A stretch of DNA of 64,000 bases from Nitrospirota bacterium (GTDB taxonomy: Bacteria; Nitrospirota; JACRHL01): contig JAOUMB010000010.1 of assembly GCA_029881725.1 (NCBI GenBank), positions 1,539 through 65,538 on the forward strand, written 5' to 3'. How positions within the stretch are numbered: the stretch's first letter is position 1; each line of letters starts with the position of its first letter. A model generated the notes under the pieces. The model worked only from the letters and a program-made list of their open reading frames with translations. It searched no databases and had not been told where the DNA came from. Position numbers and translations under genes: made by a program. This document shows positions 1 through 64,000 of the stretch, piece by piece.

Positions 1-1318
1 AACAACGGAAGCCGGGGGAATGCACTTTTTCCGGAAGCCGTTTTTTTGGCCAGTTTATCCTGGTAACGGGCCGGAATTTGCGGATCTTTTGTCACCGTGG
101 TGGTTTCCCGGTCGTAGAGCACGGCAATTTCCTGGGACCCCTGCACGTCCTCCAATTCATACCCCATGGCGAATCCCCGCTGTCCCATGTCAGCAATCAG
201 ACGATCCATCGCATCGGTGGATACTTCGGTTAATCCCATGGCATCCATGGAAAGGCGCGCGCATATGTCCGCCACGTCGCTGACGCGGCGGTTGCTCACG
301 GTGCGGTTGAAGTGCTCGATGTTCCAGAACCCGAGGTCGGCAAAATCGGCGGACCCGGAAAAATCGGGCACTTCGATTTCGTCACGCCCCGGATCAGCCA
401 CGCCATACAGGTCGAAGAAGCCAAGAAACGGCGAGGTGTCCTGCACCGAGCGCAGCACTTCATGGGCAGCCTCCCGCCCCGGTTGCTGTCGCTGCAACCG
501 CGCTAGCAGATGGCGCACAATGGCCGACACCCGAATCCCCTCGTTCGTTACCGTGCCGCCGTCGCTCCATCCGGCATGGTGCAGGGCCACCAGCCCCCAG
601 TCGTTATTGAAGACCGGAGACCCCGAGGAGCCGGGCTCCGTATCGGTGGTGTAGTGAACCACTTTGTCCAACACCTTGATCACCTTGTTCTGATGCAGTG
701 CCACCTCTTTGCGACGGGCCTGCGGGTGCTGAATGATGTTTACCCTTTCCGACCGGGTCACCATGGCCGGGTTCCGCGTCAGGGGCACCGGCTCAATGTC
801 CCCCAAGTCGGTCGGTCGGCAGGCGACAATGGTGAAATCGAGGTTTTCATCGGTGATGTACAACAGGTCCGGTTTCAGCGTCACGCTGGTTGATACCTGA
901 TCTTCCTCATAGCCGAACTCGGCGACACTTCCCCGCGCGGATTCGATGGTCGGCAGCACGTGATTGTTGGTCATGATCAGCTCCGGAGCGATCAGGAATC
1001 CGGTTCCGTAGCCACCGATCACTCCAGCCGTATCCCGGATCACCACCCGGCACACCGCACGCGCCCGACCAGCCCCGTCTTCCAAAAACCGGGCGGGAAG
1101 CAGATTATTTTCCTTGTGGATTTTCTCGTAGTAGTCGGAGATGTGGCCTTCCAGTTCCTTCCGGTATTTCCGGGAATCCACCGGGCCGGCTTCGGGCCTG
1201 CACACGCGCCGGGCACGTACCCCCACCAGCCTGCGATACTCTTCCTCCGTCAAATCCCTTACCCCCGCTACGCGTTTGTCACGGTACACCGTTTTTTTTT
1301 GTTTTTTGTTGGAAGCCA
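1..1318 (-). CDS. Trypsin-like (S1 family) serine peptidase with no signal peptide. Only the N-terminal ~439 aa are in the window; the C-terminus runs off the window start.
   Basis: I translated the minus strand by hand from ATG (complement of 1316-1318): MASNKKQKKTVYRDKRVAG... The sequence contains TGFLIAPELIMTNNHVL (catalytic His region), a DFTIV Asp region, and TDTEPGSSGSPVF (GDSGGP-like Ser motif). It is absent from the ORF track because there is no in-window stop. The N-terminus has no hydrophobic stretch, so it is likely cytoplasmic. Confidence 0.6.
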
Positions 1319-1557
1319 TTGGTTCCCCCTTGGTTTGCGGTTTCTGGTGCCACGGCCTACCCGCCCCGCCCAATATCGAACCGGAATTGCCGGGCTACCG
1401 TATACAGTGAATATCGCAAACGGTACACCGGGGCAGTAGCGGTTACCAGCAGTCCGATATGATTTTTCGCACCCATTCCTCCGCTACGCCAGAGACGAGC
1501 GCAACCGGCGCATGAAGGCTCCACTCCCCGCCCGATCGCCCGATAAGAGTCCAGAGC

Positions 1558-2319
1558 ATGTTTCTGGACGAAAAACAAGACGACTCCCAACCGGGGCCGG
1601 ACCCCCAGCCCAAACGCAAGCGCCGCAAGCCGGGCAAGTCCACCCTGCGCGTCCGCGCGTTGCGGGTTGCCGCCGTGCTGGTGCTGCTGCTGCTGGCCGC
1701 CCCGGTGGGGCTGGTGGCGCTGTACCGGGACGTGGCTCCGCCCCTCACCCTGCTGATGTTCGTGCGTCTGTTCGACGGCCACGGCATCAAAAAGGAGTGG
1801 GTGCCGCTGGAGAAAATCTCCCGCCACGTGCCGAATTCGGTAATCGCCCTGGAGGACAACCTGTTTTGCGAGCACAACGGTTTCGACTGGGCGGCGATTT
1901 TCGATGCGGCGGCGGACCGCATCCGGGGCACCGGCTCCGGCGGCGGTAGCACCATCACCCAGCAAACCGCCAAGAACGTATTTTTGTGGCCGGACCGCAC
2001 CATGACCCGCAAGGCGTTCGAGGTGCCGTTCGCAAAGATGATGGAGCGGTGGTGGGGCAAGCGCCGCATCATGGAGGTGTATTTGAACGTCATCGAGTGG
2101 GGGCCGGGCATTTACGGCATCGAGGCTGCCTCCCATCACTATTTCGGCAAGTCCGCAAGGGCCCTGACCCGTCAGGAAGCCGCCCTGCTGGCCGCCGTTC
2201 TTCCCAGCCCGCTCACCTGGTCGCCGGCCCGGCCCACCGAACGGGTGACGGGACGCGCCTCGGTGGCGGTGCAGCGGGTGCCGCAATTGCGCGAGTCCCT
2301 TCTGGCCTGTGTGAAATAG
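1558..2319 (+). CDS. mtgA: Monofunctional biosynthetic peptidoglycan transglycosylase (GT51).
   Basis: 253 aa with an ATG start and an N-terminal TM anchor. Motifs EDNLFCEHNGFDW, RGTGSGGGSTITQQTAKNVFLW, RKAFEVPFAKMMERWWGKRRIMEVYLNVIEWGPGIYGIEAA and LTRQEAALLAAVLPSPL align with E. coli MtgA. Confidence 0.9.
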   Translation: MFLDEKQDDSQPGPDPQPKRKRRKPGKSTLRVRALRVAAVLVLLLLAAPVGLVALYRDVAPPLTLLMFVRLFDGHGIKKEWVPLEKISRHVPNSVIALEDNLFCEHNGFDWAAIFDAAADRIRGTGSGGGSTITQQTAKNVFLWPDRTMTRKAFEVPFAKMMERWWGKRRIMEVYLNVIEWGPGIYGIEAASHHYFGKSARALTRQEAALLAAVLPSPLTWSPARPTERVTGRASVAVQRVPQLRESLLACVK

Positions 2320-2334
2320 GGCGATCTGTTCCCT

Positions 2335-2730
2335 GCCCGTGGCACCACGCGAGCCACTGCGATTTTCCACCCGACTTTCACCCCGACCAGCCGCAAATAC
2401 GGCCCCGCGCCCAGCAAACGCCCTTCCGACTCCGTTGCCCGTGGCCCCACTCGAGCCACTTTGATTGTCCCCCCGGCTTCACCCCGACCATCCGCAAATA
2501 CGGTTCCGCGCCCGGCAAACGCCCTTCCGACTCCGTTGCCCGTGGCCCCACTCGAGCCACTGCGATTTTCCACCCGACTTTCACCCCGACCATCCGCAAA
2601 TACGGTTCCGCGCCCGGCAAACGTCCTCCCGACTCCGTTGCCGGTGGCACCACTCGAGCCACTGCGATTTTCCACCCGACTTTCACCCCGACCATCCGCA
2701 AATACGGCCCCGCGCCCAGCGGTTTGACGG
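2335..2730. repeat. Intergenic tandem repeat array, about 4 copies of a roughly 100-bp unit.
   Basis: Units begin near 2339, 2441, 2541 and 2641. The core is ...gagccactgcgattttccacccgactttcaccccgaccatccgcaaatacgg(c/t)(c/t)ccgcgccc(a/g)gcaaacgcccttccgactccgttgccc.... Units 1 and 4 share ggccccgcgcccagc, while units 2 and 3 share ggttccgcgcccggc. Confidence 0.8.
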
Positions 2731-2905
2731 TGGGGGGGTGTGCAGGGTAACGTCGACCGTGGTCGGAGCGATTCCCGGGCCCGCCGCTTTCGGACGGCAA
2801 CCAGATGGTGTTTTTCCCATGTCTGCCAACGCTTCACATGCTCCCTTCGGTACCTTTGCAGTGAAGCATCCGGTTCCCGCCGGGGGTGGATGGGGGGACG
2901 GTTTA

Positions 2906-3888
2906 TGACGGATTCCCTGTGGATTCCGGCGGGGGGGCTGGTGAGCGGTCTGGCCCTGTTGGCGTGGTCCGCGGAGCGGTTTGTGGAGGGGGCGGCGGCG
3001 GTGGCCCGCAATCTGGATGTGTCGCCCCTGTTGGTGGGGCTGCTGGTGGTGGGCTTTGGCACCTCGGCGCCGGAAATCGTGGTTTCGGCCATCGCCGCGC
3101 TGGACGGCCGCCCGGATATCGCCATCGGCAACGCGGTGGGCTCCAATATCGTCAACGTGGGGCTGGTGTTGGGGGTGGCGGCGCTGATCCGCCCCCTGTT
3201 CGCCCATTCCGGCCTGCTGCGGCGGGAACTTCCCTATACCCTGGGGGCCGCGGTACTGGCCCTGGTGCTGCTTTCCGACGGCGTGCTCAGTCGCACCGAT
3301 GCCATGGTGCTGCTGGTAACTTTTGTGGCCATGGGCCTGTGGATGCTGGGGCAGGACGACCACGACCGGGCCGGCATCGAGGACGCCATGTCCGCCGAGT
3401 TCGCGGCCGAAATGCCCCCGCCCATGAGCACCGAACGGGCGGCAACCTGGCTGGTGGCCGGGCTGCTGCTGATGGTGATCGCATCCCGCGTGCTGGTGTG
3501 GGGGGCGGAAGCGATCGCCCATGCCTTTGGCATCAGCGACCTGATCATCGGACTGACCGTGGTCGCCCTGGGCACCAGCCTGCCCGAATTGGCCACGGCC
3601 ATATCCGCCGCGCGCAAGGGGCACAGCGACATTGTGATCGGCAATGTGCTGGGCTCGAACATGGTCAACATCCTGGCGGTGATCGGCGTGGCGGGGCTGA
3701 TCCACCCGGGGGCGTTCGAGGCGCGGGTGCTGACGCGGGATTTCCCGGCCATGCTGGTGTTCACCGTGGCCCTGTTCCTGATGGCGTTCAGCTTTCGCGG
3801 GCACGGCCGCATCGACCGCCTGGAAGGGGCCCTGCTGATCGCCGCACTGATCGGCTATCTGGGGCTGTTGTACGCGGACGGCGGGTAG
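2906..3888 (+). CDS. Ca2+:cation antiporter (CaCA family, YrbG-like Na+/Ca2+ exchanger).
   Basis: Two alpha-repeat motifs, GFGTSAPEIVVS and GTSLPELATAISAARKGHSDIVIGNVLGSNMVNIL, with multiple TM helices. I placed the start at ATG MTDSLW (2906). The upstream part of the longer ORF overlaps the tandem repeats. Confidence 0.8.
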
Positions 3889-3901
3889 CCCGCTATCCCG
3901 G

Positions 3902-6571
<2,670 letters not shown>

Positions 6572-6644
6572 CGGCACCCCCTTCCACCCCCATGTTCACC
6601 ATAACAGGGCGGTGAACGGTTGGCAGCAGGGGGTGCCGGTTCCG

Positions 6645-7226
6645 CTAACGCATCTTGCGCGGATCCTGATGGATCATCAGGTGGGAATAGGCGGTGTCCC
6701 CGAACATCACCCAGGTACCGCCCTTGTTGGGCAGGGTGGGCAACGCGTTCACCTCCGGATCGAACGGGAACAGGATCATCCAGTGGGGCGACTCCTTGAC
6801 CGCCCGGGCGCCATCCCCGCTTCCCGTCACCACCTGGCCGTCCTTTTCCCAGTGGTAGCCGCCGTTCGCCATGTAGGCGACGCCGGGGACCGTATTGGAG
6901 GGCGCGGGTTTGCCGGACATCATGTCGCCCCCCCACTGCAGGGCCGGGCCGTCCATGCAGATCGGGTCCGGCCCCGGCGCGGCTTCGTCGATAAACGGCA
7001 TGCAGGTGAAGCCGTTGTCTCCCTGCCGCAGCACGCGCATGGTGCCGTCTTTCTCCTTGAGCACCACCGTCGCCCCTTCCGCCACCCGATCCGGGGCCGC
7101 GCTCAGGGCCAGTTTGACCAGTTTTTCGTCGCTCATGGCGCGCACGTCCCACTTGCCCCCGGCCGCGGCCGCACCCGCCGCGCCAAGGACCACCAGGGCC
7201 GCCATTACCGCTGTTGTCCGTTGCAT
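6645..7226 (-). CDS. Hypothetical secreted/periplasmic protein.
   Basis: ATG MQRTTAVMAALVVLGAAGAAAA gives a signal-peptide-like N-terminus. No recognisable catalytic motifs. Confidence 0.5.
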   Translation of the reverse strand: MQRTTAVMAALVVLGAAGAAAAGGKWDVRAMSDEKLVKLALSAAPDRVAEGATVVLKEKDGTMRVLRQGDNGFTCMPFIDEAAPGPDPICMDGPALQWGGDMMSGKPAPSNTVPGVAYMANGGYHWEKDGQVVTGSGDGARAVKESPHWMILFPFDPEVNALPTLPNKGGTWVMFGDTAYSHLMIHQDPRKMR

Positions 7227-7396
7227 CACACCCTCCAGATGTATGAATGAAAAGCCCCCCGGCACCGGGACGGTACGCAGGAGAGTCAACCCATATTTTC
7301 AGAGTTTATCGTATGGGGAACCGGATGCGAGCGCAACGGGAATCCCGGTGGCCATTCTCCCCATTTTTTCTCGCGGCCCGGAAACGGAACCGCGGC

Positions 7397-8794
7397 TCAC
7401 GGGTCCAGCAATTCAAACCCCTGATGCATGTCCGGCAGGTGGACCCGGGTGCCGGTGGCCCGCAGCCGGGCTGCCAGTTGTTCCATGCCCGCGGGCTCCC
7501 CGTGCACCAGAAAGGTGCGGGTGGCGCCCTGGATACGCCCGTGCCAGGCCAGCAGTTCCGCCTGGTCCGCATGGGCGGAAAAGCCGTTGATGGTGTGGAT
7601 GGCCGCCGCCACCGGGATGGTTTCCCCCAGAATCTCCACCTCGGTGGCGCCGTCGATGATGGCCCGCGCCAGGGTGTCCTCGGCGGCATAGCTGACGAAG
7701 ATGATGCCCGCCTCCCGGCGCCACAGGTTGTGCTTCAGGTGGTGCACGATGCGCCCACCGTTGCACATGCCCGCCCCGGCCATGACGATGGCCCCGCCCT
7801 GCACCCGGTTGATCTGCATGGACTCGTCCCGTCCCCGGCAAAAATGGAGTCCCGGCAGCCGGAACGGGTCGGTGCCCGTGGCCAGCAGATTTCGGGCCTC
7901 CCGGTCGAAACAGTCCGGGTGGTGCTGGTAGATACGGGTGGCCGAGATGGCCATGGGCGAATCGAGAAACACCTGGGTGGCGGGGGAGATACGCCCGCGT
8001 TCCACCCCTTCGCGCAGGAAGTAGAGCAGTTCCTGGGCCCGTTCCAGGGCGAAGGTGGGGATGAACACGTTGCCCCCCTGGCGGAAGGTGGCGGCGATGG
8101 CCGCATACAACTCCTCCACCGAGTCCTCCAGGGGGCGGTGCAGGCGGTCGCCGTAGGTGCTTTCCATCACCACCACGTCGGCGGGCGGGGGCGGGGCCGG
8201 GTCGCGGATCAGGGGGCGGCCGTCGCTGCCCAGATCGCCGGAAAACAGCACCGTGCGGGTATCCCCGCCCTCGGTCAGTTCCAGCAGCACCACCGCCGAG
8301 CCCAGGATGTGCCCCGCATCCAGAAAGGTGGCGGCCACCCCCGGCGCAAGCTGCATCCGCTCCCCATAGCGGGCGGTGCGGCCGAAGGCGTCCATGCATT
8401 GCAGGGCGTCGAGCATGGAATAAAGCGGCTCCACCGGTTCCCGGACGCCGGTGCGGCGGGCGGCCTGCCGCTCCCGGTACTGGGCAGCGTCCTCCTCCAG
8501 ATGGGCCGCGTCCAGAATCACCAGCCGGGCCAGTTCCCGGCTGGCGGCGGTGGTGACGACCTCCCCCTTGAAGCCCATTTTGGCCAGCAGCGGCAGGCGC
8601 CCGCAGTGGTCCAGGTGGGCGTGGGTGAGCAGCACAAAATCCACCCCGGCCGGATCGAAGCCAAAATCCGCCGCCGGGGCGTCGTCCCGTCCCTGGGACA
8701 GGCCGCAATCCACCAGCAGCCGGATGCCGCCGCATTCCACCATGTGACAGGAGCCGGTCACGCATCCGGCCGCGCCATGGAAGGAAATCCGCAT
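7397..8794 (-). CDS. MBL-fold metallo-hydrolase of the beta-CASP family (RNA-metabolising, RNase J/CPSF-like).
   Basis: Start MRISFHGAAGCVTGSCH...LLVDCG... with HAHLDHCG (HxHxDH zinc motif). Length is about 465 aa. The C-terminal region carries the beta-CASP-typical GFSAHAD. Confidence 0.8.
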   Translation of the reverse strand: MRISFHGAAGCVTGSCHMVECGGIRLLVDCGLSQGRDDAPAADFGFDPAGVDFVLLTHAHLDHCGRLPLLAKMGFKGEVVTTAASRELARLVILDAAHLEEDAAQYRERQAARRTGVREPVEPLYSMLDALQCMDAFGRTARYGERMQLAPGVAATFLDAGHILGSAVVLLELTEGGDTRTVLFSGDLGSDGRPLIRDPAPPPPADVVVMESTYGDRLHRPLEDSVEELYAAIAATFRQGGNVFIPTFALERAQELLYFLREGVERGRISPATQVFLDSPMAISATRIYQHHPDCFDREARNLLATGTDPFRLPGLHFCRGRDESMQINRVQGGAIVMAGAGMCNGGRIVHHLKHNLWRREAGIIFVSYAAEDTLARAIIDGATEVEILGETIPVAAAIHTINGFSAHADQAELLAWHGRIQGATRTFLVHGEPAGMEQLAARLRATGTRVHLPDMHQGFELLDP

Positions 8795-8798
8795 GGCC

Positions 8799-9767
8799 CT
8801 ACCCTCCGTTCGGAAACAGGGGCTCCCCGGCGGCCTGGTGCCAGCCCAGAATGCCGTCCCAGATCTCCCGGGCGCTCTCGGCAAAGCGGAACAGTTCGCG
8901 GTCTTCCGGGTCGATCACCCCCTCCGCCGCCAGGAAATCCAGGTTCACCACCTGTTTCCAGTATGACTCCCCCACCAGCACGACGGGCAGCGGACGGATG
9001 CTGCCGGTCTGAATCAGGGTGAGGGTTTCGAACAGTTCGTCCAGGGTTCCAAAGCCGCCGGGAAACACCACCAGGGCCTTGGCCCGCAGTAGAAAGTGCA
9101 GTTTGCGCAGGGCAAAGTAGTGGAACCGGAAGCACAGGCCGGGGGTGATGTAGGGGTTGGGATACTGCTCGTGGGGCAGGGCGATGTTGAGCCCCACCGA
9201 CTGGGCGGCGGTGTCGTGGGCGCCCCGGTTGGCCCCCTCCATGATGCCGGGCCCGCCGCCGGTGGCAATCACCACCCGGCAGTCCTCCGGCCCCGCCCCG
9301 GCGTTGCCCACCAGGCGTCCCAGTTCGCGGGCCATGTCGTAGTAGCGGCTATTTTCATAAAGCCGCTCCGCCACCTTCAGGCGCGCCGCCAGTTCCGCGT
9401 CGTCCGGCCGGGTTTTGAGCTGATCGGCCATCTCCACCACGTGCCGACGGGCGGAGCCGGGCTCGGAAATGCGGGTACTGCCGAACACCACGATGGTGTG
9501 TGCCACCCCGTGTTCCCGCAGGGTGTGTTCCGTTTTCGCGTAGTCGATCTGAAGCCGCACGCCCCGGGTTTCATCCCGGTTGAGGAAGTCGGTGTCCAGG
9601 TCCGCCTGCCGGTAGGCGGGGTGCTCCATGATAGCGCGGATGCGCGCCGGAGCGTCCGGGTCCTCCTGAGTGGGCTTGGGGTGCTGCCACGGCAGCGGCA
9701 GGCGGCGCGAACCCGGAAGCGGGGGTGTTGGCACGCTGTCGTCTGACGGGGGTGGATGGTCGCTCAT
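8799..9767 (-). CDS. LOG-family Rossmann-fold nucleotide-binding protein (TIGR00730-type phosphoribohydrolase-like).
   Basis: Motifs ATGGGPGIMEGANRGA (GGGxGxM) and VVFPGGFGTLDELFE (PGGxGTxxE). I chose start ATG MSDHPPPS. It lies 5 bp downstream of the beta-CASP gene start, so the two are probably co-transcribed. Confidence 0.8.
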   Translation of the reverse strand: MSDHPPPSDDSVPTPPLPGSRRLPLPWQHPKPTQEDPDAPARIRAIMEHPAYRQADLDTDFLNRDETRGVRLQIDYAKTEHTLREHGVAHTIVVFGSTRISEPGSARRHVVEMADQLKTRPDDAELAARLKVAERLYENSRYYDMARELGRLVGNAGAGPEDCRVVIATGGGPGIMEGANRGAHDTAAQSVGLNIALPHEQYPNPYITPGLCFRFHYFALRKLHFLLRAKALVVFPGGFGTLDELFETLTLIQTGSIRPLPVVLVGESYWKQVVNLDFLAAEGVIDPEDRELFRFAESAREIWDGILGWHQAAGEPLFPNGG

Positions 9768-9887
9768 GGGCCCTCCCGAACGGTGCACCTTCCCGTCCGG
9801 TGGCCCCGATGGCGCACCGGACACCTTTTTTCTACGCCCGTTGGACGCAAAAGGCAACCGGCGCCCGGTGCGCCTGGGGATTACGGG

Positions 9888-11465
9888 TCAATTGACGGGG
9901 TGGATCAGCACCTCCACCCGGCGGTTGGCGGTGCGCCCCTCCGGGGTGTTGTTGGGCGCCACCGGCCGGTCCGCACCGAATCCGGTGGAGATGATGCGAT
10001 CCGAGTCGATCTTGCCCACCTCGGTCAGGAAGCGGGCCACCTTCTCGGCCCGCTCGGCGGACAACTGCTGGTTCAGTTCCGCGCTGCCGGTGATATCCGT
10101 GTGGCCGGACACCTCCACCTTCGCGCCGGGGAAGGCCTCGATGGCGGACACGATCTTTTGCAGCAGCGCGAAGTTGCGCGAATCGATTTCGCTCTGCCCC
10201 ACCGGGAAATAGAACCCGTGGGAACGGATCAGGATGTCGTCACGCTTGCGCAGCACCTCGGCCTCGTTTTCGGCAAACAGCGATTGCACCAGATCCATCC
10301 GTTTTTGCGAGGCCGCCTGACGGCGTTGCTCGGCGGCGCGCTCGGCTTCCATGGTGCCAAGCTCCCCCTGCAAGCGGGCCTCCATGGCCGCCATTTCCTC
10401 CGCCTTGCGCTGGGCCTCGGCGGCCAGTTCGGCCTGTATGCGCTGCTCCGCCTCCACCCGGGCGGCCTCGGCCTTGCGCTCGGCGGCGGTCATGCGCTGG
10501 TCCGCGGCGGTCTGGGCACGCGCCACCTCGGCACGGGCCGTGACCAGTTCCCCCTGCGCCGCTTCGTACTGACCGCTCAGGGCGGCAATGTCATCCCGCA
10601 GGCCACGCACCACGCGCTTGTTCTCCACATCGAAGGCCAATGGCCTGCCCAGGGGCTGGGCCACAGTGACCAGTTGCCCCTGATACCACAGAATCATGTC
10701 CTCGGTGGTGTAGTCCCGCCGTTCGAACTGCTGCGCCAGATCCACCACCTGCCGGGCCCGCGCGGCCAGATAGGCGGCGGTGAGCGCGTTCTCGTCCGCC
10801 TTCGCCCGGTCCTCCCGGTTGGCATCCAGCACCGAAAGGGCCAGTTCCATCTCCTGCTCGGCCATGGCCAGGGTTTTTGGCGCGTACTTGCGGGCGCCGG
10901 CCTTCTCCGCATCGGCAATGGCCTGCCGGGCAATGCCGATGGTGCCGGCCTTGACCACCGCCAGTTCAATGTCGCTATAGGCTTGAATCAGCTCCGGACG
11001 CGCCGCCTTGGCCTTGTCCGCGTGGCCGTCTTCCAGCACCGCCGCGGCCCGGGCCAGGCGGGCCTCCGCGTCCATGAATTCCTCGTTGGTGCGGCTGGCG
11101 CCCGCCTTCAGGGCGCGGGCGCGTGCCGCCAGCACCTCCTCGAACACGTCCTGCGCTCGGGTGGTGATCCGGGCCGCTTCCTCCAGGTGCGTCAGCCCCT
11201 CGCCGGCCATTTCGTCCGCCTTCGAGTCGCCCTTGAGCGCCGCTTTTTCGGCCCGCTGCTGGGCGTGCACCGCGTCCTCGAACGCGTTTTGGGCCAACAG
11301 GTCCATCTCCTGTTCGCGGGCCTGGGTGAGGCGCTGATCCAATGCCGCGATCCGGGTGTTCTGCTCCAGCACCTGCTCGCGGGTAAGTTGGGTGGACGCC
11401 GCGCAGCCGATTCCGGCCGCGAGCATCACGCCCAGGGCAATGTGGGAAAACACCATTCGTTTCAT
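9888..11465 (-). CDS. OmpA-family lipoprotein with a long coiled-coil/DUF4398-like N-terminal region.
   Basis: Lipobox LAAGIGC. Extensive Ala/Glu/Arg-rich coiled coil. C-terminal OmpA-like peptidoglycan-binding domain (VSGHTDITGSAELNQQLSAERAEKVARFL...GFGADRPVAPN...NRRVEV). Confidence 0.85.
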   Translation of the reverse strand: MKRMVFSHIALGVMLAAGIGCAASTQLTREQVLEQNTRIAALDQRLTQAREQEMDLLAQNAFEDAVHAQQRAEKAALKGDSKADEMAGEGLTHLEEAARITTRAQDVFEEVLAARARALKAGASRTNEEFMDAEARLARAAAVLEDGHADKAKAARPELIQAYSDIELAVVKAGTIGIARQAIADAEKAGARKYAPKTLAMAEQEMELALSVLDANREDRAKADENALTAAYLAARARQVVDLAQQFERRDYTTEDMILWYQGQLVTVAQPLGRPLAFDVENKRVVRGLRDDIAALSGQYEAAQGELVTARAEVARAQTAADQRMTAAERKAEAARVEAEQRIQAELAAEAQRKAEEMAAMEARLQGELGTMEAERAAEQRRQAASQKRMDLVQSLFAENEAEVLRKRDDILIRSHGFYFPVGQSEIDSRNFALLQKIVSAIEAFPGAKVEVSGHTDITGSAELNQQLSAERAEKVARFLTEVGKIDSDRIISTGFGADRPVAPNNTPEGRTANRRVEVLIHPVN

Positions 11466-11821
11466 CGGTCTGTCCTCCGCAAAATTTTTTCAGTTCCAAC
11501 CGCCACCCACCGGACCATCCCGCGCCCCGCACCGGGACCCGATCCCATGACTCTACTCCCGGACATGCGCCGGAGAAACCATTTTTTTCCGGATGAATTA
11601 ATCAACAGTATCCGCCGGTGTTTTCCAACCGGAATCCGGTCCGATTTACCAGCAACCAAGGGCGCCGGACGGTGATCCGCCCCCCTTGCGGCAGGAACCG
11701 GGCGATACCCGGAAGCGGCCCGTCCCCACGTTTTTTTACCGCCACGTTCGGGGTGGCTCTGCTACCTTCAAGCGGGGACCGGATCGATTCCGGCGTTGGG
11801 CCGTTTGCCACCGGGAGTTCC

Positions 11822-13645
11822 ATGTCCGCCGATCTGATGTTCGTATTCGGCCTGCTGGCCGTCACCATTGCCCTGTTCGTCAGCGACCGGGTGCGGCTGG
11901 ACGTGGTGGCGCTGCTGGTCATCATCGTGCTGCCGTTTTCCGGCGTGCTCACCATGAAAGAGGCCGTATCCGGGTTTGGCGAGCCGGTGGTGCTGCTCAT
12001 TGCCGCCCTGTTCGTGGTGGGCGAGGGGCTGTTCCGCACCGGCGTGGCCGCTTCGGTGGGGGTGTGGCTGCTGCGGGTGGGCGGCACCAGCGAAACCCGG
12101 CTGCTGCTGTATCTGATTCCGGCGGTGGCGCTGCTGTCCGCGTTCATGAGTTCCACCGGGGCGGTGGCCCTGTTCATTCCGGTGGTGATGAGCCTGGCCC
12201 GCAAGTCCGGCATCTCCCCTTCGCGCCTGCTGATGCCGCTGGCCTTCGGCTCCCTGATCGGCGGCATGATGACCCTCATCGGCACCCCGCCCAACGTGGT
12301 GGTCAGTTCCCGTCTTCAGGCGGCGGGGCAGGAGCCGTTCGGGTTTTTCGACTTCACCCCCATCGGCCTGGTGATGCTGGCCGGGGGCATGGCCTACATG
12401 ATCCTGGCGGGACGCTTTCTGCTGCCCGGCGAAAAAGCCGGTCAGGCGGAAACCAGCCACCCTCCGTTTCTGGAACTGGCCGCCCGCTACGGCATCGACC
12501 GCCCGCTGGACCGGCTGGTCATCGGCACCGGCTCGGCGCTGATCGGACGAACGGTGATCGACGCGGGCATGCGCCGCCACCACGAGGTCACCGTGGTGGG
12601 GCTGCGCCGCCGGGGACGGCTTCTGGACCACATCCTGCCGGTACTGGCGGACACCGTGTTGCAGGCGGGTGACGAGTTGTTCGTGATGGGCGACGTGCGC
12701 GCCATCGACCAGATCTGCCACGACGACAAAATCACCCGCATCCCCTTTCCGGAAGGCGAAGTGCGCCGCATGCGCAATGAGTTCGGGGTGGCGGAGGTGA
12801 TGATCGCCCCGGAGTCCGGGCTGGCGGGCAAGTCCATCCAGCAGGGCAGTTTTCGCCAGCGGCTGGGGCTGAGCGTGGTGGCGGTGCGGCGTGGCAGCAC
12901 GCCCATCGACGCCATGTTTTCCGACACCCGGCTGGAGATCGGCGACACCCTGCTGGTGGCCGGGGCCTGGAGCTACATCGAGCGGCTCAGCCGCCACCAT
13001 CAGGATCTGGTGGTGCTGGAAACCCCCGCCGAGATGGACGAGGTGGCCCCCAACGCCGCCCGCGCGCCACTTGCGCTGGGAATTCTGGCGGTGATGCTGG
13101 TGCTGATGACCACCGGCTGGATTTCCGCCCTGGGGGCGGCCCTGATCGCCGCGCTGGCGATGGTGCTGAGCGGCTGCCTGCGCATGGAGGAGGCGTACCG
13201 GGGCATCAGTTGGAGCAGTCTGGTGCTGATCGCGGGCATGCTGCCCCTGTCCCTGGCGCTGCAAAAAACCGGCGGCATCGAACTGCTGGCGGGCATGCTT
13301 ACCGATGGCCTGGGAGGCTACGGCCCGCTGGCCCTGTGCGCCGGGCTGTTCGTGCTCACCTCCCTGTTCAGCCAGGTGATTTCCAACACCGCCACCACGG
13401 TGCTGGTGGCCCCCATTGCCCTCACCGCCGCCCAGGCCATGGGGCTGTCGGCGGAACCGTTCATGATGACCGTGGCGCTGGCCGCCTCCACCGCCTTTTC
13501 CACCCCCATTGCCTCGCCGGTCAACACCCTGGTGCTGGCCCCCGGCGGATACCGCTTCGGGGATTTTCTGAAGGTGGGCGTGCCCCTGCAACTGATCGCC
13601 ATGGCGATCACCCTCACCCTGGTGCCGCTGCTGTTCCGGTTCTGA
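11822..13645 (+). CDS. SLC13/DASS-family anion permease with two central TrkA-C (RCK_C) domains.
   Basis: ATG MSADLMFVFGLLAVTIALF. Multiple TM helices at both ends. Two soluble domains in the middle (IGRTVIDAGMRRHHEVTVVGLRR... and LAGKSIQQGSFRQRLGLSVVAVRRG...) typical of TrkA_C. The C-terminal half has TM helices SLC13-like. Confidence 0.85.
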   Translation: MSADLMFVFGLLAVTIALFVSDRVRLDVVALLVIIVLPFSGVLTMKEAVSGFGEPVVLLIAALFVVGEGLFRTGVAASVGVWLLRVGGTSETRLLLYLIPAVALLSAFMSSTGAVALFIPVVMSLARKSGISPSRLLMPLAFGSLIGGMMTLIGTPPNVVVSSRLQAAGQEPFGFFDFTPIGLVMLAGGMAYMILAGRFLLPGEKAGQAETSHPPFLELAARYGIDRPLDRLVIGTGSALIGRTVIDAGMRRHHEVTVVGLRRRGRLLDHILPVLADTVLQAGDELFVMGDVRAIDQICHDDKITRIPFPEGEVRRMRNEFGVAEVMIAPESGLAGKSIQQGSFRQRLGLSVVAVRRGSTPIDAMFSDTRLEIGDTLLVAGAWSYIERLSRHHQDLVVLETPAEMDEVAPNAARAPLALGILAVMLVLMTTGWISALGAALIAALAMVLSGCLRMEEAYRGISWSSLVLIAGMLPLSLALQKTGGIELLAGMLTDGLGGYGPLALCAGLFVLTSLFSQVISNTATTVLVAPIALTAAQAMGLSAEPFMMTVALAASTAFSTPIASPVNTLVLAPGGYRFGDFLKVGVPLQLIAMAITLTLVPLLFRF

Positions 13646-13828
13646 CCGGCCCCGGTTTTTGCGCGCCCCGGCGGGTTCCCCGCCCCCCGCCCCCGACCCG
13701 TGGCGTGAAATTGCGCTTCATCCGGTTGTGCGTTCGGCGATGGCGGGATACGGTTGAACCAGAGGGGTCGGCATGGGAGGTGCCACGCACGCGGCGGGTG
13801 GCTTGACGTGGCGGCCCCCGGCGTCATG

Positions 13829-14809
13829 GAGGCGGCGATGAAGGCGGTTGTCTATCACCATTACGGCCCTCCCGAGGTTCTCGGGCTGGAAGAGAAGCCA
13901 CCCCCGGTGCCCGGGGAAAATGAGGTGCTGGTCCACGTGCGGGCCTCGTCCGTCAATGCGGGTGACTGGCACATGATGCGTGGCGAGCCGTTCCTGGTGC
14001 GCCTGATGGGCTACGGGCTCCTGAAACCCAAACACACCACCCTCGGATTCGATCTGGCGGGGCAGGTCGCGGCGGTGGGCGGTGCCGTCACACGGTTTCA
14101 GCCGGGGGATGCGGTGTTCGGCCTTACCCCCGACCGGACCCTTGGCGCATTTGCCGAGTACGCATGCGCGCCGGAACATACCCTGGTGCCGAAACCGGCC
14201 CACGTCTCGTTCGAGGAGGCCGCCGCGGTGCCCGCCGCCGCCATCACCGCCTTGCAGGGACTGCGCGATGCGGGGCGGATGCAGGCCGGGCATCAGGTGT
14301 TGATTAACGGCGCGGGCGGTGGCGTGGGCACCTTCGCGGTGCAGATCGCCAAGGCCCTAGGGGCCAAGGTCACCGCCGTCACCACCACCGGCAAGCTGGC
14401 CATGGCCCGCTCCCTCGGCGCGGACCGGGTGATCGACTACACCGGGCATGATTTCACCCGCCTGGAAAAACGCTACGATCTGATCTTCGATGTGGGCGCC
14501 TACCGCTCCATTTCCGATTACCTGCGCGTGCTGAACCCCGCGGGGCGGTACGTGCTGATTGGCGGCGCCACCGGACGCTTTTTCCAGGCCGCCCTCGCCG
14601 GTCCCCTGCTGTCCATGGTCAGCGGCAAAAAAATCACCACCATGGTCGCGAAACCCAATCAGGACGACCTGATGCTCATCAGGGAACTGCTGGCCGCCGG
14701 AACCATCCGGCCGGTGATCGACCTGCGGTTCCCGCTGAGCGATGTGGCCGGGGCCATCCGCCAGTTGGAAGGCGGCCACGTCAGCGGCAAACTGGTGATT
14801 ACCGTGTAG
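13829..14809 (+). CDS. Zinc-type/MDR-family NAD(P)H-dependent oxidoreductase (quinone oxidoreductase-like).
   Basis: MKAVVYHHYGPPEVL...ENEVLVHVRASSVNAGDWHM..., Rossmann motif LINGAGGGVGTFAVQIAKALGAKV. A GGAGG RBS lies 5 nt upstream of the ATG. Confidence 0.85.
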   Translation, partial: EAAMKAVVYHHYGPPEVLGLEEKPPPVPGENEVLVHVRASSVNAGDWHMMRGEPFLVRLMGYGLLKPKHTTLGFDLAGQVAAVGGAVTRFQPGDAVFGLTPDRTLGAFAEYACAPEHTLVPKPAHVSFEEAAAVPAAAITALQGLRDAGRMQAGHQVLINGAGGGVGTFAVQIAKALGAKVTAVTTTGKLAMARSLGADRVIDYTGHDFTRLEKRYDLIFDVGAYRSISDYLRVLNPAGRYVLIGGATGRFFQAALAGPLLSMVSGKKITTMVAKPNQDDLMLIRELLAAGTIRPVIDLRFPLSDVAGAIRQLEGGHVSGKLVITV

Positions 14810-15240
14810 GGGGACCGTTCGCGACAATCCGAACCTTTTTTCAGGGATTTGCGATATTTCCCGCACGAAATTGTGAAAGCGGTTATAGTAACAACGTCTC
14901 CCGAAACAGGGAGGCGTGTTTCCCTCCCCTCCGGCACTCCACTGACAACGGTCTTCCCCAGGCTGGAAACGCAACGGCGCGGCGCGTCTGACAGCATGCC
15001 GCACTGGAACCCCCGCGACTTCCGCACCCATGGAAACCGCGTGCGCCCGAATGGTCGGGACCGGGTTCCTCCCTATGGGCGCTCCCCGACCGGTGACGGA
15101 TGGGGAAAGAGGATCTCTTTTAAACAACCCGTTTTGATTCAACAGCGCAATGGCCATGGGGCCATGCGCTTTCGCGACCGTACGGCATCCTAATGGTTGG
15201 AGCTGGCGGTCGTTTACCCATCTATATTTGAGAGAAAACG

Positions 15241-15531
15241 ATGAACCTGTTCGTAGGCAACCTGTCTTTTGAAACCTCCGAGCGCGACCTGCGCGAAGCC
15301 TTCGAGGCCTATGGCTCCGTCTCCTCGGCCAGCCTGATCACCGACCGCGAGACCGGCCGTTCGCGCGGTTTCGGCTTTGTGGAGATGGACGACGCGGAAG
15401 CCCGCGCCGCCATCGAGGGCCTGAACAACCAGGACCTGAACGGCCGTGCCCTGAACGTCAACGAGGCTCGCCCGCGCGAGTCCGGCGGCGGCAACCGTGG
15501 CGGTGGCGGCGGCCGTCGCGAGCGCTACTAG
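15241..15531 (+). CDS. RNA-binding protein with an RRM domain and a glycine/arginine-rich tail (RbpA-like).
   Basis: MNLFVGNLSFETSERDLREAFEAYGSV (RNP2), RGFGFVEM (RNP1), C-terminal GGGNRGGGGGRRERY. Followed by a terminator. Confidence 0.9.
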   Translation: MNLFVGNLSFETSERDLREAFEAYGSVSSASLITDRETGRSRGFGFVEMDDAEARAAIEGLNNQDLNGRALNVNEARPRESGGGNRGGGGGRRERY

Positions 15532-15583
15532 CGGATTCCCTTCCGCCCGGCCCGGTGCCGATGCGGAGGGGTAACGGAATGAA

Positions 15584-15626
15584 CCGGGGGTGGGCCGTCT
15601 GGCCTGCCCCCGGTTTTTTTGTGTCC
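15584..15626 (+). terminator. Rho-independent terminator after the RRM protein gene.
   Basis: GC-rich hairpin aaccgggggtgggccgtctggcctgcccccggtttttttgtg (stem ccgggggtgggc/gcctgcccccgg followed by a T7 run). Confidence 0.6.
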
Positions 15627-15730
15627 GGCAAGCGGCTCCCGGCGCCCGCGTGCAACTTCGTCGGGTTCCCACTACCATGGAATCATGCCTGTGCCGGACG
15701 ACAGGCTGACCTCAGCAAGGCGGCGTGCCG

Positions 15731-16507
15731 ATGATCCGGGATACGCGCACTTCAACCACCCCCCCCGCATCCGGCGGCTCCGCCGCGTGGGGCATTGCGG
15801 CCAGCGTGCTGGTGGTCGCCGCCCTGGTGGGGGTGCTGCTGCTGTTCGACCTGGACAAGCAGATCGTGCCGCTGCTGAACCGGCTCCAGGGAATGGGGGC
15901 GTGGGCGCCGTTCCTGTTCGTGGTGCTGATGGCCGGGGCGGTGCTGTTCCTGCTGCCGGGGGTGCCGTTCACCGCGGGCGCCGGATTTGTGTTCGGCGTG
16001 GGAAAGGGCACCCTCTGTGTGGTGCTGGGCACGACCCTCGGCGCCACCCTCGCGTTCCTGATCGCGCGCCATCTGTTCGGGGAACGCGCCAGGCGCGCCA
16101 TTCTGGCCCATCCCCGGCTGCACCGGATCAACCGGGAACTGGCCCCCCAGGGGTGGAAAGTCGTGTTGATTACCCGGCTGGTGCCGTTCTTCCCGTTCAA
16201 GCTCTCCAACTACTTTTTCGGGCTCACCTCCATCCGGCTGCGGAGCTTCGTCGGCGGTACCCTGCTGGGGATCATTCCGTTCTCGCTGAACAGCGTGTAT
16301 CTCGGTTCCATCGCCGCCGACCTGACCACGCTGGGGGCGGGCGGAAGGGAGCGCACCCCGCTCGAATGGGGCCTCTACGGCGCGGGGTTTCTGGTTGCGG
16401 TTGGCGTGCTGCTGTACCTGAACCGCATGGCCCGCCGCGCCATGGCCACGACCAGCGTGGAAGATGACACGGAAAGCGACGCGAAAGAGCCGGACCGCCG
16501 GGGGTGA
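15731..16507 (+). CDS. TVP38/TMEM64 (DedA/SNARE-associated) family membrane protein.
   Basis: Motifs LPGVPFTAGAGFVFG, VPFFPFKLSNYFFGLT and multiple TM helices. I chose the ATG at 15731. The ORF-track start at 15725 is GTG. Confidence 0.75.
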   Translation: MIRDTRTSTTPPASGGSAAWGIAASVLVVAALVGVLLLFDLDKQIVPLLNRLQGMGAWAPFLFVVLMAGAVLFLLPGVPFTAGAGFVFGVGKGTLCVVLGTTLGATLAFLIARHLFGERARRAILAHPRLHRINRELAPQGWKVVLITRLVPFFPFKLSNYFFGLTSIRLRSFVGGTLLGIIPFSLNSVYLGSIAADLTTLGAGGRERTPLEWGLYGAGFLVAVGVLLYLNRMARRAMATTSVEDDTESDAKEPDRRG

Positions 16508-16522
16508 GCGGCCGGGCTCCGG

Positions 16523-17650
16523 TCAGTTAAGCCGGTAGTGAAACAGCTTGCACGGGATGGCCCCGTTATAGAGCGTGTGTTTCTTGTCGGCCCCCAGGCG
16601 CATGTGGTGGGCCAGCCCCGGATTGCCGGTGAACACGGCGGCGCGCCAGCCGGAAAAGTGGTCCTTGAGCTGGCCGCCCAGGGCCGCGTACAGGTGATTC
16701 AGCCGGTCGTCGGCGCCCAGCCGCTCCCCGTAGGGAGGGTTGACCGCCACCAGTCCGGGGGGGCCGGGCTCGGGCCGGGTGTCGGCCAGTTCCCGCCGGG
16801 CCACGGTCACATACCCCTCCAACCCGCCGTTTACCACGTTTTCGCGCACCGCCTCCACCGCGCGGGGGTCCCGGTCGTAGCCGTGAATGCGATTGGTGCC
16901 GAGTTTTTTCAGACCCGCCAGCCGCCGGTCACGGGCATCGGTCCACACCCGGTCCCACACGGCCTCGTCGTGTTGCAACCAGCGGGTAAAGCCAAAATTA
17001 TCGCCACGGGCCAATCCGGGGGCAAAGTCGGCGGCCATCATGGCGGCCTCGATCAGCAGGGTGCCGGACCCGCACATCAGGTCCACGAACTGCCCCCCGT
17101 CGGCCGCGATGTCCGGCCAGCGGGCGTGGGCCAGAATGGCCGCCGCCAGGGTCTCCTTGAGGGGCGCCTTGCCCCCCTGCATCCGATAGCCGCGCCGGTG
17201 CAGGGCATCACCTGACAGGTCGACGGACACGGTGGCCTGATCCCGGTACAGATAAACGTTCACGCGCAGGTCCGGGTCCACCGTATCCACCGACGGGCGC
17301 ACCCCGCACGCCTCCCGGAACTGGTCGACGATGGCGTCCTTCACCTTCAGCGCGCCGAAGTGGGAGTGGTCGATGGCGGAACCCGAGGTGGAAAAATCCA
17401 CCACCAGCGTGCCCTCCGGCGCCACGTGCCGTTGCCAGTCGACGCCCTGGATGCCCTTGTAGAGGGCCTGCGGATCGGCAGCATAGAAGGTGCCGATGGG
17501 CAGCAGCACCCGGCTGGCCAGACGCGACCACAGGCAGGCCCGGTACCCGGCCGCCAGATCCCCCTCAAAGGCCACCCCGCCCCGGGTGGGACGCACGTGG
17601 GCCATGCCCATGGTGTTCAGTTCATAGGCCAGCAGCGCCTCGATGTTCAT
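16523..17650 (-). CDS. rlmL: 23S rRNA (guanine2445-N2)-methyltransferase, a standalone RlmL-type protein (THUMP plus class I SAM MTase).
   Basis: From ATG MNIEALLAYELNTMG the protein aligns along its length with the E. coli RlmKL N-terminal half. Matching segments: LWSRLASRVLLP, GALKVKDAIVDQF, PDLRVNVYLY, LSGDALHRRGYR, PLKETLAAAIL, DLMCGSGTLLIEAAMMAADFAPGL, NPPYGERLG. There is no RlmK domain. Confidence 0.8.
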   Translation of the reverse strand: MNIEALLAYELNTMGMAHVRPTRGGVAFEGDLAAGYRACLWSRLASRVLLPIGTFYAADPQALYKGIQGVDWQRHVAPEGTLVVDFSTSGSAIDHSHFGALKVKDAIVDQFREACGVRPSVDTVDPDLRVNVYLYRDQATVSVDLSGDALHRRGYRMQGGKAPLKETLAAAILAHARWPDIAADGGQFVDLMCGSGTLLIEAAMMAADFAPGLARGDNFGFTRWLQHDEAVWDRVWTDARDRRLAGLKKLGTNRIHGYDRDPRAVEAVRENVVNGGLEGYVTVARRELADTRPEPGPPGLVAVNPPYGERLGADDRLNHLYAALGGQLKDHFSGWRAAVFTGNPGLAHHMRLGADKKHTLYNGAIPCKLFHYRLN

Positions 17651-17915
17651 GGCGCACGGGGCGAAAAATTCGAGGGGCTCACTGGCGCTGCCGCCGGGAG
17701 ATTCGGGCGTGGAATGGGGGGCGTGATCGGTCATGAGGGGGGCCATTGTAGCGTCTTTTCAAACCCGCGGCGGACCGGCGCGCGTGAATCCCCGCATACA
17801 CCGCCCGTGTCCTCCAGGGCCTTGACCGAAACCGGCGGATTGGGTTTACTGCATTTCCTTTGCCCGCCCCGTTCCGTCAGGTGGGGGGCTTGAGAATTTT
17901 CAGGAGCAGGGTCCA

Positions 17916-18203
17916 TTGATTATCCAGATCGTCAAATTTGAATCGGCATTGTCGGAAGCGGAAGTGTTGGCCGTTGCCGAAAGCCGCCTGGAACAGTTCC
18001 GCGCACTGCCGGGGCTGCTCCAGAAGTACTACGTGAAAACCGGCCAGCCCAATCATTACGGCGGGATGTATGTGTGGGATTCCATGGAGTCGCTCACCGC
18101 CTTCCGCGAGTCCGATCTGGCTGCCACCATTCCCTCCGCCTATCAGGTGGTGGGGGCGCCGGAGATCGAGATTCTGGAGGGGATGTTTCCGTTGCGGCCG
18201 TAA
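17916..18203 (+). CDS. YdhR-like putative monooxygenase (Dabb/ABM fold, PF08803-like).
   Basis: 95 aa. LPGLLQKYYVKTGQPNHYGGMYVWDSMESLTAF parallels E. coli YdhR [30 protein letters not shown]. The start codon is TTG, preceded by AGGAG. Confidence 0.6.
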   Translation: MIIQIVKFESALSEAEVLAVAESRLEQFRALPGLLQKYYVKTGQPNHYGGMYVWDSMESLTAFRESDLAATIPSAYQVVGAPEIEILEGMFPLRP

Positions 18204-18659
18204 CGGAACCACGCCGCGCGCGGAGCCCCGCCGCCAAGAATGGAAACGGCACCTTAAAAATTAAAAAATCCGTTCGCACCGAGGCACTCGAAGTGCGGGG
18301 GGAGGGATGATTGCCGGAACCGGCGCCCCCTCCCGTAAGGACGGCCATTCGGTAACCCATCCGTAAATTTCCCCGTTATGAACCGTTAACGCACCGGTAA
18401 CTTAGCCCGGTGCTACGCCACGGGAGCTGCGCACAGGGGTGCTACGCGCACGGCGATGGTGGCTGGCGCGGTAATTTGGCCCTGCGCCGGGCAGGGTTTG
18501 CCTCCCCGTTAACCGCAGCAACACTTTGGTTTATAAGAAATAAATCGACTCACCCTCCCCCGGCCCTACTGTGAGGGAGCCAAAATTCCCGCTCCCCCGG
18601 CACCCCCCATCCACGGCAAGGGGCCTGCTCTGGCCGTCCCGATCGCCGTGCGCGCAGCC

Positions 18660-18863
18660 CCTCCACAAGGCCTCATTTTTTCCACATTTTCAACGGGTTC
18701 TGAATTTTCGCCCAAAATTCCCCGGTTCATCCCCTGGAATCGTGCTACCGGCCTTCAGAACCCATTGATATTCCGTTCCGGGGTCACCGTGAACATGCGA
18801 AATCCACGGTGCGAAACGCCTCCACAAAGCCATTTTTTTCCAACATTTTCAATCGGTTCTGAA
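18660..18863. repeat. Pair of roughly 45-bp imperfect direct repeats plus an internal 10-bp inverted copy, inside a low-GC noncoding island.
   Basis: ctccacaaggcctcattttttccacattttcaacgggttctgaa (18660-18704) versus ctccacaaagccatttttttccaacattttcaatcggttctgaa (18820-18863). ttcagaaccc at 18755-18764 is the reverse complement of gggttctgaa. Confidence 0.6.
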
Positions 18864-19403
18864 CGCGAAAACCGTTAATTTTCACCGTGTTTTACTTCGC
18901 AACCACAAACGGGAATTGGTCCAATAAAACAATCAGTTCTGACTTTCCCGCCGACATTTTGCGAAACAAATCCGCCGCGCCCACAACCGGCCAAAAACAC
19001 CACGTTGTCAGCGGGTTATGCCCTGCGGTTTGCCGTGGCCCACGGTTTAGCTTTGCCGTTTGCGAAGCGAAATCGCACGATCCGGCCCGGTCCACACCCC
19101 CGAATTCGCCCCGCGCCGGGCCTCCATGAATCATCCAACTGATTGTTTTTACGTAAGCAATCGCAACCAGGATCACCACGTACGCCAGATACGCCGCTTC
19201 CGCACGTGCGGCCCATTTGCCGCGCAATACACTTCCGCCCCAAATGGCACGCCCCGGATGTTCTGGTCCCCGGCGCACGGCCATCCCGTTACGGCCATCG
19301 TTTCGGCCCTGTTTCAGGAGGTTTCCCGTGGCATACGGAAATACGCGAATCAGCCACTCGCACTCCCCCGCCCGCCCACAGCGACGGGGGTTCGCGCGCC
19401 GCC

Positions 19404-20090
19404 TCAGTATCCGCTGGGGGAAAAGTGCATGAAGTCCTTCTGCCGCCCGGCGATTTCGCCACCCCACCGCAGGCCGGCCCGTTGCATGGCGGCGACCACC
19501 GGACCGTCCGGGAGGATGCTCTCCGGCCACTCCCCCGGCCGCCACTCCCCGCCCCGCATCAGGCGGCAGCCGGGACCGTACTGGATGCAGCGGTCGTACA
19601 GGCCGTTCCACCCGGCGTTGATGTCGATGGCGATGCCGTAGGAATGGTTGCTGAAACCGGTTCTCAAGCCCCCGGCATCCGGCTCGCCACGGGTACGGCC
19701 CGGTCGGTAGCCGGTAACGGTAATCACTGGAAAGCCGCTATCCATAAGTTCGGAAAGCGCCGCCTCCACCTGCCCGGCCAGGTGGAGGCAGGCCTGAAAC
19801 GACGCCACCCCCGGCACCCGCACCCAGGTCTGATCCTCGGCACAGACGGTGCAGCCGGTGGCCGGGTCGATCTCGTCCGGGGCCAGGTCCGCATAGGGGT
19901 GACGGACCTGCCGGTGGTTCACGGCGCGCCGCTCCACGGTGCTCCAGTCCCAGGTGTCGTAGCTGCACCATCCGGGGTTTTCCATCACCCTCGGCATGCC
20001 CACCACGCCGTACCCGGCGGCCAGCAGGGCCAGCAGCGCGCCGATCAGGGCCAGCAGGCGCTTTTTAAAGAACGCGGATCGCCGCCGCAT
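19404..20090 (-). CDS. Peptidase M15 family (VanY/D-Ala-D-Ala carboxypeptidase-like) secreted protein.
   Basis: Signal peptide MRRRSAFFKKRLLALIGALLALLAAG. HSYGIAIDIN plus a later DFMHF resemble the M15 zinc-ligand segments. Its start overlaps the pbpC stop by about 25 bp. Confidence 0.7.
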   Translation of the reverse strand: MRRRSAFFKKRLLALIGALLALLAAGYGVVGMPRVMENPGWCSYDTWDWSTVERRAVNHRQVRHPYADLAPDEIDPATGCTVCAEDQTWVRVPGVASFQACLHLAGQVEAALSELMDSGFPVITVTGYRPGRTRGEPDAGGLRTGFSNHSYGIAIDINAGWNGLYDRCIQYGPGCRLMRGGEWRPGEWPESILPDGPVVAAMQRAGLRWGGEIAGRQKDFMHFSPSGY

Positions 20091-22416
20091 CGGTCTGCCG
20101 CTCCGTCCCCCGGGCGTCCCGGTAGCGGGCGCGGAAGGTATGGCGGCCGCGGCTCAGCGGCCACAGCCAGGTGACCGTGTCCGCCGCCTCCAGAGCCACC
20201 GGCTCGCCGTCGATCAGCCAGTCCACCTGCCCCGCCCCCTCGGGCAGCAGCAGGCGCAGGGGCATGCGCTGGGCGTGCGGGGGAATGTTCGGGTCCACGG
20301 CGTAAATGCTGCGGTCACGTGGCTCAAGGATGGTCGCCTCCCCACCGCGTTCGACCACGGCCACCACCGGCAGCGGCGCTTCCGGGCCGCAGGCGTCGGC
20401 CATGGCGCGGGCCAGCAGCGGCAGGCCGTTGTCCTGCGACCACTGGCGGAAGCGTGGCTCGGGCTCCATGTAGCGCACCGTGCGCGGGCCGTCCCTGCAA
20501 ATCTCGGCGCGCACGTGGCGATGCACGGTGCAGGTGGCGGTGGGAGCGTTTTCCGCCCGGAACCACTCGCGCACCGTGCCATCGCAATCGGGGCCGGGCA
20601 GATGGCCGGACAGGGGGCACACGTCCCGCGCCACCAGCCCGTCGGGCACTTCCGGCCAGGGGGTGCCGCGCCCCTGCATGGCGCGGCGCATCACTTGGTG
20701 AAACAAGGGCCCCGCGCCGGTGATGCCGCTCACCCCGTGCATGGGGCGGCCCGCGTCCTGCCCCACCCACACCCCCACGGTGACCCGCGGGGTGTAGCCC
20801 AGCACCCAGTTGTCGCGGTAGCTGCTGGAGGTGCCGGTCTTGGCCGCCACCGGAAACGGAAAGGAGAGATCGTTATGCCGCCCGAATTCCCCTTCGCGGG
20901 CCAGCGGGTCGCGCAGCACATCGCCGATCAGCCACGCCACCCGCTCCGGCAGCACCCGCTCCCCTTCCGGCGGCGGACCGTCGTGGCGGAAATGCGTGAG
21001 CGGCACCGTCCTGCCCCCCCGCGCCAGCATGGCGTAGGCGCGCACCATCTGATCCAGCGGCACCTCGCCGTTGCCCAGGGTGAGGCCGGGGCCGTAGTCT
21101 TCGGACTCGCGGGTCAGGCTGTCGATGCCGGAGGCGCGCAGCAGGGCCAGCAGGTTGGCCGGATCCAGCTCCAGGGCGGTGACCACGGCGGGCACGTTGA
21201 GGGAGTTGCCCAGCGCCTCGCGGATGCGGCGCGGCCCGGTGAAATCCCCCCCGTAATTGCGCGGGCGGTAGGGTCCGGCGCGGGTGGACACCACCACCGG
21301 CAGGTCCGGCACCAGATCGGCCAGGGTGCCGCCGTGGGTCAGGGCCAGGGCGTAGGTGAACGGCTTGATGGTGGAACCCGGCTGACGCGGCGCGGCGGCG
21401 TAATCCACCATGCCCGCGTTGTCGGTATCGAAAAAGTCGGGAGAGCCCACATAGGCCAGAATCTCGCCGGTGGCGTTGTCCACCACCAGGGCGGCGGCGG
21501 CGTTCACGTCCCGGCTTTCAAGGGAATGCACCGCCTGCGCCACCAGCGCCTGCACGTCGTTTTGCAGGGCCAGATCCAGGCTGGTCCGCACCGGGCCCGA
21601 GGCCCCCTCCGGCATGGCCCTGCGCACCCGCTCGGTAAAATGCGGCGCCAGCAGGCCGGGAGCGGTAAGGGCGGTGGGCACCGGTTCGGAAACCGCGTGC
21701 CGCGCCTCGGCGGCATCGATCAACCCGGCTTCGGCCATACGCGCCAGCAGCCGGTCCCGGTGGCGGGCCAGTTCGTCGGATTCGGCCAGCAGCCGGTTGG
21801 GGGCCCTCACCAGCACCGCCAGTGTGGCCGCCTGAGCCGCGGAAAGCAGGCTGCAATCGGTTCCAAAGTAGGCACGGCAGGCCTCCCCTGCCCCGGTCAC
21901 CGTGCCGCCGTAAGGGACGTGATTCAGGTACCAGGCCAGAATCTCGTCCTTGGACACCGCCCCGTCCAGCCGGGCGGCGGCGGCGATCTGCAAAAATTTG
22001 CCCGGCAGGGTGCGCGGAATGTCCCCCGCCATGCGCGCCACCTGCATGGACACGGTGGACGCACCGGAACGGCTGTCCCCCGCCCCCCGCCGCCACGCAG
22101 CCCGCGCCAGTGCCGGGTAATCCACCCCGCCGTGGGTGTAAAAACGGCGGTCCTCGGAAAGCAGCACCGCCCCGGCCAGCAGTGGCGGAATGGCGGGCAG
22201 CGCCACCCCCCGCCGCCCGTCCGTCGCCGGAATATCGCGCAGCAGTGAGCCGTTGCGGTCGAACAGGCGCAGGGAACGGGAGTCTTCAGCGGGCAGCGCG
22301 TGCGGGAGGGTGAGCCACATGACGGCGAGCACGGCACAGAGGGACGCACCCACCCAAAGCAGCCGGGCCGGGACGTTCCACGGATACCCGTACCTATGTC
22401 GTTTCAACGGGAACAA
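20065..22416 (-). CDS. pbpC: Penicillin-binding protein 1C (class A PBP: GT51 transglycosylase, transpeptidase, PbpC C-terminal domain).
   Basis: 783 aa. LLSEDRRFYTHGGVDYPALARAAW...GASTVSMQVARM (GT51 motifs), TGTSSSYRDNWVLGY (KTG region), C-terminal domain present. Co-linear with E. coli PbpC. The start is approximate (TTG at 22416; an in-frame ATG lies 32 codons downstream). Confidence 0.85.
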   Translation of the reverse strand: MFPLKRHRYGYPWNVPARLLWVGASLCAVLAVMWLTLPHALPAEDSRSLRLFDRNGSLLRDIPATDGRRGVALPAIPPLLAGAVLLSEDRRFYTHGGVDYPALARAAWRRGAGDSRSGASTVSMQVARMAGDIPRTLPGKFLQIAAAARLDGAVSKDEILAWYLNHVPYGGTVTGAGEACRAYFGTDCSLLSAAQAATLAVLVRAPNRLLAESDELARHRDRLLARMAEAGLIDAAEARHAVSEPVPTALTAPGLLAPHFTERVRRAMPEGASGPVRTSLDLALQNDVQALVAQAVHSLESRDVNAAAALVVDNATGEILAYVGSPDFFDTDNAGMVDYAAAPRQPGSTIKPFTYALALTHGGTLADLVPDLPVVVSTRAGPYRPRNYGGDFTGPRRIREALGNSLNVPAVVTALELDPANLLALLRASGIDSLTRESEDYGPGLTLGNGEVPLDQMVRAYAMLARGGRTVPLTHFRHDGPPPEGERVLPERVAWLIGDVLRDPLAREGEFGRHNDLSFPFPVAAKTGTSSSYRDNWVLGYTPRVTVGVWVGQDAGRPMHGVSGITGAGPLFHQVMRRAMQGRGTPWPEVPDGLVARDVCPLSGHLPGPDCDGTVREWFRAENAPTATCTVHRHVRAEICRDGPRTVRYMEPEPRFRQWSQDNGLPLLARAMADACGPEAPLPVVAVVERGGEATILEPRDRSIYAVDPNIPPHAQRMPLRLLLPEGAGQVDWLIDGEPVALEAADTVTWLWPLSRGRHTFRARYRDARGTERQTDAAAIRVL

Positions 22417-22524
22417 TGGCGGTCACCACCGGTCAATGGGTTTCCTGCTCGAGTTCAAGGCCTGTATCCCTATCACCTGTGCAACCCCGGCTTCCGCCCG
22501 CCGGGTCGCCACCCAATCACTCCC

Positions 22525-25500
22525 TTACGGCTCCGCAACCACGAACCGCGCCGGAACCCCAGCCCCGTACGTCTCCGGGGCATACATTTCCTCCACGATC
22601 GGCGCGTTGGCCGAGAACGTTCCGGTGGCGATGGCCTGCGCCACATAGGCCATTTCGTAGGTGCCGGGGCTGATGAAGTCGGCGAACCAGCGCACCGCCT
22701 CCAGCCCCATCTCCCGGTGGTAGAACCCGCCGGAACGGTAGGCGCCGTACCACAGGTCGTCCTCGTTCCAGGAATAGCCGCCGGAACTGTTGTCGCCCTC
22801 GCCCAGTTGGGCCAGCGCTTTACTGGCGGAGGCCAGGGCGGTGTTGATCGGCTCCAGCCCGGCGGCCAGCGGGTCGCTCAGGGCCACGAACAGGCGCTCG
22901 GCGGGGATGCCCACCTTCAGGCTCACGCGCACGATCTCGCCCCGTTTGATCTCGCCGCCGTCCGCCAGGGGCTGCCAGGCGCCGTTCCGGTGCACGGCAT
23001 ATTCCCGCGCCACGGTCATTCCCGCGTTCACCGGGTCCCCCGGCACGTCCTGATAGGCGAAGCGGATGCGCGCCGTGTAATAGGCGCGCCCGGTGCCCTT
23101 GCGGGTCAGTTTAAGTTCCGTCTGGCGGCCCGGATCGTCCGCCGCGAACGGATAGGAGAAGGTGCGCGGGTTGGCGTCGAAGCCCTTGAAGGTTTCGCTG
23201 CCGATGTCGTGCCCGCCCAGGGAGCCGGACACGGTGAAGTCCGGCGTGTCCTTTTCGTAGATCCGGGCATAGTCCACCAGCGCGTTGGTGCAGTAGAGGT
23301 TCTCCTGGGTGTTGTTCCAGCGCCCGGCCTTGCGGCTTTCGGTGATGAAACGGGTGAGCGGCGTGGTCTGCTGTTCCGATCCGGCAACCTGGGTGAACGC
23401 GGTGAGCAACAGGCAATTGGTGCGGGTGGTGGTGTGCAGGATGCGCCCCCAGCCGTCGTCGTTGGTCTCCTGGAACTGCACCTTGCCGGAGGTGATCTCC
23501 ATGTGCGAGCGGATCTCCCCGGCCAGCGACTCGGCCATGCCGCCGGTGTTCTGGGCCAGGTTCAGCCCCATCCACAAAAAGCCCTTTCCAAACAGGCTGA
23601 GCAGTTCCCGGTCGCCATACAGGTTGCTCATGGCGGAGCCGGTGTTGCGGCCGTTGCGCAGCAATGTGTAGCCGATCATGGCGCGCACGCTGGCCCTGGA
23701 GCGCTTGCTGTAATACCAGGGCCAGGCGGAGTCGTTGCGCAGCAGGTTGTCCAGATAGCCGTGCAGCCGGGTTTTCACATCGGCGGGCACCGGATAGCGG
23801 GCCTCCTCCAGCCACAGCATGCCCAGCCCGGTATAGGCGGACAGGTACGGATCGGCCAGTTCGTCGCGCGGGCTCCAGTAGGCAAAGCCGCCGCTCGGGG
23901 TCTGGAAGCGCGCCGCATCGCTCATGGTCTGGGCAATGAGGCCGCTGGCGGCCTGCTTCGCCACCTTCACCTCGGGGTCCAGGTAGCCATCCAGCGCCAC
24001 CGCGTTTCGGTACATGAGCGCCTTGGTCAGGCGCTGTTCCCAGCACAGGTACGGATACTCGAATACGTAGCGGAACACGTCGTTCAGGTGCGAAAGCACG
24101 GAGCTGGACACCAGCAGTTCGATGCCGCCCACGTCGGTGCGGATGCCGGGTGGAATCTGCACCCCTTCGGTGACCCCGTCGGTGGTGGTGGAGCCATAGG
24201 TGGCGAATACCGCCGGGGTGGCGAACGGCACCACCTTGAACGGCAGGCGCATGCCGTCGAACAGTTCACCGGAGCGGGCACGAATTTCCACCTTGCCCGC
24301 CCCGGCGTGGGACGGGGCGGTCAGCGGGAACTGCACGATGCCCTTGCCCCCGGCGGGCACGGTCACCGGCTGCTCGCCCGGCCCGGCCAGCTTGAGCGGA
24401 CCGGGGGTGAGCGAGACGTCCACGTCCAGCGGCCCCTCCACCCGGTTGTGCACCACAAAACGGGCGTCGAAGGCATCCCCCTCGGTGGCGAAATTGGGCA
24501 GCGCCGATTCCAGCATCAGCTTCTGGTTGACCTTGAAACTGCCGTCGGTGCCGGTGCCAAAGCGGTGCTTAGTATCCACCGCCACCGCGATGATGCGCCA
24601 GGTGGTCAGGTTATCGGGCGCGGTAAAGGTGAACTGGGCCTTGCCGTCCGCCCCGGTGCGCAGGGCCGGTTCCCAGTAGGCCACGGCCTTGAACAACTCG
24701 CGCAGACGCTCCTCGCCCGCGCCGCCACCGCCGCCGGGATCGGCCCCCTTCTTGCCGTAATGGCGGCGGCCGATCAGGTGGATCAGGGTTTCACTGGTGG
24801 TCACGTCCAGCGGCGGAAGCTCGTAAAAATAGTCGTGCACCTCGTACTTGGCCGCATAGTCCCCGGCCAGTTGCAGCACCGCCTCGTCCACCACCGCCAC
24901 CATCACCTCGGCATCCACGGCCCTGCCCCCGGGACCGGCAACGGACACGTACCCGGTCACCGTGGCCCCCGGCTCCACCTCGGCGCTGGCGGTGCCGGAA
25001 GTGACCGCCAGACGGGTGGACGGATCGCTTACCGGCACACGGATCATGCCCATCTTGAAGGACGGCTTGCCCAGATCGACGCCATCCTCGATTTTTTCGG
25101 AGGTGCGCCCGGACAGCAGCACCACGGACAGGTAAAAACCGGGCACCAGGGCGTCCCGGTCGATGGGGAATTCCAGCACCTGGGCGCCGCCGGTAAGGGT
25201 GCGTTCCTCCCGGTGCAGAATGCCGTGCCGCTCCAGCGAAATCAGCGCCCGCGCCTCCTCATAGGGCGATTTGACCAGCACCCGCAGGGTGTCGCCCTTC
25301 ACATACTCCTTCTTCTCCGGAATCAGGTCGATGCGGTCGTTGTCCTGACGCCACCAGCCGATGTATTCCGGTCCGGTCACATAGCGGCCGATGGTGGTGG
25401 TCACCGGCCGGCCCCTGCCGTCGCGGGCCTCCGCCTGCACCATGTAATACCCGGCGGAATTGGGCGCAAGCGGGCAGCTTTGCGCCTGCCTGGCGGTGGT

Positions 25501-28410
25501 GACGGTGCAGCGCGCCATCTCCTTGTCGGTGGTGGTGGTGTCGTAATGGAAGTAGTTGCCCGCCCCCCGGCGGCGCACGGTGTTGTATTCGCGCTTTTTC
25601 AGAATCAGGTCCACGGACACGCCGGGCACAGGTTTGTCTTCCGGGCTCACCGCCACCACCTGCACCTCCATATCCTGCTTGGGCTCGAACACCCACTCTT
25701 TGGTGTGCAGACCCAGATAGAAGTTGGTGGGGTGCACCGTGGTGCGGGTGCGGGCGGCGATCTCCCGCCCGGAATCATCCGGGAAGCGCGCCTCCATGGT
25801 GACCGTGCCGTGGCCGTTGACGCGCCCCGTGGGCAGGGTCACCAGACTGCGGAACACGCCGTCCGCGTCGGTGGCCAGCGACTCGTTGACCACCGTATAC
25901 GGGCTGCCCTGGTAATAGCCGGTGTCGCTGGCAAAGGTGTATTTCTCCAGCGCGGGGGCCTTGGGCCGGAACGGCTGCCCCTGCCAGCTCACGTTCAGCG
26001 TGCCCCGCACCCCCTGCACCGGACCGCCAAAGTGATAGGCCGCGTTGCCGTTGACCGGAATGGCGTCGGTCACCTGGAACGACTCGCCCGGTTTTTCCAC
26101 CGTCACCTTGAAGGTGGGCAGCCGGTATTCCTCCACCCGGAACGCCTCGCTCTCGACCAGGGCGTGGCCGTGAATGTTCTTCACGTATACCGTGTAGCCG
26201 CCCATGGCCGCATTGGCGGGCAGGGTGAATTCCAGATCGCCGGTGCTGAATTCGTTGAGCTTCATCTCCGTGTCCGCCAGCACCGGGTCGCCCCGGAAGT
26301 TGGCCACCTGCACGGTCAGGATGCGTTCCGCCGGGTCCAGCAGCTTGAGCGATTCATGGTCCCACTGGCGGGCGTAGATTTTCAGCCGCACCGTATCGCC
26401 CGCCTTGTACAGGGGGCGGTCGCTCACCACGTTCATGCGGAAGTTGTTTTTGGCCGTCAGTCTGGACGACGGCACGCCGAAGTCCCAGCTGCGGATTCCG
26501 CCGGTCCAGCGGTGGGAGTCCACGAAGGAGAAATCGTCCGCGGTCTCGGCCACCAGAAACAGGGTGTCATCGCCGTAGCTGCCCACATTGCGGGCCGGAT
26601 CGAGCTCCCGCAATCCCGGAAGGGACACAAAACCGTTGGCATCGGTACCGGCATAGGCGCGCGTGTTGCCGTTCTCGTCCACCACGCGCACCACCACGCC
26701 CTGCTTCGGGGTGGCGTCCTTCAGGGAATGCACCCAGGCGCCACTGTTGAAATAGCCCATCTTGCCGGTGATGCCGAAGTCGGTGATCTGCACCTGGAAG
26801 GTCTTGGGGCAAATGGGGTTGCCACGGTGATCCACGTCCACCCGCTTGCCGTCCAGGTCGTATACCTCGTCCGCGCGCCCGATCAGAAAGCCGTTGGGGA
26901 GGTCCGGCTTCAGCAGCCGGAAGTCCAGCGGGTTGACCGCCGGGATGTCCCATCCGGCCTCGGTCTGGACATCGTGGGCCTCGAACAGGCCACGCGGATC
27001 GGCCTTTTCCAGGTCGCAGCGGCTGCTCCAGTTGCGGTCCAGGCCGATGTAATCCAGGTTTTTGGAGTCGCGGCTGCCCATCAGGTTGAGGCGGAAGTTT
27101 TTCACGTTCACCGCCGTATACCCCACCTGATGCGGGCCCTTGGCCTCAATCACCGCCGTGCTGTGCTCCAGGTCGAGGGACGGATCGAAGTGGGTGGTCT
27201 CGAAGGAAAACGCCTTCGCCCCCTGAAGCGGGCGGCCAAAGCGGTCGGTAATGGCCGGGTCCAGGGCGATCTGATAGGTGGCTTCCCCGCCAAACGGGCG
27301 GCTGAGGGAGTAGCCGTGGGCCACGTTATCCGGGTTGTCCTTCAGGTATTCCGGCGAGTTGTACCCGCCCGGCAGCCAGCCCGCGTGGGGGGTGACGGTG
27401 ATGCGGTCGGCCAGTTGACCGTTGGTGGTGGGCACCGAAAAGCGGAGGTGCACGCTGTCGCCCGGATCGCATTTTTTCAGGTCCAGCGACTCGGTTCGGG
27501 TGCCGCCGGTGGTCTTGTTGCGCCAGCCGCAGGCGAATTCCCGCACGAAAAAATCGGGGAACGTGCGGAAGTTGATCTCGATGTCCCGCTGCGCCGGAAG
27601 CGGGCCGGACACGGCCACCATCTTGCCCCGGTCCAGTATCAGCTTGCAGCCATCATCCGCACCCAGATCCTTTTGCGGCGTGAAATAAAAGCTGCGGGAG
27701 GCGTCAAATCGCCCCCGCTCCTCATCCTCGCCCAACGGCCGCACCGTGGCCGAAACGCCACTGCCGAACAGGTTGCACTTGAAGGCCGCCGCCGCTTCCA
27801 GCGAGTCCTGTTTAACCGGCTGGTTAAACGATACGGTAACCGTGGGCAGCACCGGGCTGTCGGTAAATTCCACCTGTTGCCCGGCCGCCCGCAGGGTGGC
27901 GGTGGCGAACCGGGTGACGTGATCCTTTTCCAGAACGGTACCGTCCAGAGCCTTCATCCCGGCGGCGATTTTGACCTCGTAGGCGGTGGAAAGGGGCAAT
28001 TCGCCGTCCAGCCAGCAGGCCAGGCTGGTGGTGTTCAGCCACCGCCAGCTGCAATCGGGCTGCGGGGTGATGGACACCGGCAGGCCCTGGGCGGAGGCCT
28101 CCATGTCGCCCAGTTCCACCATGCGTTTGTTGAACACGATGACCACTTGGGACACGGCGGTCTGCTCGATCGCCGACGGCTTGACCAGCGACACCACCAG
28201 ATTCGCCGACGAGGTGAGGGCGACGTCCAGGCTCGCGCTGTCCGCGGCGGTGGTTTGGGGGATGGAGGCAGGGCCGCCCGGGCTGCCCTCCGGCGTGCCG
28301 AGGGGGCCTCCGCCGCTGCAGGCGGCCAACACCCCGGCCAGCATCAGGGCAAAAAACCAGGAAAAATGCGGGCCGTTGACACGCGCACCGGTGATATCAG
28401 CAAACCCCAT
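22525..28410 (-). CDS. Bacterial alpha-2-macroglobulin family lipoprotein (YfhM/ECAM-like, thioester-containing).
   Basis: About 1960 aa from ATG MGFADITGARVNGPHFSWFFALMLAGVLAAC (lipobox LAAC), with a GGAGAGGG RBS. A candidate thioester motif is YPYLCWEQ (CxEQ). It sits immediately upstream of pbpC, as in the known yfhM-pbpC gene pair. Confidence 0.9.
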   Translation of the reverse strand: MGFADITGARVNGPHFSWFFALMLAGVLAACSGGGPLGTPEGSPGGPASIPQTTAADSASLDVALTSSANLVVSLVKPSAIEQTAVSQVVIVFNKRMVELGDMEASAQGLPVSITPQPDCSWRWLNTTSLACWLDGELPLSTAYEVKIAAGMKALDGTVLEKDHVTRFATATLRAAGQQVEFTDSPVLPTVTVSFNQPVKQDSLEAAAAFKCNLFGSGVSATVRPLGEDEERGRFDASRSFYFTPQKDLGADDGCKLILDRGKMVAVSGPLPAQRDIEINFRTFPDFFVREFACGWRNKTTGGTRTESLDLKKCDPGDSVHLRFSVPTTNGQLADRITVTPHAGWLPGGYNSPEYLKDNPDNVAHGYSLSRPFGGEATYQIALDPAITDRFGRPLQGAKAFSFETTHFDPSLDLEHSTAVIEAKGPHQVGYTAVNVKNFRLNLMGSRDSKNLDYIGLDRNWSSRCDLEKADPRGLFEAHDVQTEAGWDIPAVNPLDFRLLKPDLPNGFLIGRADEVYDLDGKRVDVDHRGNPICPKTFQVQITDFGITGKMGYFNSGAWVHSLKDATPKQGVVVRVVDENGNTRAYAGTDANGFVSLPGLRELDPARNVGSYGDDTLFLVAETADDFSFVDSHRWTGGIRSWDFGVPSSRLTAKNNFRMNVVSDRPLYKAGDTVRLKIYARQWDHESLKLLDPAERILTVQVANFRGDPVLADTEMKLNEFSTGDLEFTLPANAAMGGYTVYVKNIHGHALVESEAFRVEEYRLPTFKVTVEKPGESFQVTDAIPVNGNAAYHFGGPVQGVRGTLNVSWQGQPFRPKAPALEKYTFASDTGYYQGSPYTVVNESLATDADGVFRSLVTLPTGRVNGHGTVTMEARFPDDSGREIAARTRTTVHPTNFYLGLHTKEWVFEPKQDMEVQVVAVSPEDKPVPGVSVDLILKKREYNTVRRRGAGNYFHYDTTTTDKEMARCTVTTARQAQSCPLAPNSAGYYMVQAEARDGRGRPVTTTIGRYVTGPEYIGWWRQDNDRIDLIPEKKEYVKGDTLRVLVKSPYEEARALISLERHGILHREERTLTGGAQVLEFPIDRDALVPGFYLSVVLLSGRTSEKIEDGVDLGKPSFKMGMIRVPVSDPSTRLAVTSGTASAEVEPGATVTGYVSVAGPGGRAVDAEVMVAVVDEAVLQLAGDYAAKYEVHDYFYELPPLDVTTSETLIHLIGRRHYGKKGADPGGGGGAGEERLRELFKAVAYWEPALRTGADGKAQFTFTAPDNLTTWRIIAVAVDTKHRFGTGTDGSFKVNQKLMLESALPNFATEGDAFDARFVVHNRVEGPLDVDVSLTPGPLKLAGPGEQPVTVPAGGKGIVQFPLTAPSHAGAGKVEIRARSGELFDGMRLPFKVVPFATPAVFATYGSTTTDGVTEGVQIPPGIRTDVGGIELLVSSSVLSHLNDVFRYVFEYPYLCWEQRLTKALMYRNAVALDGYLDPEVKVAKQAASGLIAQTMSDAARFQTPSGGFAYWSPRDELADPYLSAYTGLGMLWLEEARYPVPADVKTRLHGYLDNLLRNDSAWPWYYSKRSRASVRAMIGYTLLRNGRNTGSAMSNLYGDRELLSLFGKGFLWMGLNLAQNTGGMAESLAGEIRSHMEITSGKVQFQETNDDGWGRILHTTTRTNCLLLTAFTQVAGSEQQTTPLTRFITESRKAGRWNNTQENLYCTNALVDYARIYEKDTPDFTVSGSLGGHDIGSETFKGFDANPRTFSYPFAADDPGRQTELKLTRKGTGRAYYTARIRFAYQDVPGDPVNAGMTVAREYAVHRNGAWQPLADGGEIKRGEIVRVSLKVGIPAERLFVALSDPLAAGLEPINTALASASKALAQLGEGDNSSGGYSWNEDDLWYGAYRSGGFYHREMGLEAVRWFADFISPGTYEMAYVAQAIATGTFSANAPIVEEMYAPETYGAGVPARFVVAEP

Positions 28411-28531
28411 CGTTCCCTCTCCCAGGCAGGGGATAATCGAACCCCGGCGGGCCATCCATGGCCATGCCGGTCGGTCCACTGTTCCAGAAGATTTACATTT
28501 TGGCAACCCGGCGGGCGGGCGCAGAGGCTGT

Positions 28532-28843
28532 CTAAGCGGCGGAAAGATGGATGGAAGTGGCGGCGCAGTAGTCACATTGCATCACCAGATGCCGCTGGTG
28601 GGATTCCGTCTCGCAGTGCATGACGCCGCTCAACTGGCCACTGCCACACACCCGGCACGGTTGCTCCTGTCCGCTGTGGTCGTGGGCGCGGGAAACGGTC
28701 ACTTCCGCCTGACAGGCGGTACAGGCCGCCCGGTAGCTATCCCCCCCACTCATGCAGGTGGAATGCAGTTCCAACTCCCCGGCGCCGCAGCAGGGGCAAC
28801 TGGTGGCCGCCAGCATGATGCGGGCACTGGCCTGATGATTCAT
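28532..28843 (-). CDS. Small Cys-rich protein (putative zinc-ribbon).
   Basis: About 103 aa from ATG MNHQASARIML with a GGAGGA RBS. Cys pairs CPCCG...C..C, CRVCG, CDYC. Sits between the beta-barrel gene and the A2M gene. Confidence 0.45.
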   Translation of the reverse strand: MNHQASARIMLAATSCPCCGAGELELHSTCMSGGDSYRAACTACQAEVTVSRAHDHSGQEQPCRVCGSGQLSGVMHCETESHQRHLVMQCDYCAATSIHLSAA

Positions 28844-29035
28844 GGCGATATCCTCCGTTACACACCGTGCAATCCAGCCCGAAATGGATTCAAAATCCGC
28901 GCCATTTCCCATTTATCGGATAAAACGAAATATTCCAATGGGTTCGCTGCACACGGAATGCGGATATCGGCGAATTACGTGCATTTACGTATCCGTGTTC
29001 CGCACACTTTTGTACAACCCCCCCTGGAAGCCGGG

Positions 29036-31849
29036 TCAGAAGTCGATGCGGTAGCCCAGGGCGATGAACCAGGTTTCGGTCTTTTCGGTGGCACCGGCGA
29101 TCTTGCGGGAACTCCACGCCTGTCCCCCTTCCAGTTCGAAGCGCATGTTGCGCCCCGCCCGCCAGTCCAGACGCAACTCCGGACGCCACACGGTCTCCTC
29201 GGCGTTGTTGCGCAGGTCGTCCCGCAGGTCCAGCCGCAGGCGCGGGTTGAAGCGCCAGTTGGGGCCCGCCTGAAAACGGCTGTTGGCGGTGAAGGTAAGG
29301 GTGCGGGTAAAGTCGGTATCCGCCAGGCGCGCCCCGAGGATGGTGATGTCACCCTCCTGAAGCAGGCCGCTGGTGATGAACTGAAGGTTGTAGAAATAAT
29401 CCGGGCCGCTCTCCGGCATGCCGGGAATATCCTTAATCGGCGCTCCGGGAAGGGTGGGGTCCCCGATGGTACCCGGCGTGGCGCTCAGCTTGGTGGCGGT
29501 GATGTCGGCACTGATCTGGGTTTTCTTGGACAACGGCTTGGTGCCCCCCAGGGTGAGGGAGCGGGACAGCGGAGTGTGGTCCAGGGCGGCCTGACGAACC
29601 TGATCCTCGGTCAGCAGGGTCAGCAGTTGCTCAATGGTCGTGATCGGCGTCAGGGTGGCGGTATCCACCATCCCCTGCAATGCATTGGTGGTGGTCAGCA
29701 CCGGGCTCTTGCGGTAATCCAGCACCAGGTTCAGGGTGGTCTCGCTCTTGAAGCGCCAGTTCCCCACGAACATGATGGTGTTGTATTCCTGATAGGAACG
29801 GTCGTAATCCACCAGCGTGAAGAACGACCGGCGCTCCGAGAAGAAGCGCAGTTCGCCACCCACCGCATCGCGGTCGGAGATACCGTCCACAGTCTGTTCG
29901 ATCTTGAACAAGTTCATGTCCAGGTGATTGAACAGGGTGCCGATGTCCACGCTGACGCCGTTGAATTCGCGGCGGCGGTTGATGGTGTTGCCGGTGGAAA
30001 TCTCCACCGGATAGCCCCGCACCAGGTTGACCTTCAACCGCCCGCCCAGGTTCTGGCGCAACAGGGTGCCGTCAAAGCGCCCCAGCACACCGGAGGTGCT
30101 CAGGGTCTGCCGCCCCACACGCAGGTTGGTGCGGGTGGGCTGGAACTGGGCATCCACATAGGCGGCGGTGAGGCGTCCCTCGCTGTTGGACTGGTTGGCA
30201 AAGTCGCGCCGGTAGCCGGTGGTGATCCGGGAACGGAAATCCAGCCGGTCGCTACGGCGCCGCCAGGTGAGATCCAGATCGGTATTGAGAAGCGAAAGGT
30301 CGGTACTCACCACGCCGGTGGGGTCCGTGGTCACATCACGCCGGTAATACTGGGACAGACCGCCGAAAAAGTCCTTGTGCACCTGCCCCTGGGCGCGCGT
30401 CACCTTGCGCAGTTCCTGGCGCTGCCCCGGCCCGGCGGCGGTAATGATGCCCGCCAGACGCTGGCGCACACGGGCCGCCGCGTCGCCGTCGGGATAGCGC
30501 TCCAGAAAATCGGTATAGATCTGCTTGGCGTGGGCGAACTGCCCCTTGCGCTCGCGGGCCAGCCCCAGATACTCCAGGGCATCCTGCTGATAGGGATGAT
30601 CCGCGAAACGCAGCACTTTGGTGTACAGGCGCACGGCGGTGTCGTAATCGGAGTCCACCATGGCCCGACGGGCGTCGTCCATCAGCTTCTTGAGCAGGGC
30701 TTCGTCCCCCTTGGGCGCATCGGCCACGGCCACCGGTGCCACGGTGCGCGGCGTGACCGCATGGGCCGAAGCAGCCACCCGCTCGGCCTCGGAAACCTCG
30801 GTCACCCAGGCGCCCGGGAAGGCCGTGGCCACCCGCTGCTGAATGCGCAGCGCATCCGGTTTTTCGGCAAAGAAACCGAGACGCAACTGGTAGCGGGTGC
30901 GGTTTCCGGACCGGGTTTTGTGCACATAGAGCAGATAGCGGGCGAACTCCGGCAGATCGGGCAGTCCCGCGGCGGTGATCGGCTTGCTGTCCTGCCGCAA
31001 CTGAATGGCGAAGTTGCCCTTCGGCAACGGCACCGACGGCGCCACATTGGCCGCCGGAGCCGGTTGCGGATCCGCGGCGGGAGCCGGTTTGGGCGTGGCA
31101 GTCGGAGCCGGTTTGGGGGTGGCGGCCCGGGCCACGGTGCGCGGCTCCGGCTTGACCACCGAGCGACGGGAGGAACGGCGCTCCTTTTTGGTCACTTCCG
31201 TCACCCAGGCACCGGGAAAATCCCGGGAAAGGGCGCGCTGAACCGGGGCAGCCTCCGCCGAACTGTCGAAAAATCCGACCCGCAACTGATAGTAGGTGGT
31301 GTCGCCCCGAACCTGCTCCTCCACATACAGCCGGTGCTGCTTGAACTCCAGCCGGTCGGGCAGGTGAGCCGGATCGGGCGCGCGGGTACCGCGCCACAAC
31401 TGCACCGCGAAAATGCCATCTCCCTTTGGCTCCGGCTTGGCGTCACGGGTCCGGGTCGCCCGTCCACGCGGCTCGATGGCGCCGGCGGCGGAGTCCTTGC
31501 GCTCCTGCATCCCCACCCGGGTGATCCACGCGTCCGCGTATTCCGACAGCAGCGTCCGGCGCACCTTTTCGGCGCTCTCCATATCCGGAAAAAACCCCAG
31601 CCGCAAGCGGTACCAGGTGGTGCCGCCCTTGGTGAAGGAGGTCTGATACAGGCGGTAGTCGCGAAATGCATCCAGAGCCGGCAACGCCTTCGGATCCACC
31701 GGTTTCTTCTCCAGGGAAATCTGGATCACGTAGCCGTTGTTCAGATTCACCTTGGGCGCGGCCTGCGCGTTCGCGGCAAAGGAAAACAGCGCCGCGCAGG
31801 CGCAGAGCAGCGTCAGCAGCAGGCGGTATGGAAATGAGGTGGCGGGCAT
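29036..31849 (-). CDS. Outer-membrane beta-barrel protein with three N-terminal SPOR-like repeats and a TPR-like segment.
   Basis: Signal peptide MPATSFPYRLLLTLLCACAALFSFAANAQA. Three repeats of roughly 75 aa ending ...YRLRLGFFPDMESAEKVRRTL..AWITRV / YQLRVGFFDSSAEAAPVQRAL..AWVTEV / YQLRLGFFAEKPDALRIQQRV..AWVTEV (SPOR-like). TPR-like segment YTKVLRFADHPYQQDALEYLGLARERKGQFAHAKQIYTDFLERYPDGD. The last roughly 480 aa alternate amphipathic strands and end ...IALGYRIDF (OMP C-terminal Phe). An alternative TTG start lies at 31873. Confidence 0.8.
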   Translation of the reverse strand: MPATSFPYRLLLTLLCACAALFSFAANAQAAPKVNLNNGYVIQISLEKKPVDPKALPALDAFRDYRLYQTSFTKGGTTWYRLRLGFFPDMESAEKVRRTLLSEYADAWITRVGMQERKDSAAGAIEPRGRATRTRDAKPEPKGDGIFAVQLWRGTRAPDPAHLPDRLEFKQHRLYVEEQVRGDTTYYQLRVGFFDSSAEAAPVQRALSRDFPGAWVTEVTKKERRSSRRSVVKPEPRTVARAATPKPAPTATPKPAPAADPQPAPAANVAPSVPLPKGNFAIQLRQDSKPITAAGLPDLPEFARYLLYVHKTRSGNRTRYQLRLGFFAEKPDALRIQQRVATAFPGAWVTEVSEAERVAASAHAVTPRTVAPVAVADAPKGDEALLKKLMDDARRAMVDSDYDTAVRLYTKVLRFADHPYQQDALEYLGLARERKGQFAHAKQIYTDFLERYPDGDAAARVRQRLAGIITAAGPGQRQELRKVTRAQGQVHKDFFGGLSQYYRRDVTTDPTGVVSTDLSLLNTDLDLTWRRRSDRLDFRSRITTGYRRDFANQSNSEGRLTAAYVDAQFQPTRTNLRVGRQTLSTSGVLGRFDGTLLRQNLGGRLKVNLVRGYPVEISTGNTINRRREFNGVSVDIGTLFNHLDMNLFKIEQTVDGISDRDAVGGELRFFSERRSFFTLVDYDRSYQEYNTIMFVGNWRFKSETTLNLVLDYRKSPVLTTTNALQGMVDTATLTPITTIEQLLTLLTEDQVRQAALDHTPLSRSLTLGGTKPLSKKTQISADITATKLSATPGTIGDPTLPGAPIKDIPGMPESGPDYFYNLQFITSGLLQEGDITILGARLADTDFTRTLTFTANSRFQAGPNWRFNPRLRLDLRDDLRNNAEETVWRPELRLDWRAGRNMRFELEGGQAWSSRKIAGATEKTETWFIALGYRIDF

Positions 31850-31899
31850 GATTCGGGTATATCTTTTGTTCAATAAAAAACGATTTAAATAACGTGCTG

Positions 31900-32550
31900 T
31901 TACAGAACGGTGGATGGATCCGGCGCCGGGTCCGGAGTTGGGTCCGGAAATTCGGGCAGTATCTCCCCGGGCGCTTCCCCGGGCGCTTCCCCGGGCGCTT
32001 CCCCGGGCGCTTCCCCGGGCGCTTCCCCGGGCGCTTCCTGGGGCGCGTTTTGGGGCACTTCCTGCGGCTCCGGCTGCGGTGCCGGGAGGACGATCTCGAT
32101 GCTGCGATAATCCTTGCCCTGGCGCACGTCGAACGGCACCGCCTGATCAAAGCGCAGAATCAGATACGGGATGCCGCGCTGCTGCCCGCTCGGCTCGTCC
32201 CCTTCGGGGCCCGCGTCCCCTTCATACAGGATGCTCAGGCGCGGCAGGCCGGGCCGTTCCGGAAGCACCGCCGCCTCGCGCCCGAACAGGATGTCGTCCT
32301 CTGGGAACTGTCCGTCCGGCAGGCGGCGCACCCGCACCACCACTTCCCTGGCCGGGTCATGGGGAAAGTGGTCCACGTACTGGGCGATAAAGCGGAACTC
32401 CACGCGCACCACCAGCCCTTCGGCGGTGGTATCGATGGACACGTCCTCCATCACCCCCTGACGCACCGGCTGTGCCGCCACCGGGGCCGCAAGGCCCAGG
32501 CAGATTCCCAGCACGGCCGCCGCCAGTACGGCACCCGCATGCAAACGCAT
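31900..32550 (-). CDS. Secreted hypothetical protein with a C-terminal (EAPG)n repeat.
   Basis: Signal peptide MRLHAGAVLAAAVLGICLGLAAPVAAQP. Strong RBS GGGGAGGGG. C-terminal PQEAPGEAPGEAPGEAPGEAPGEAPGEIL. Confidence 0.6.
   Translation of the reverse strand: MRLHAGAVLAAAVLGICLGLAAPVAAQPVRQGVMEDVSIDTTAEGLVVRVEFRFIAQYVDHFPHDPAREVVVRVRRLPDGQFPEDDILFGREAAVLPERPGLPRLSILYEGDAGPEGDEPSGQQRGIPYLILRFDQAVPFDVRQGKDYRSIEIVLPAPQPEPQEVPQNAPQEAPGEAPGEAPGEAPGEAPGEAPGEILPEFPDPTPDPAPDPSTVL
31965..32036. repeat. 12-bp tandem repeat (ccccgggcgctt)x6 encoding (EAPG)n.
   Basis: Perfect 12-nt periodicity: gggcgcttccccgggcgcttccccgggcgcttcccc.... Confidence 0.85.
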
Positions 32551-32572
32551 GATGTCTTCCCCTCCCCTGTGG

Positions 32573-34348
32573 TTAAAAGGCGCTGTCGGACACGCGGTGT
32601 TGGCGTGAACGGCTGTCCAGAATGGTGGTCATGCTCGAATTCGTATACACGTGGCACGACCCCGAGCAATCCCTCAACTCCGAAACGGTGTAGTTCACAC
32701 CGGGATACTTTTCATGCGGCCCGGAGCGGTAATTCCCGGAGTGGCACCCGGCGCAATCCGGCTGATAGGCCGGGGCCCGCCAGGTGACGGTTTCGCTGTT
32801 GGAACCGTGGCAGCGGGTGCAGGCCAGCGCCAACCGGTGGTCGCCCGGATAGTTCGGGGACTGGTGGCGGAAGGTGTCCGGAATCCAGGCGGTGGTGGTA
32901 TGGCAGTAGTCGCACGAGCGGCCGGTCTGGAAGTGGGTGCTGGTCTTGCCGGTGGCGTTGGTGCCGTTGTGGCAGGAGTTGCAGGTGCCGGGCGAAACGT
33001 TGGCGTGATCGAACCGGGCCGGCAGCCAGGCCACGGTGGAGTGGCAACTGTCACAACTGGCGGTGGTCTGCACGTGGGTAGCCGTCTTGCCGGTGGCGGT
33101 AATGCCGTTGTGGCAGGTGGAACACGTGCCGGGGGCCACCGCGCTGTGATCAAAAGAGGCCGGGATCCACGCGTTGGTGGTGTGGCAGTTGTCGCAGGTG
33201 TTGTCGCTGGCCACGTGGGTGGCATGTTTGCCGATGGCGGTGGTGCCGTTGTGGCAGTTGAAACAGGTGCCGATCACTTCCAGGTGGTCCACCCGCAGGG
33301 CCGGGATGAACGACACCGTGCTGTGGCAGGCTTCACACAGGCTGGATGTCTGGATGTGGGTGGCGTTCTTGCCGATGGCGGTGGTGCCATTGTGGCAGCT
33401 GAAACAGCCGCCGGTCACCTGGGCGTGGCTGAACACCGCGTTGGCCCAGGCGGCGGTGGTGTGGCAGTCGCCGCAGAGGTTGCTGCTCGGGATGTGGGTG
33501 GCACTCTTGCCGGTGGCAATGAGGCCGTTGTGGCAGGTGGAACATTCCCCGAGCACATCCGCGTGGTCCACGCGGGTAACGGTGGCAAAGCTGGTGGTGT
33601 TGTGGCAGCTTTCGCAGAAATTGGTGGTCAGCGGGTGCGCTGCGTGCTTGCCGGTGGCGGTGGTGCCGTTGTGGCAGGTGGAACAACTGCCGGTCACGCC
33701 GGTATGGTCGAAGCGCGCATTGAACCAGGTGGTCGGCGTATGGCAGTCCTCGCAGACGTTGCTGCTGGGAATGTGGGAAGCCGATTTACCGCTGGCGTCC
33801 ACGCCGTTGTGGCAGCGGAAGCAGTTGCCCACGATGCCGGTATGGTCGAAACGGATCATGCCCCAGGCGGTGGTGGTGTGGCAGTCGCTGCACGGGGCGC
33901 TGGTTTGCGGGTGGGTCGGGGTCTTGCCCGGGGCCACGGTGTTGTTGTGGCAACTGGCGCAACTGCCCAGCACGGAGGCGTGGTCCACCCGCGCCACCGG
34001 GTTCCAGCTGTTGGTGGTGTGGCAGTCGCCGCAAAAGTCGGTGCTCTGGATGTGGTTCTGCGGCTTGCGCGATCCGCTCACCCGCCCGGCGCGGGTGTGG
34101 CAGGCGGCGCACTGGGTGGGGGTGGTCTCGAAGATGCCGCGGATATGGCAGCTTTCACACTCCACCTGCTGGTGCGCGCCGGTCAGCGGAAAACCGCTCT
34201 TGAAGTGGTCGAACTGGGGGCGCCCGGACAGCTGGGCCGCGTCGGACATGGCCGGAATCAGCCAGGTGGCCAGCAGCGCTGCCGCCAGCAGGAGTACCCC
34301 CCACCAGCTCCCGAAGACCCCATCGGATGTGCTTTTATGATGCATCAT
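32573..34348 (-). CDS. Periplasmic multihaem c-type cytochrome with about 21 CXXCH plus 1 CXXXCH (paired/doubled CXXCH repeats).
   Basis: 591 aa with a signal peptide. Haem motifs counted: CESCH, CAACH, CGDCH, CASCH, CSDCH, CFRCH, CEDCH, CSTCH x3, CESCH, CGDCH, CFSCH, CEACH, CFNCH, CDNCH, CDSCH, CNSCH, CDYCH, CTRCH, CAGCH, CSGSCH. Repeating module C..CHT..W....FDH..V.G.C..CHNG.TA.GK..H. RBS GAGGT. Confidence 0.9.
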   Translation of the reverse strand: MMHHKSTSDGVFGSWWGVLLLAAALLATWLIPAMSDAAQLSGRPQFDHFKSGFPLTGAHQQVECESCHIRGIFETTPTQCAACHTRAGRVSGSRKPQNHIQSTDFCGDCHTTNSWNPVARVDHASVLGSCASCHNNTVAPGKTPTHPQTSAPCSDCHTTTAWGMIRFDHTGIVGNCFRCHNGVDASGKSASHIPSSNVCEDCHTPTTWFNARFDHTGVTGSCSTCHNGTTATGKHAAHPLTTNFCESCHNTTSFATVTRVDHADVLGECSTCHNGLIATGKSATHIPSSNLCGDCHTTAAWANAVFSHAQVTGGCFSCHNGTTAIGKNATHIQTSSLCEACHSTVSFIPALRVDHLEVIGTCFNCHNGTTAIGKHATHVASDNTCDNCHTTNAWIPASFDHSAVAPGTCSTCHNGITATGKTATHVQTTASCDSCHSTVAWLPARFDHANVSPGTCNSCHNGTNATGKTSTHFQTGRSCDYCHTTTAWIPDTFRHQSPNYPGDHRLALACTRCHGSNSETVTWRAPAYQPDCAGCHSGNYRSGPHEKYPGVNYTVSELRDCSGSCHVYTNSSMTTILDSRSRQHRVSDSAF

Positions 34349-34393
34349 CGGTTTACCTCAGTGCGCGCCCGCAACCGGCCAATAAAAATTCGA

Positions 34394-35983
34394 TCACCGT
34401 TCAATGGTGATATCGGAAAACGACTCGGTGGTGTGGCACCGGCCGCAGTCTCTTCCAAACTGTTCGCTGTGGACATCGTCCTGCAGGTGACAGGCACCGC
34501 AGGTGTTGGGCTGTTTGACACCCTTTTTTGAGGGCGTTTTGTGGCACGCGAGGCAGTCCAACCCCTCGTGCTTGCCGTCCAGCTTGAACTCGGTCTGCCG
34601 GTTGTGGTCAAAGGACCACAGGGGCCACCCGTTGGGGTTGTGGCAGGTGCCGCACAGGCTTCCCAGCCGCCGTTTGTGCTCGTCCTGCTTCTTGTGGCAG
34701 GCATAGCACTCCCCTTCGGTTTTCACGTAGCGCCGGTCCAGGTGGCACTCCTCGCACGGGGTGACCGCGTGCTGGCCGATGAGCGGAAACGGCGTCAGGT
34801 CGTGGTCAAAGCGCACCTGATCCCGCCATCCGGTTTCCCGGTGGCACTGGGCACAGTTTTCGCCCTGGCGCCCGTCGTGCACGTCGTCCCCCTTGTGGCA
34901 GGCATAGCAGTCGGTCTTGAGCTCCTCCTTGTACAGCACCCCCTTGTGACAGGACCGGCAACGGGCCTTTTCGTGGGCGCCCTTCAGGCGGAAATCGGTG
35001 TCCTTGTCGTGGTCGAAGATCACCCGGTCCCACGCCCTGGGCGTGTGGCAGGAGTCGCATTTCTCCCCGTAGCGCCCCTTGTGCTCGTCGTCGTTCTTGT
35101 GGCAACTGTGGCAATCGGTCTTGAGTTCGTCCTTGTACAGGTCGCCGGTATGGCACGCTTTGCAGGTGACCTCCTTGTGGCTGCCCTTCAAGGGAAAATC
35201 GGTGTCCTTGTCGTGGTCAAACCGCACCCGGTCCCACTTGTCCGGGGTGTGGCAATCCTCGCACTTGTCGCCGTTGGCGCCCCGATGCACGTCGTTGATC
35301 TTGTGGCAGGCGACGCAGGTGTCGGGCACCCCCTTGTACTTCTCTCCCGGGTGACACATGGCGCAGGCCACGTCCATATGGGAGTCCCTGAGGGGGAAGT
35401 CGGTCTTGTCGTGGTCGAAGGCGGTTTTCTTCCAGCCGGCGGTGGAGTGGCAGTCCTCGCACTTTTCCCCCAGCCGCCCGTCGTGGGCATCGTCTTCCTT
35501 GTGGCAGGCAAGACAGGTGGCGGGGGCATCGCGGAACTTCTTGTCCGGCTTGTGGCAGCCGTCACAACGCACGCGCTGATGGCGTCCCTTCAGGCGGTAA
35601 TCGGTCTGGTTGTGATCGAAGGTTTCGCGGTTCAGGCCCACGACATCGGCACTCCGGCCCACGTGATCGGTGTGGCAGACCTGACACTCCTGATTCGCCA
35701 CCTGGGGGGAACGGCCGTGAAACCCGCGTTTTTTACCCACGTCGGACGCCACATCCTTGTGGCAGTCCAGGCACAGGTTGTTCTGCACCCCCTTGCTGAA
35801 CCGTTTGTGGCAGTTGGTGCAGGTGTCCTCGTACTTGGCGTGCCCGGAAATCAACTCGCCGGGCATTACCAGCCGCTCAAGCGGACCGGCGAGGGCGCTA
35901 TGGGGAAACGTCAGCACAGCCATGATAAAAAGCGCCAGCGCCGCTACCAGGGCGCGCCGGACGAAAAAATGCCGGTGCGGCAT
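34394..35983 (-). CDS. Periplasmic multihaem c-type cytochrome with about 21 CXXCH (polymer of c7/c3-like trihaem units).
   Basis: Signal peptide MPHRHFFVRRALVAALALFIMAVLTFPHSALA. 21 CXXCH motifs, from CTNCH through CGRCH. Repeating module C..CH..D.H.G..G..C..CH......W....FDH..T.F.L.G.H....C..CH. Its ATG overlaps the stop of the upstream gene (TGATG). Confidence 0.9.
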   Translation of the reverse strand: MPHRHFFVRRALVAALALFIMAVLTFPHSALAGPLERLVMPGELISGHAKYEDTCTNCHKRFSKGVQNNLCLDCHKDVASDVGKKRGFHGRSPQVANQECQVCHTDHVGRSADVVGLNRETFDHNQTDYRLKGRHQRVRCDGCHKPDKKFRDAPATCLACHKEDDAHDGRLGEKCEDCHSTAGWKKTAFDHDKTDFPLRDSHMDVACAMCHPGEKYKGVPDTCVACHKINDVHRGANGDKCEDCHTPDKWDRVRFDHDKDTDFPLKGSHKEVTCKACHTGDLYKDELKTDCHSCHKNDDEHKGRYGEKCDSCHTPRAWDRVIFDHDKDTDFRLKGAHEKARCRSCHKGVLYKEELKTDCYACHKGDDVHDGRQGENCAQCHRETGWRDQVRFDHDLTPFPLIGQHAVTPCEECHLDRRYVKTEGECYACHKKQDEHKRRLGSLCGTCHNPNGWPLWSFDHNRQTEFKLDGKHEGLDCLACHKTPSKKGVKQPNTCGACHLQDDVHSEQFGRDCGRCHTTESFSDITIER

Positions 35984-38145
35984 CAGTACATGTGTACCGC
36001 GAGCACGTGGATCAGCGCCGTAAACACCATCATCAGGAACAGGGGAAAGTGCAACAGGTGCCACAGGCCAAAAATCCGTTCGTAAAAGCCGAACTCCGCC
36101 ACCGAATGCACGGAGCGGTAGTATTCCTTAAAATGCTTGCGCAACGCCTTGCGATGGCGCGACAACGTCTTGCGGTCCCACCCGTCCTGCTCGGCGCGCT
36201 GCTTCAGGGCCACCCGCGCCACGCGCCGGATGCGCAGCCGGGTCCAGATGGTCCGAGGGCGCACGGTGAGCAGCCGCCAGGTGCGGCCAATCACCCCGGT
36301 GGGGGCGTTCAGCCACTTTTCCAGCCGCAGCAACCGCTCATTCATCTCTTCGGGAAATTCGATGTCCCCCTCCAGTGTACCGTGCGCGGATTTCAAACCC
36401 ATGCGCATTTCGGCGGCGGTGGCGCGGCGCCCATACAGGCCGTGATGGATCTTGGTGTACATGAATCGCCCGAACAGGCCGCTGAAGGCCACCACCAGCA
36501 TGGTGAACAGGGCGATCTGGCTGTTCAGGGAACCCAGGGCGAAATTGGAATGGAATACCACCAGCAGCGGCCCCACCACCCCCATGATCATGTGGGTCTG
36601 GAACCAGTACTTGACCGGTCCCATGCGGCGCATGAAATTCATTTTCTTGCGCATGGGGTAGAGCAGCAACAAGGCCATCATCACCGCCCCGGCAATGCCC
36701 AGGTAGTAACCGGTACCGGTTTCGGCGGACAGGTAGCCGGTCTCGCGCTGGGTCCATCCATACAGGGTGGCGCCGAACACGGCAAACATGAACAGCCCCC
36801 ACCCCAGACCGGAGGAAGCATCCGGAACGGCGGGGTCGTTGGCCGGGCGCGGTTCGGGAACCGGAATCGGACTGGCCTTGGCGGCCGGAACCGCAGCGGC
36901 CTTCTTGGCCTTCGGCGCACCATCCTGGCCACCCCCACCGGAACGGCCGGACGGCACGTGCGGGCGGCCGGGGCCACCGGACTTGCGCGCCGGGGTCGAG
37001 GCACATTGCTGGACCTGCGGGGCCGGGTCCGCCGCCGGAGCCGACACGGGCACCACCTGGCTGGCGGCTTCCTTGGAACGCACTGCGGACACCGTCGCGG
37101 CCACCTGAGCGGCCAGGGAGTCCTGGGGTGCAACCTGAGGCACGGCAGCGGGTGTCACCTGCGGCGCGGGCGTGGAAATTTTGGGAATGGCCACCCTGGG
37201 AGTGGCCTGGGGCGCCGGGGCGGGCACGGTCTGGGCGGCGGGCTTCACCGTCACCACCGCAGCCGCACGGGCAGCGGGAAGTTCACCCGGATTGCGGGCC
37301 GCATCGATAATCGCCTTTAACGCAGCCGCGTTGCGGTCCGGCGCCTCCGCCGGGGTACGGGCAGCCGCCACCAGTTTACGGACTGCGGCTTCACGCCCGG
37401 CCTCCTGAGTGGACTGGGGGGTGGCCGCCTTCGAGATCGCGGCGGTCGATGTCGGTTTCGGAACGGCCATCTTGGGGGCAGCGGCCTGCGGGGCAGCCAT
37501 CTTGGGGGCAGCCGCCTGCGGAGCAGCCATCTTGGGGGCAGCGGCCTGCGGAGCAGTCATCTTGGGGGCAGCCACATTATCGCCCAGCGTCATTGCCACC
37601 AGGCGGGCCATTGCCTCGCGCCGGATCGCCTGACGCGCGGCGGTTGATTGGGTATCTTCTATGGCGGTATCCGCCGGGGCCTGGGCAGCGGTTTGTGCCT
37701 GCACCGCGTCCATGATGCGTTCGGCTTCATCTCCAAACGCCACCGACAGCAGCATGGCCAGTTGCTCGCGGGTGGAGCGGGAACGTTGCGGCAACGGAGG
37801 CGCCGGCTGAGGCGCGGCGCCGGAACCAATCGGACCCTGAATGTGGCCGCCAGGCGGCGGCCCGATCAAGCCCGACGGGGTTCCCGAACCGCTCCCAACC
37901 CGACGCGCGATTTCCGAAGCGTGCTCGCCAAAGGCCAGTGACAGAAGGGATTCCAGCTCCGCACCGGATACCGGCTCCCCTTTCAACGGACGCGATTCCA
38001 CATCCAGACCAAAGAAATCGCCCTTCATCGGACCGGCATCGTCCAGGCTGCCCCAGCCTCCCGGGTGAACCCGGGAACCGGTGCGGTCAGACGACGGATC
38101 AAAGGATTCCAGTGCGTCCATATCCATGCCGGAAAAATCTTCCAT
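35983..38145 (-). CDS. Membrane protein with a roughly 440-aa Ala/Pro-rich low-complexity N-terminal region and a C-terminal 5-TM domain carrying two bis-His helices (ferric-reductase/cytochrome-b-like).
   Basis: 720 aa. Strong RBS GGGAGGTG plus ATG MEDFSGMDMDAL. In-frame (KMAAPQAAAP)n repeat. TM helices: GWGLFMFAVFGATLYGW; YYLGIAGAVMMALLLLYP; YWFQTHMIMGVVGPLLVVFHSNF (two His 14 residues apart); IALFTMLVVAFSGLFGRFMY; WHLLHFPLFLMMVFTALIHVLAVHMY (two His 14 residues apart). Confidence 0.65.
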   Translation of the reverse strand: MEDFSGMDMDALESFDPSSDRTGSRVHPGGWGSLDDAGPMKGDFFGLDVESRPLKGEPVSGAELESLLSLAFGEHASEIARRVGSGSGTPSGLIGPPPGGHIQGPIGSGAAPQPAPPLPQRSRSTREQLAMLLSVAFGDEAERIMDAVQAQTAAQAPADTAIEDTQSTAARQAIRREAMARLVAMTLGDNVAAPKMTAPQAAAPKMAAPQAAAPKMAAPQAAAPKMAVPKPTSTAAISKAATPQSTQEAGREAAVRKLVAAARTPAEAPDRNAAALKAIIDAARNPGELPAARAAAVVTVKPAAQTVPAPAPQATPRVAIPKISTPAPQVTPAAVPQVAPQDSLAAQVAATVSAVRSKEAASQVVPVSAPAADPAPQVQQCASTPARKSGGPGRPHVPSGRSGGGGQDGAPKAKKAAAVPAAKASPIPVPEPRPANDPAVPDASSGLGWGLFMFAVFGATLYGWTQRETGYLSAETGTGYYLGIAGAVMMALLLLYPMRKKMNFMRRMGPVKYWFQTHMIMGVVGPLLVVFHSNFALGSLNSQIALFTMLVVAFSGLFGRFMYTKIHHGLYGRRATAAEMRMGLKSAHGTLEGDIEFPEEMNERLLRLEKWLNAPTGVIGRTWRLLTVRPRTIWTRLRIRRVARVALKQRAEQDGWDRKTLSRHRKALRKHFKEYYRSVHSVAEFGFYERIFGLWHLLHFPLFLMMVFTALIHVLAVHMY
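37440..37575. repeat. 30-bp tandem repeat, about 3.5 copies, inside the membrane-protein gene.
   Basis: Unit catcttgggggcagc(g/c)gcctgcgg(g/a)gcag(c/t). Copies start near 37468, 37498, 37528 and 37558. Encodes KMAAPQAAAP repeats on the minus strand. Confidence 0.75.
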
Positions 38146-38571
38146 TTCACCTCCCGAAGTCCTCGCAAACGGCGGTCCCTGCCCAATCCCGGTTTAGTAA
38201 GCAAGGAATATGCCATGCATCGGATCTCAAGCAAAGGTGTCTTTTTTTCAACACCTTGTGCCCCTCCCCCCCTGCCCGTTTCTGGCGTCCACTCAACGGG
38301 AAATGGTGCATTTCTACGCGGAGGGAAGTCAATTTTTGCACACGGTGTTCAAAATCGAACGAACTCCCCGCACCCCGCCCCGAATTGTACACGCCATCCA
38401 CCCACGTACTTGGTTGGACGATCCGGATGACCGAAAAGTTCCCGGTACCGGGCCAGCGGGGAGTCATCTCCGTTCCCGAATGGCAAAAAATATGCAGAGG
38501 ACTTCCAAGCCGCCGACCGGTGCGGTTACCATCTAGATGGAGTCCGAACGGGGGAGGCGGAGAGGAGAACT

Positions 38572-39921
38572 TTGGAAAAACTGCCGATTGGTCCGGAAAT
38601 TCTGGGCAAGCTGCCCTTCGACCCGGAATTGCTGATCTATATCGTCCCGCTGGTGGTGATCTTTCTTTTTTATGCAGGTCGCCGCTCCAGCGCCCACAAA
38701 AAAAGCAGCCGGGTCCTGCGCGAAAACCTGGAGGCGGGCCTCACCGAACCCGCATCGTTGCATCCGCTCATCGACGAGTCTCGTTGCATCGGTTGCGCCT
38801 CATGCGTCACCGCCTGCCCGGAGAGCAAATACGAGGTGCTGGGCATCGTGCACGGCAAGGCGGAACTGATCAACCCCACCGCCTGCATCGGCCACGGCGC
38901 CTGCAAGACCGCCTGCCCGGTGGATGCCATCACCCTGGTGTTCGGTACTGAAAAACGCGGGCTGGACATCCCCAACGTCAAACCCAACTTCGAAACCAAC
39001 ATCCCCGGACTGTTCATTGCGGGGGAACTGGGTGGCATGGGCCTCATCGGCAATGCCGTGGAGCAGGGCCGCCAGGCCATGGACAACATTGCCAAACTGT
39101 CCGGCATGGGCAAGGGCGACGGGTACGACGTGGTGATCGTGGGGGCCGGACCATCGGGCTTTTCCGCCACCCTGGGCGCCATGGAAAAGAAGCTGCGCTA
39201 CCTGACCGTGGAGCAGGATTCCCTGGGCGGCACCGTATACAACTTTCCACGCGGCAAACTGGTCATGACCCGGCCGGTGGACCTGCCCATCGTGGGCAAG
39301 GTCAGGTTCACGGAAACCACCAAGGAAAAATTGCTCGAGTTCTGGACCGACGTGGAAAAAAAGACGGGGGTCAAAATCAGTTACAAGGAACGGGTGGACG
39401 ACATCACCCCCTCCGGCAAGGGGTTCGTGGTCAAAACCAGCAAGGGCACGTACAAGACCCGTGCGGTGCTGCTGGCCATTGGCCGCCGGGGCACCCCGCG
39501 CAAGCTTGATGTGCCGGGCGAGGAAACTCCCAAGGTCACCTACCGGCTGATCGACCCGGAGCAGTACACGGGCCAGCATGTGCTGGTGGTGGGCGGCGGC
39601 GACAGTGCCCTGGAGGCCGCCACCAGCATCGCCGATCAGGCCGGTACCACGGTAACCCTGTCCTATCGCAGCGACGCCTTCGGGCGCGCCAAGGGCAAGA
39701 ACCGGGAGCGGGTGGACGCCGCCGTGGCAGCCGGGCGCCTGAATGTGATGCTCAAAAGCACGGTCAAGGAAATCACCCCGGACAAGGTGGTGATCGACCA
39801 CGACGGCACCCTGCACACGCTCAGCAACGACGCCATCATCGTGTGCGCCGGCGGCATCCTGCCCACCGGATTCCTGAAACAGATCGGCATTCAGGTGGAC
39901 ACCAAATATGGCACCGCCTGA
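38572..39921 (+). CDS. Membrane-anchored 2x[4Fe-4S] ferredoxin-domain FAD/NAD(P)-binding oxidoreductase (thioredoxin-reductase-like fold).
   Basis: TTG start preceded by GAGGAG. N-terminal TM helix LLIYIVPLVVIFLFYAG. CIGCASCVTACP and CIGHGACKTACP (two CxxCxxCxxxCP clusters). Dinucleotide motifs DVVIVGAGPSGFSA and HVLVVGGGDSALEAA. Confidence 0.8.
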   Translation: MEKLPIGPEILGKLPFDPELLIYIVPLVVIFLFYAGRRSSAHKKSSRVLRENLEAGLTEPASLHPLIDESRCIGCASCVTACPESKYEVLGIVHGKAELINPTACIGHGACKTACPVDAITLVFGTEKRGLDIPNVKPNFETNIPGLFIAGELGGMGLIGNAVEQGRQAMDNIAKLSGMGKGDGYDVVIVGAGPSGFSATLGAMEKKLRYLTVEQDSLGGTVYNFPRGKLVMTRPVDLPIVGKVRFTETTKEKLLEFWTDVEKKTGVKISYKERVDDITPSGKGFVVKTSKGTYKTRAVLLAIGRRGTPRKLDVPGEETPKVTYRLIDPEQYTGQHVLVVGGGDSALEAATSIADQAGTTVTLSYRSDAFGRAKGKNRERVDAAVAAGRLNVMLKSTVKEITPDKVVIDHDGTLHTLSNDAIIVCAGGILPTGFLKQIGIQVDTKYGTA

Positions 39922-41944
39922 CGCCGCACCCCCTTCCCGGCGCTGGTGGCCCGTCGCCGTCCTTTTGCTGCTGATGCTGCCCCTGTCCCTGCCCGCCCCG
40001 GCGCTGGCGGACCCCATGGATGACGTGAAGGCCGCCGTGCGCCTGCGCGACTATCCACGTGCCATCCGGCTGCTGACCCCCATTGCGGAAAAGGGCGATG
40101 CCGAGGCCCAGTACCAGCTCGGCTCCCTGTACCGCTCCGGACGCGCCGGGGACAATCCGAAGGCCGCGTTCCGCTGGCTGCTGGCCGCCGCCCAGCAGGG
40201 GCACGCCAAGGCGCAGTATTCGGTCGGCACCCTCTATGAAACGGGCACGGGGGTGGAGCAGAGCGCCGACCGTGCCCTGGTGTGGTATCAGAAGGCTTCC
40301 GCCCAGGGACACGACGGGGCCCAGACCCGCGCCGAAGCCCTCCAGGGTACCCTCGGAAGTAAAAAGGACCGTCCCAGCCGTCAGGAATTGACCGCGGCCC
40401 TTCTGGCCGCCGCCGAGAGCGGGGATGACCGCGAAGTGCGCAGGCTCCTGAAACAGGGGGGCGACGCCAACGCCACCGACGCCGCCGGGCACTCCGCGCT
40501 GATGAACGCCGCCGCCCAGGGGCATCTCAAGGTGGTGCGGATTCTGCTCAAGGCGGGCGCCAAGCCCAACCTGGCGGACAAATACGGGGATACCGCCGTC
40601 ACCCTGGCCGCCCGCCACGGGCGTCCGCGCACCCTGGTCGCCCTGCTGGACGCCGGGGGCGATGTCAACGCCACCGACGGCAACGGCAACACCCCCCTGA
40701 TCCTGGCGGCGCTGCACGATCACGCCAAGACCACCGAGTTGCTGATCAAGGCCCGCGCCCGGCTCAATACCCGGAACAAGAACGGAGAAACCGCCCTCGA
40801 CGTGGCCGTGCGCAAGGAGCACCGCAAGCTGGTCGCCCAGTTGGAAGCGGCGGGTGCCACCCGCACCGCACAGGCGGCGGAACCCGCCATACCTCAGTCC
40901 GTGGAGGCGCTGGAGGCGTTGCAGGCCGGCGGCGACGACGCCCTTTACGCGGGGTGGTCCACCCTGGCGGTGGCCGCCTGGCGTGGTCAGGCGGAGGCCA
41001 TGAAAAAGCTGCTGGCCCAGGGCGCCAGGGTGGACGCCCGCGACCCGGAGGGGCACACCCCTCTGAGCCGCGCCGCGTGGCAGGGCCACCTGGAAGCGGT
41101 CAACCTGTTGCTGGCCCGCAAGGCCAACCCCAATGCCTACCAGAAAGACGGCCGGAGCCCCATCCTGTGGGCAGCGGAAAACGGTCACACCGAGGTGGTG
41201 ACCGCCCTGCTCAAGGCCGGTGCCCGCGCTGGAGAGCGGCAGGGCAAGGATGGCGACAGCGCCTTGATGCTGGCGGTGCAGAAGGGCAGCGCCGAAACCG
41301 TGGAGGTGCTGCTGAAGGCCGGAGCCGATCCCAACATGGCCCTGCCCGACGGCGAAACCGCGCTGCTGCGCGCCGCCGCCCGCGGCAGCCTGGGAATCGT
41401 CCGCCAATTGCTGGCTGCGGGGGCCCAGGTGAATCATCGGGACCAGGATGGCCGTACCGCCCTCTGGTTCGCCGCCAATGCCGGCGCGGTCAAGACCTGC
41501 GGCGTGCTGCTGGGCGCCAGGGCCAATGTGGCCTACGTGGATGCCTCCGGTCACACGGCCCTGTCGCGGGCCGCCCTCGGTGGACACTCCGGGGTAATCG
41601 CCGCGCTGCTGAAACAGGGAGCCCAGCCCGACACACGCACCCGGGAGGGAAACACACCCCTGTTGCTGGCCGCCTCCGAAGGGCACCTGGAGACGATCCA
41701 GCGCCTGCTGGAAGCAGGCGCCAAGGTGAACACCCAGAACGAGGCCGGAGACACCGCCCTGATCCGCGCCGTCATCGGTCGCCATCCGCGCGTGGTAGGC
41801 TTGTTGCTCAATCAGGGGGCCGATCCGAAGATTCGCAACAAGAAGCGGCAAACCGCCCGCTCGCTGGCAGAGGAATCCGGGGACGAAAACCTGATCCGCG
41901 TGTTCGAAAAGCCGGAAGGCAAAAACCTGCTCGACCTGTTTTGA
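39908..41944 (+). CDS. Secreted protein with N-terminal Sel1-like repeats and about 14 ankyrin repeats.
   Basis: Signal peptide MAPPDAAPPSRRWWPVAVLLLLMLPLSLPAPALA. Sel1 units AQYQLGSLYRSGRAGDNPKAAFRWLLAAAQQGHAKAQYSVGTLYETGTG.... ANK consensus repeated, for example DAAGHSALMNAAAQGHLKVVRILLKAGAKPN, DGNGNTPLILAALHDHAKTTELLIKARARLN. The ATG overlaps the upstream stop by 14 bp. Confidence 0.85.
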   Translation: MAPPDAAPPSRRWWPVAVLLLLMLPLSLPAPALADPMDDVKAAVRLRDYPRAIRLLTPIAEKGDAEAQYQLGSLYRSGRAGDNPKAAFRWLLAAAQQGHAKAQYSVGTLYETGTGVEQSADRALVWYQKASAQGHDGAQTRAEALQGTLGSKKDRPSRQELTAALLAAAESGDDREVRRLLKQGGDANATDAAGHSALMNAAAQGHLKVVRILLKAGAKPNLADKYGDTAVTLAARHGRPRTLVALLDAGGDVNATDGNGNTPLILAALHDHAKTTELLIKARARLNTRNKNGETALDVAVRKEHRKLVAQLEAAGATRTAQAAEPAIPQSVEALEALQAGGDDALYAGWSTLAVAAWRGQAEAMKKLLAQGARVDARDPEGHTPLSRAAWQGHLEAVNLLLARKANPNAYQKDGRSPILWAAENGHTEVVTALLKAGARAGERQGKDGDSALMLAVQKGSAETVEVLLKAGADPNMALPDGETALLRAAARGSLGIVRQLLAAGAQVNHRDQDGRTALWFAANAGAVKTCGVLLGARANVAYVDASGHTALSRAALGGHSGVIAALLKQGAQPDTRTREGNTPLLLAASEGHLETIQRLLEAGAKVNTQNEAGDTALIRAVIGRHPRVVGLLLNQGADPKIRNKKRQTARSLAEESGDENLIRVFEKPEGKNLLDLF

Positions 41945-42104
41945 CCGGACGGGGGTAGAATCACTCCCGGTATCGTTCCCTATAAGGTTGACCGGAAACT
42001 TGCCGATACGGCAGATACGCCCGGCCAAACCGGGGACCACTGTTTTTTTGCCCGCGCCACGCCGGGCGGTTACACGGACGTTCATGAAAGCCAGGGAGTT
42101 GGTC

Positions 42105-42611
42105 ATGATCAAGCGCTTGAGCCCGATTCTGTTTATTGTTCTGCTGGCCGCCTGCCAGCCCAAGGAAGGCGCCAAACCCGCGGATTCGGCCGGTGCCGGC
42201 CCGCAGTCCTCCCCCAGCGCCGAATCACGCCCGGCAGGCAGCGCCGAAGCGGAAGTGGCGAACTACATCCGTACCCACATGATGGTCAAGGAAGTGCGCA
42301 TCGGCGAGGGACGCCAGGGCGCCGACGGCGGCGAGACGATCCGCGCCCTGTACGGCGTGGTGGCCAACGGTGGCACCCGCGACCTGAAAAAAGTGGTTAT
42401 CCAGGCGGATCTGCTGGATGCGAACGGAAAACCGGTGGCAGCCGCCGAGTTCGTGCCGGTGATCGCCACCCGCGACGGAGCGGTGGACGAGGCGGGGCTG
42501 CTCAAGGGCCATTCGGAACGGGCCTTCGGGTATTCCATCGAGCATCTGGTTCCCAAAGAGTGGAAGGGGACCGCACGGGTGATCGTGACCGGCCTTGAAT
42601 TCCACGGTTGA
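42105..42611 (+). CDS. Hypothetical lipoprotein.
   Basis: AGGGAG RBS. MIKRLSPILFIVLLAACQP (lipobox LAAC). Low-complexity linker followed by a small globular domain. Confidence 0.6.
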   Translation: MIKRLSPILFIVLLAACQPKEGAKPADSAGAGPQSSPSAESRPAGSAEAEVANYIRTHMMVKEVRIGEGRQGADGGETIRALYGVVANGGTRDLKKVVIQADLLDANGKPVAAAEFVPVIATRDGAVDEAGLLKGHSERAFGYSIEHLVPKEWKGTARVIVTGLEFHG

Positions 42612-42639
42612 GGGCCATCCCTCCGACCGGTCCTCATCC

Positions 42640-44583
42640 ATGTTCCCTTCCGGCCGCCTGAACGCCCGGTGGCACACGCCGCTGCACCTGCTTTTACTGG
42701 CGCTGGTGTGTCTGGGGGTGTACGCCAACGGCTACCATCACGTATTCCAGCTGGACAGTTCCCACGTTCTGGAGGACAACCCCAGCGTCCGCAGCCTGGG
42801 CAACATCCCGTCCTATTTCACCGATCCGGGCACCTTTTCGGTGCTGTATGCCAATGTGGACTACCGGCCGGTGCTACAGGTCACCTATGCCCTGAATTAC
42901 TGGCTGGGCGGCTACCACATGCCGTGGTGGCACTTCACCCAGATCCTGCTGCACTTCCTGTGCGCCGTGGGGATCTACCTGCTGTGCCGCCGGGTGATAG
43001 CGCTTTCCGAACCGGAACACTCCGACGGGGCCTGGATCCCACTGGCCGCGGGATTGTTGTTTGCCCTGCACCCCACCGCGTCCGGGGTGGTCAATTACCT
43101 GTCCGCCCGCTCGTCGTTGTTGACCGCCGCATTTTTACTGCCGTCCATCCTGCTGTACATGGACTCCCTGGAGGGTCCGCATAACCGCCTTCGGCGGGCG
43201 ATGGCCGCGCTCCTGTACACGCTGGCCCTGTTCTCAAAAATCGAGGCCGTGGGGTGTCTGGCGGTCTACTTCATGTTCGAGATGTGGCACACTGCGCGCA
43301 CCGGGGGCCACCGGAACGGATTTTTTCGGGATCTGGCCGCAACCCTCACCCCGTCGGTGTTACGGCGTCTGGCGCCGTTTCTGGCGGCTACCGCCGCCTA
43401 TCTGGCCATTCGCGCCCCGCTCATGGCGCGTTTTCCGTTCGGTGATTCCCGCGAGGGCACCGGCATTGGCAACCTGGACTACCTGTACACCCAGTTGGTG
43501 GTGTGGTGGGCCTATGTGGGCAAGTGGTTCGCCCCGGTGGACCTGGTAGCCGACCAGGGCAACTATCCGGTTTACCGCAGCCTGCTGGAGCCCACGGTGC
43601 TGGTGGCGGCGGGCGGCTGGGCGTTGGTCACCGCGCTGCTGATCACCGGGTGGCAAAAACGGCCCCATCAGGCGGTGCTGGCTATCTCGGCACTGGCCCT
43701 GCTCAGCCCCACCTCGTCCATTCTGCCGCTGGCGGAAATGCTCAACGAACACCGCCCCTATCTGCCCATCGGGATTCTGTCGCTGGTGTGGATCATCCCC
43801 GCCGCCCGGGCCGCCGAACGCATGGCCTCGGAAAGCCGTGGCTTCCCCCTGTATGTGCCGGGGCTGGTGGCGCTGTTGTGCGGGCTGGGCGCCCTCACCT
43901 TCGACCGCAACCGGGTGTTTCTGACCACCGAGAGCTACTGGCTGGACGTAATAGAAAAAGCCCCCTCCGCCCGCGCCTATGTGAACTACGGTCTGACCCG
44001 CATGACCGCAGGCGAGATAGAGACCGCCCAGGAGTATTTTTTAAAGGCCCAGGAGATGTCGCCCAACTGGCATATCGTGCACATCAACCTGGCGGTCACC
44101 TACCGGGAACAGGGGCGGCTCGATCTGGCCGAGCAGTATTACAACCGCGCGGTGGAGAGCGATACCTTCACCGGCGGCTCCCTCTCCTGGCGGGGCGAAT
44201 ACCGGCTTACCCGCGGTCGCTATGCGGAAGCCCTGGCCGACTTTCTGGCCAGCCAGCCGAAAAGCCTGGAGCACTACCGCAACGCCAAGGGGGCGGCGAC
44301 GGCCTTCGCCGGACTGGGCGATGCGCAAAACGCGTTTGTGCACACGGCCCGTTGCCTGAAACTGAACGCGGAGCAGACCGGACGCGACATCGTGGTCATT
44401 GCCGAGCCGTTCTTCACCCTTCCCTCCGGGGCCGCTCCCGGTCTGGCCTATTTCCAGAAACTGGCTGAACGTCTGCCGGACACCTGGTGGGTGCATGCCA
44501 ACATCAGCACCCTGGCCTTCCGCCTCGGCCAGAATGAACTGGGACAGCAGGCCGACGCCCGCGCCCAGGCGCTCAAGGGGTAG
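42640..44583 (+). CDS. Polytopic membrane protein with C-terminal TPR repeats (TMTC/DUF1736-like, GT-C-fold glycosyltransferase-like).
   Basis: N-terminal half has about 10 TM helices with a DYRP(V/L) motif (ANVDYRPVLQVTYALNYW). C-terminal roughly 200 aa are TPR-like (AYVNYGLTRMTAGEIETAQEYFLKAQEMSPNWHIVHINLAVTYREQGRLDLAEQYYNRAVE...). Confidence 0.7.
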   Translation: MFPSGRLNARWHTPLHLLLLALVCLGVYANGYHHVFQLDSSHVLEDNPSVRSLGNIPSYFTDPGTFSVLYANVDYRPVLQVTYALNYWLGGYHMPWWHFTQILLHFLCAVGIYLLCRRVIALSEPEHSDGAWIPLAAGLLFALHPTASGVVNYLSARSSLLTAAFLLPSILLYMDSLEGPHNRLRRAMAALLYTLALFSKIEAVGCLAVYFMFEMWHTARTGGHRNGFFRDLAATLTPSVLRRLAPFLAATAAYLAIRAPLMARFPFGDSREGTGIGNLDYLYTQLVVWWAYVGKWFAPVDLVADQGNYPVYRSLLEPTVLVAAGGWALVTALLITGWQKRPHQAVLAISALALLSPTSSILPLAEMLNEHRPYLPIGILSLVWIIPAARAAERMASESRGFPLYVPGLVALLCGLGALTFDRNRVFLTTESYWLDVIEKAPSARAYVNYGLTRMTAGEIETAQEYFLKAQEMSPNWHIVHINLAVTYREQGRLDLAEQYYNRAVESDTFTGGSLSWRGEYRLTRGRYAEALADFLASQPKSLEHYRNAKGAATAFAGLGDAQNAFVHTARCLKLNAEQTGRDIVVIAEPFFTLPSGAAPGLAYFQKLAERLPDTWWVHANISTLAFRLGQNELGQQADARAQALKG

Positions 44584-44644
44584 CCCCGCCCCGACCGGCC
44601 CGGGAAGCCCCCCCTTCCCGAATCCAGATTTCCTGAACAAAAAA

Positions 44645-44676
44645 GGCCCGGACGAATCGTCCGGGCCTTTTTTGAT
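44645..44676. terminator. Bidirectional rho-independent terminator between convergent genes.
   Basis: aaaaaaggcccggacgaatcgtccgggcctttttt: perfect 9-bp stem ggcccggac/gtccgggcc flanked by an A-run and a T-run. Confidence 0.75.
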
Positions 44677-44723
44677 TTAACCCCGGCGGCACGTGGCTGC
44701 CGAGGGAGATTCGGGTGGGTCGT

Positions 44724-46028
44724 CTACGGGTGACCCGGGCACGGTTTGCCCGGCACGCAGATCATGATCACCGCCAGCATGCCGCCCGGTCCCACACCCT
44801 CGTTCTGCAACTCGATCTCGAAGTGCGAGTGGAACGGAACGTACATCTCGCCCATGGCGTTCAGGTTGATCGGTGCGTCGGCACCCAGGTCCACCTTGTG
44901 GCCCAGATAGGCCGTACCGCTGAACAACTGGCCAAAACCCACGTTGATGTTCACCGAGTTGTGCTCCGGCGGCACGATCACCGGCACCGGCTGGGTTACG
45001 TCTCCGCCATACACGTCGAACCCGAAGTTCATGGGCGGATCCCAGGTGAAGATGCCGTCCTGGGTGTCTCCCGGATGCATGGTCTGGGTGTACTCCTCAA
45101 TGGCCAGGTCGCCGTTCACGCCGTCGGAACTGAGCGGGCGGCCGTTGCGGGCCAGCACCATCAGATGGTTGCCGTGGCTGTGCAACGGATGCATGTCACG
45201 ATCGAAGGTCACCATGCGCACCAGCAGCCGCTCCTTGGGATACAGCGCCAGCAACGCGCCCATGGGCTGGTTGGGCAGATACGAAACCGTGTCCGGCGCG
45301 ATGGTGTCCGGGAATGCCCGCCCGTTGACGAACCAGTACTGGGGCAGATAGGCGGAGTTCTGATACGGCAGACCCGCCTTGATCCGCTTGTGCTGATCCG
45401 GGTCCACCGCGCTGTAGAACTGCACAACTTCATAGTCGTAGTTGCTGCCGGTGGTGAAGTAGGCCTGGTTGGGCAGCCCGGTGCGCACGATGATCGCGCC
45501 CACCAGTCCCATATCCACATGCTTGTGCGGATAGGTACCGCTGTAATAGGTGTAGGTGCCCGGCTTGGCCGCCACAAATCGATAGGACACGGTCTGTCCT
45601 GGAGCCGCCTCGCCCGCCAGGGAGCGCAGGGATTCCTTGCTGCCGCCGGTGGTGTAGGCCGGGCCGGTGGGCGCCCAGGTCACACCGCCGTCGGACGAGA
45701 ACTCCACGTTCTCGTGCCCGGGAAACAGCAGCGACACCGCATCGGCGCTCATGGGGCCGCTGGGGCCGTCCATGTCCGGCAGCGCGTTGGTCAGGTTGAC
45801 CGTTACCGTGTCACCCACCAGCACGTCGAGCACCGGGCCCGGGTAGCGGAAACCGCCCGCGCTGTCGCGGAAGCTCCACATGTAGATCTGGGCGCCGTCC
45901 GGCATCGAGATCTCACCCGCGTCGGCCGTCAGGTTGAATACCGCCGCACTGGCCGGGGTAAAGGCCATCAGAAGCATCCCGACGGACACCCCTGCCGCCG
46001 TCAGCATGCGTTTCATTACGCCGCGCAT
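44724..46028 (-). CDS. Multicopper-oxidase superfamily (cupredoxin) secreted protein that appears to lack the type-1 Cys ligand.
   Basis: Sec signal MKRMLTAAGVSVGMLLMAFTPASAA. HPLHSHGNH and HSHFE His clusters are retained. At the position where the neighbouring paralogue has YHCHVEPTEHIALGMVG, this protein has YPHKHVDMGLVG (no Cys). Confidence 0.75.
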   Translation of the reverse strand: MRGVMKRMLTAAGVSVGMLLMAFTPASAAVFNLTADAGEISMPDGAQIYMWSFRDSAGGFRYPGPVLDVLVGDTVTVNLTNALPDMDGPSGPMSADAVSLLFPGHENVEFSSDGGVTWAPTGPAYTTGGSKESLRSLAGEAAPGQTVSYRFVAAKPGTYTYYSGTYPHKHVDMGLVGAIIVRTGLPNQAYFTTGSNYDYEVVQFYSAVDPDQHKRIKAGLPYQNSAYLPQYWFVNGRAFPDTIAPDTVSYLPNQPMGALLALYPKERLLVRMVTFDRDMHPLHSHGNHLMVLARNGRPLSSDGVNGDLAIEEYTQTMHPGDTQDGIFTWDPPMNFGFDVYGGDVTQPVPVIVPPEHNSVNINVGFGQLFSGTAYLGHKVDLGADAPINLNAMGEMYVPFHSHFEIELQNEGVGPGGMLAVIMICVPGKPCPGHP

Positions 46029-46109
46029 AGGTCCATCTCCGCGATAGTTGGCAAACGATGTCTGCCGGTCAAGCCGTTCATATCCACTCCTGGCACCCTG
46101 CCTTCCCGG

Positions 46110-47498
46110 TTAGTTCAACCGGATCTCGGTGATCATGCCACCCCTGTTGTCCACTCCCAGGCCTGCCTGGCGATCGGCCAGAGACAGGTTTGCCTGGGTG
46201 TCCAGTTCGCGCCCGTACAGAAAATACGTTCCCGGAGCCAGCCCCGTGGTGTCCAGAATCACGTCCATCTCTTCCCCCCCGGCCAGCGCCAGGGCTGAAC
46301 GATGGTAGGAAAGGTCGGTGCCCGGAACGCCACCCGGGCCGTCCGGTCCGCGCAGGATCTTGGCATCCTTGCCCACCACGTGCATGGGAATGCCCGGGAT
46401 GACCAGCGAGTGCGAACGGTAGGTCAGGTTGTTGAGGCGCAGCAGGATGCGCTGCCCCACATTGGCCGTAATCAGCGACGAATACGGCTGGGCGATATAG
46501 TCTTCCTTGTAGGCGGAAGCGCCGTTCAGCATGACGTTGGCAGCCGGATCCGGCGCCGCCGGGAGTAATGTCTCCGGATAGGCACGACCGTTGAAGGTGT
46601 AGTAGTTGGCCTTGAACTCGGCCCACACGTTGCGCCCTTCCGCCACGGTCTCCAGATTATGGTGCTTGTCCGCGTCCAGGTCGTGCATGTGAATCACCTG
46701 GGCCACGTCATACCGGGTGTTGGGCGCGGCGCCGCCATCGTTGTAGGCGAAGAACTGCCCGGCGGCCGGGTTGTTCTGGGCCGGATTGACGATAATCGTG
46801 CCCACCATGCCCAGGGCGATGTGCTCCGTCGGCTCCACGTGGCAGTGGTAGCCGTAGGTGCCCGGATCGTTCAACTTGTAGAAATAGGTAAAGTTGCTCG
46901 AAGGTGGAACCGCAACCGACATCTCTGGCACCCCGTCAAACGCCGAAACCGCGTGTGCATACCCGTGGAAGTGGACCGTATGCGGGTCCGCCAGGTCGGG
47001 GCGCACCAACAGCCCGAGGTTGGTGATCGTCAGATAGAGGGACTGTCCCTCGTCCACTTCAATATCGGGTGCCGGAAGCGTAGCCTTGAATTTATAGTCG
47101 ATCAGGTCTGCCTCGGGCACTCCCGTCAGGTCCATGAATCCGAAAATGAACAGGTTGCTGCCGTCCGGCATCTTCACATAGCCGTCGGTGGTGCCCACCC
47201 GACGGCATACCGCCGTGGGGTCGATGGGCAGGCCACTCTTGTGGTTGTACGCGCCGTCGCCGTTCCAGTCGATGTCCTCGGCACCCGGGGTTGCGCTGTA
47301 GCCCGGAGCGGCGGGGTCCAGGGACCAGTCGTACGGCATGTTGTCAATATCGTTGGGGCACTGCATGCCCGTGCCCAGGGAAACCGGAGCGGTAACGGCC
47401 CAGGAGTCGGTGGCTCCGGCCAGCCCGGTGGCGGCCATGGCCAGCCCGAGGATCATGGTTTTGGCCAGATTCCATTTGTTGGAGCGCCGCGGCTTCAT
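46110..47498 (-). CDS. Multicopper-oxidase / NirK-like cupredoxin protein with an apparently complete set of copper ligands.
   Basis: Signal peptide MKPRRSNKWNLAKTMILGLAMAATGLAGA (possible Tat-like RR). HTVHFHG (HxHG), YGYHCHVEPTEHIALGMVG (H-C-H...H....M type-1 site), later VIHMHDLDADKHH. RBS GGGGAG. Confidence 0.8.
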   Translation of the reverse strand: MKPRRSNKWNLAKTMILGLAMAATGLAGATDSWAVTAPVSLGTGMQCPNDIDNMPYDWSLDPAAPGYSATPGAEDIDWNGDGAYNHKSGLPIDPTAVCRRVGTTDGYVKMPDGSNLFIFGFMDLTGVPEADLIDYKFKATLPAPDIEVDEGQSLYLTITNLGLLVRPDLADPHTVHFHGYAHAVSAFDGVPEMSVAVPPSSNFTYFYKLNDPGTYGYHCHVEPTEHIALGMVGTIIVNPAQNNPAAGQFFAYNDGGAAPNTRYDVAQVIHMHDLDADKHHNLETVAEGRNVWAEFKANYYTFNGRAYPETLLPAAPDPAANVMLNGASAYKEDYIAQPYSSLITANVGQRILLRLNNLTYRSHSLVIPGIPMHVVGKDAKILRGPDGPGGVPGTDLSYHRSALALAGGEEMDVILDTTGLAPGTYFLYGRELDTQANLSLADRQAGLGVDNRGGMITEIRLN

Positions 47499-47659
47499 CT
47501 CAAATTCTCCCCGCATCAGGTCGATCTTGCGGGTGGCCGGGCACAGGTTCAGATTCCCGGTGTTCTCTGCTTTTGAATCTTGTTTCATACTCAGTCCAAC
47601 CCTTGGTCACACAAAAAAGAGGGGGTGGGGGTGGCCGAAGCCACCCCCACCCGTTGGGG

Positions 47660-50266
47660 TTAGTTCGCGATCACGCAGATGGCGTATACCGTGAGGGTGC
47701 TATCCGAGATTTCACCCGTGGTGTCCACCTTCACGCGCCAGCCGGTGGGGTTGAGCCCGCCGTCGGGCAGGTTCTCCACCAGACGCAGGGCCGGGCCGGA
47801 GAGGCCGAGTCCCACGTGGCCGGTGTAGCCACCGCCGACCGGCTTCTTGCCGACCGGGCAGGTCGCCGCGCCACCCGCCGCCGCCTGTGCGGGCGGTACG
47901 GTCACGGTGGAGCTGATCACCTGGTAGCCGGAGACACCGTTGATGCCGTCGGCACCCGCGGCGCCGGTGGCACCCGTGGAGCCGGTGGCACCCTGCGGAC
48001 CCGTGGCACCCTGCAGGCCCGTGGGGCCCTGGATACCCGTGGCACCCGTGGCACCCACAGCGCCGGTGGCACCGGTGGCACCCACAGGACCCTGGGCACC
48101 GGTGGCACCCGTGGAGCCGGTGGCACCCTGCGGACCTACGTTACCCTGCGGACCCTGGGAGCCCTGCGGACCCGTGGCACCCTGGATACCCTGCGGACCA
48201 GCCGGGCCGGTAGCGCCCTGCGCACCCTGCGCACCCACAGCACCCTGCGGACCGGTGTTACCGGTGGCGCCCTGCGGACCCTGCGGTCCGGCAACGCCCT
48301 GGAGGCCTTGTGCGCCCTGCGGGCCGGTATCACCCTTGGCACCGGTGGCACCGGTGGCACCTTGGGCACCCTGCGGACCAGTGTCACCGGTGGCGCCCTT
48401 CGGACCAGCCGGTCCTGTCAGACCGGTATCACCGGTGGCACCCGTGGCACCCGTGGCGCCAGTAGCGCCGGCAGCGCCCTGCGGACCAGCCGGTCCGGTC
48501 AGACCGGTATCACCGGTGGCACCCGTGGCACCCGTGGCGCCGGCAGCGCCCTGCGGACCTACATTACCCTGCGGACCCTGGTTGCCCTGCAGGCCCTGCG
48601 GACCAATCGGACCCTGGTCACCCTTCAAGCCCTGCGGACCCTGCGGGCCCTGCGGACCCACGGCACCCTGCGGACCGGTGTTACCGGTGGCGCCCTGCGG
48701 ACCCTGCGGTCCGGCAACGCCCTGGAGGCCTTGTGCGCCCTGCGGGCCGGTGTCACCCTTGGCACCGGTGGCACCTTGGGCACCCTGCGGACCAGTGTCA
48801 CCGGTGGCGCCCTTCGGACCAGCCGGTCCGGTCAGACCGGTATCACCGGTGGCACCCGTGGCACCCGTGGCGCCGGCAGCGCCCTGCGGACCCACGTTAC
48901 CCTGCGGACCCTGGTTGCCCTGCAGGCCCTGCGGACCAATCGGACCCTGGTCGCCCTTCAGGCCCTGCGGACCCTGCGGACCGGTATCACCCTTCGCGCC
49001 GGTCGGGCCAACCGGGCCCATCGGGCCAACATCACCCGTGGCGCCGGTGGCACCCTGCGGACCCACGTTACCCTGCGGACCCTGGTTGCCCTGCAGGCCC
49101 TGCGGACCAATCGGACCTTGGTCACCCTTCAGGCCCTGTGGGCCCTGGGCACCGGTGGCACCCTGCGGACCAGCCGGTCCGGTCAGACCGGTATCACCGG
49201 TGGCACCCTTGGCGCCCGTGGCGCCGGTGGCACCCTGCGGACCCACGTTACCCTGCGCACCCTGGGAGCCCTGCGGACCCGTGGCACCCTGGATACCCTG
49301 CGGACCAGCCGGTCCGGTAGCACCCTGCGCACCCTGCGGACCCACGGCACCCTGAGAACCGGTGTTACCGGTGGCGCCCTGCGGACCCTGCGGTCCGGCA
49401 ACGCCCTGGAGGCCTTGTGCGCCCTGCGGGCCGGTATCACCCTTGGCACCGGTGGCGCCCTGGGCACCCTGCGGACCTACGTTACCCTGCGGACCCTGGT
49501 TGCCCTGCAGGCCCTGCGGACCAATCGGACCCTGGTCACCCTTCAGGCCCTGCGGACCCTGCGGACCGGTATCACCCTTCGCGCCGGTCGGGCCAACCGG
49601 GCCCATCGGGCCAACATCACCCGTGGCGCCGGTGGCACCCTTCGGACCAATATCACCCTGCGGACCCTGCGATCCCTTCGGACCGGTGGGGCCATCCAGG
49701 CCCTGCGGACCCACGGAACCGGTGACGCCGGTCGGTCCAACCGGACCCACCGGACCCTGGGCACCGATGGCACCCTGCGGACCCTGCGGACCCTGCGGTC
49801 CCGGGGTCAGGGAGGTATAGGCATACGGAACACTCCCGAACGGACGCGGAGGCGTCAGCTCCTGGAATGCAACGTTAAAGGGGTCGGGGCTGAACCACAC
49901 CCGCAGCAACGCTTCCGAGGTTCCGAAGGCGGTGGCCGGGATGGGGTTCATCCCCGCCGCGCCGAGATCCACGTGAAAATCGCCGTAGACGACCGGAGCC
50001 GCCTGGGAACCGGCGGGCACTTCCACAATCTGGTTGCTCTCCACCGAACCGTCGTTCGACCACAGGGTGGCATACCCCGCCGTCGCATTCCCGGTCACGA
50101 TGGTGAATTTGAAATATCCGGTACCGGTGAACGGAACACCGCTGGCGTCAAGCTTCCCCGAATAGGGAACGACCTCCGGAATAAGGGATTGCTGCGCCCA
50201 CACAGGTACCTGCCCAAAGGCAAGCATGGTGGCCGCGACATACACAAGCAGTCTCGACTTTTTCAT
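47660..50266 (-). CDS. Collagen-like triple-helix repeat protein with N- and C-terminal globular domains.
   Basis: Signal peptide [24 protein letters not shown]. About 165-aa N-terminal domain, then about 200 uninterrupted Gly-X-Y triplets ([25 protein letters not shown]...), then a roughly 95-aa C-terminal domain ending ...[16 protein letters not shown]. Confidence 0.85.
47950..49790. repeat. Internally repetitive DNA encoding the collagen Gly-X-Y tract.
   Basis: Long runs of near-identical 9-27-nt units (ggcacc ctgcggacc ...). Antisense frames give long spurious ORFs (for example 47573..50560 +). Confidence 0.8.
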
Positions 50267-50317
50267 CTTAATACTCCCACTGTTCACAGAACGACACATC
50301 CTTGTTGTTCATTTAAA

Positions 50318-50926
50318 TCAGTACAATCTGTAATCGGCGCTGGTGCTCTCACCGGTCACCGGACCATCACGCCCGGTCATGCTGCCCATCACGTCCACCA
50401 GGACGTAGCCGGCGGCACTGCGGCGGTTACTTACTGTCGGAAACGAACCCGAATCAAACGGCAGGGACCCCAACGCCAGTTCCATCAGATCGGTAAAGCC
50501 GTCCTGATCGCTGTTGGTGAACTGAATCTCCCCCGCGGTCAGCACCACGGTGGCCAATAGCGGATCGGTCCAGTTCAGATTGGCGGTGGTCCGGCCCACC
50601 ACGGTGCGGGTGGAGCCATCATCGATCAGAAACACGATGTCCAGGGCCAGCGTGGGTCCGCTATGGCGGATGCTGTCCTGAACGGCCCCGGTGGCGGGAT
50701 CGATATTCAGTTCCACCACACTTCCATTGGCAAGGTGTGCCTCGGCCACCAGCGTCCCGCCTGGAACCTGATGGTGTACCAGTTGGGAAGGAAGATCGAT
50801 CTTGAAATCCTTCGCCGCCGAAGCACCGCCGCCCTCGGGGCCACCCGTTGCACCGCACCCCGCAGTCACGAGCATCATCGAGACTCCGAGGAACAGCCAC
50901 CGGAACCTTGCGCCGGTTTTTGTCAT
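50318..50926 (-). CDS. Hypothetical lipoprotein.
   Basis: MTKTGARFRWLFLGVSMMLVTAGCG (lipobox VTAGC). No recognisable motifs. Lies immediately upstream of the collagen-like gene. Confidence 0.55.
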   Translation of the reverse strand: MTKTGARFRWLFLGVSMMLVTAGCGATGGPEGGGASAAKDFKIDLPSQLVHHQVPGGTLVAEAHLANGSVVELNIDPATGAVQDSIRHSGPTLALDIVFLIDDGSTRTVVGRTTANLNWTDPLLATVVLTAGEIQFTNSDQDGFTDLMELALGSLPFDSGSFPTVSNRRSAAGYVLVDVMGSMTGRDGPVTGESTSADYRLY

Positions 50927-51447
50927 TGATCTAAAACACACGGTTATTTAACTCCTGCCTTCTGTCGCCAGACCGGTATTTTCCGGCCGATTCGACCTGT
51001 GCTGGATCCGGGTTACTCAAACACCTTAACAACCCGTCCCCATCCGGAGACTTGATCCCATCCATGGGCACTCCACAAACACAGTTCCATTCGTGTCTGC
51101 ACAATATCAGTGCACCAGACGATTGCAGGTTCTTTGCCAATCGTCCCGCTTTTCGTAAACATGATTATCTTACAGTCACTTATGATCGACTCGCACTGAG
51201 CACTCGTCAATTCACAACCAAACACTTTCTATTGCTGGGAAAAAGTTTAGGACTTTCCGACAAAATATTGACGAAACTCTTTCCCTTTGGAAATGAGTAC
51301 ATTTACATAGCACTTTTGAGGGGGGTGGGGGTTCCGCAAGGGGATAGCGGAACACGGAGGCGGTTATCCGGAAACCGGAAGTTCAAGAGGGAGGAATTGA
51401 GGCCAGATTTTCGGCACCGCGCGGGAGGCGCGCGGGGGGAAGGATAA

Positions 51448-51975
51448 TCAGTTACCCAGATCGGTTCCCGAGGTCGCGGTGACGCGGTCCGGAAGCACCG
51501 TTCCGTCCACCCCGATAAAGGTGGTGCCATCCCAGACCAGAGCCCCGTTGTTGCCGGTTCCCGAAAGGTCAAAACGGAGGGTTCCCAGCGTTCCTTCCGA
51601 AACCCCTTCCAGGGCCACCAGCAAACGGCCCGGATCACTGGTCAACGGCAGCATCCGTGCCGCGCCAAGGAGGGGATTGGCGGTGAAGCCGGAAAACGTC
51701 ATCCATGTGGGATCGAACAGGATTTCGGCCGAAATGCCGCCCACCCCGGCCAGGTTCAACGTGGGGTCCAGGTTGGACAGGGACAGGGTCACGTCCGCGC
51801 GGGTTGCGGTGGAGCCGGGTAACAGGGTGAGTGACAGGAGATTTTCACTGGCACCATGCCCGCCGCCCGGAACGACCGGGTCACCCCCACCCACGCCACC
51901 TCCACCACAGGCGGCAAGCAGCACGCAGACCAGTGCGGCGCAAAGAGGCGCTGATATCCAGTGGCCACGGGTCAT
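51448..51975 (-). CDS. Small lipoprotein of about 175 aa, probably beta-rich (speculative cohesin-like partner for the dockerin proteins).
   Basis: MTRGHWISAPLCAALVCVLLAACGGGG (lipobox LAAC). Its ATG overlaps the TGA of the upstream S8 peptidase gene (ATGA). Ser/Thr/Gly-rich, strand-like sequence. Confidence 0.55.
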   Translation of the reverse strand: MTRGHWISAPLCAALVCVLLAACGGGGVGGGDPVVPGGGHGASENLLSLTLLPGSTATRADVTLSLSNLDPTLNLAGVGGISAEILFDPTWMTFSGFTANPLLGAARMLPLTSDPGRLLVALEGVSEGTLGTLRFDLSGTGNNGALVWDGTTFIGVDGTVLPDRVTATSGTDLGN

Positions 51976-53918
51976 GGAAGCCCCCTTTTCGAACCAAACA
52001 GGGACTCCAGCAGCAGCCGGTCGGCGCCGTCCAGAACCCCGTCGCCGTTCAGGTCGAAGCGGGGGTGCGGACTGGGGGAGGTCATCGCCGTGGTCAGGCT
52101 GACCAGGTCGAATGCGTCCACCCGCCCGTCCGTGGCCACGGCGCCACGGTTTACATCGCCCGGCATGGCCTCCGCCGGGGCGCTGCGCAAGGACGGATTT
52201 CCGCCGTCCACCGCTTCCACGGTATAGATGTCCCCCGGACCGAAGGCCCGTCCGGAATCGGTCAGTTCCAGTCCGGTGGTGGTTCCCAGCGCAAACCCGT
52301 TTCGGGATACCGCATAGGCAATCCCCGCGCCCCGGCCGGGCACCGCGTCCCACCGGACGCTCACCCCGGTGCCGGTTTCGGCCAGCCAGAGGTCCGGAAC
52401 ACGTGCCACCTTCGGAGCCAGTCCCCATCCAGCGTTGCCGGCCAGCAGCTGGTTGAAGGCTGCGGTGATGTCAATCAGGCCGAACCCGTACTGGTTGTTC
52501 GGTGTGGCACCCCCATCCAGCGGGATGGCGGTCAATGCCAGCGCGGCCTCCACCTCATCCACGGTCAGATCCGGAAATGCCGACAGCAAGAGCGCCACCG
52601 CGCCGGTCACGTGGGCAGCGGCAATGGAGGTGCCGTTGAAATACTGATAGTTGGCCACGCCGCCATTGCTGAAGGTGGCGGTGTAGACCTCCTGGCCGGG
52701 GGCCACCACATCTGGATACTGGGGGCGGCCGGCACAGGTGGTGGGTCCCTGCCCGCTGCTCTGCCCGGCAAAATTCCACAAAGCCCCCTGCGGGTTGGTG
52801 GCTCCCACCGCGATCACCTCCGGATACCCGGCGGGAAGGTGCGGCTTGCCGTCGTTGCCGGCCGAGGCCACCAGCACCACACCGGCGGCACGCAGGTTTT
52901 GCATGGCCACTTGCAGGTCGGTGTAGGTGTTGCAGGATTTTCCCGGTTCCACGGTGGATTGCAGCGACCAGCTCATGTTGATCACGTCCGGCGGAGTGGT
53001 TTCCAGCAACCACTGCAACGCACCCAACGCGGCGGCCACGTCGGAAGTACCGTTGGCATTGATAATGCGTGCGGCGGCCCACGATGCATCCGGGGCCAGG
53101 CCAATCCCCTGTCCGGAAGCGGCATGCCCCAGAATGGTGCCCATCACACCGGTTCCGTGCCCGGAATAGGCGGAACTGGAGGGGTGATCGGCAGGGACCG
53201 GGGAGCCGGGACACGGCCCGGCACCGGTGCCGGTGGTATCGCACCAGCCACGAGCCCCGGCGCGATAGCGGCTGGGAACCAGATCCGGGTGACGTGGGTC
53301 CACACCGGTATCGGTGGTGGCCACCACAACCTCTCCTCCGGTGTAGCCCATGGCCCACACCGGAGCGGCATTGACCTCGGTCAGGTTCCATCCCTCCGGG
53401 GCCACTCCGCCCCCGCCACCCCCAGCCTGGGGAACCAGCGGCACGCTGACCGGTGCGTTTTCAATGATGCGCGCCTCGGGAAACTGGGCGGCAAGTTGAC
53501 GGATGGTTTCGGGAGTGGCATCCAGGGCCACGGCGTTGATCAGCCACAGGGGGCGCATACGCGTGGCGCGCCCGGCCCGCACATGTTGTTGCAACTGGGG
53601 CAATGCGGTCTGTTGGGTCGCCTCGGCGGCCCGGCGCAGACCGGAAATCATCCCCTGCCGGCGCATTATGCGCGGCTTTCCGGCCACGGACGGGCGCAGT
53701 GCCGGATCGTCGGGAAATACCAGAATCACCGGCACCAGGTCGCCGGACCCGGCGGCGGCCATGCGCCCCTTCAGGGTGGCGTCAATGGTGCCGGCGGATA
53801 CCTCGGGGGAGTCGCTCCACTGCATGGCCAGCGCCAGCAGGAACAGGGCAAAGGCAAACCCCGCGCCGATGGCGGCGGGGGTGCCGTAATTGCCTGATTT
53901 TCCGGAGGGAATGCGCAC
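51972..53918 (-). CDS. Subtilisin-like S8 serine peptidase with a C-terminal type-I dockerin module.
   Basis: GTG start. N-terminal signal anchor. Catalytic triad motifs VVATTDTGVD (Asp), SGHGTGVMGTILG (His), GTSIAAAHVTGAVALL (Ser). C-terminal DVNRGAVATDGRVDAFDLVSL...RFDLNGDGVLDGADRLLL (two Ca-binding dockerin segments). Confidence 0.85.
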   Translation of the reverse strand: MRIPSGKSGNYGTPAAIGAGFAFALFLLALAMQWSDSPEVSAGTIDATLKGRMAAAGSGDLVPVILVFPDDPALRPSVAGKPRIMRRQGMISGLRRAAEATQQTALPQLQQHVRAGRATRMRPLWLINAVALDATPETIRQLAAQFPEARIIENAPVSVPLVPQAGGGGGGVAPEGWNLTEVNAAPVWAMGYTGGEVVVATTDTGVDPRHPDLVPSRYRAGARGWCDTTGTGAGPCPGSPVPADHPSSSAYSGHGTGVMGTILGHAASGQGIGLAPDASWAAARIINANGTSDVAAALGALQWLLETTPPDVINMSWSLQSTVEPGKSCNTYTDLQVAMQNLRAAGVVLVASAGNDGKPHLPAGYPEVIAVGATNPQGALWNFAGQSSGQGPTTCAGRPQYPDVVAPGQEVYTATFSNGGVANYQYFNGTSIAAAHVTGAVALLLSAFPDLTVDEVEAALALTAIPLDGGATPNNQYGFGLIDITAAFNQLLAGNAGWGLAPKVARVPDLWLAETGTGVSVRWDAVPGRGAGIAYAVSRNGFALGTTTGLELTDSGRAFGPGDIYTVEAVDGGNPSLRSAPAEAMPGDVNRGAVATDGRVDAFDLVSLTTAMTSPSPHPRFDLNGDGVLDGADRLLLESLFGSKRGLP

Positions 53919-53933
53919 GCCGTGGGGAGTCCC

Positions 53934-54386
53934 CTAGTTCACCTTCCAGCCATCCACCACCACCTCGCCGAAGTGGAGTTCCACCGGATCACCCGGCTCG
54001 AACACCATATCCGGGTTCTTGAACAGGGAGTAATAGATGCGCTCCGGACGGGTGCGGGTGGCCTTGGTGCGCAACAGGCCGAGCATGGTGTGCGGAATCT
54101 CCGCCACCTGACCGCTGGCCGGCTCCACCAGATACATGGGGATGTCGGAGGCCGCGCGCAGCAGCTTGCTGGCCTGCTCCGGGTTCACCACCCGGAAACG
54201 CAGGTCCAGCATATGCCCTCCGGCGGTGGTGCGCAGGCTGACCAGTTCGATACCGATCTCCCGGGCCAGCCGCTCCTCGGAGGGCGACTTTTTGCTGAGC
54301 ATCGCCGCCGGACCGTGGGCGCAGGCCCCCAATCCGAGCAGCCCCGCGGAAAGCACCAGCGCCGACAGCATTCCGGTCCACTTCAT
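53934..54386 (-). CDS. Hypothetical lipoprotein.
   Basis: MKWTGMLSALVLSAGLLGLGACAHG (lipobox LGAC). About 150 aa, no motifs. Confidence 0.55.
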   Translation of the reverse strand: MKWTGMLSALVLSAGLLGLGACAHGPAAMLSKKSPSEERLAREIGIELVSLRTTAGGHMLDLRFRVVNPEQASKLLRAASDIPMYLVEPASGQVAEIPHTMLGLLRTKATRTRPERIYYSLFKNPDMVFEPGDPVELHFGEVVVDGWKVN

Positions 54387-54411
54387 GCCATTCCCCCTGC
54401 CTGCCGTTCGA

Positions 54412-57400
54412 TTAATTTGCAACACGGTTCCGCTCCCACAATCCCAGGTCGTTCATCTTGACGCAGCCGTCACCGCTCAGATCGGCCGCGGGGTTGAAGC
54501 CCGCGTTACCGGTGCACAGTCCCAGCTGCTCCATCAGCACCAGATAGTCGGCGTCGTCCACCTGACCGTCTCCGTTGATGTCGCCCGACACCGTTCCCGG
54601 TGAAATCGGAGTGACGGTGACCACCACCAGGTCGGTGGTGGCCGCGCCATCCGGGTCGGTCACGGTGAGGGTCGCGTTGTAGGTACCCGCCGCGATGTAG
54701 CTGTGCTGGGTCGGAGCGTCCAAAGTGGTCCGTCCGGTGCCGTCACCGAAGTTCCACAGATAGGTCAGCCCCGCCTGATCCAGCGGACTCGGGTCGGTGG
54801 CCGTGGCATTGAATACCGCGGGGGTTCCGACTCCGACCGTGAGATCCGGCCCGGCGTTCACCACCGGCGCCACGTTGGCCACATCGGCGTAGAAGGCCGC
54901 CTGCTGCACCAGCCCGTCGAGAATCAGCGTCAGGGTGGCGATGTAGGTGCCGCTGTCGGCATAGACGTGGTTGAAGATCACCGGTCCGGTGCCACTCACC
55001 GCCGTGGTCCCGTCACCGTAGTTCCAGGTCCACGACCCGGCCCCCAGTTCGGAGATCGGCTGGGTGATGGCGATGCCCTCGAACCCGGCCAGACGGAACC
55101 CGGCGATATTCGCCAGCGCCTCCGGACAGGTGTGCACCGCCATGGTCGCCGTCATCTCGTCGGCGCCGGCGTCCATGCAGAACTGCAACGGACGCGGGTC
55201 CCCGTCGAAGTCCGCCACCGGCAGGATGATTCCCTGCGCGGCCAGGTCGGTAATACCGGCCTGCAGGGCGGGCGATCCGTCCATGATGTGGTAGTCGCCC
55301 TGGGGCAGCAGCGGGCCGAAGTCCACCGCCACCGGCACCGCCAGCGGGTTGATGGCCACCTCACCAGCGGCGCGTACCACCACACCGGTCAGCCAGTTGT
55401 CATACGGGGCCTTGAACAGCGGCCAGTTGGCGCCGCTGCCCACATAGTTCAGGGTCGGCTGAGCCACCGGAAGGGCGCGCACCAGCGACTGGTCCGAGAA
55501 CAGGTTATGGGTCGCCCGGGTCAGAGTTCCGGTCATCTGGTACAGGTCCAGATCGTAGGCCTGCGGCAGATCGAAGGTCGTGATCGGCTCGTTCCAGCGG
55601 TACGACAGGTTGTCCCAGAACACGTTGTTGTACAGGGCCGGGTTGCTGTGCACCGGTGATCCCGGAACCTGATACGGAACCGAGTTGCGGTACACCACCA
55701 GACCCGCCGAGTGGTGACCCGGATCCAGCAGCAGGGATCCCGCCGTGGAGGTGGTCACGTTCTTGGCGATGGTGTTGTGGGTGAGCACCACATCCAGGGC
55801 GTCGTGGACCTTGATGGCGCCCTGTCCGGCCGCCACGTTGTTCACGATCTGGTTGTTCGTCACCTCGATGCGATGGGCACCGGTCTGGGTGAAGGAAATC
55901 GCCGAACCGTCCTCGGTGGAGAAGTTCCCCTGCAACCGGTTGTTGAGAATCCGCACCTGGCCGGAGCCGGTGGACGCCACGCCCACCGCGCCCGGAGGCG
56001 GACCCTTCACGCTGATGCCGCCACCGTCCACCAATGACCAGTTGAACAGCACTTCGTTGTGCTCGATGACGTTCACCCCGCCGGCCGTGGCCAGATGCGA
56101 GATGCCGCCACCACTGGTGTTGGAGCCGTTGGCGCACACCAGGTTATGGTCGATGCGGTAGTTGCTCACCCCCTGGTAGACGCCGATACCACCGGCCTCA
56201 CCCGGGGTACCGTTGTTCAGCACCAGGTTGTGATGCACGCGGGCACCGTCGATGAAGTTGTCCGGATATCCGGCGAAGCCGATGGCGATACCGCCGGTCA
56301 GCATGCCGAAGTTGTTGATCACCTTGCTGTTGGACACCACGGTGCCGTGGGCGAACACGTTCACGTGCACGCCACCGCCCAGGCGGCCGCCCTCGATCTG
56401 CAAGCCGTCGACGCGCACGCCCGGATCGGGATCCAGCGGCGTTCCAACGGGCAGCGGGTTGATGGACAGATCCCGCGCCAGCACGGTCAGCGTGGACAGG
56501 GCACCGGCGGTCGGATGAATCTGCTCCAGCAGGTTCGCGTCGCGGTTGATGTTCACGATCTGGTCCAGCTTTTGCCGCCAGAGCTGCTTGGACAGCGGCG
56601 TGACCGTCTCGCTCACGATCTGGGTGGCACCGGGGCCGAAGCCCTGAAGAGTGATGCCCTTGTAGACGATCGGGCTTTCCGGGTAGCGCACCGGGAGGTT
56701 CACGTTACCCGGCACCAGCAACAGGGTGCCATACGGAGAGCGGTCGATGGCGTCCTGAATGGTCTCGTTCGGGAACAGCGCCAGGCCCGAGCCGCCCACC
56801 GTCTCGATGTGCGGGTTATAGGCCACGCCGAGCTTGTGGATGGTCATGCCCGAAGGGGTCACCTTCAGATTGTCGGCGGTCACCAGCAACTGGTGCGGAC
56901 CGTCGGCAATCGCGGTCACCCCGTCGGCGGCGGCGATCTGCACGGTAATGGCGGTATCACTCCAGGTGGTCACCGCCAGGGGGATGCCATCCAGGGTCAC
57001 CTTGCCCAGCCCCTGCAGGGCGCCGAAGCCGGTACCAAAGATGTTCAGCACGCCGCCGGTGGCCAGCGGGTCATCCACCCCCGCGATCTGCGGGGTGCGG
57101 GTGGCCGGCTGGGCCGGATCGTCGATCAGGCACACCACGTTTTTGCTGGCAAAGAAGCCGTTCACCGGGGTCAGCGCCATGTCGGCGTAAGAGGTCTTGC
57201 CCGGATACAGCTCGAACTGCATGCGCAAGGTGTCGTAGTCCGGATTGAAGGCCGGATCGATCTGACCGCCGTAGCCCGGATGGTTGGCGTACACCGCCAC
57301 CATGTTGGGCACCATGCCGGACGGGGACGGGGCGTTCACCCGGCTGGTGGACGGCAACAGCACCTCGAAGTAGCCGTTCTCGTCGGTATAGGTGTGCACG

Positions 57401-60400
57401 ACCTCGACACCCTTGTAGTCCTGGACCGAAACCGGCACGAACGCCACGCCGCGCTTGTCGCCGAAGTTGGTCACGGTGCCGCGGGTTTCCAGGTTCAGGT
57501 TGTCGTTTACAAACCCGCGCAGACGCGCCGGGGTCGGCACCTCGGTAAACAGGTGGAAGTCCGACGCCGCGTTGTTGGCGTTGGTGACCGTCACCACCTT
57601 GAGGCCGCAGTCGTGCACCCGGGTCCCCAGGAACGGGTTGGGCGGATCGTTCAACTGCGTCACGTCATACATTGGACCCACGCAGCCGCTGGGCGCCAGC
57701 ATGGCCGCCACCGGTTCCGCATAGGGGTTGGCGCCAAAGGTATCGCCCTGGGTGAAGGCGTTGACGTCGTTGGAGGTCATCAGCTTGTACGGTTCCGGAA
57801 CATGCACCTCCACCAGGTACTTGCCCGGGGCAAGCGGTCCGCACAGGCCGCTTTCCGGGTCGAACAACGCGTTCGGGTCGGTGCTGGTATCGTCACGGCA
57901 GTCCTCGAAGAACTGATACCCGCCGTCAAACACCGCCGGTTTGATCTGGTTCCAGGTCTGCAACACGTCCCGGCACTCCAGGTCCACGTGCTGGGTGACG
58001 GTGCCGTCCGGCTGCAGCTTCTGCACGGTGCAGTTGGCGGGCGGAGCGGCGTTGTAATGGTCGGTCTGCACGGTGCCGATCAGGCGCCCCTTGCGGGCCG
58101 CGCCGGCACTCGGGTCCGGATTGGGGATCATGACTCCCGGGTTTGTGGGGTCCTCGATCATATCCGGGACCGTCACCAGGGCGCCGGTGACCGGGTCGAT
58201 CACCGCTTCGTGCAGGTGCAGGGTGATGTTGGGGATACCCGGCTCCCACGGCTCCGGCCCTTCCAGACTGACGTCGTAGTTGGCGCGGGTGGTGTTGTAC
58301 CAGACCACGCCGGACACGCCACCGTTGATGGCCACATAGTCATTGCCCGCGGCCGCGTTGCCCACGGTCGGATACGGCTTTTTACCCCAGTCGATGCGGT
58401 TGGTGCCACCTTCCAGCATGAAGGTACCCATGGTCAGCACCGGACCCACGTCGGTACGCACCTCCAACGGTGGCTCACCCAGGTTGGTCAGGCCGATAGC
58501 CGCGGTAATGGTGGCGCCGGTGGCGGCCATGTTGGTGTAGCCCACCGCCGGAACCATCCAGTGACCGAACGGGAAGAAGTGACGCAGATGGTATTCGCCG
58601 GCACCGTTGGTGACGGTGGCATACAGGGCGCTGCCGTCCCGGTGGCGGACCTCCACGGCCTCGCCGGAAAGGCCCTGCTCACCAGCATCCTGGATGCCGT
58701 TCTCGTTCCAGTCCAGGAACACGCTGCCTTTGAGCTGACCCCACCAGTCGGGGATCAACAGGGAACGCTGGGCCCCGGCGCCAAAGCGCGGATCGAACAC
58801 CTCCACATCGCGGGACTCGATGCCGTTGGCCAGCAGTTGCGGCATGGACACCGTGTAGGTGGCCATGATGAAGTCCAACGCGTCGTCGAACGCCACCAGA
58901 CTGTAGTTGCCGTCGGGCACGCCGGTGATGGCGAAATTACCGTCCGCATCGCCGCGCACCAGCGCAATCTGCTTGCCGTTGGCGTCATTAAGGGCCAACC
59001 AGGGGAAAGGCACCGGGCCACTGATGCCGTCCGGTACCGTGAACGGCGGCCGCGACGGCTCCACCTTGGACAACTTGCCCCAGAAGCGGCCGGTGCCCGG
59101 CGCCATCAGGCCCGAGTTGCAGGAGCCGACCGCGCACGGCTGCACAAAGCCGTGGAAGATCAGCGCCGCGGTCTCCACCGGGAACACGCCCTCGTTGCCT
59201 TCGAGCACAAAGGCGTCGATGACCTTGCTGCCCTCGATGGTGGTGGTCTGAATCCAACCGGAACCCTGCGGAGGCAGGGCCAGCACCTCGTACTTGCCGG
59301 CCGGGATGTTCTCAATGGAAACAAAGCCGTTGCCGTCGGTCCAGCAGGTACCGCCGGTGCCAGCAATCAGATTGCCCGCGGGATCATATTTGGAGCAGAT
59401 CGGATTGCCGTAGTAGTCCTCGGTCATCATTCCGCCGGCATCGTTGATCACGATCCTGAACGGCTGCACGGTGCCGGAACCCTGGATGTACTCGCCGGAG
59501 TTCAGGTCGTACTGGCGGCCCAGGGTGGGGGCGGTCTCGGTCTGCCAATCCCAGGTGCCGTTCAGGGGCGAGGTGTCCTCGAACACCTGCACCACGATAC
59601 GCGACAGCGGGGTGGGTCCGAAATGCACCGGCACGGTTACCGTAACCGGCGCCGCATCGACGGTAAAGGCGCGCCCGTCCATCTTGTGCAGTCCGCCGTC
59701 CAGGGCGGCCTGATCGGCGACGGTGCCATCGTTGGTGATGACGCTCACGAAGTAACGGCCCGGCAGCAGGTTGACCGTGCCCCCCACACCGCCGACCACC
59801 GTGCCCGCCGCAACCGGCGGGGTGTTGCTCTGATACTGCTTGTGGGACGGGCAGTCATCCGCCACGCCGTTGCCGTTCAGGTCCGCGCACCCCAGAAGGG
59901 ACGGGTCCACGATCGGCGTGTTGTCCACGTTGATCATGAACTTGAAGTTGGGGATCGACGTCGGCAGGCTGGTCAGCGGGTCGATGGTGTCTTCCTGCAC
60001 CAGTACGGTGACCGGAACGGTGCCGGTGGGCGGCGGGTTGGTCCAGTCCACATGGGCGGTGGACTGCACCTGCAGGGTGATGGCGGCCAGCGCCACACCC
60101 CCGTTGCCGTCCTCCGCCTGCACCTGCAGGGTCACGTCGTAGTTTCCACCGGTAGCGGAGTTGCTGATGTTGGGCCAGCTGACCGCGCCGGTGATGTTGT
60201 CGATGGTGGCACCGGGAGGCGGGCTGAGCAGGTAATAGGTGATGGTGTCGGTCACGTTCACGTCGCTGGCGACCACGGTGGCCGAAAACGAGGTGCCAGC
60301 GGTAATGGGCACGGTGCCGGTGATCGGCGTGACGCCGTTCAGCAACACCTGGTCAATTACCGGGTTCATGTTGACCGTGAGGGGAATCGCCTGGGTCACC

Positions 60401-61680
60401 GTGGTGGTGGCCATATTCAGCACCATGTGGCTGACGCCGGCCTCCAGGTTCATGGTATACGGTCCGGCATAGCCCAGCGGCACATCCCAGGAAATGCGCC
60501 CGGTGGCCGGGTCGATCAGCATGCCCGCAGGGGGCGCATCCACACCGATCGGGGCAGGCCCGGTAAAGCCGTATTGCAGGGTGGCGTCCAGATCGTCGGC
60601 CATCACACCCACCATGTCGTAGGTGTACAACTGCCCCTCGGTCGCCTGGGTGGGGGGCGTGGAAACGATGGACAAGCCGGTGGCGGCGGCGTCCTGCACC
60701 CGGATCATGGTGATCATGCCGCCCGGGAAGCGATCGCCGTTGGTAATGTCCATGGCGCGGTCGAACAGGGAATGCATCCCGGCGGCGGTCGGGGTAACGG
60801 TCAGGTCGCGGGTCTCACCCGGGGTGGTGACCGCCGAGTGGGTTTCGCGCGGGAAGTTCTCGGGGAAGCCGTCGGTGGCGATCGCGGTCTGCTCCAGGTT
60901 GTCGATCACGATGACGTGATCCTGGGAGCTGGCGTTGACGTAGCGCAGCAGAATGGTGCCACCGGCGTGGCCCAGGATTTCCCGGGTTTCCGGATAGGCC
61001 TTGCCGTTGATCAGCCAGTAGTATGGCTTGAAATAAAGGGGGTTGTAGGAGCCGGTATGGGTTCCACCGGCATACACGGCGTTGTGCCATACCGGGTCGA
61101 TGTCGCTCAGCACGATCACCGCCTCCCGGTCGTTGGCGCCGCCCCCCGCATAGGCGATGCGGTTGGTAACCGGATCGTAGCCGGCGGGGCGCACGATCAG
61201 CGCGCCGTGCAGACCCATCTGCACCTGCTTGGACTGGTTGGTGGCGCTCTCATACAGGAAGGTGCCGGCACGGGGCGCCAGCACGGAAAACGATCCGCTG
61301 GTTCCGGGGGCGATCTCGGTGGTATAGGAACGCTTGGCGGCGGCCGAGGCGTCGGTGCTCGGCACGATGCTCAACCCCGGCACCATGAACGAGGTGGCTT
61401 CCGGCAGATCATTCTTGATGTTCACGGTCAGGCCCATGCCGGGGGAAACCTCCAGCACCGGGCCGGGAAGGGTCGGTGCGGGTGCGGCGGCGCAGGTGGG
61501 GTCGGCGCCGCAGTCGGCATATCCCCAAATGGGCACCGTCACCCCGTCCGGCATGGTCACCGTGCCGGTGGCCGCCCGCAGGTTATAGGTTTCCGCCCAG
61601 GCGTTTCCAGACCATCCGGCGCCCAGCAGGAGCGCCAGCATTGCCGTGAAAAGAATGCTCTTGTAACAGCGGCTAACCAT
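54412..61680 (-). CDS. Giant secreted multidomain protein of about 2420 aa: N-terminal copper-ligand-free cupredoxin/MCO-like domain, Ig/cadherin-like and CarD-like beta-sandwich domains, right-handed parallel beta-helix, two PKD domains, C-terminal type-I dockerin.
   Basis: RBS GAGGTGG plus ATG MVSRCYKSILFTAMLALLLGAGWSGNAWA. N-terminus ETYNLRAATGTVTMPDGVTVPIWGY...GTFLYESATNQSKQVQMGLHGALIV parallels the adjacent MCO genes but lacks His/Cys ligands. PbH1-like repeats (NNFGMLTGGIAIGF...HHNLVLNNG...GGIGVYQGVSNYRIDHNLVCANG...GGGISV). PKD motifs WTWNYGDGTTAV...YADSGTYIATLT and YLWNFGDGTG...YIAAGTYNATLTVTDPDG. C-terminal GDINGDGQVDDADYLVLMEQLG...ADLSGDGCVKMNDLGLW. Confidence 0.85.
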   Translation of the reverse strand: MVSRCYKSILFTAMLALLLGAGWSGNAWAETYNLRAATGTVTMPDGVTVPIWGYADCGADPTCAAAPAPTLPGPVLEVSPGMGLTVNIKNDLPEATSFMVPGLSIVPSTDASAAAKRSYTTEIAPGTSGSFSVLAPRAGTFLYESATNQSKQVQMGLHGALIVRPAGYDPVTNRIAYAGGGANDREAVIVLSDIDPVWHNAVYAGGTHTGSYNPLYFKPYYWLINGKAYPETREILGHAGGTILLRYVNASSQDHVIVIDNLEQTAIATDGFPENFPRETHSAVTTPGETRDLTVTPTAAGMHSLFDRAMDITNGDRFPGGMITMIRVQDAAATGLSIVSTPPTQATEGQLYTYDMVGVMADDLDATLQYGFTGPAPIGVDAPPAGMLIDPATGRISWDVPLGYAGPYTMNLEAGVSHMVLNMATTTVTQAIPLTVNMNPVIDQVLLNGVTPITGTVPITAGTSFSATVVASDVNVTDTITYYLLSPPPGATIDNITGAVSWPNISNSATGGNYDVTLQVQAEDGNGGVALAAITLQVQSTAHVDWTNPPPTGTVPVTVLVQEDTIDPLTSLPTSIPNFKFMINVDNTPIVDPSLLGCADLNGNGVADDCPSHKQYQSNTPPVAAGTVVGGVGGTVNLLPGRYFVSVITNDGTVADQAALDGGLHKMDGRAFTVDAAPVTVTVPVHFGPTPLSRIVVQVFEDTSPLNGTWDWQTETAPTLGRQYDLNSGEYIQGSGTVQPFRIVINDAGGMMTEDYYGNPICSKYDPAGNLIAGTGGTCWTDGNGFVSIENIPAGKYEVLALPPQGSGWIQTTTIEGSKVIDAFVLEGNEGVFPVETAALIFHGFVQPCAVGSCNSGLMAPGTGRFWGKLSKVEPSRPPFTVPDGISGPVPFPWLALNDANGKQIALVRGDADGNFAITGVPDGNYSLVAFDDALDFIMATYTVSMPQLLANGIESRDVEVFDPRFGAGAQRSLLIPDWWGQLKGSVFLDWNENGIQDAGEQGLSGEAVEVRHRDGSALYATVTNGAGEYHLRHFFPFGHWMVPAVGYTNMAATGATITAAIGLTNLGEPPLEVRTDVGPVLTMGTFMLEGGTNRIDWGKKPYPTVGNAAAGNDYVAINGGVSGVVWYNTTRANYDVSLEGPEPWEPGIPNITLHLHEAVIDPVTGALVTVPDMIEDPTNPGVMIPNPDPSAGAARKGRLIGTVQTDHYNAAPPANCTVQKLQPDGTVTQHVDLECRDVLQTWNQIKPAVFDGGYQFFEDCRDDTSTDPNALFDPESGLCGPLAPGKYLVEVHVPEPYKLMTSNDVNAFTQGDTFGANPYAEPVAAMLAPSGCVGPMYDVTQLNDPPNPFLGTRVHDCGLKVVTVTNANNAASDFHLFTEVPTPARLRGFVNDNLNLETRGTVTNFGDKRGVAFVPVSVQDYKGVEVVHTYTDENGYFEVLLPSTSRVNAPSPSGMVPNMVAVYANHPGYGGQIDPAFNPDYDTLRMQFELYPGKTSYADMALTPVNGFFASKNVVCLIDDPAQPATRTPQIAGVDDPLATGGVLNIFGTGFGALQGLGKVTLDGIPLAVTTWSDTAITVQIAAADGVTAIADGPHQLLVTADNLKVTPSGMTIHKLGVAYNPHIETVGGSGLALFPNETIQDAIDRSPYGTLLLVPGNVNLPVRYPESPIVYKGITLQGFGPGATQIVSETVTPLSKQLWRQKLDQIVNINRDANLLEQIHPTAGALSTLTVLARDLSINPLPVGTPLDPDPGVRVDGLQIEGGRLGGGVHVNVFAHGTVVSNSKVINNFGMLTGGIAIGFAGYPDNFIDGARVHHNLVLNNGTPGEAGGIGVYQGVSNYRIDHNLVCANGSNTSGGGISHLATAGGVNVIEHNEVLFNWSLVDGGGISVKGPPPGAVGVASTGSGQVRILNNRLQGNFSTEDGSAISFTQTGAHRIEVTNNQIVNNVAAGQGAIKVHDALDVVLTHNTIAKNVTTSTAGSLLLDPGHHSAGLVVYRNSVPYQVPGSPVHSNPALYNNVFWDNLSYRWNEPITTFDLPQAYDLDLYQMTGTLTRATHNLFSDQSLVRALPVAQPTLNYVGSGANWPLFKAPYDNWLTGVVVRAAGEVAINPLAVPVAVDFGPLLPQGDYHIMDGSPALQAGITDLAAQGIILPVADFDGDPRPLQFCMDAGADEMTATMAVHTCPEALANIAGFRLAGFEGIAITQPISELGAGSWTWNYGDGTTAVSGTGPVIFNHVYADSGTYIATLTLILDGLVQQAAFYADVANVAPVVNAGPDLTVGVGTPAVFNATATDPSPLDQAGLTYLWNFGDGTGRTTLDAPTQHSYIAAGTYNATLTVTDPDGAATTDLVVVTVTPISPGTVSGDINGDGQVDDADYLVLMEQLGLCTGNAGFNPAADLSGDGCVKMNDLGLWERNRVAN

Positions 61681-61793
61681 GTTCACCACCTCGTTCCTCA
61701 CCGGAGTCATATTCATATTCCTTGCCCCCGAAATCCTCTGGGTACGGCTTTGCAGCCCGTCACGCCGGTCACACATACCATTCCGATCCATGA

Positions 61794-64000
61794 CTACTGC
61801 CCCACCGGATTAAGGGTTACAAACACATCGAGCACCGCGTTCAGGTCGCCGGACACCAGGTTGTCCGCGAGGGACTCGAACACCGCGTATCGTCCATCGC
61901 CGCTGAGTGCCGAGCGCATACTGGAGGCGTTGCCCTCCAGTCCGTCAAAGTTGACGGACAGCCGGGCGATCTCACCGGTCAGCATGTCTTTCACGAAGGC
62001 ATCCGGCGCGGCGTTGGTGTCTCCCGCCACCAGGTTGGTGGCATCCGACCAGAACACCACGAAGCGGCCGTTGCTGGAAATCACCGGGTTGTAGCTGGCA
62101 CCGTTGCCCTCCACTCCCGCGGCGCTTTCGGAAGCGCGCGCCACCTGGCCGGTAAACAGGTTTTTCACGAAGATGTCCGTCTCCACATTGGTATCGGACG
62201 GCACCAGGTTGCTGGCCAGCGAGGCAAACGCCACGATCGTGCCGTCCGCGTTCAGGGACGCCGAACCGCTGCCGTTGTTGCCTCCCGCGCCCGCGGCGTT
62301 CTCGGAGGCGCGGAACATCTGCCCGGTGGACAGGTCGGCCACCAGCACGTCGGCAATCAGGTTGCCGTCCATCAGGTCCAGGTTGCCGGCAGTGGTCTCG
62401 AACGCCACCCGGGTACCGTCGGCACTGAGCGACGGTTTGTCGCTGTCGCCGTTACCCTCCACACCGGAGCCCCCTTCCTGGGTGATGCGCACCAGACCAT
62501 TGGTGACCAGATCCTTCACGAACACGTCCCTGCGGCCGTTCTCGTCGCCCGGCACCAGGTTGTTGGCCAGCGAGGCGAAGGCCACGGTTCGGCCAGCCGC
62601 GCTGATCACCGGGGAGAAGCTGTGGTAATTGGCCTCGACGCCGGAACCCGTGGCCGACACCCGCATGATCGAGCCGGACACGGTGTCCTTGACGAACACG
62701 TCGGCATACCCGTTGGTGTCTCCCGCCACCAGGCTGTCCTGATAGGAGATGAAGGCCACATAGCGCCCCGATCCGCTGATGGAGGGGAACTGGCTGCCCA
62801 GCACGTGGTTGGTTCCACCCACCGCCGGGTCCTCCACGGACACGCGGGTGATCACGCCGGACAGGCGGTCCTTGACATAGACGTCGTAGGTTCCGTTGCC
62901 GTCACCCGGGTCCAGGTTGGTGGCCGTCGTATGGAAGGCCACAAAACGCCCGTCGCTGCTGGCCGACACCGCGAAACTGCGGGCATTGGCCTGCACTTCC
63001 AGGCTGTCGGTGCTGACCGGTTCATAATCGACGCCGTACAGGGTCGGCCGGAAGATGATGCCACCCTGATCGTACAGGGCCACATCGGCCATCAGGTCGC
63101 CGGAGGAAGGTGCGGCGCTGGTGTGGAACACAGTGCCGTTCTTCTTGTAGACCACGGTATTGCCCACCCGCTCCACCCGCAGCACGTCATCGGTGCGGTA
63201 GGCGCCGAAGCGTCCCTGGGAAATGCCGCTCTCCAGCACCTCCAGGTTGCCGTCACCACGCAGCCAGATGGCAAAGTCGATGGTGTCGTAGTTGGCGGAC
63301 CCGTTCACGTTGGACAGACCGGCGAAGCGCCACCGGGCGGTGGTGTCGGCGGTGAACTCAAAGGCGCCGTCGCGCGGGATCACCTGCAGCGAAGCCGCGC
63401 CGCCGTTGCCATAGGCACTGGCCGCGGTCTTGGTGAGCACGCCGAACGGCTCGCCGACTCCGACCAGATCCGTCCACGCCACCGGCACCCCACGGGGCAC
63501 CGAGGCCAGGGTGGTGAAGCTGCCTCCCGGCATCACGGTGACGTTGAACGCCGCGTCCCGGCTCTTGGCGTCGAACTGATAGGTGGAGGTGGGCTGAAGC
63601 CCCTTGATCACCACCGAATGGGTGGTGGACAGGTTGGTGTTTTCCGGGGTGCTGGCTTCAGCGGTGGACGCAATGCCGTACAGCACCTGAGAGGTGGCCG
63701 GCTCGTTGGTCTGCCACTCGATGATGGCGCTGCCGACCCCCACGTGGCGGATGATCACATCGGTGAACACCGGCGGCACGGTATCGGCACCGGCGCCGTA
63801 GATCAGCGCGTTGACGATCTCGCCGCCCTGGTCGTACAGGGCCACGTCAACCACCAGGCTGCCGTTGGAGGGGACCGTGCTGGTGTAGAACGGCACGCCG
63901 TTCTTCAGATAGGTGATGACCGTGCCGCTGCGCTGCACGCGCAGGGCGTCGCCGATCTGGTAATAGCCGAAGGAGCCCTTGCTCACACCGCCCTCAAACA
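61794..64000 (-). CDS. Secreted protein with an FN3/purple-acid-phosphatase-N-like domain and about 8 PD40 (TolB-like WD40-like beta-propeller) repeats. The C-terminal 730 aa are in the window and the N-terminus lies beyond the window end.
   Basis: Repeats of the form DGR(Y/F)VAF.S.A.NLV.GDTN...DVFVKD (for example SGSGRYVAFISYQDSLVAGDTNGYADVFVKD). FN3-like PPVFTDVIIRHVGVGSAIIEWQTNEPATSQVLYG. The frame stays open through the last window base (codons ...FEGGVSKGSF...). Confidence 0.7.
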   Translation of the reverse strand, partial: FEGGVSKGSFGYYQIGDALRVQRSGTVITYLKNGVPFYTSTVPSNGSLVVDVALYDQGGEIVNALIYGAGADTVPPVFTDVIIRHVGVGSAIIEWQTNEPATSQVLYGIASTAEASTPENTNLSTTHSVVIKGLQPTSTYQFDAKSRDAAFNVTVMPGGSFTTLASVPRGVPVAWTDLVGVGEPFGVLTKTAASAYGNGGAASLQVIPRDGAFEFTADTTARWRFAGLSNVNGSANYDTIDFAIWLRGDGNLEVLESGISQGRFGAYRTDDVLRVERVGNTVVYKKNGTVFHTSAAPSSGDLMADVALYDQGGIIFRPTLYGVDYEPVSTDSLEVQANARSFAVSASSDGRFVAFHTTATNLDPGDGNGTYDVYVKDRLSGVITRVSVEDPAVGGTNHVLGSQFPSISGSGRYVAFISYQDSLVAGDTNGYADVFVKDTVSGSIMRVSATGSGVEANYHSFSPVISAAGRTVAFASLANNLVPGDENGRRDVFVKDLVTNGLVRITQEGGSGVEGNGDSDKPSLSADGTRVAFETTAGNLDLMDGNLIADVLVADLSTGQMFRASENAAGAGGNNGSGSASLNADGTIVAFASLASNLVPSDTNVETDIFVKNLFTGQVARASESAAGVEGNGASYNPVISSNGRFVVFWSDATNLVAGDTNAAPDAFVKDMLTGEIARLSVNFDGLEGNASSMRSALSGDGRYAVFESLADNLVSGDLNAVLDVFVTLNPVGQ

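What the first reader, a model, noticed from the sequence alone, without database searches (positions are those of the whole stretch)
32573..34348. About 22-haem cytochrome with doubled-CXXCH architecture and one CXXXCH site
Ten near-regular repeats of about 50 aa, each with two CXXCH, plus terminal extras. The last site is CSGSCH, a rarer CX3CH haem attachment. With its neighbour this operon encodes more than 40 c-haems in two polypeptides.
Basis: seen in the sequence. Interest (0 to 1): 0.6.

Follow-up and report, generated by a model that had tools for sequence, protein, structure and literature searches.

The report
22-haem outer cytochrome of PCC3 conduit
This gene encodes a 22-haem "molecular wire" protein that belongs to a known but untested set of genes (PCC3) thought to carry electrons across the bacterial cell envelope, so it is a real but fairly ordinary member of a recognised family.

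Summary
ORF 32573..34348 (minus strand, 591 aa) carries 21 CXXCH and one CSGSCH. All 44 cysteines lie in these motifs, and shuffled sequences give 0.3 CXXCH on average. Haems 3-18 sit in eight regular two-haem units of 46-47 aa. Doubled-CXXCH models match above their curated cut-offs. A C-x3-CH sits at this position in all 80 related loci examined.

It is the outer multihaem cytochrome of a PCC3-type porin-cytochrome cluster (He et al. 2017), here in an uncultured Nitrospirota genome. The gene order is:
- an inner-membrane protein with two WX3HX13H motifs and SGXXG;
- a 21-haem periplasmic cytochrome;
- this 22-haem cytochrome;
- a small secreted protein;
- an outer-membrane protein with SPOR domains, TPR helices and a predicted 22-strand barrel.

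Across relatives the periplasmic partner is almost always 21 haems, while this protein ranges from 9 to 63 haem motifs in those loci and up to 133 elsewhere. That fits an outward-projecting wire of adjustable length.

PCC3 function remains unverified and no related structure is solved. The verdict is a new member of a known kind, of moderate interest. New side observations are the invariant C-terminal cap and a tightly linked membrane-anchored Fe-S flavoprotein.

The parts
32573..34348 (-). Gene for the 591-aa, 22-haem-motif cytochrome c (protein A), the outer or 'extracellular' multihaem cytochrome of a PCC3-type cluster
   Evidence: ORF and translation. GC3 0.86. Motif count. Pfam and NCBIfam matches. 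Conserved gene order in related loci.
34238..34348 (-). Sec-type signal peptide, about aa 1-37 (hydrophobic core WWGVLLLAAALLATWLIPA, then SDA|AQ). There is no lipobox cysteine.
   Evidence: Read directly from the translation. All Cys lie in haem motifs. The cleavage site is inferred.
34034..34237 (-). Conserved N-terminal module with haems 1-2 (FDHFKSGFPLTGAH..VECESCH ... CAACH)
   Evidence: Invariant columns in alignment A2. The same module follows the SPOR domains in fusion proteins P0045 and P0062.
32915..34033 (-). Eight tandem two-haem units of 46-47 aa (haems 3-18). Consensus: CxDCHTTxAWxPARFDHAxVxGxCxxCHNGTTATGKxATHxQTSNx.
   Evidence: DNA-level 141-bp repeat at 32924..33272. Each unit has two invariant non-motif His.
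32576..32914 (-). Conserved C-terminal cap (aa 479-591) with haems 19-21 (CXXCH) and haem 22 (CSGSCH). Invariant His at 472, 495, 504, 545 and 584. An aromatic residue lies at or near the C-terminus.
   Evidence: Alignment A1 of 22 sequences. Cap present in 80 of 80 loci.
32651..32668 (-). CSGSCH, the single C-x3-CH haem-attachment motif (aa 561-566)
   Evidence: Conservation shown.
34394..35983 (-). Upstream partner (protein B): a 529-aa periplasmic cytochrome with 21 CXXCH in seven c7-like trihaem units of about 67 aa. Rich in charged residues (D, K, R, E). Its start overlaps the stop of the inner-membrane gene by 1 nt.
   Evidence: Its orthologue has 21 haems in 51 of 59 loci. NCBI names the protein 'cytochrome C [Nitrospirota bacterium]', MDH5526508.1.
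35983..38145 (-). 720-aa inner-membrane protein. It has a Pro/Ala-rich N-terminal extension of about 440 aa, inferred to be cytoplasmic. The C-terminal domain has about five TM helices with WFQTH-x13-H (TM3), SGLFG (TM4) and WHLLH-x13-H (TM5). It is a putative dihaem-b transmembrane electron carrier.
   Evidence: Motifs read. They match the PCC3/PCC4 inner-membrane protein signature described in PMC5566968. No Pfam or NCBIfam hit. Found in 60 of 80 loci.
31900..32550 (-). Small secreted protein (216 aa, or 204 aa in a public gene call) with a Pro-rich tail and an (APGE)n repeat. Function unknown.
   Evidence: Detectable in only 18 of 80 loci. 12-bp tandem repeat at 31964..32046.
29036..31849 (-). 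937-aa outer-membrane protein: signal peptide, three SPOR domains, TPR helices, and a C-terminal predicted 22-strand beta-barrel ending GYRIDF. This is the 'porin' of the cluster.
   Evidence: AF2 model with pLDDT 90.4 and 22 strands. Only generic outer-membrane barrel matches in PDB, TM about 0.38. Barrel found in 73 of 80 loci and TPR in 72 of 80.
38572..39921 (+). Divergently transcribed 449-aa protein: an N-terminal TM anchor, two [4Fe-4S] motifs, and an FAD/NAD(P)-binding (thioredoxin-reductase-like) domain. It is conserved next to the cluster.
   Evidence: Linked in 57 of 80 loci, which is nearly all loci whose upstream flank is present.
39908..41944 (+). 678-aa protein with a signal peptide, Sel1 repeats and ankyrin repeats. 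It is frequently linked to the cluster.
   Evidence: Linked in 41 of 80 loci.

Best explanation
Protein A is the outer multihaem cytochrome of a PCC3-type trans-envelope electron conduit in an uncultured Nitrospirota bacterium.

Shown by the sequence:
- A Sec signal peptide.
- 22 c-haem attachment motifs at about 25 residues per haem.
- Enough conserved non-motif His (about 23) for every haem to be bis-His ligated.
- A modular build: a conserved N-terminal two-haem module, eight tandem two-haem units, and a conserved four-haem C-terminal cap whose last haem uses C-x3-CH.

Inferred:
- After Sec export and haem attachment by the general maturation system, the haems form one continuous chain roughly 15-20 nm long.
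- The N-terminal end sits in the periplasm near the peptidoglycan and outer membrane. There it exchanges electrons with the 21-haem periplasmic cytochrome B, which bridges to the dihaem-b inner-membrane protein.
- The rest of A passes through or docks on the 22-strand barrel of the SPOR-TPR outer-membrane protein. It projects outward by a length set by the number of repeats.
- Electrons can then move between the cell and insoluble or extracellular donors or acceptors such as Fe or Mn minerals.
- The direction of flow is not determined.
For: Motifs, repeats and composition:
- T 13%, S 10%, A 9.6%, G 7.8%, and 26.9 aa per haem. This matches the PCC3 'extracellular MHC' description: T/S/A/G-rich, with 22-39 aa per haem (PMC5566968).
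- The L. cholodnii PCC3 extracellular cytochrome has 22 haem motifs and ten repeats on a 47-residue diagonal. Its porin has 22 predicted transmembrane regions. The window protein has a 46-47-aa period, and its barrel is modelled with 22 strands.

Gene order:
- The order inner-membrane protein, periplasmic cytochrome, outer cytochrome, porin equals Slit_1446-1449 of S. lithotrophicus ES-1.
- The inner-membrane protein carries the two WX3HX13H motifs and the SGXXG motif.
- B has seven repeats of about 67 aa and 21 haems, like the Riftia-endosymbiont PCC3 periplasmic cytochrome.
- In 80 loci from Gamma- and Alphaproteobacteria, Nitrospirota and others, B was found in 74, the barrel in 73 and the inner-membrane protein in 60.

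Length and placement:
- B is fixed at 21 haems in 51 of 59 loci. A varies from 9 to 63 motifs in those loci, and up to 133 in a 3592-aa relative. This fits a fixed periplasmic span plus a free outward extension.
- In P0045 and P0062, SPOR (peptidoglycan-binding) domains are fused to the N-terminus of A-type cytochromes. This places that end in the periplasm.

Haem site:
- The cap and the C-x3-CH are invariant, and so is the candidate distal His584.
- A CXXXCH motif has been shown to bind haem c in MmcA.
Against: - No PCC3 component has been tested experimentally. Recent papers still call it 'functionally unverified'. The outer cytochrome Slit_1448 was not detected in ES-1 proteomes.
- Extracellular localisation rests on predictors and on composition.
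- A has no lipobox, and no secretion system is encoded nearby.
- The AF2 model of A is unusable (pLDDT 56), so the linear haem chain and its length are not shown.
- A 22-strand barrel is smaller than the 26-strand MtrB. Whether a cytochrome fits inside was not tested.
- I could not align A directly to a named PCC3 reference sequence.
- The window genome is Nitrospirota, a phylum not mentioned in the passages I read from the original PCC3 survey. The assignment comes from a metagenome bin.
Confidence: 0.65

Rival explanations
1. A is an MtrA-like barrel-inserted cytochrome that is otherwise periplasmic. Together with B it acts mainly as a periplasmic electron store (capacitor) or relay and does not project from the cell. 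The barrel only exposes its last haem at the surface.
For: The best solved-structure and NCBIfam matches, though weak, are to MtrA/DmsE-type decahaem proteins: 6r2q_A at E 3e-4, and TIGR03508 at 95.5 bits. A has a plain Sec signal peptide and no lipobox. N-terminal SPOR fusions place at least part of A-type proteins in the periplasm. Hoover et al. raise a capacitor role.
Against: A varies from 9 to 133 haems while B is fixed at 21. A purely periplasmic rod of 40-130 haems added to a 21-haem B would far exceed the envelope width. The TIGR03508 score is far below its cut-off of 192.2. The low-charge, T/S/N-rich composition differs from the highly charged periplasmic B.
Confidence: 0.2
2. A is a subunit of an extracellular polymeric cytochrome filament of the OmcS/OmcE/OmcZ type. 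The conserved N- and C-terminal modules would mediate head-to-tail stacking.
For: Both termini are conserved while the middle varies. About one more conserved His is present than the 22 needed for distal ligation. A conserved aromatic residue lies at or near the C-terminus.
Against: There is no sequence or fold match to any filament cytochrome in PDB. There is enough His for fully intramolecular bis-His ligation. The tight linkage to a barrel protein, a periplasmic cytochrome and an inner-membrane protein is the porin-cytochrome pattern. No filament-assembly genes are nearby.
Confidence: 0.07
3. A is a catalytic multihaem enzyme. The unusual C-x3-CH haem would be a substrate-binding active site, for example a reductase or oxidase for a soluble N, S or metal species.
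For: Non-canonical motifs often mark special haems, for example CXXCK in NrfA and CX15CH in MccA (PMC3601427). The site is invariant and lies in a distinct non-repeat domain.
Against: An invariant His (H584) is available as the sixth ligand for this haem. The spacing changes to C-x4-CH, or longer, at the same position in a sister group. That suggests a tolerant structural loop rather than a tuned active site. There is no match to any catalytic multihaem family. The protein is about 90% repeats at about 25 aa per haem, which leaves no room for a substrate pocket.
Confidence: 0.05

Closest known systems
PCC3 porin-cytochrome c cluster, 'extracellular MHC' component (He et al. 2017, PMC5566968), e.g. 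S. lithotrophicus ES-1 Slit_1446-1449 and L. cholodnii SP-6
   Same: The four-gene core and its order are the same: inner-membrane protein with 2x WX3HX13H and SGXXG, a periplasmic cytochrome of about 21 haems built from units of about 66 aa, an outer cytochrome built from two-haem units of about 47 aa, and an outer-membrane barrel. The L. cholodnii outer cytochrome also has 22 motifs, and its porin has 22 predicted strands.
   Different: - The host is a Nitrospirota metagenome-assembled genome.
- The barrel protein carries three SPOR domains and a TPR module.
- The inner-membrane protein has a 440-aa Pro/Ala-rich N-terminal extension.
- A small extra gene lies between the cytochrome and the barrel gene.
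- The invariant C-x3-CH cap is not described in the passages I read from the PCC3 papers. Searches of He et al. 2017 for 'ankyrin' and 'pyridine nucleotide' found nothing, so the linked Fe-S flavoprotein and ankyrin genes appear not to be mentioned there.
MtrCAB / MtoAB porin-cytochrome complexes (MtrA/DmsE decahaem family, TIGR03508; PDB 6R2Q)
   Same: Both show the same logic: a haem wire associated with an outer-membrane barrel links periplasm and exterior. Both have a low residue-to-haem ratio. There is weak sequence similarity over doubled-CXXCH stretches.
   Different: - A has 22 haems rather than 10.
- The score is 95.5 bits against a cut-off of 192.2, so A is not a family member.
- The barrel is predicted with 22 strands. 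MtrB has 26 strands (from my own knowledge).
- The periplasmic gap is bridged by a single 21-haem protein rather than by small shuttles.
- The inner-membrane partner is a putative dihaem-b protein, not CymA.
Geobacter multidomain c7-type cytochromes (GSU1996 / TIGR04257 'nanowire_3heme')
   Same: These are repeat-built linear multihaem proteins with presumably bis-His low-potential haems. The neighbour B has the same trihaem periodicity. A gives Pfam Cytochrome_C7 hits at 3e-28.
   Different: A's unit holds two haems in 46-47 aa, not three in about 70 aa. Its TIGR04257 score of 35.3 is below the cut-off of 40. A profile of A's unit finds nothing significant in PDB; the best hit is E 0.036.
Methanosarcina acetivorans MmcA (heptahaem with one CXXXCH and one CXXXXCH motif)
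   Same: It contains a C-x3-CH motif within a multihaem electron conduit. Haem c on that peptide was shown by mass spectrometry (PMC10153276).
   Different: It is an unrelated protein from an archaeon, associated with Rnf. The motif is not in a C-terminal cap.

Membership tests
PCC3 porin-cytochrome cluster (He et al. 2017) | Cluster encodes an inner-membrane protein, a periplasmic multihaem cytochrome, a second ('extracellular') multihaem cytochrome and an outer-membrane beta-barrel, adjacent and co-oriented | tested here: met
   All lie on the minus strand at 29036..38145 in that order. The order equals Slit_1446-1449. The arrangement is conserved in most of 80 loci.
PCC3 porin-cytochrome cluster (He et al. 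2017) | Inner-membrane protein with about five TM helices, SGXXG on TM4 and WX3HX13H on TM3 and TM5 | tested here: met
   WFQTH-x13-H, SGLFG and WHLLH-x13-H were read. The hydropathy segments are consistent. The signature is described.
PCC3 porin-cytochrome cluster (He et al. 2017) | Periplasmic cytochrome with about 21 (21-27) haems in repeats of about 66 aa | tested here: met
   B has 21 CXXCH in seven units of about 67 aa. The Riftia-endosymbiont reference has seven repeats of 66 aa and 21 haems.
PCC3 porin-cytochrome cluster (He et al. 2017) | Outer cytochrome is repeat-built, T/S/A/G-rich, with 22-39 aa per haem | tested here: met
   26.9 aa per haem, T+S+A+G = 40.6%, and a 46-47-aa period. 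The L. cholodnii reference has 22 motifs and a 47-residue repeat diagonal.
PCC3 porin-cytochrome cluster (He et al. 2017) | Outer-membrane beta-barrel ('porin') | tested here: met
   AF2 model with pLDDT 90.4 and 22 strands. It matches only outer-membrane barrels in PDB. The protein ends in F.
PCC3 porin-cytochrome cluster (He et al. 2017) | Direct sequence homology to a named reference PCC3 outer cytochrome (e.g. Slit_1448, Lcho) | not tested
The link is indirect, through shared architecture and through homologous clusters in Lamellibrachia tubeworm endosymbionts (L014, L018, L034). He et al. list PCC3 in other tubeworm endosymbionts.
PCC3 porin-cytochrome cluster (He et al. 2017) | Surface or extracellular location and a role in extracellular electron transfer | not testable with these tools
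   This is only predicted in the literature and is still 'functionally unverified'.
Doubled CXXCH domain (Pfam PF09699 Paired_CXXCH_1; TIGR01905) | Score above the curated gathering cut-off | tested here: met
   PF09699: 62.5 bits against 20.6, three stretches. TIGR01905: 48.5 bits against 25.2.
DmsE/MtrA decahaem family (TIGR03508) | Score above cut-off, and ten haems | tested here: not met
   95.5 bits against a cut-off of 192.2, and 22 motifs.
c7-type trihaem 'nanowire' domain (TIGR04257) | Score above cut-off, and a trihaem unit | tested here: not met
   35.3 bits against a cut-off of 40. A's unit has two haems.
c-type haem attachment at C-x3-CH | Covalent haem on the CSGSCH peptide | not testable with these tools
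   Supported only by conservation: 80 of 80 loci, the following His, and an invariant candidate distal His. There is also the MmcA precedent.
Filament-forming cytochromes (OmcS/OmcE/OmcZ) | Sequence or fold similarity to solved filament subunits | tested here: not met
   No such hits appear in the PDB sequence searches. Foldseek gave zero hits, but the model was of low confidence.

The most novel reading that the evidence does not exclude
PCC3 may not be a quinone-linked iron oxidase. It may instead be a split, NOX/FRE-like conduit fed from the cytoplasm.

In this reading, the conserved membrane-anchored 2x[4Fe-4S] FAD/NAD(P) flavoprotein (38572..39921) hands electrons to the dihaem-b inner-membrane protein. 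They pass to the fixed 21-haem periplasmic ruler, and then to an outer wire whose length evolves by 47-aa duplications (9-133 haems). The invariant C-x3-CH (or C-x4-CH) cap haem would be the specialised distal contact or docking site. SPOR and TPR modules would pin the whole machine to peptidoglycan.
Probability: 0.2. Interest if true: 0.7.

Novelty: new member of a known kind. Interest (0 to 1): 0.38.

Why it matters
PCC3 clusters are widespread. The cap profile matched 1068 protein clusters at E<=1e-10, although that count is inflated because the profile's first third also matches the repeat unit. These clusters are proposed to mediate mineral-microbe electron exchange, yet none has a tested function or a solved structure.

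This window adds a Nitrospirota example. It also yields concrete handles for experiments: a fixed 21-haem periplasmic partner against a length-variable outer wire, an invariant C-terminal cap with a non-canonical haem site, a predicted 22-strand barrel with peptidoglycan-binding modules, and a tightly linked cytoplasmic-side Fe-S flavoprotein. Each of these can be tested by mutagenesis or cryo-EM.

For the finding as stated, a 22-haem doubled-CXXCH cytochrome with one CX3CH site, the result is confirmation and correct filing rather than a discovery.

Tried and rejected
- AF2 of protein A with a 38-sequence alignment gave pLDDT 56 and pTM 0.29. Foldseek against PDB gave no hit. Nothing structural is claimed for A.
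- A PDB sequence search with the whole protein gave only weak hits, to 9eov_A and to MtrA (6r2q_A). A profile of the 47-aa unit gave nothing significant, with a best E of 0.036.
- MtrA/DmsE, GSU2203, HmcA, NrfH and c7 'nanowire' memberships were considered. All score below their NCBIfam cut-offs.
- I looked for a dedicated haem lyase (WWD motif) and for other cytochrome genes in all six frames of the window. None was found. The cluster of CXXCH-like strings near 48 kb is an off-frame artefact of a collagen-repeat gene.
- The promoter and terminator scan of 28.4-38.7 kb was uninformative: one promoter-like site against 1.5 expected, and only weak terminator-like sites.
- An exact-sequence look-up of the 590-aa form of A failed; it is not in the collection. 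The organism was therefore identified through its neighbours.
- The genome scan found no identical locus.
- The Foldseek search with the barrel model returned only generic outer-membrane barrels with TM about 0.38. No specific relative such as MtrB or a usher can be claimed.
Full report

ORF 32573..34348 on the minus strand encodes 591 aa. Its third-position GC is 0.86, against 0.51 for the overlapping plus-strand ORF. In this 65% GC window that marks the minus strand as coding. A GAGG lies 7 nt upstream of the first ATG. A public gene call starts one codon later, giving 590 aa.

The protein has 21 CXXCH and one CSGSCH at aa 561-566, window 32651..32668. All 44 Cys belong to these motifs, and there are 49 His. 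Shuffling the protein 2000 times gives a mean of 0.29 CXXCH and a maximum of 3, so chance is excluded.

Motif spacing is 23-24 aa from haem 3 to haem 19. Cut at every second motif, haems 3-18 form eight units of 46-47 aa with mean pairwise identity 51%. The consensus is CxDCHTTxAWxPARFDHAxVxGxCxxCHNGTTATGKxATHxQTSNx, and each unit has two invariant non-motif His. A ninth unit is degenerate. A 141-bp repeat is still detectable in the DNA at 32924..33272, so the array grew by tandem duplication.

The upstream gene (34394..35983, 529 aa) has 21 CXXCH, giving 43 motifs in the two proteins.

**2.

Pfam Paired_CXXCH_1 scores 62.5 bits against a cut-off of 20.6. TIGR01905 scores 48.5 bits against 25.2. 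Both pass.

The C-terminal 126 residues form a conserved cap (alignment A1). Invariant features are three CXXCH, the C-x3-CH, and His at positions 472, 495, 504, 545 and 584. That is enough for bis-His ligation of the last four haems.

In the 80 best loci, every orthologue has exactly one C-x3-CH at this place. Among the 120 best protein hits, 69 have C-x3-CH, 27 have C-x4-CH at the equivalent position, and 2 have a longer spacer.

The site is therefore conserved, and its loop length is tolerant. A CXXXCH peptide of Methanosarcina MmcA carries haem c by mass spectrometry (PMC10153276). The known dedicated lyases serve CXXCK and CX15CH (PMC3601427). A special lyase is thus possible but not implied, and none is encoded in the window.

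**3. What it is**

The surrounding minus-strand genes, in order of transcription, are:
- **Inner-membrane protein**, 720 aa (35983..38145). It has no Pfam or NCBIfam match. Its C-terminal domain contains WFQTH-x13-H, SGLFG and WHLLH-x13-H in hydrophobic segments.
- **Cytochrome B**, with 21 haems in seven c7-like units of about 67 aa. It is rich in charged residues (D, K, R, E). Its start overlaps the stop of the preceding gene by one base.
- **Cytochrome A**, the finding.
- **A small secreted protein** of 216 aa.
- **An outer-membrane protein** of 937 aa. It has a signal peptide, three SPOR domains, TPR helices, and a C-terminal region ending GYRIDF.

An AF2 model of the last 550 residues of the outer-membrane protein is confident (pLDDT 90.4). 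It shows TPR helices followed by 22 beta-strands with a helical insert. PDB matches are generic outer-membrane barrels only.

This is the PCC3 cluster described by He et al. 2017 (PMC5566968). PCC3 comprises a porin, an 'extracellular' multihaem cytochrome, a periplasmic multihaem cytochrome, and an inner-membrane protein. The extracellular cytochrome is T/S/A/G-rich, repeat-built and has 22-39 aa per haem. The periplasmic cytochrome has a median of 21 haems. The inner-membrane protein has five TM helices, SGXXG on TM4, and WX3HX13H on TM3 and TM5.

Their supplement gives closely matching numbers:
- L. cholodnii has a porin with 22 transmembrane regions.
- Its extracellular cytochrome has 22 haem motifs and ten repeats on a 47-residue diagonal.
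- The Riftia endosymbiont's periplasmic cytochrome has seven 66-aa repeats and 21 haems.

The ES-1 gene order Slit_1446 (inner-membrane protein), 1447 (periplasmic cytochrome), 1448 (extracellular cytochrome), 1449 (porin) is the same as here.

**4. Organism**

The outer-membrane protein is 100% identical to an NCBI protein from a 'Nitrospirota bacterium' MAG, on a 76,419-bp contig. B, the inner-membrane protein and the flavoprotein are MDH5526508-10 of the same contig.

**5. Comparative evidence**

tblastn of the window's proteins against the 80 loci found:

| Protein or domain | Loci with a match (of 80) |
|---|---|
| B | 74 |
| Barrel | 73 |
| TPR | 72 |
| Inner-membrane domain | 60 |
| Fe-S flavoprotein | 57 |
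| Sel1/ankyrin protein | 41 |
| SPOR | 30 |
| Small protein | 18 |

Most absences occur where a contig ends.

The hosts are Gammaproteobacteria, Alphaproteobacteria, Nitrospirota and deltaproteobacterial MAGs. The Gammaproteobacteria include Steroidobacteraceae, Sedimenticolaceae, Lamellibrachia endosymbionts, Halieaceae, Woeseiaceae and Thiohalobacter. The Alphaproteobacteria include Caulobacteraceae, Hyphococcus and Sphingomonadaceae.

B-orthologues have 21 haems in 51 of 59 complete ORFs; the others have 18, 20, 22 or 24. A-orthologues range from 9 to 63 motifs, mostly in even totals with a mode of 20. A profile search of 1.84 billion representatives found capped relatives up to 3592 aa with 133 motifs. 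Its hit counts are inflated, because the first third of the cap profile also matches the repeat unit.

**6. Mechanism**

Shown:
- A has a Sec signal peptide.
- A has 22 attachment motifs.
- Conserved His are sufficient for all-bis-His ligation.
- A has very few Met.
- A has a three-part modular architecture.
- A is tightly linked to B, the barrel and the inner-membrane protein.

Inferred:
- A forms a continuous haem chain. At the roughly 8-10 Å per haem seen in MtrA and GSU1996 (my own knowledge, not tested here) it would be 15-20 nm long.
- The constant length of B fits a ruler spanning a fixed periplasm.
- The free variation of A fits an element not confined between the membranes, that is, one projecting outward through or from the barrel.
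- In two lineages, SPOR domains are fused to the N-terminus of A-type cytochromes (P0045, P0062). The N-terminal module is therefore at the periplasmic, peptidoglycan side, and the cap is the distal end or the barrel-docking end.
- The direction of electron flow is unknown.

Rivals are a mostly periplasmic, MtrA-like relay or capacitor; a polymerising filament subunit; and a catalytic enzyme with the C-x3-CH haem as active site. I weigh these in the rival section. None is favoured.

**7. What is known and what is new**

PCC3 has been known bioinformatically since 2017. AF2 models of it were described as 'long and mostly linear' (PMC10734462). It remained 'functionally unverified' in 2025. The outer cytochrome was undetected in ES-1 proteomes. 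No relative has a solved structure. The finding is therefore a new member of a known kind.

I did not find the following points in the passages I read from those papers:
- the invariant C-terminal cap with C-x3-CH or C-x4-CH;
- the SPOR and TPR modules on the barrel protein;
- the near-obligate linkage to a membrane-anchored 2x[4Fe-4S] FAD/NAD(P) oxidoreductase and a secreted Sel1/ankyrin protein. Searches of He et al. for 'ankyrin' and 'pyridine nucleotide' returned nothing.

The flavoprotein has an N-terminal TM helix followed by a basic stretch, so its redox domains should face the cytoplasm. This raises the possibility that the dihaem-b protein is fed from NAD(P)H, as in NOX/FRE-type systems, rather than from quinol. 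This is speculative.

**8. Verdict**

The protein is filed as the outer cytochrome of a PCC3-type conduit. Interest is moderate.

Noticed in passing
window 38572-39921 (+) and 39908-41944 (+): A membrane-anchored 2x[4Fe-4S] + FAD/NAD(P) oxidoreductase and a signal-peptide Sel1/ankyrin-repeat protein are transcribed divergently from the cluster. They are linked to it in 57 and 41 of 80 related loci, in three different arrangements. Searches of He et al. 2017 for 'ankyrin' and 'pyridine nucleotide' found nothing. This suggests a cytoplasmic electron input or output for the dihaem-b membrane protein.
   Followed up: partly
window 29036-31849 (-): The cluster's outer-membrane protein combines three SPOR (peptidoglycan-binding) domains, TPR helices and a confidently predicted 22-strand barrel with a helical insert. 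In other lineages (P0045, P0062) the SPOR domains are fused to the N-terminus of the A-type cytochrome instead.
   Followed up: partly
proteins P0254, P0250, P0264: Relatives of this cytochrome reach 3592 aa with 133 haem-attachment motifs and still carry the same C-x3-CH cap. Haem number in the family spans 9-133.
   Followed up: partly
window 35983-38145 (-), N-terminal about 440 aa; tandem repeat 37459-37572: The inner-membrane protein has a long Pro/Ala-rich, low-complexity N-terminal extension, predicted cytoplasmic, with a 30-bp tandem repeat (AAPKMAAPQA-like). It is shared only with the closest Nitrospirota relative (L001). Other clusters have an inner-membrane protein of about 300 aa.
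   Followed up: no
window 31900-32550 (-); tandem repeat 31964-32046: A small secreted protein lies between the cytochrome and the barrel gene. It has 6.9 copies of a 12-bp repeat encoding (APGE)n and a Pro-rich tail. It has no family match and is detectable in only 18 of 80 loci.
   Followed up: no
window 44724-46028 (-), 46110-47588 (-), 54412-61791 (-): Two ORFs have multicopper-oxidase domains. A 2459-aa PKD/SdrD-type surface protein has an N-terminal Cu-oxidase_3 domain. This is a possible metal-oxidation context near the cytochrome cluster.
   Followed up: no
window 47660-50299 (-): An 879-aa ORF is made of collagen triple-helix repeats (Pfam E 1e-96). Another reading frame of the same strand produces a run of spurious CXXCH-like strings near 48 kb.
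   Followed up: partly
window 20065-28575 (-): A bacterial alpha-2-macroglobulin (about 1960-2016 aa) and a PBP1C-type penicillin-binding protein lie immediately downstream of the cluster, followed by a Peptidase_M15_4 gene. This is the usual A2M-PbpC pair and is probably unrelated to the cytochromes.
   Followed up: no
C-terminus of protein A (window 32576-32590) and its orthologues: The last one to three residues almost always include F or W (...SAF, ...GGF, ...GFD, ...DWD). The role of this conserved terminal aromatic is unknown. It could be a docking or sorting signal.
   Followed up: no

Follow-up and report, generated by a model that had tools for sequence, protein, structure and literature searches.

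INTRODUCTION

Ferric-reductase domain systems (PF01794: NOX/SpNOX, FRE, STEAP and E. coli MsrQ-Fre) carry electrons across the membrane, taking them from an NAD(P)H flavoprotein in the cytoplasm and delivering them to an acceptor in the periplasm or outside the cell; the dehydrogenase of MsrQ-Fre is a separate protein. DUF4405 (PF14358) and prokaryotic b561/Ni_hydr_CYTB proteins (PF01292; CybB 5oc0, HyaC and FdnI) bind two b haems through the histidines of transmembrane (TM) helices. The inner-membrane electron ports of the Mtr/Mto and Geobacter systems include multihaem quinol dehydrogenases of the c type (CymA/ImoA and ImcH) as well as CbcL, in which a HydC-like cytochrome b is fused to a c-type domain. 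Closest to the present locus is the PCC3 porin-cytochrome cluster, whose inner membrane protein (IMP), exemplified by Slit_0870 and Slit_1446 of Sideroxydans lithotrophicus ES-1, was defined bioinformatically, di-haem hypothesis included (He et al. 2017, PMC5566968). Its hallmarks are five TM helices, WX3HX13H on both TM3 and TM5, and SGXXG on TM4; the neighbouring genes encode a periplasmic cytochrome with 21 haems, another multihaem cytochrome and a porin-like protein, and the published model couples it to quinones (He et al. 2017, PMC5566968). A related gene is examined here, within a window of 64,000 nt, the whole stretch of Nitrospirota bacterium DNA that was analysed; the computations establish its family, the invariance of its motifs, its synteny, a predicted topology and the translation of its tail.

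The gene and its cluster

Judged by its sequence, the gene is the inner-membrane subunit of a PCC3-type porin-cytochrome cluster. It lies in the following arrangement.

35983..38145, minus strand: whole gene of the PCC3-type IMP with a long N-terminal tail, 720 aa (open reading frame, identical gene call, core homologues)
38150..38155, minus strand: Shine-Dalgarno sequence GGGAGG, 4 nt before the ATG at 38145-38143 (sequence; equivalent in L004)
35981..35985, minus strand: TGATG stop/start overlap between the IMP gene and the downstream cytochrome gene (sequence)
34394..35983, minus strand: periplasmic multihaem cytochrome MHC529, 529 aa, 21 CXXCH, signal peptide (sequence, synteny)
32573..34348, minus strand: second multihaem cytochrome, 591 aa, 21 CXXCH and one CX3CH, presumed extracellular PCC3 cytochrome (sequence; in 75/83 loci)
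31900..32550, minus strand: secreted protein, 216 aa, C-terminal (PGEA)n repeat (open reading frame, signal peptide)
29036..31873, minus strand: outer-membrane porin-like protein, 945 aa, three N-terminal SPOR domains and TPR (Pfam)

An ENA metagenome contig carries an identical 720-aa gene call, and in a related lineage the orthologue (L004) begins at the corresponding position, preceded by GAGG. The strong ribosome binding site noted in the initial annotation is the GGGAGG, and the stop/start overlap noted there is likewise present, the IMP TGA (35985-35983) and the cytochrome ATG (35983-35981) having their A in common. This overlap is consistent with translational coupling of the two genes; a hairpin spanning the junction scored no better than shuffled sequences (z -0.68). 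The downstream cytochrome contains exactly 21 CXXCH motifs, as had been claimed, which equals the haem count of the PCC3 periplasmic cytochrome.

Synteny was assessed across 83 related loci from several phyla, a set from which the Betaproteobacteria, the group where PCC3 was defined, are absent. MHC529 adjoins the IMP in 82 of them, and the C-terminal part of the porin-like protein, whose barrel is putative, is kept at the same position in 48. The 216-aa secreted protein, with a 12-bp repeat at 31964-32046, has a homologue in 18. Overall, the window protein is like the PCC3 IMP in its neighbours, namely a periplasmic cytochrome of 21 haems, another large cytochrome and a porin; the porin-like gene of the window differs in having three SPOR domains.

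The membrane core and its histidines

The last ~280 aa fit every sequence hallmark of the PCC3 IMP (He et al. 2017, PMC5566968), including the five TM helices and the motifs on TM3, TM4 and TM5, and both proteins have no functional annotation.

35986..36816, minus strand: conserved core, aa 444-720, five TM helices, with a basic, helical insert of 120 aa on the cytoplasmic side separating TM4 from TM5 (AF2 model, hydropathy, charge, homologue identity)
36550..36615, minus strand: TM3, aa 511-532, W514-x3-H518-x13-H532 (H518 and H532 invariant in 121/121 homologues, W514 in 116/121)
36469..36483, minus strand: SGLFG in TM4, aa 555-559, the SGXXG motif (S555, G556 and G559 invariant in 121/121)
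35986..36075, minus strand: TM5, aa 691-720, W695-H696-x2-H699-x13-H713-x4-H718 (four His and W695 invariant in 121/121)

The core has 406 homologues, with identities of 37-50% to those of ~300 aa and 65% to L004. In the AF2 model of aa 430-720 (pLDDT 89.1), TM5 lies within a last helix of 62 residues, and the other four TM helices are 16-27 residues long. By the positive-inside rule (+6 in loop 2-3; 28 K/R in the 120-aa loop 4-5), the N-terminus is predicted inside and the C-terminus outside. This topology places one His of each pair by each membrane face, at depths that match between TM3 and TM5. The initial annotation had described two His about 14 residues apart on each of these helices. 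The spacing is 14 in both (TM3, YWFQTH518...VVFH532SNF; TM5, WH696LLH699...IH713VLAVH718MY), but TM5 holds four His. All six TM3/TM5 His are invariant among the 121 homologues and H567 is kept in 119; conservation of the four candidate ligands and their predicted register across the bilayer, two of the points on which the earlier reading was to be checked, both came out in its favour. His invariance, topology, weak Pfam matches and synteny thereby support a putative di-haem-b membrane protein that would serve the operon as its electron port in the inner membrane. The idea is already published, the same having been proposed for the PCC3 IMP (He et al. 2017, PMC5566968).

Profile and fold searches placed the protein near, rather than within, known haem families. 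In particular, no Pfam family passed threshold for the window protein, and the IMP family has neither a Pfam model nor a solved relative. PF01794 did not match the window protein and is not one of the 25 families that the 121 homologues hit most often; hhalign reported probabilities of 0.14 against E. coli MsrQ and 0.2 against E. coli YodB; and no NOX, STEAP or MsrQ structure was found among the fold matches. The only recurrent weak matches among family members were sub-threshold ones to di-haem cytochrome b families (DUF4405, 14/121; Ni_hydr_CYTB, 6/121; PepSY_TM, 5/121), and the window protein itself has none to DUF4405 or Ni_hydr_CYTB. For the previously suggested resemblance to ferric reductases, b561 and DUF4405, homologues give weak matches to di-haem families, and formal membership is not established. 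Like ferric-reductase domain proteins, the IMP carries on TM3 and on TM5 a pair of His separated by 13 residues, and has its N-terminus inside; unlike them, it has five TM helices rather than six and the 120-aa cytoplasmic insert before TM5. It has in common with DUF4405 and b561 proteins a helical bundle and, by prediction, two haems, with the candidate ligands on two helices bearing two His each, not on four helices.

The proposed electron path

Divergent from the IMP gene lie two further genes.

38572..39921, plus strand: FerPyr, 449 aa, divergent, N-terminal membrane anchor, 2x[4Fe-4S] ferredoxin domain and TrxR/YpdA-like FAD/NAD(P)H domain (Pfam, NCBIfam)
39908..41944, plus strand: ankyrin/Sel1 protein, 678 aa, signal peptide, two Sel1 repeats and many ankyrin repeats (Pfam, signal peptide)

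FerPyr is linked to the IMP in 74/83 loci, either divergent or directly upstream on the same strand, and no other gene of the cluster is as well conserved (54-79% identity vs 37-65% for the IMP). Its anchor and adjoining K/R stretch are conserved with an N-out/C-in orientation, so its redox domains lie on the cytoplasmic side of the membrane. Seven Cys and one His, with a C-x2-H-x2-C-x3-CP motif, are conserved in at least 98% of 66 orthologues; the flavin domain has no CxxC, and the closest solved relatives are YpdA/Bdr and TrxR-type FNRs. The ankyrin/Sel1 gene overlaps the FerPyr stop by 14 nt and is linked in 68/83 loci, its product being predicted periplasmic at the window locus. Neither gene is mentioned in the PCC3 papers that were searched, which sets the present loci apart from the described cluster.

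The reading that we favour, and to which we give an even chance, is that of a PCC3 IMP serving as a di-haem b wire, with the adjacent FerPyr as its NAD(P)H-side partner and an added tail; we infer the binding of haem, the partnership with the flavoprotein and the direction in which electrons flow. The core would most likely hold two b-type haems stacked across the membrane, one by the cytoplasmic face with H518 (TM3) and H699 (TM5) as ligands and one by the periplasmic face with H532 and H713; this ligand assignment is uncertain, because seven His are conserved where four would suffice. As two stacked b haems would span the membrane, the core could act as a transmembrane electron wire, exchanging electrons on the periplasmic side with the 21-haem cytochrome, from which they would pass through the second 21/22-haem cytochrome and the porin-like protein to the outside. 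Gene neighbourhood suggests that the cytoplasmic partner is most likely the membrane-anchored FerPyr, not the quinone pool, and hence a split, NOX-like or MsrQ-Fre-like NAD(P)H-linked conduit in place of the quinone-linked model. The separate dehydrogenase would be a likeness to MsrQ-Fre, and its two FeS clusters and TrxR-type fold, not FNR-type, a difference from ferric-reductase systems. Electrons would most plausibly flow outward, with NAD(P)H as donor and the acceptor outside the cell, since that way they run downhill and with the help of the membrane potential. The pathway role would then be analogous to that of CymA/ImoA, CbcL and ImcH, which connect redox pools of the inner membrane or cytoplasm with periplasmic multihaem cytochromes; the window protein lacks CXXCH motifs and shows no sequence similarity to these ports. 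PCC3 has been proposed for Fe(II) oxidation, that is, for inward flow, for which a direct route to NAD(P)+ would be energetically unfavourable.

It is possible, if somewhat doubtful, that this di-haem cytochrome b wire exchanges electrons with the quinone pool instead, following the published PCC3 model (He et al. 2017, PMC5566968). The IMP would then have a quinol/quinone site comparable to the one in bc1 cytochrome b, HyaC/FdnI or CymA-type systems; the respiratory chain would receive electrons from extracellular Fe(II) or minerals, or give electrons off, and FerPyr and the ankyrin protein would have another task, for example in regulation, in maturation or on a side branch. In four loci whose 10-kb flanks are complete (L017, L025, L053 and L073), the IMP and cytochromes do occur without FerPyr, some members weakly match the quinone-reactive hydrogenase/formate-dehydrogenase family Ni_hydr_CYTB, and the invariant SGxxG, N541 and Y563 of TM4 could line a quinone pocket. 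However, no quinone-site motif and no significant similarity to any quinone-reactive cytochrome b was found, and quinone coupling leaves unexplained both FerPyr, with its top conservation and most constant linkage, and the 120-aa basic cytoplasmic domain with the extra invariant cytoplasm-side His H567 and H696.

We consider it improbable that the conserved His are not haem ligands at all, the protein being a metal-binding or His-box enzyme or transporter (with a di-iron centre or an Fe/Cu site, for example) or a factor that assembles or anchors the giant cytochromes. The surplus of His over the need of two haems, the loosely His-box-like cluster of H518, H567, H696 and H699 at the cytoplasmic ends of TM3/4/5, and the absence of any family match above threshold or fold match to solved haem proteins are compatible with such a protein; yet the two x13 His pairs at matching depth on parallel helices, each following WX3, form a di-haem signature, the recurrent weak matches are to di-haem families, and His lie by both membrane faces, unlike in His-box enzymes.

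The N-terminal tail

The window protein has 720 aa, compared with ~300 aa for the PCC3 IMP, due to a 443-aa tail that is new relative to the published protein and predicted cytoplasmic.

36817..38145, minus strand: N-terminal extension, aa 1-443, predicted cytoplasmic, mostly disordered (no signal peptide, K/R-rich stretch before TM1, pLDDT, L004/P0121)
37891..37968, minus strand: conserved helix motif 1, aa 60-85, ELESLLSLAFGEHASEIARRV (L004 identity; predicted helix 61-84)
37708..37794, minus strand: conserved helix motif 2, aa 118-146, RSTREQLAMLLSVAFGDEAERIM, repeating the motif 1 pattern (L004 identity; helices at 125-155)
37459..37572, minus strand: in-frame 30-bp tandem repeat, 3.8 copies, encoding AAPKM(A/T)APQA in the Ala/Pro linker (TRF)

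No signal peptide was predicted on the IMP N-terminus. Some 443 aa precede TM1, against a median of 36 aa in 120 homologues, and among 1.84 billion representative proteins the tail is common to one other lineage only (L004/P0121). The annotated N-terminal half, for which conservation in no homologue had been weighed, is indeed absent from almost all homologues but kept in this lineage. The ~440-aa disordered N-terminus described earlier stands in length and in being mostly disordered (AlphaFold2 pLDDT <50 for 295 residues; aa 171-440 with 29% Ala, 15% Pro and zero aromatic residues), whereas its ~160 N-terminal residues hold conserved helical motifs, AlphaFold2 placing helices at 61-84, 125-188, 246-284 and 343-359.

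The tail is translated, as judged from codon-level purifying selection relative to L004/P0121, in agreement with the initial annotation. Motif 1 is identical to L004 at 21/24 residues, 14 of these with different codons, and motif 2 at 20/29. A chance open reading frame was rejected on the third-position bias of mismatches in motif 1 (0.08/0.08/0.62 per codon position).

That the long N-terminus is a high-GC annotation artefact, with the real start shortly before TM1 as in the ~300-aa homologues, is scarcely credible: the short N-termini of those 120 homologues, a GC3 of 0.72 against 0.84 in the core and neighbouring genes, and long open reading frames in other frames of the region speak for it, but there is no ATG from aa 226 to TM1, the far ATG has a strong ribosome binding site, L004 shares this architecture and start, is 40-62% identical over aa 41-160 and diverges with a bias to third positions, the L004/P0121 repeat-number difference is in frame, and the same GC3 dip in L004, with the Ala/Pro-rich composition, suggests a regional property, not non-coding DNA.

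The tail may form a lineage-specific cytoplasmic arm, with two or three conserved amphipathic helices joined to the core by a flexible ~250-aa Ala/Pro linker, and is presumably a docking or regulatory arm. Within that linker, the previously reported 30-bp repeat array is in frame, with a 91% match between copies (TRF); L004 carries another repeat, AAPAAKVQ, in the corresponding position, where it differs from P0121 by one in-frame unit.

Gene structure and family membership

The minus-strand open reading frame at 35983..38145 encodes 720 aa, and its ATG is preceded by GGGAGG at 38150-38155 with a four-base gap. At its other end, the TGATG at 35981-35985 places a single A in both the TGA and the ATG of the next gene (34394..35983), whose 529-aa product has a signal peptide and exactly 21 CXXCH motifs; the reading frame, ribosome binding site, overlap and 21-haem cytochrome reported in the initial annotation are all borne out. 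A hairpin over this junction, considered as an attenuator or coupling device, was no better than those of shuffled sequences. Further, a promoter and terminator scan of 28400-38700 returned nothing convincing, and an Rfam search of the whole window gave no match.

The whole protein has no match in Pfam or NCBIfam. A search with the last 291 aa gave 406 homologues (E <= 1e-3), of which the best 120 are 267-446 aa long and 37-50% identical. He et al. (2017, PMC5566968) defined the inner membrane protein (IMP) of the porin-cytochrome cluster PCC3 as a protein of ~300 aa with five TM helices, a WX3HX13H motif on both TM3 and TM5, and SGXXG on TM4, encoded beside a periplasmic multihaem cytochrome (median 21 haems), an extracellular multihaem cytochrome and a porin. 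Taking the ferric-reductase domain and cytochrome b as analogues, they suggested these four His as ligands of two b haems (PMC5566968); later literature calls PCC3 'functionally unverified'.

The window protein shares these characteristics. The AlphaFold2 (AF2) model has five TM helices, in agreement with hydropathy; the His motifs lie on TM3 (W514-x3-H518-x13-H532) and TM5 (W695-x3-H699-x13-H713), with S555-G556-L-F-G559 on TM4; and the neighbouring genes encode the 21-CXXCH cytochrome, a cytochrome with 21 CXXCH and one CX3CH, and a 945-aa porin-like protein. Its length is 720 aa rather than ~300 aa, with a core of ~280 aa, and this mismatch concerns the architecture and leaves the core unaffected. 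With its core (aa 444-720), the protein joins as a new member the family that He et al. defined by bioinformatics in 2017. The initial annotation's reading of a two-haem electron port in the membrane is probably right, but it had been published, as both the signature and the di-haem proposal are those of He et al.

Conservation was counted in an alignment of 121 sequences, based on the best 120 of the 406 homologues. Six His (H518, H532, H696, H699, H713 and H718) are invariant in 121/121, and so are S555, G556 and G559, as well as W695, R499, K500, N541 and P701; H567 is kept in 119/121 and W514 in 116/121. The earlier expectation of two His 14 residues apart in each of TM3 and TM5 holds for the pairs H518/H532 and H699/H713, all four of them invariant, but TM5 carries four His in total, including H696 and H718. 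Two haems would require only four His, and three more are invariant or almost so (H567, H696 and H718; 35986-36075 and 36445-36447, minus strand). Of these, H718 is the third-last residue of the protein and is located on the periplasmic side.

Predicted structure and topology

The AF2 model of the core, calculated from the 121-sequence alignment, has a pLDDT of 89.1 and a pTM of 0.79, and contains three cytoplasmic helices besides the TM helices.

Transmembrane helices of the IMP (full-length numbering, AF2)
TM1: about 444-465
TM2: about 477-492
TM3: about 511-532
TM4: about 540-567
TM5: 691-719, the last third of a single 62-residue helix (658-719)

Loop 2-3 has a charge of +6, while the 120-aa loop 4-5 contains 28 K/R with a net charge of +14. 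From these charges, both loops are predicted to be cytoplasmic, with the N-terminus inside and the C-terminus outside, so that TM3 and TM5 would run in the same direction. H518 and H699 are then at a depth of seven to eight residues below the cytoplasmic boundary, and H532 and H713 lie 14 residues further out. The matching depths in TM3 and TM5, obtained from the charges and the modelled helices, answer the question of register raised in the initial annotation, and are those expected of two stacked bis-His haems, as far as the model can be relied upon.

Relation to known haem protein families

The His pairs on TM3 and TM5 have the 12-14 residue spacing of the ferric-reductase family PF01794 (NOX/FRE/STEAP/MsrQ), a likeness noted earlier by He et al. 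(PMC5566968). The resemblance does not extend to detectable homology in these searches: PF01794 has no match to the window IMP at E <= 0.1, Ferric_reduct is absent from the 25 Pfam families most matched by the 121 members (E <= 1), and the core is not a six-TM fold superposable on solved NOX/STEAP domains. Searches of the PDB gave no match below E 0.05 with the single sequence or below E 0.5 with the family profile; Foldseek with the confident core model returned nothing significant against the PDB (best E 0.14); and hhalign of the family profile was not significant against E. coli MsrQ (E 0.41) or YodB (E 0.3).

The most frequent Pfam match is DUF4405 (PF14358), found in 14/121 members with a best E of 0.0094; Ni_hydr_CYTB (PF01292; 6/121, best E 0.0063) and PepSY_TM (5/121) are also among the families matched. 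The DUF4405 and Ni_hydr_CYTB matches are sub-threshold; neither family matches the window IMP, and no homologue among the 121 scanned exceeds the Pfam gathering score. The initially suggested likeness to ferric reductases and DUF4405 therefore survives in the His spacing and the sub-threshold DUF4405 matches, but not as a PF01794 match or as any match above the gathering score. DUF4405, Ni_hydr_CYTB and PepSY_TM are all di-haem cytochrome b families of one Pfam clan. In our reading, the IMP is probably a distant and as yet unclassified branch among the di-haem cytochrome b proteins, which by analogy would work like a ferric-reductase domain and is not demonstrably a member of that family. The IMP family, whose members exceed 400, has neither a Pfam or NCBIfam model nor a relative of solved structure, and is a well-defined target for curation and structure work.

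A long N-terminal tail

The length before TM1 has a median of 36 aa and a maximum of 171 aa across the best 120 of the 406 homologues, and the 443-aa tail of the window IMP is the longest seen in the family. The closest genome-resolved relative (locus L004, contig JAOUFN010000029.1, from a MAG labelled Nitrospirota) has a core that is 65% identical and the same seven-gene synteny, and its IMP is also long, at 687 aa (ATG at 4344, GAGG upstream). Tail residues 41-160 are 40-62% identical between the two, and both tails keep two copies of one motif (ELESLLS-x-x-FGEHA-x-EIARRV and RSTR-x-QL-x-MLLSV-x-FG-x-x-AER) and a CASTPARK...PSGR stretch at aa 381-401; the Ala/Pro-rich middle has diverged, with different repeats. 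In the first motif copy, 21/24 residues are identical, 14 of them by different codons, and the mismatches per codon position (0.08/0.08/0.62) indicate purifying selection on this reading frame. Translation of the tail, as initially proposed, is borne out by this third-position-biased divergence. A shorter gene, starting just before TM1, was rejected in view of the conservation, the codon-position divergence and the lack of an internal ATG.

The in-frame 30-bp repeat array of the earlier reading was recovered by Tandem Repeats Finder at 37459-37572 (3.8 copies), and encodes AAPKM(A/T)APQA. In the relative, the L004 protein (4344-6407) and a second database entry (P0121) have as their sole difference one in-frame 8-aa repeat unit (AAPAAKVQ) of the Ala/Pro linker, a repeat-number polymorphism. 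A HMMER search with aa 1-430 against 1.84 billion representative proteins found P0121 as the only true relative (E 6e-15), the other 17 matches being to the repeat only. GC3 drops from 0.84 in the core to 0.72 in the tail, and a tail with lower GC3 than its core is likewise found in L004.

The full-length AF2 model has pLDDT below 50 for 295 residues, in keeping with the disordered N-terminus first described, but the disorder is not uniform, with helices predicted at 61-84, 125-188, 246-284 and 343-359. Overall, the tail is real and lineage-specific and is predicted to be cytoplasmic; the model portrays it as conserved helices attached through a flexible Ala/Pro linker of ~250 aa. Unrelated K/E/A/P-rich N-terminal tails of 150-290 aa occur in the IMPs of four Thermodesulfobacteriota/'Deltaproteobacteria' loci.

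IMP orthologues with low-complexity tails (all from MAGs)
L083: 7984-8910
L077: 9341-10000
L027: 4804-5328
L038: 9524-10000

Three of these four tails lie behind a GAGG-type ribosome binding site, and a GP(K/S)CDL motif before TM1 is common to three of the four. These unrelated tails imply that a variable cytoplasmic tail recurs in the IMP family, and the 443-aa tail makes the window IMP a new architectural variant, which provides a natural handle for finding cytoplasmic partners. A separate homologue, P0096 (446 aa), has an N-terminal extension of ~170 aa (YALRLGLYKSRRTAQAALDNL...) that looks SPOR-like by eye, with no Pfam match.

Conserved gene neighbourhood

A tblastn survey covered 83 loci from Gamma- and Alphaproteobacteria, Thermodesulfobacteriota, Nitrospirota and Nitrospinaceae, several of them truncated. 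The window gene order (IMP, 21-haem cytochrome, 591-aa second cytochrome, 216-aa secreted protein, porin-like protein) recurs in related loci, and two further genes are frequently linked.

Genes linked to the IMP gene
34394..35983: 21-haem cytochrome; 82/83 loci
Second cytochrome (591 aa in the window); 75/83 loci
38572..39921 (+): FerPyr, a 449-aa membrane-anchored 2x[4Fe-4S] + FAD/NAD(P)H flavoprotein; 74/83 loci
39908..41944 (+): Ank/Sel1 protein with a Sec signal peptide; 68/83 loci
29036-31873 (-): porin-like protein, 945 aa; 48/83 loci

FerPyr is absent from only four loci with full 10-kb flanks, and no other gene of the cluster is as well conserved (54-79% identity). Homologues of FerPyr are also present in the cultivable Amphritea japonica and Thiogranum longum. 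FerPyr is either divergent from the IMP gene or directly upstream on the same strand (FerPyr-Ank-IMP-cytochrome); in the window, the FerPyr and Ank/Sel1 genes overlap by 14 nt. Neither protein is mentioned in the PCC3 literature, as far as it is searchable, and to that extent the flavoprotein/ankyrin linkage is an unreported feature of PCC3.

FerPyr begins with a hydrophobic segment followed by a K/R stretch in 65/65 sequences scored (KD >= 1.6 in 52/65), which places the rest of the protein on the cytoplasmic face. Its ferredoxin domain contains C72, C75, C78, C82, C105, C111 and C115, and it is joined to a TrxR/YpdA/FNR-type FAD/NAD(P)H domain that is without a redox-active CxxC. The second FeS motif (residues 105-116) reads C-x2-H-x2-C-x3-C-P, where H108 replaces the second Cys and is kept in at least 98% of 66 orthologues; this conservation suggests a His-ligated [4Fe-4S] cluster. 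Such clusters are typically found at inter-protein electron-transfer surfaces, for example the distal cluster of [NiFe] hydrogenases and FS4C of [FeFe] hydrogenase.

A possible electron route

FerPyr may be the electron donor to the IMP, judging from gene neighbourhood, topology, the IMP's basic 120-aa insert, and the extra H567 and H696. The favoured arrangement would be a split NOX-like or MsrQ-Fre-like chain from the cytoplasm to the outside: electrons would pass from NAD(P)H to FAD and two FeS clusters in FerPyr, to the inner and then the outer haem b of the IMP, and onward to the 21-haem cytochrome and the outer cytochrome and porin. The link corresponding to a two-component MsrQ-Fre type is genomic: FerPyr is adjacent to the IMP in 74/83 loci, and its anchor places it on the cytoplasmic face.

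The main rival is the model of He et al. (PMC5566968), in which the IMP is quinone-coupled. The quinone pool is the assumed link of PCC3 to cell metabolism in published work; the FerPyr linkage provides a concrete, testable alternative because, among the genes next to the IMP, FerPyr shows the highest conservation and the most constant linkage. Along the FerPyr chain, electrons would move outward downhill and with help from the membrane potential; to reach NAD(P)+ in the inward direction they would have to go uphill, against that potential. An electron sink is thus a better fit to the chain than lithotrophic iron oxidation. An electron sink also agrees with the down-regulation of PCC3 on Fe(II) in S. 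lithotrophicus ES-1.

In its fullest form, the FerPyr-driven reading holds that PCC3, instead of being a module for quinone-linked iron oxidation, is a split NOX-like machine of seven to eight genes that works independently of quinones, in which FerPyr passes electrons from a His-ligated exit cluster to the IMP b haems, along a periplasm-spanning 21-haem wire, possibly aided by Ank/Sel1, which is predicted to be periplasmic, to the extracellular cytochrome through the porin, and that the 443-aa tether with conserved helices, acquired in this lineage, recruits or regulates a cytoplasmic partner; we put this forward tentatively, as a proposal that may well be wrong. If true, the cell would discharge its cytoplasmic reducing power straight onto extracellular acceptors, and the physiology to be expected would be that of an outward electron sink in place of energy-conserving iron oxidation. 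Research on extracellular electron transfer would be the field to which the partner hypothesis matters. Sulfur oxidisers, methanotrophs, Nitrospirota and symbionts carry PCC3-type clusters, which span several phyla in the surveyed loci and encode some of the largest multihaem cytochromes known.

Other genes of the window

At its N-terminus the porin-like protein has three SPOR (peptidoglycan-binding) domains with Pro/Ala-rich linkers between them, and it also has a TPR; neither SPOR nor TPR on the porin is described in the PCC3 literature, as far as it is searchable. Between the genes for the second cytochrome and the porin-like protein is that of the 216-aa secreted protein (31900-32550, minus strand), which has same-position homologues in 18 loci and ends in (PGEA)n, encoded by a perfect 12-bp repeat of 6.9 copies at 31964-32046. 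The porin-like gene is followed immediately, on its own strand, by 22525-28575 (-), which encodes a 2016-aa bacterial alpha-2-macroglobulin (bMG3, MG2, bait region, A2M, bMG10).

Further, 54412-61791 (-) encodes 2459 aa with an N-terminal multicopper-oxidase domain, SdrD_B, PKD and beta-helix domains, and a C-terminal dockerin, and a separate 492-aa multicopper oxidase is encoded at 46110-47588 (-). The multicopper oxidases and PCC3 together hint at extracellular metal redox chemistry in this organism.

Follow-up and report, generated by a model that had tools for sequence, protein, structure and literature searches.

Results

The cytochrome gene and its product

The window analysed here is a 64,000-nucleotide stretch of DNA from a Nitrospirota bacterium. 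Positions 34394..35983 on its minus strand carry a gene for a 21-haem c-type cytochrome of 529 amino acids, which we class below as the 'periplasmic MHC' type of PCC3. Re-translation of the minus strand gave one uninterrupted reading frame, 529 codons long and closed by a stop codon. The translation contains exactly 21 CXXCH motifs that take up all 42 cysteines, and CX3CH, CX4CH or CXXCK variants do not occur in it. The resulting density of 25.2 amino acids per haem (23.7 in the mature protein) agrees with the original prediction, which had placed about 21 haems in about 530 residues at roughly 25 residues per haem. A frame error, named at that stage as a possible source of an inflated motif count, was not found, and the motifs are kept in 62 homologues. 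Seven other genes in the window, with 7,848 amino acids in total, lack CXXCH altogether, which puts the motif density of the cytochrome far above chance. Elsewhere in the window CXXCH motifs are clustered in the neighbouring cytochrome gene, which has 21, and in a collagen-repeat gene. The latter (48039..48863) was ruled out as a third cytochrome gene, all eight of its motifs being out of frame in the collagen-repeat ORF.

The motifs are spaced by 16, 29 and 40 residues in the first unit and then six times by 17, 18 and 32–33 residues. Besides the histidines of the CXXCH motifs the protein has 21 further ones, three per period, a number that points to bis-His pairing. An alignment of 62 homologues showed little or no variation at the 21 motifs and at the 21 additional histidines. 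Neither the motif count nor this alignment revealed a conserved methionine in place of an axial histidine; the mature protein has only three methionines, none of them periodic. Translation from the ATG at 35983 yields a normal signal peptide (residues 1-32; 35888..35983, minus strand) with cleavage after MPHRHFFVRRALVAALALFIMAVLTFPHSALA, before G. The NCBI entry 'MAG: cytochrome C [Nitrospirota bacterium]' is 100% identical in sequence; with 509 amino acids it starts 20 residues later, which would shorten the signal peptide. The mature protein of 497 residues is highly charged (fraction of DEKR 0.33, of TSAGN 0.25). The product is thus predicted to be secreted by a Sec-type route, and its conserved histidines imply 21 bis-His c-type haems.

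Repeat architecture and relation to the c3/c7 class

Units 2-7 of the cytochrome are mutually 35-59% identical, whereas unit 1 is divergent (25-30%). The repeat signature originally noted, C..CH...D.H.G..G..C..CH...W...FDH..T.F.L.G.H....C..CH, is indeed the consensus of units 2-7, with unit 1 deviating from it. Tandem repeats at the DNA level are absent from the gene, which indicates that the units are old. Cutting the repeat at FDH was given up as a register, since calibration with Pfam put the natural c7-type domain one haem over. An HMMER comparison, suggested along with the original prediction, matched Cytochrome_C7 (PF14522; profile length 67 positions, gathering threshold 24.8 bits) to the whole protein with 105.6 bits (E=1.2e-30) in six stretches. 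These correspond to six predicted c7-type trihaem domains at 34481..35734 (minus strand; residues ~84-163, 162-229, 228-297, 296-365, 364-432 and 431-501), beyond which the protein ends in an N-terminal two-haem piece (33-83) and a C-terminal one-haem piece (502-529). PF14537 and PF02085 also matched in the Pfam scan. Segments made up of haem 3 of one period and haems 1 and 2 of the next were scanned singly against PF14522. The last five domains scored 30.9, 30.5, 27.2, 27.5 and 32.2 bits over profile positions 6/7-67, and the control PpcA (sequence checked against PDB 1OS6) scored 31.0 bits over positions 1-67.

The features of the PF14522 class, three CXXCH motifs and three further histidines per domain of about 70 residues, are present, and PpcA (1OS6/2LDO) likewise has three bis-His haems in ~68 residues with a similar score (31 versus 27-32 bits). 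The order of the ligands differs, however. Each period of the cytochrome reads two histidines, CXXCH, CXXCH, one histidine, CXXCH; in the Pfam register the axial histidines follow the order 1,2,0 as compared with 2,1,0 in PpcA, and the c7 order appears in no register. PpcA has two histidines before its 'haem I' motif, the cytochrome one and an extra FDH histidine after it, and the spacing from haem I to haem III is 24 residues in PpcA versus 33 here. Alignment of the units to PpcA succeeded in part. With two-unit profiles hhalign aligned the haem III/IV pair alone (30-47% probability), matching it to the CXXCH-(12-13)-CXXCH pair of the cytochrome, and left the remainder unaligned.

More specific models gave little signal. 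Segments of the cytochrome did not match NF043011, the Geobacter c7 equivalog, on which PpcA scores 113 bits. On TIGR04257 the whole protein (19.0 bits) and its segments (11-21 bits) stayed below the cut-off of 40 bits, a narrow model on which PpcA itself reaches only 26.6 bits; models of HmcA, the nine-haem cytochrome and QrcA were matched by the segments just as weakly. A unit profile gave marginal, CXXCH-driven matches in the PDB to OmcA, GSU1996, NrfH and c3, which are informative for the register only. The GSU1996 fragments 3OUQ/3OV0 were matched weakly by HMM, at E about 1e-3 and with the register that Pfam uses, and PpcA itself reaches 3OUQ at a mere E=1.6e-3. Searched with phmmer against PDB sequences, the whole protein produced chance matches only. 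The haem-less AF2 model had a pLDDT of 79.8 and a pTM of 0.38, low as is usual in extended repeat proteins; a haem-less fragment model of residues 228-365 reached a pLDDT of 88.3. When the full model was compared with the PDB by Foldseek, no match was returned, and three fold searches in all gave nothing usable.

Taken as seven c7-like units, the original description therefore holds in one part and fails in another. About seven tandem trihaem periods with PpcA-like PF14522 scores are seen, and the relation of these periods to the c3/c7 class is supported; the ligand order, NF043011 and TIGR04257 speak against c7 units proper. Read in the Pfam register, the predicted architecture is two haems, six full domains and one haem rather than seven clean c7 copies.

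This bears on whether the protein might be a true Geobacter-type c7 polymer ('nanowire') with more units, as was first held. Like GSU1996, GSU0592 (12 haems) and GSU2210 (27 haems), it is a single haem-dense, presumably periplasmic polypeptide of tandem trihaem c3/c7-class modules, to which the idea of a 'nanowire' or capacitor can likewise be applied, and the PF14522 scores as well as the weak 3OUQ/3OV0 matches in the same register fit that reading. GSU1996, however, has one His-Met haem per domain (PMC10138318), and the cytochrome studied here is predicted to be bis-His throughout. It also differs from the Geobacter polymers in axial-His order, in failing TIGR04257 and NF043011, with segments that score no better there than on the HmcA, nine-haem cytochrome and QrcA models, and in being encoded in a porin-cytochrome operon that includes a membrane protein of its own. 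Given, in addition, its PCC3 context and another taxonomic range (Nitrospirota, Proteobacteria, Nitrospinota), we regard a Geobacter-type polymer as very improbable.

The gene cluster

Conservation of the surroundings was assessed in 80 genome loci, 66 of them close and 32 with full flanks. The gene immediately 5' of the cytochrome gene (35983..38145, minus strand) encodes a PCC3-type inner-membrane protein (IMP), a putative dihaem b protein that is ferric-reductase-like. Its stop codon overlaps the ATG of the cytochrome gene (TGATG), by which the two genes are apparently coupled in translation, and it holds this position relative to the cytochrome homologue in 61 of the 66 close loci. The conserved domain of the IMP consists of its last ~280 residues. 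The N-terminal ~440 residues form an Ala/Pro-rich extension that is confined to Nitrospirota relatives and comes in addition to what is published for PCC3. Two WX3HX13H motifs (WFQTH-x13-H at residue 514, WHLLH-x13-H at residue 695) and an SGXXG motif (SGLFG at residue 555), which lies on a helix between them, were found. Its cytoplasmic side carries a basic loop of ~130 residues. No Pfam or NCBIfam family matched the protein.

On the other side lies the gene of a second cytochrome (32573..34348, minus strand) of the 'extracellular MHC' type, with 591 amino acids, 21 CXXCH motifs and a haem period of 23-24 residues. Its composition (TSAGN 0.46, DEKR 0.12) recurs in the counterparts at related loci, in which TSAGN ranges from 0.35 to 0.57 and the number of CXXCH motifs from 8 to at least 113. 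Family matches were to Paired_CXXCH_1, Cytochrome_C7 and, weakly, the DmsE family, and a 141-bp DNA tandem repeat is located within the gene (32924..33272). It is followed by the gene of a small secreted protein of 216 amino acids (31900..32550, minus strand; signal peptide MRLHAGAVLAAAVLGICLGLAAPVAAQ), which matched no family and has a homologue in the same place in 12 of 80 loci.

The last gene of the operon (29036..31873, minus strand) encodes an outer-membrane protein (OMP) and candidate PCC3 porin. A signal peptide, three SPOR domains (E=5e-18) and a TPR segment precede a C-terminal predicted β-barrel of ~440 residues, which is rather short; the SPOR and TPR parts in front of it likewise set the protein apart from published PCC3. 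The barrel is predicted from sequence features, namely ~19 amphipathic dyad segments and the C-terminus ...WFIALGYRIDF, and its region matched no family. The part that is conserved among genomes is the TPR segment plus barrel, not SPOR. It occurs 3' of the cytochromes in 52 of the 80 loci and in 29 of the 32 fully flanked ones.

These data bear on the role of the cluster as a whole. The cytochrome could conceivably be the electron-transfer subunit of an inner-membrane oxidoreductase that acts on a soluble periplasmic substrate, without EET and with the OMP as an unrelated envelope protein. Pairs of an MHC and a five-helix IMP that lack a porin do exist and were deemed unlikely for EET (He et al., PMC5566968); moreover, the OMP carries peptidoglycan-binding SPOR domains and TPR, its barrel is a prediction, and the genes next 3' of the cluster, for an alpha-2-macroglobulin and PBP1C, are envelope genes. 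Yet in the 52 loci, which belong to unrelated phyla, TPR and barrel are conserved in the place that the porin takes in PCC3, and the second cytochrome matches extracellular PCC3 cytochromes both in composition and in its hypervariable number of haems. We therefore consider a role without EET unlikely. An unrelated envelope function of the OMP was dropped because its conserved part is the C-terminal predicted barrel, syntenic with the PCC3 porin.

Two further genes are transcribed divergently. The first (38572..39921, plus strand) encodes a membrane-anchored FeS-flavoprotein with Pfam matches to Fer4 and Pyr_redox_3, in which an N-terminal transmembrane helix is followed by RRSSAHKK, a 2x[4Fe-4S] ferredoxin domain and a YpdA/thioredoxin-reductase/FNR-like flavin domain. 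It scored below the cut-offs of the NCBIfam families YpdA and TrxR; its relatives in the PDB are 7a76/7a7b and FNRs of the TrxR type. The second gene (39908..41944, plus strand) is co-transcribed with the first and encodes a secreted ankyrin/Sel1-repeat protein (Ank, E=3e-90; Sel1; signal peptide). Among the 32 fully flanked loci the flavoprotein gene is present in 31, with a mean identity of 62%, and the ankyrin/Sel1 gene in 30. As a new observation, the synteny data thus show a linkage of both genes to PCC3 that is about as tight as for the parts already recognised. We propose that the FeS-flavoprotein is the cytoplasmic-side partner of the cluster; the ankyrin/Sel1 protein is possibly a periplasmic scaffold or chaperone.

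Family and spread

The family of the cytochrome comprises 1,089 clusters (50% identity, E<=1e-30), and its taxonomic range takes in Nitrospirota, Proteobacteria and Nitrospinota. The operon order of IMP, cytochrome of the present type, second cytochrome and OMP is repeated in dozens of genomes from many phyla. Homologous loci include Bradyrhizobium, a genus that is on the list of PCC3-bearing genera of He et al. 2017 (PMC5566968). Within the 66 close loci the orthologues have 21 haems in 38 cases, 18 haems in 16, and 24 or 27 haems in a few. The view of the protein as an unusually long wire cannot be upheld: 21 haems is the modal number among its orthologues, relatives with the same period reach 78, and GSU2210 of Geobacter, with 27 haems (PMC10138318), is longer as well. 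The cytochrome is an ordinary member, of typical length, of a widespread and already described cluster type.

Discussion

Synteny, motifs and haem counts point to membership of the protein in PCC3, a cluster type described in 2017 (He et al., PMC5566968). Its IMP was defined as a five-helix protein of ~300 amino acids with two WX3HX13H motifs and SGXXG, its periplasmic MHCs as having 22-39 amino acids per haem (median 26) and its second cytochrome as T/S/A/G-rich (PMC5566968); PCC3 periplasmic cytochromes have 21, 24 or 27 haems (PMC10734462). At the present locus we find the IMP motifs, 21 haems at 25.2 amino acids per haem and a T/S/A/G/N-rich second cytochrome. The gene order is that of Slit_1446-1449 in Sideroxydans lithotrophicus ES-1, i.e. 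IMP, periplasmic MHC, extracellular MHC and porin (PMC11429942). The haem number resembles that of the PCC3 periplasmic MHCs Slit_0869 (21 haems) and Slit_1447 (24 haems) of this strain, and the low ratio of amino acids per haem and the repeat-built sequence are shared with PCC3 MHCs, of which Gallionellaceae MMseqs cluster 20 is a periplasmic example (PMC10734462). We thus consider it likely that this Nitrospirota bacterium has a PCC3-type cluster of which the protein is the periplasmic MHC. Assignment to a Manganitrophus-type PCC or a Cyc2 system, as known from Nitrospirota, was dropped; those PCCs are dodecahaem, and the respective papers do not contain this cluster. The original prediction had overlooked the gene cluster, and it is this context by which the protein is identified.

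Most likely, the cytochrome relays electrons across the periplasm. Its 21 bis-His haems would form a continuous, roughly linear chain of ~20 nm, a length sufficient to span the periplasm, along which electrons may hop from haem to haem between the dihaem-b IMP and a porin-embedded or extracellular cytochrome. The length was scaled from those of GSU1996 and MtrA. GSU1996 measures about 12 nm with its 12 haems. MtrA measures about 10 nm with 10 haems (quoted in PMC5566968), and AF2 models of PCC3 cytochromes were described as 'long and mostly linear' (PMC10734462). The logic is the same as in MtrCAB/MtoAB, where a periplasm-facing MHC is combined with an outer-membrane barrel and, in Mtr, an extracellular MHC. 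MtrA and MtoA, however, are decahaem proteins of the DmsE/MtrA family that need periplasmic shuttles and CymA, whereas the present cytochrome could span the periplasm alone; the membrane partner in Mtr is a NapC/NirT quinol dehydrogenase, here a ferric-reductase-like protein of the b-haem type.

Storage is compatible with conduction, and the cytochrome might primarily be a periplasmic electron store, a capacitor like GSU1996 that buffers electrons while no external partner is available and is not an obligatory bridge between the membranes. Its high haem density suits storage, its general architecture is that of the Geobacter c7 polymers, which are proposed capacitors (PMC10138318), and storage was also raised for PCC3 by Hoover et al. 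(PMC10734462). Coupling to the IMP and a shared operon with the OMP and the second cytochrome in dozens of genomes argue instead that the protein has a set position within a conduit, and it has neither a match to the Geobacter-specific domain models nor a His-Met haem. A function chiefly in storage therefore appears improbable to us, and transfer across the periplasm is the reading that we prefer.

The direction of this transfer deserves attention. Experimental tests of PCC3 function are absent from the literature (10.1101/2025.02.27.639646), and a 2024 survey of MHCs does not mention PCC3 (PMC11475568). S. lithotrophicus ES-1, the one organism studied, down-regulated both of its PCC3 clusters on Fe(II) (PMC8788666) and did not induce them on magnetite (PMC11429942); this speaks against the role in Fe(II) oxidation that is usually assumed, which thus lacks support. 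In our view a reductive conduit that runs outward is no less plausible, because a membrane-anchored FeS-flavoprotein of NAD(P)H type is tightly linked to the cluster and because of the direction of flow relative to the membrane potential. Outward electron flow via ferric-reductase-like b-haem proteins runs with this potential.

By analogy with NOX/FRE enzymes and with MsrQ-Fre, it is tempting to speculate that PCC3 is not a quinone-linked Fe(II) oxidase of four genes but a larger module, with six genes or more, in which the FeS-flavoprotein feeds the dihaem-b IMP from the cytoplasmic side. The cytochrome would then form the periplasmic part of an outward conduit, independent of quinones, that leads from a reductant in the cytoplasm to an acceptor outside the cell, and the ankyrin/Sel1 protein would be an assembly or scaffold factor. 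We put this model forward tentatively, as a possibility that has less than an even chance of being correct. If true, it would account for the down-regulation of PCC3 on Fe(II) in Sideroxydans and for the presence of PCC3 in many bacteria that are not iron oxidisers.

Nitrospirota are a phylum with nitrifiers, iron oxidisers and manganese oxidisers. Published PCC3 examples are from Proteobacteria, and with the MAG studied here a complete PCC3-type cluster is now placed in Nitrospirota. The linkage of the FeS-flavoprotein and the ankyrin protein to this cluster type offers a concrete, testable alternative for the electron source or sink of PCC3.

The secreted 21-haem cytochrome

Minus-strand translation of positions 34394..35983 gives a single open frame of 529 codons with exactly 21 CXXCH motifs, which confirms the count of the original prediction (21 motifs in about 530 residues); the reading frame is free of errors. 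All 42 cysteines lie inside these motifs, and a motif scan of the translation found no variant haem motifs. After a spacing of 16/29/40 for motifs 1–3 the protein follows a strict 17/18/32–33 rhythm; six periods of 67–72 residues each are mutually 35–59% identical and are preceded by a divergent first period (25–30% identity). A DNA-level repeat was not found in the gene. In addition to the histidines of the CXXCH motifs, the mature protein, with the signal peptide removed, contains 22 histidines. Across 62 aligned family members, 21 of these, three in each period, show little or no variation, as do all 21 CXXCH motifs. These numbers match the requirement of 21 bis-His haems, and judging from its primary structure the cytochrome is secreted and carries 21 conserved bis-His haem sites. 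NCBI already lists the protein under the name 'MAG: cytochrome C [Nitrospirota bacterium]'. No CXXCH motif occurs in seven other genes from the window, which total 7,848 amino acids. Eight further motifs on the minus strand, suggestive of another cytochrome at 48039..48863, are spurious and result from off-frame reading of a collagen ORF (47660..50299, minus strand) that encodes 879 amino acids with triple-helix repeats (Pfam Collagen, E=1e-96).

Relationship to c7 cytochromes

The proposed composition of seven c7-like trihaem units stood at the superfamily level. Pfam Cytochrome_C7 matched six stretches (E=1.2e-30), and Cytochrom_c3_2 and Cytochrom_CIII matched more weakly. The Geobacter c7 protein PpcA, whose sequence was first verified as PDB 1OS6, served as calibration control for PF14522 and scored 31.0 bits (threshold 24.8 bits). 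Five segments, each joining haem 3 of one period to the first two haems of the following one, scored 30.9, 30.5, 27.2, 27.5 and 32.2 bits along positions 6/7–67 of the profile, all above threshold; segments cut at FDH reached 20.2–27.0 bits, with three of four covering only about half of the profile. Given scores at the level of PpcA, the repeat is, by the standard of Pfam's broad family, no less c7-like than c7 proper, and the architecture reads as two haems, six full domains and one haem.

By contrast, membership in the Geobacter family was not borne out. The NCBI Geobacter c7 equivalog model did not match the protein, and the 'nanowire' trihaem model gave 19 bits for the entire protein and 11–21 bits for segments, under its cut-off of 40. 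Segments scored about as weakly with the HmcA, nine-haem cytochrome and QrcA models. The order of axial histidines and CXXCH motifs of PpcA was not reproduced in any register, and profile alignment of the repeat with PpcA was confined to the haem III/IV pair (30–47% probability). Moreover, each domain of the Geobacter c7 polymer GSU1996 carries one His-Met haem (PMC10138318), whereas the protein studied here has no periodic methionines.

Contrary to expectation, the protein is not unusually long. GSU2210, another Geobacter c7 polymer, has 27 haems (PMC10138318), and 21 is the modal orthologue count (38 of 66 close genome loci), followed by 18 in Alphaproteobacteria (16 of 66). Among the best 120 database homologues, haem counts are nearly all multiples of three: 21 (7 proteins), 24 (62), 27 (33), 30 (8), 33 (5), 36 (3) and 39 (1). 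Database relatives that keep the 17/18/33-residue period carry up to 78 haems (P0122, 1,855 amino acids), with 56 in P0123 and 50 in P0124. The maximum of the wider family, 94 CXXCH in 2,321 amino acids (P0121), shows a different spacing. At 50% identity the family falls into 1,089 clusters when E<=1e-30 is required and into 4,926 when E<=1e-3 suffices.

A PCC3-type operon

The cytochrome gene belongs to five tightly spaced genes on the minus strand. The first (38145..35983) encodes an inner-membrane protein (IMP) of 720 amino acids whose last ~280 residues carry the motifs WFQTH-x13-H (residue 514), SGLFG (555) and WHLLH-x13-H (695) on hydrophobic helices. Its stop codon overlaps the ATG at 35983 (TGATG) with which the 21-haem cytochrome (35983..34394) and its normal signal peptide begin. 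Then follow a second 21-haem cytochrome (34348..32573) with a 23–24-residue period, a small secreted protein (32550..31900) and an outer-membrane protein (31873..29036), the candidate porin, in which a signal peptide, three SPOR domains and a TPR segment precede a C-terminal part of ~440 amino acids with dense amphipathic dyads, ending in ...GYRIDF. The second cytochrome is richer in T/S/A/G/N (fraction 0.46 vs 0.25) and poorer in charged residues (0.12 vs 0.33) than the first. The first cytochrome is translationally coupled to the IMP, and its operon also contains the genes for the second cytochrome and the outer-membrane protein.

Several features of these genes deserve mention. The peptidoglycan-binding SPOR domains and the TPR segment of the candidate porin sit N-terminal to the predicted barrel; TPR and barrel are the part kept in other phyla, and the SPOR part is found in fewer loci. 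Residues 1–440 of the IMP form an Ala/Pro-rich low-complexity extension with PKMAAPQAAA repeats, which recurs only in the Nitrospirota locus L037; the IMPs of other loci have ~270–300 residues. Because GC3 is lower in the extension (0.72 vs 0.84), it is uncertain where translation truly begins; the closest internal start before the first helix is a GTG at codon 397. Within the gene of the second cytochrome, a DNA-level tandem repeat of 141 bp (32924..33272, minus strand; 2.5 copies, 74% match), equal in length to two haem-binding units, suggests recent unit duplication.

PCC3 porin-cytochrome clusters are defined by a porin, a T/S/A/G-rich extracellular multihaem cytochrome (MHC), a periplasmic MHC (median 21 haems, 22–39 residues per haem) and a conserved five-helix IMP with SGXXG in TM4 and one WX3HX13H motif in each of TM3 and TM5, proposed to bind two b haems in the fashion of ferric reductase domains (He et al. 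2017, PMC5566968). Periplasmic subunits with 21, 24 or 27 haems were reported (Hoover et al. 2023, PMC10734462). The gene order of the operon equals that of S. lithotrophicus ES-1 Slit_1446–1449 (IMP, periplasmic cytochrome, extracellular cytochrome, porin). Comparison of window proteins by tblastn with 80 genome loci encoding homologues revealed the same architecture in Gamma-, Alpha- and Deltaproteobacteria, Nitrospinaceae, Nitrospirota and others. The IMP lies directly upstream of the homologue in 61 of 66 close loci; after it come a charged cytochrome with 18–27 haems, a TSAGN-rich one whose haem count runs from 8 to at least 113 and, in 52 of the 80 loci, the outer-membrane protein. Based on IMP motifs, haem count, gene order and synteny, we identify the 21-haem protein as the predicted periplasmic MHC of a PCC3-type cluster.

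Some extracellular-type cytochromes in these loci are very large. In Bradyrhizobium sp. BR13661 (L058:11635-21363) the ORF is open at the locus end and already counts at least 113 CXXCH motifs, more than the record of 85 haems given by He et al. 2017 (PMC5566968); two others have 73 (L055:11785-18507) and 62 (L016:3814-8556, Sedimenticola).

Neighbouring genes

Immediately downstream of the cluster are genes for a bacterial alpha-2-macroglobulin (22525..28575, minus strand; 2,016 amino acids) and PBP1C (20065..22416, minus strand), an ordinary envelope-defence pair that is probably unrelated. Two multicopper-oxidase-like genes (44724..46028 and 46110..47588) and a gene for a 2,459-residue PKD/SdrD/Ig-domain protein whose N-terminus carries a Cu-oxidase_3 domain (54412..61791), all on the minus strand, are located within 9–20 kb of the cluster and may have a bearing on metal redox chemistry.

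Possible function

The haems of the periplasmic MHC would form a linear chain of sufficient length to span the periplasm, which could relay electrons between the b-haem IMP and the outer-membrane porin-cytochrome. The function of PCC3 'has not been tested' (10.1101/2025.02.27.639646). In ES-1 both PCC3 clusters are down-regulated on Fe(II) (PMC8788666) and show no protein-level response to magnetite (PMC11429942).

Two plus-strand genes divergent from the operon encode a membrane-anchored FeS-flavoprotein (38572..39921) and a secreted ankyrin/Sel1 protein (39908..41944). In the former, an N-terminal TM helix and the stretch RRSSAHKK after it precede a 2x[4Fe-4S] domain and a flavin domain of YpdA/TrxR/FNR-like type. 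In the 32 fully flanked loci (at least 7 kb on both sides; among L001–L064) the flavoprotein is present in 31 and the ankyrin/Sel1 protein in 30, compared with 29 for the outer-membrane protein. With 62% mean identity (48% for the periplasmic MHC) the flavoprotein is the best conserved of the neighbourhood, and a term search of the two main PCC3 papers retrieved no mention of either protein. Classically, as established for NOX/FRE and MsrQ-Fre, a cytoplasmic flavoprotein donates electrons to ferric-reductase-type b-haem proteins, which send them outward. By analogy, it is tempting to speculate that PCC3 may be an NAD(P)H-linked outward conduit instead of an Fe(II) oxidase linked to quinones.

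The 21-haem cytochrome is a typical member of the described PCC3 system, here in a new phylum.
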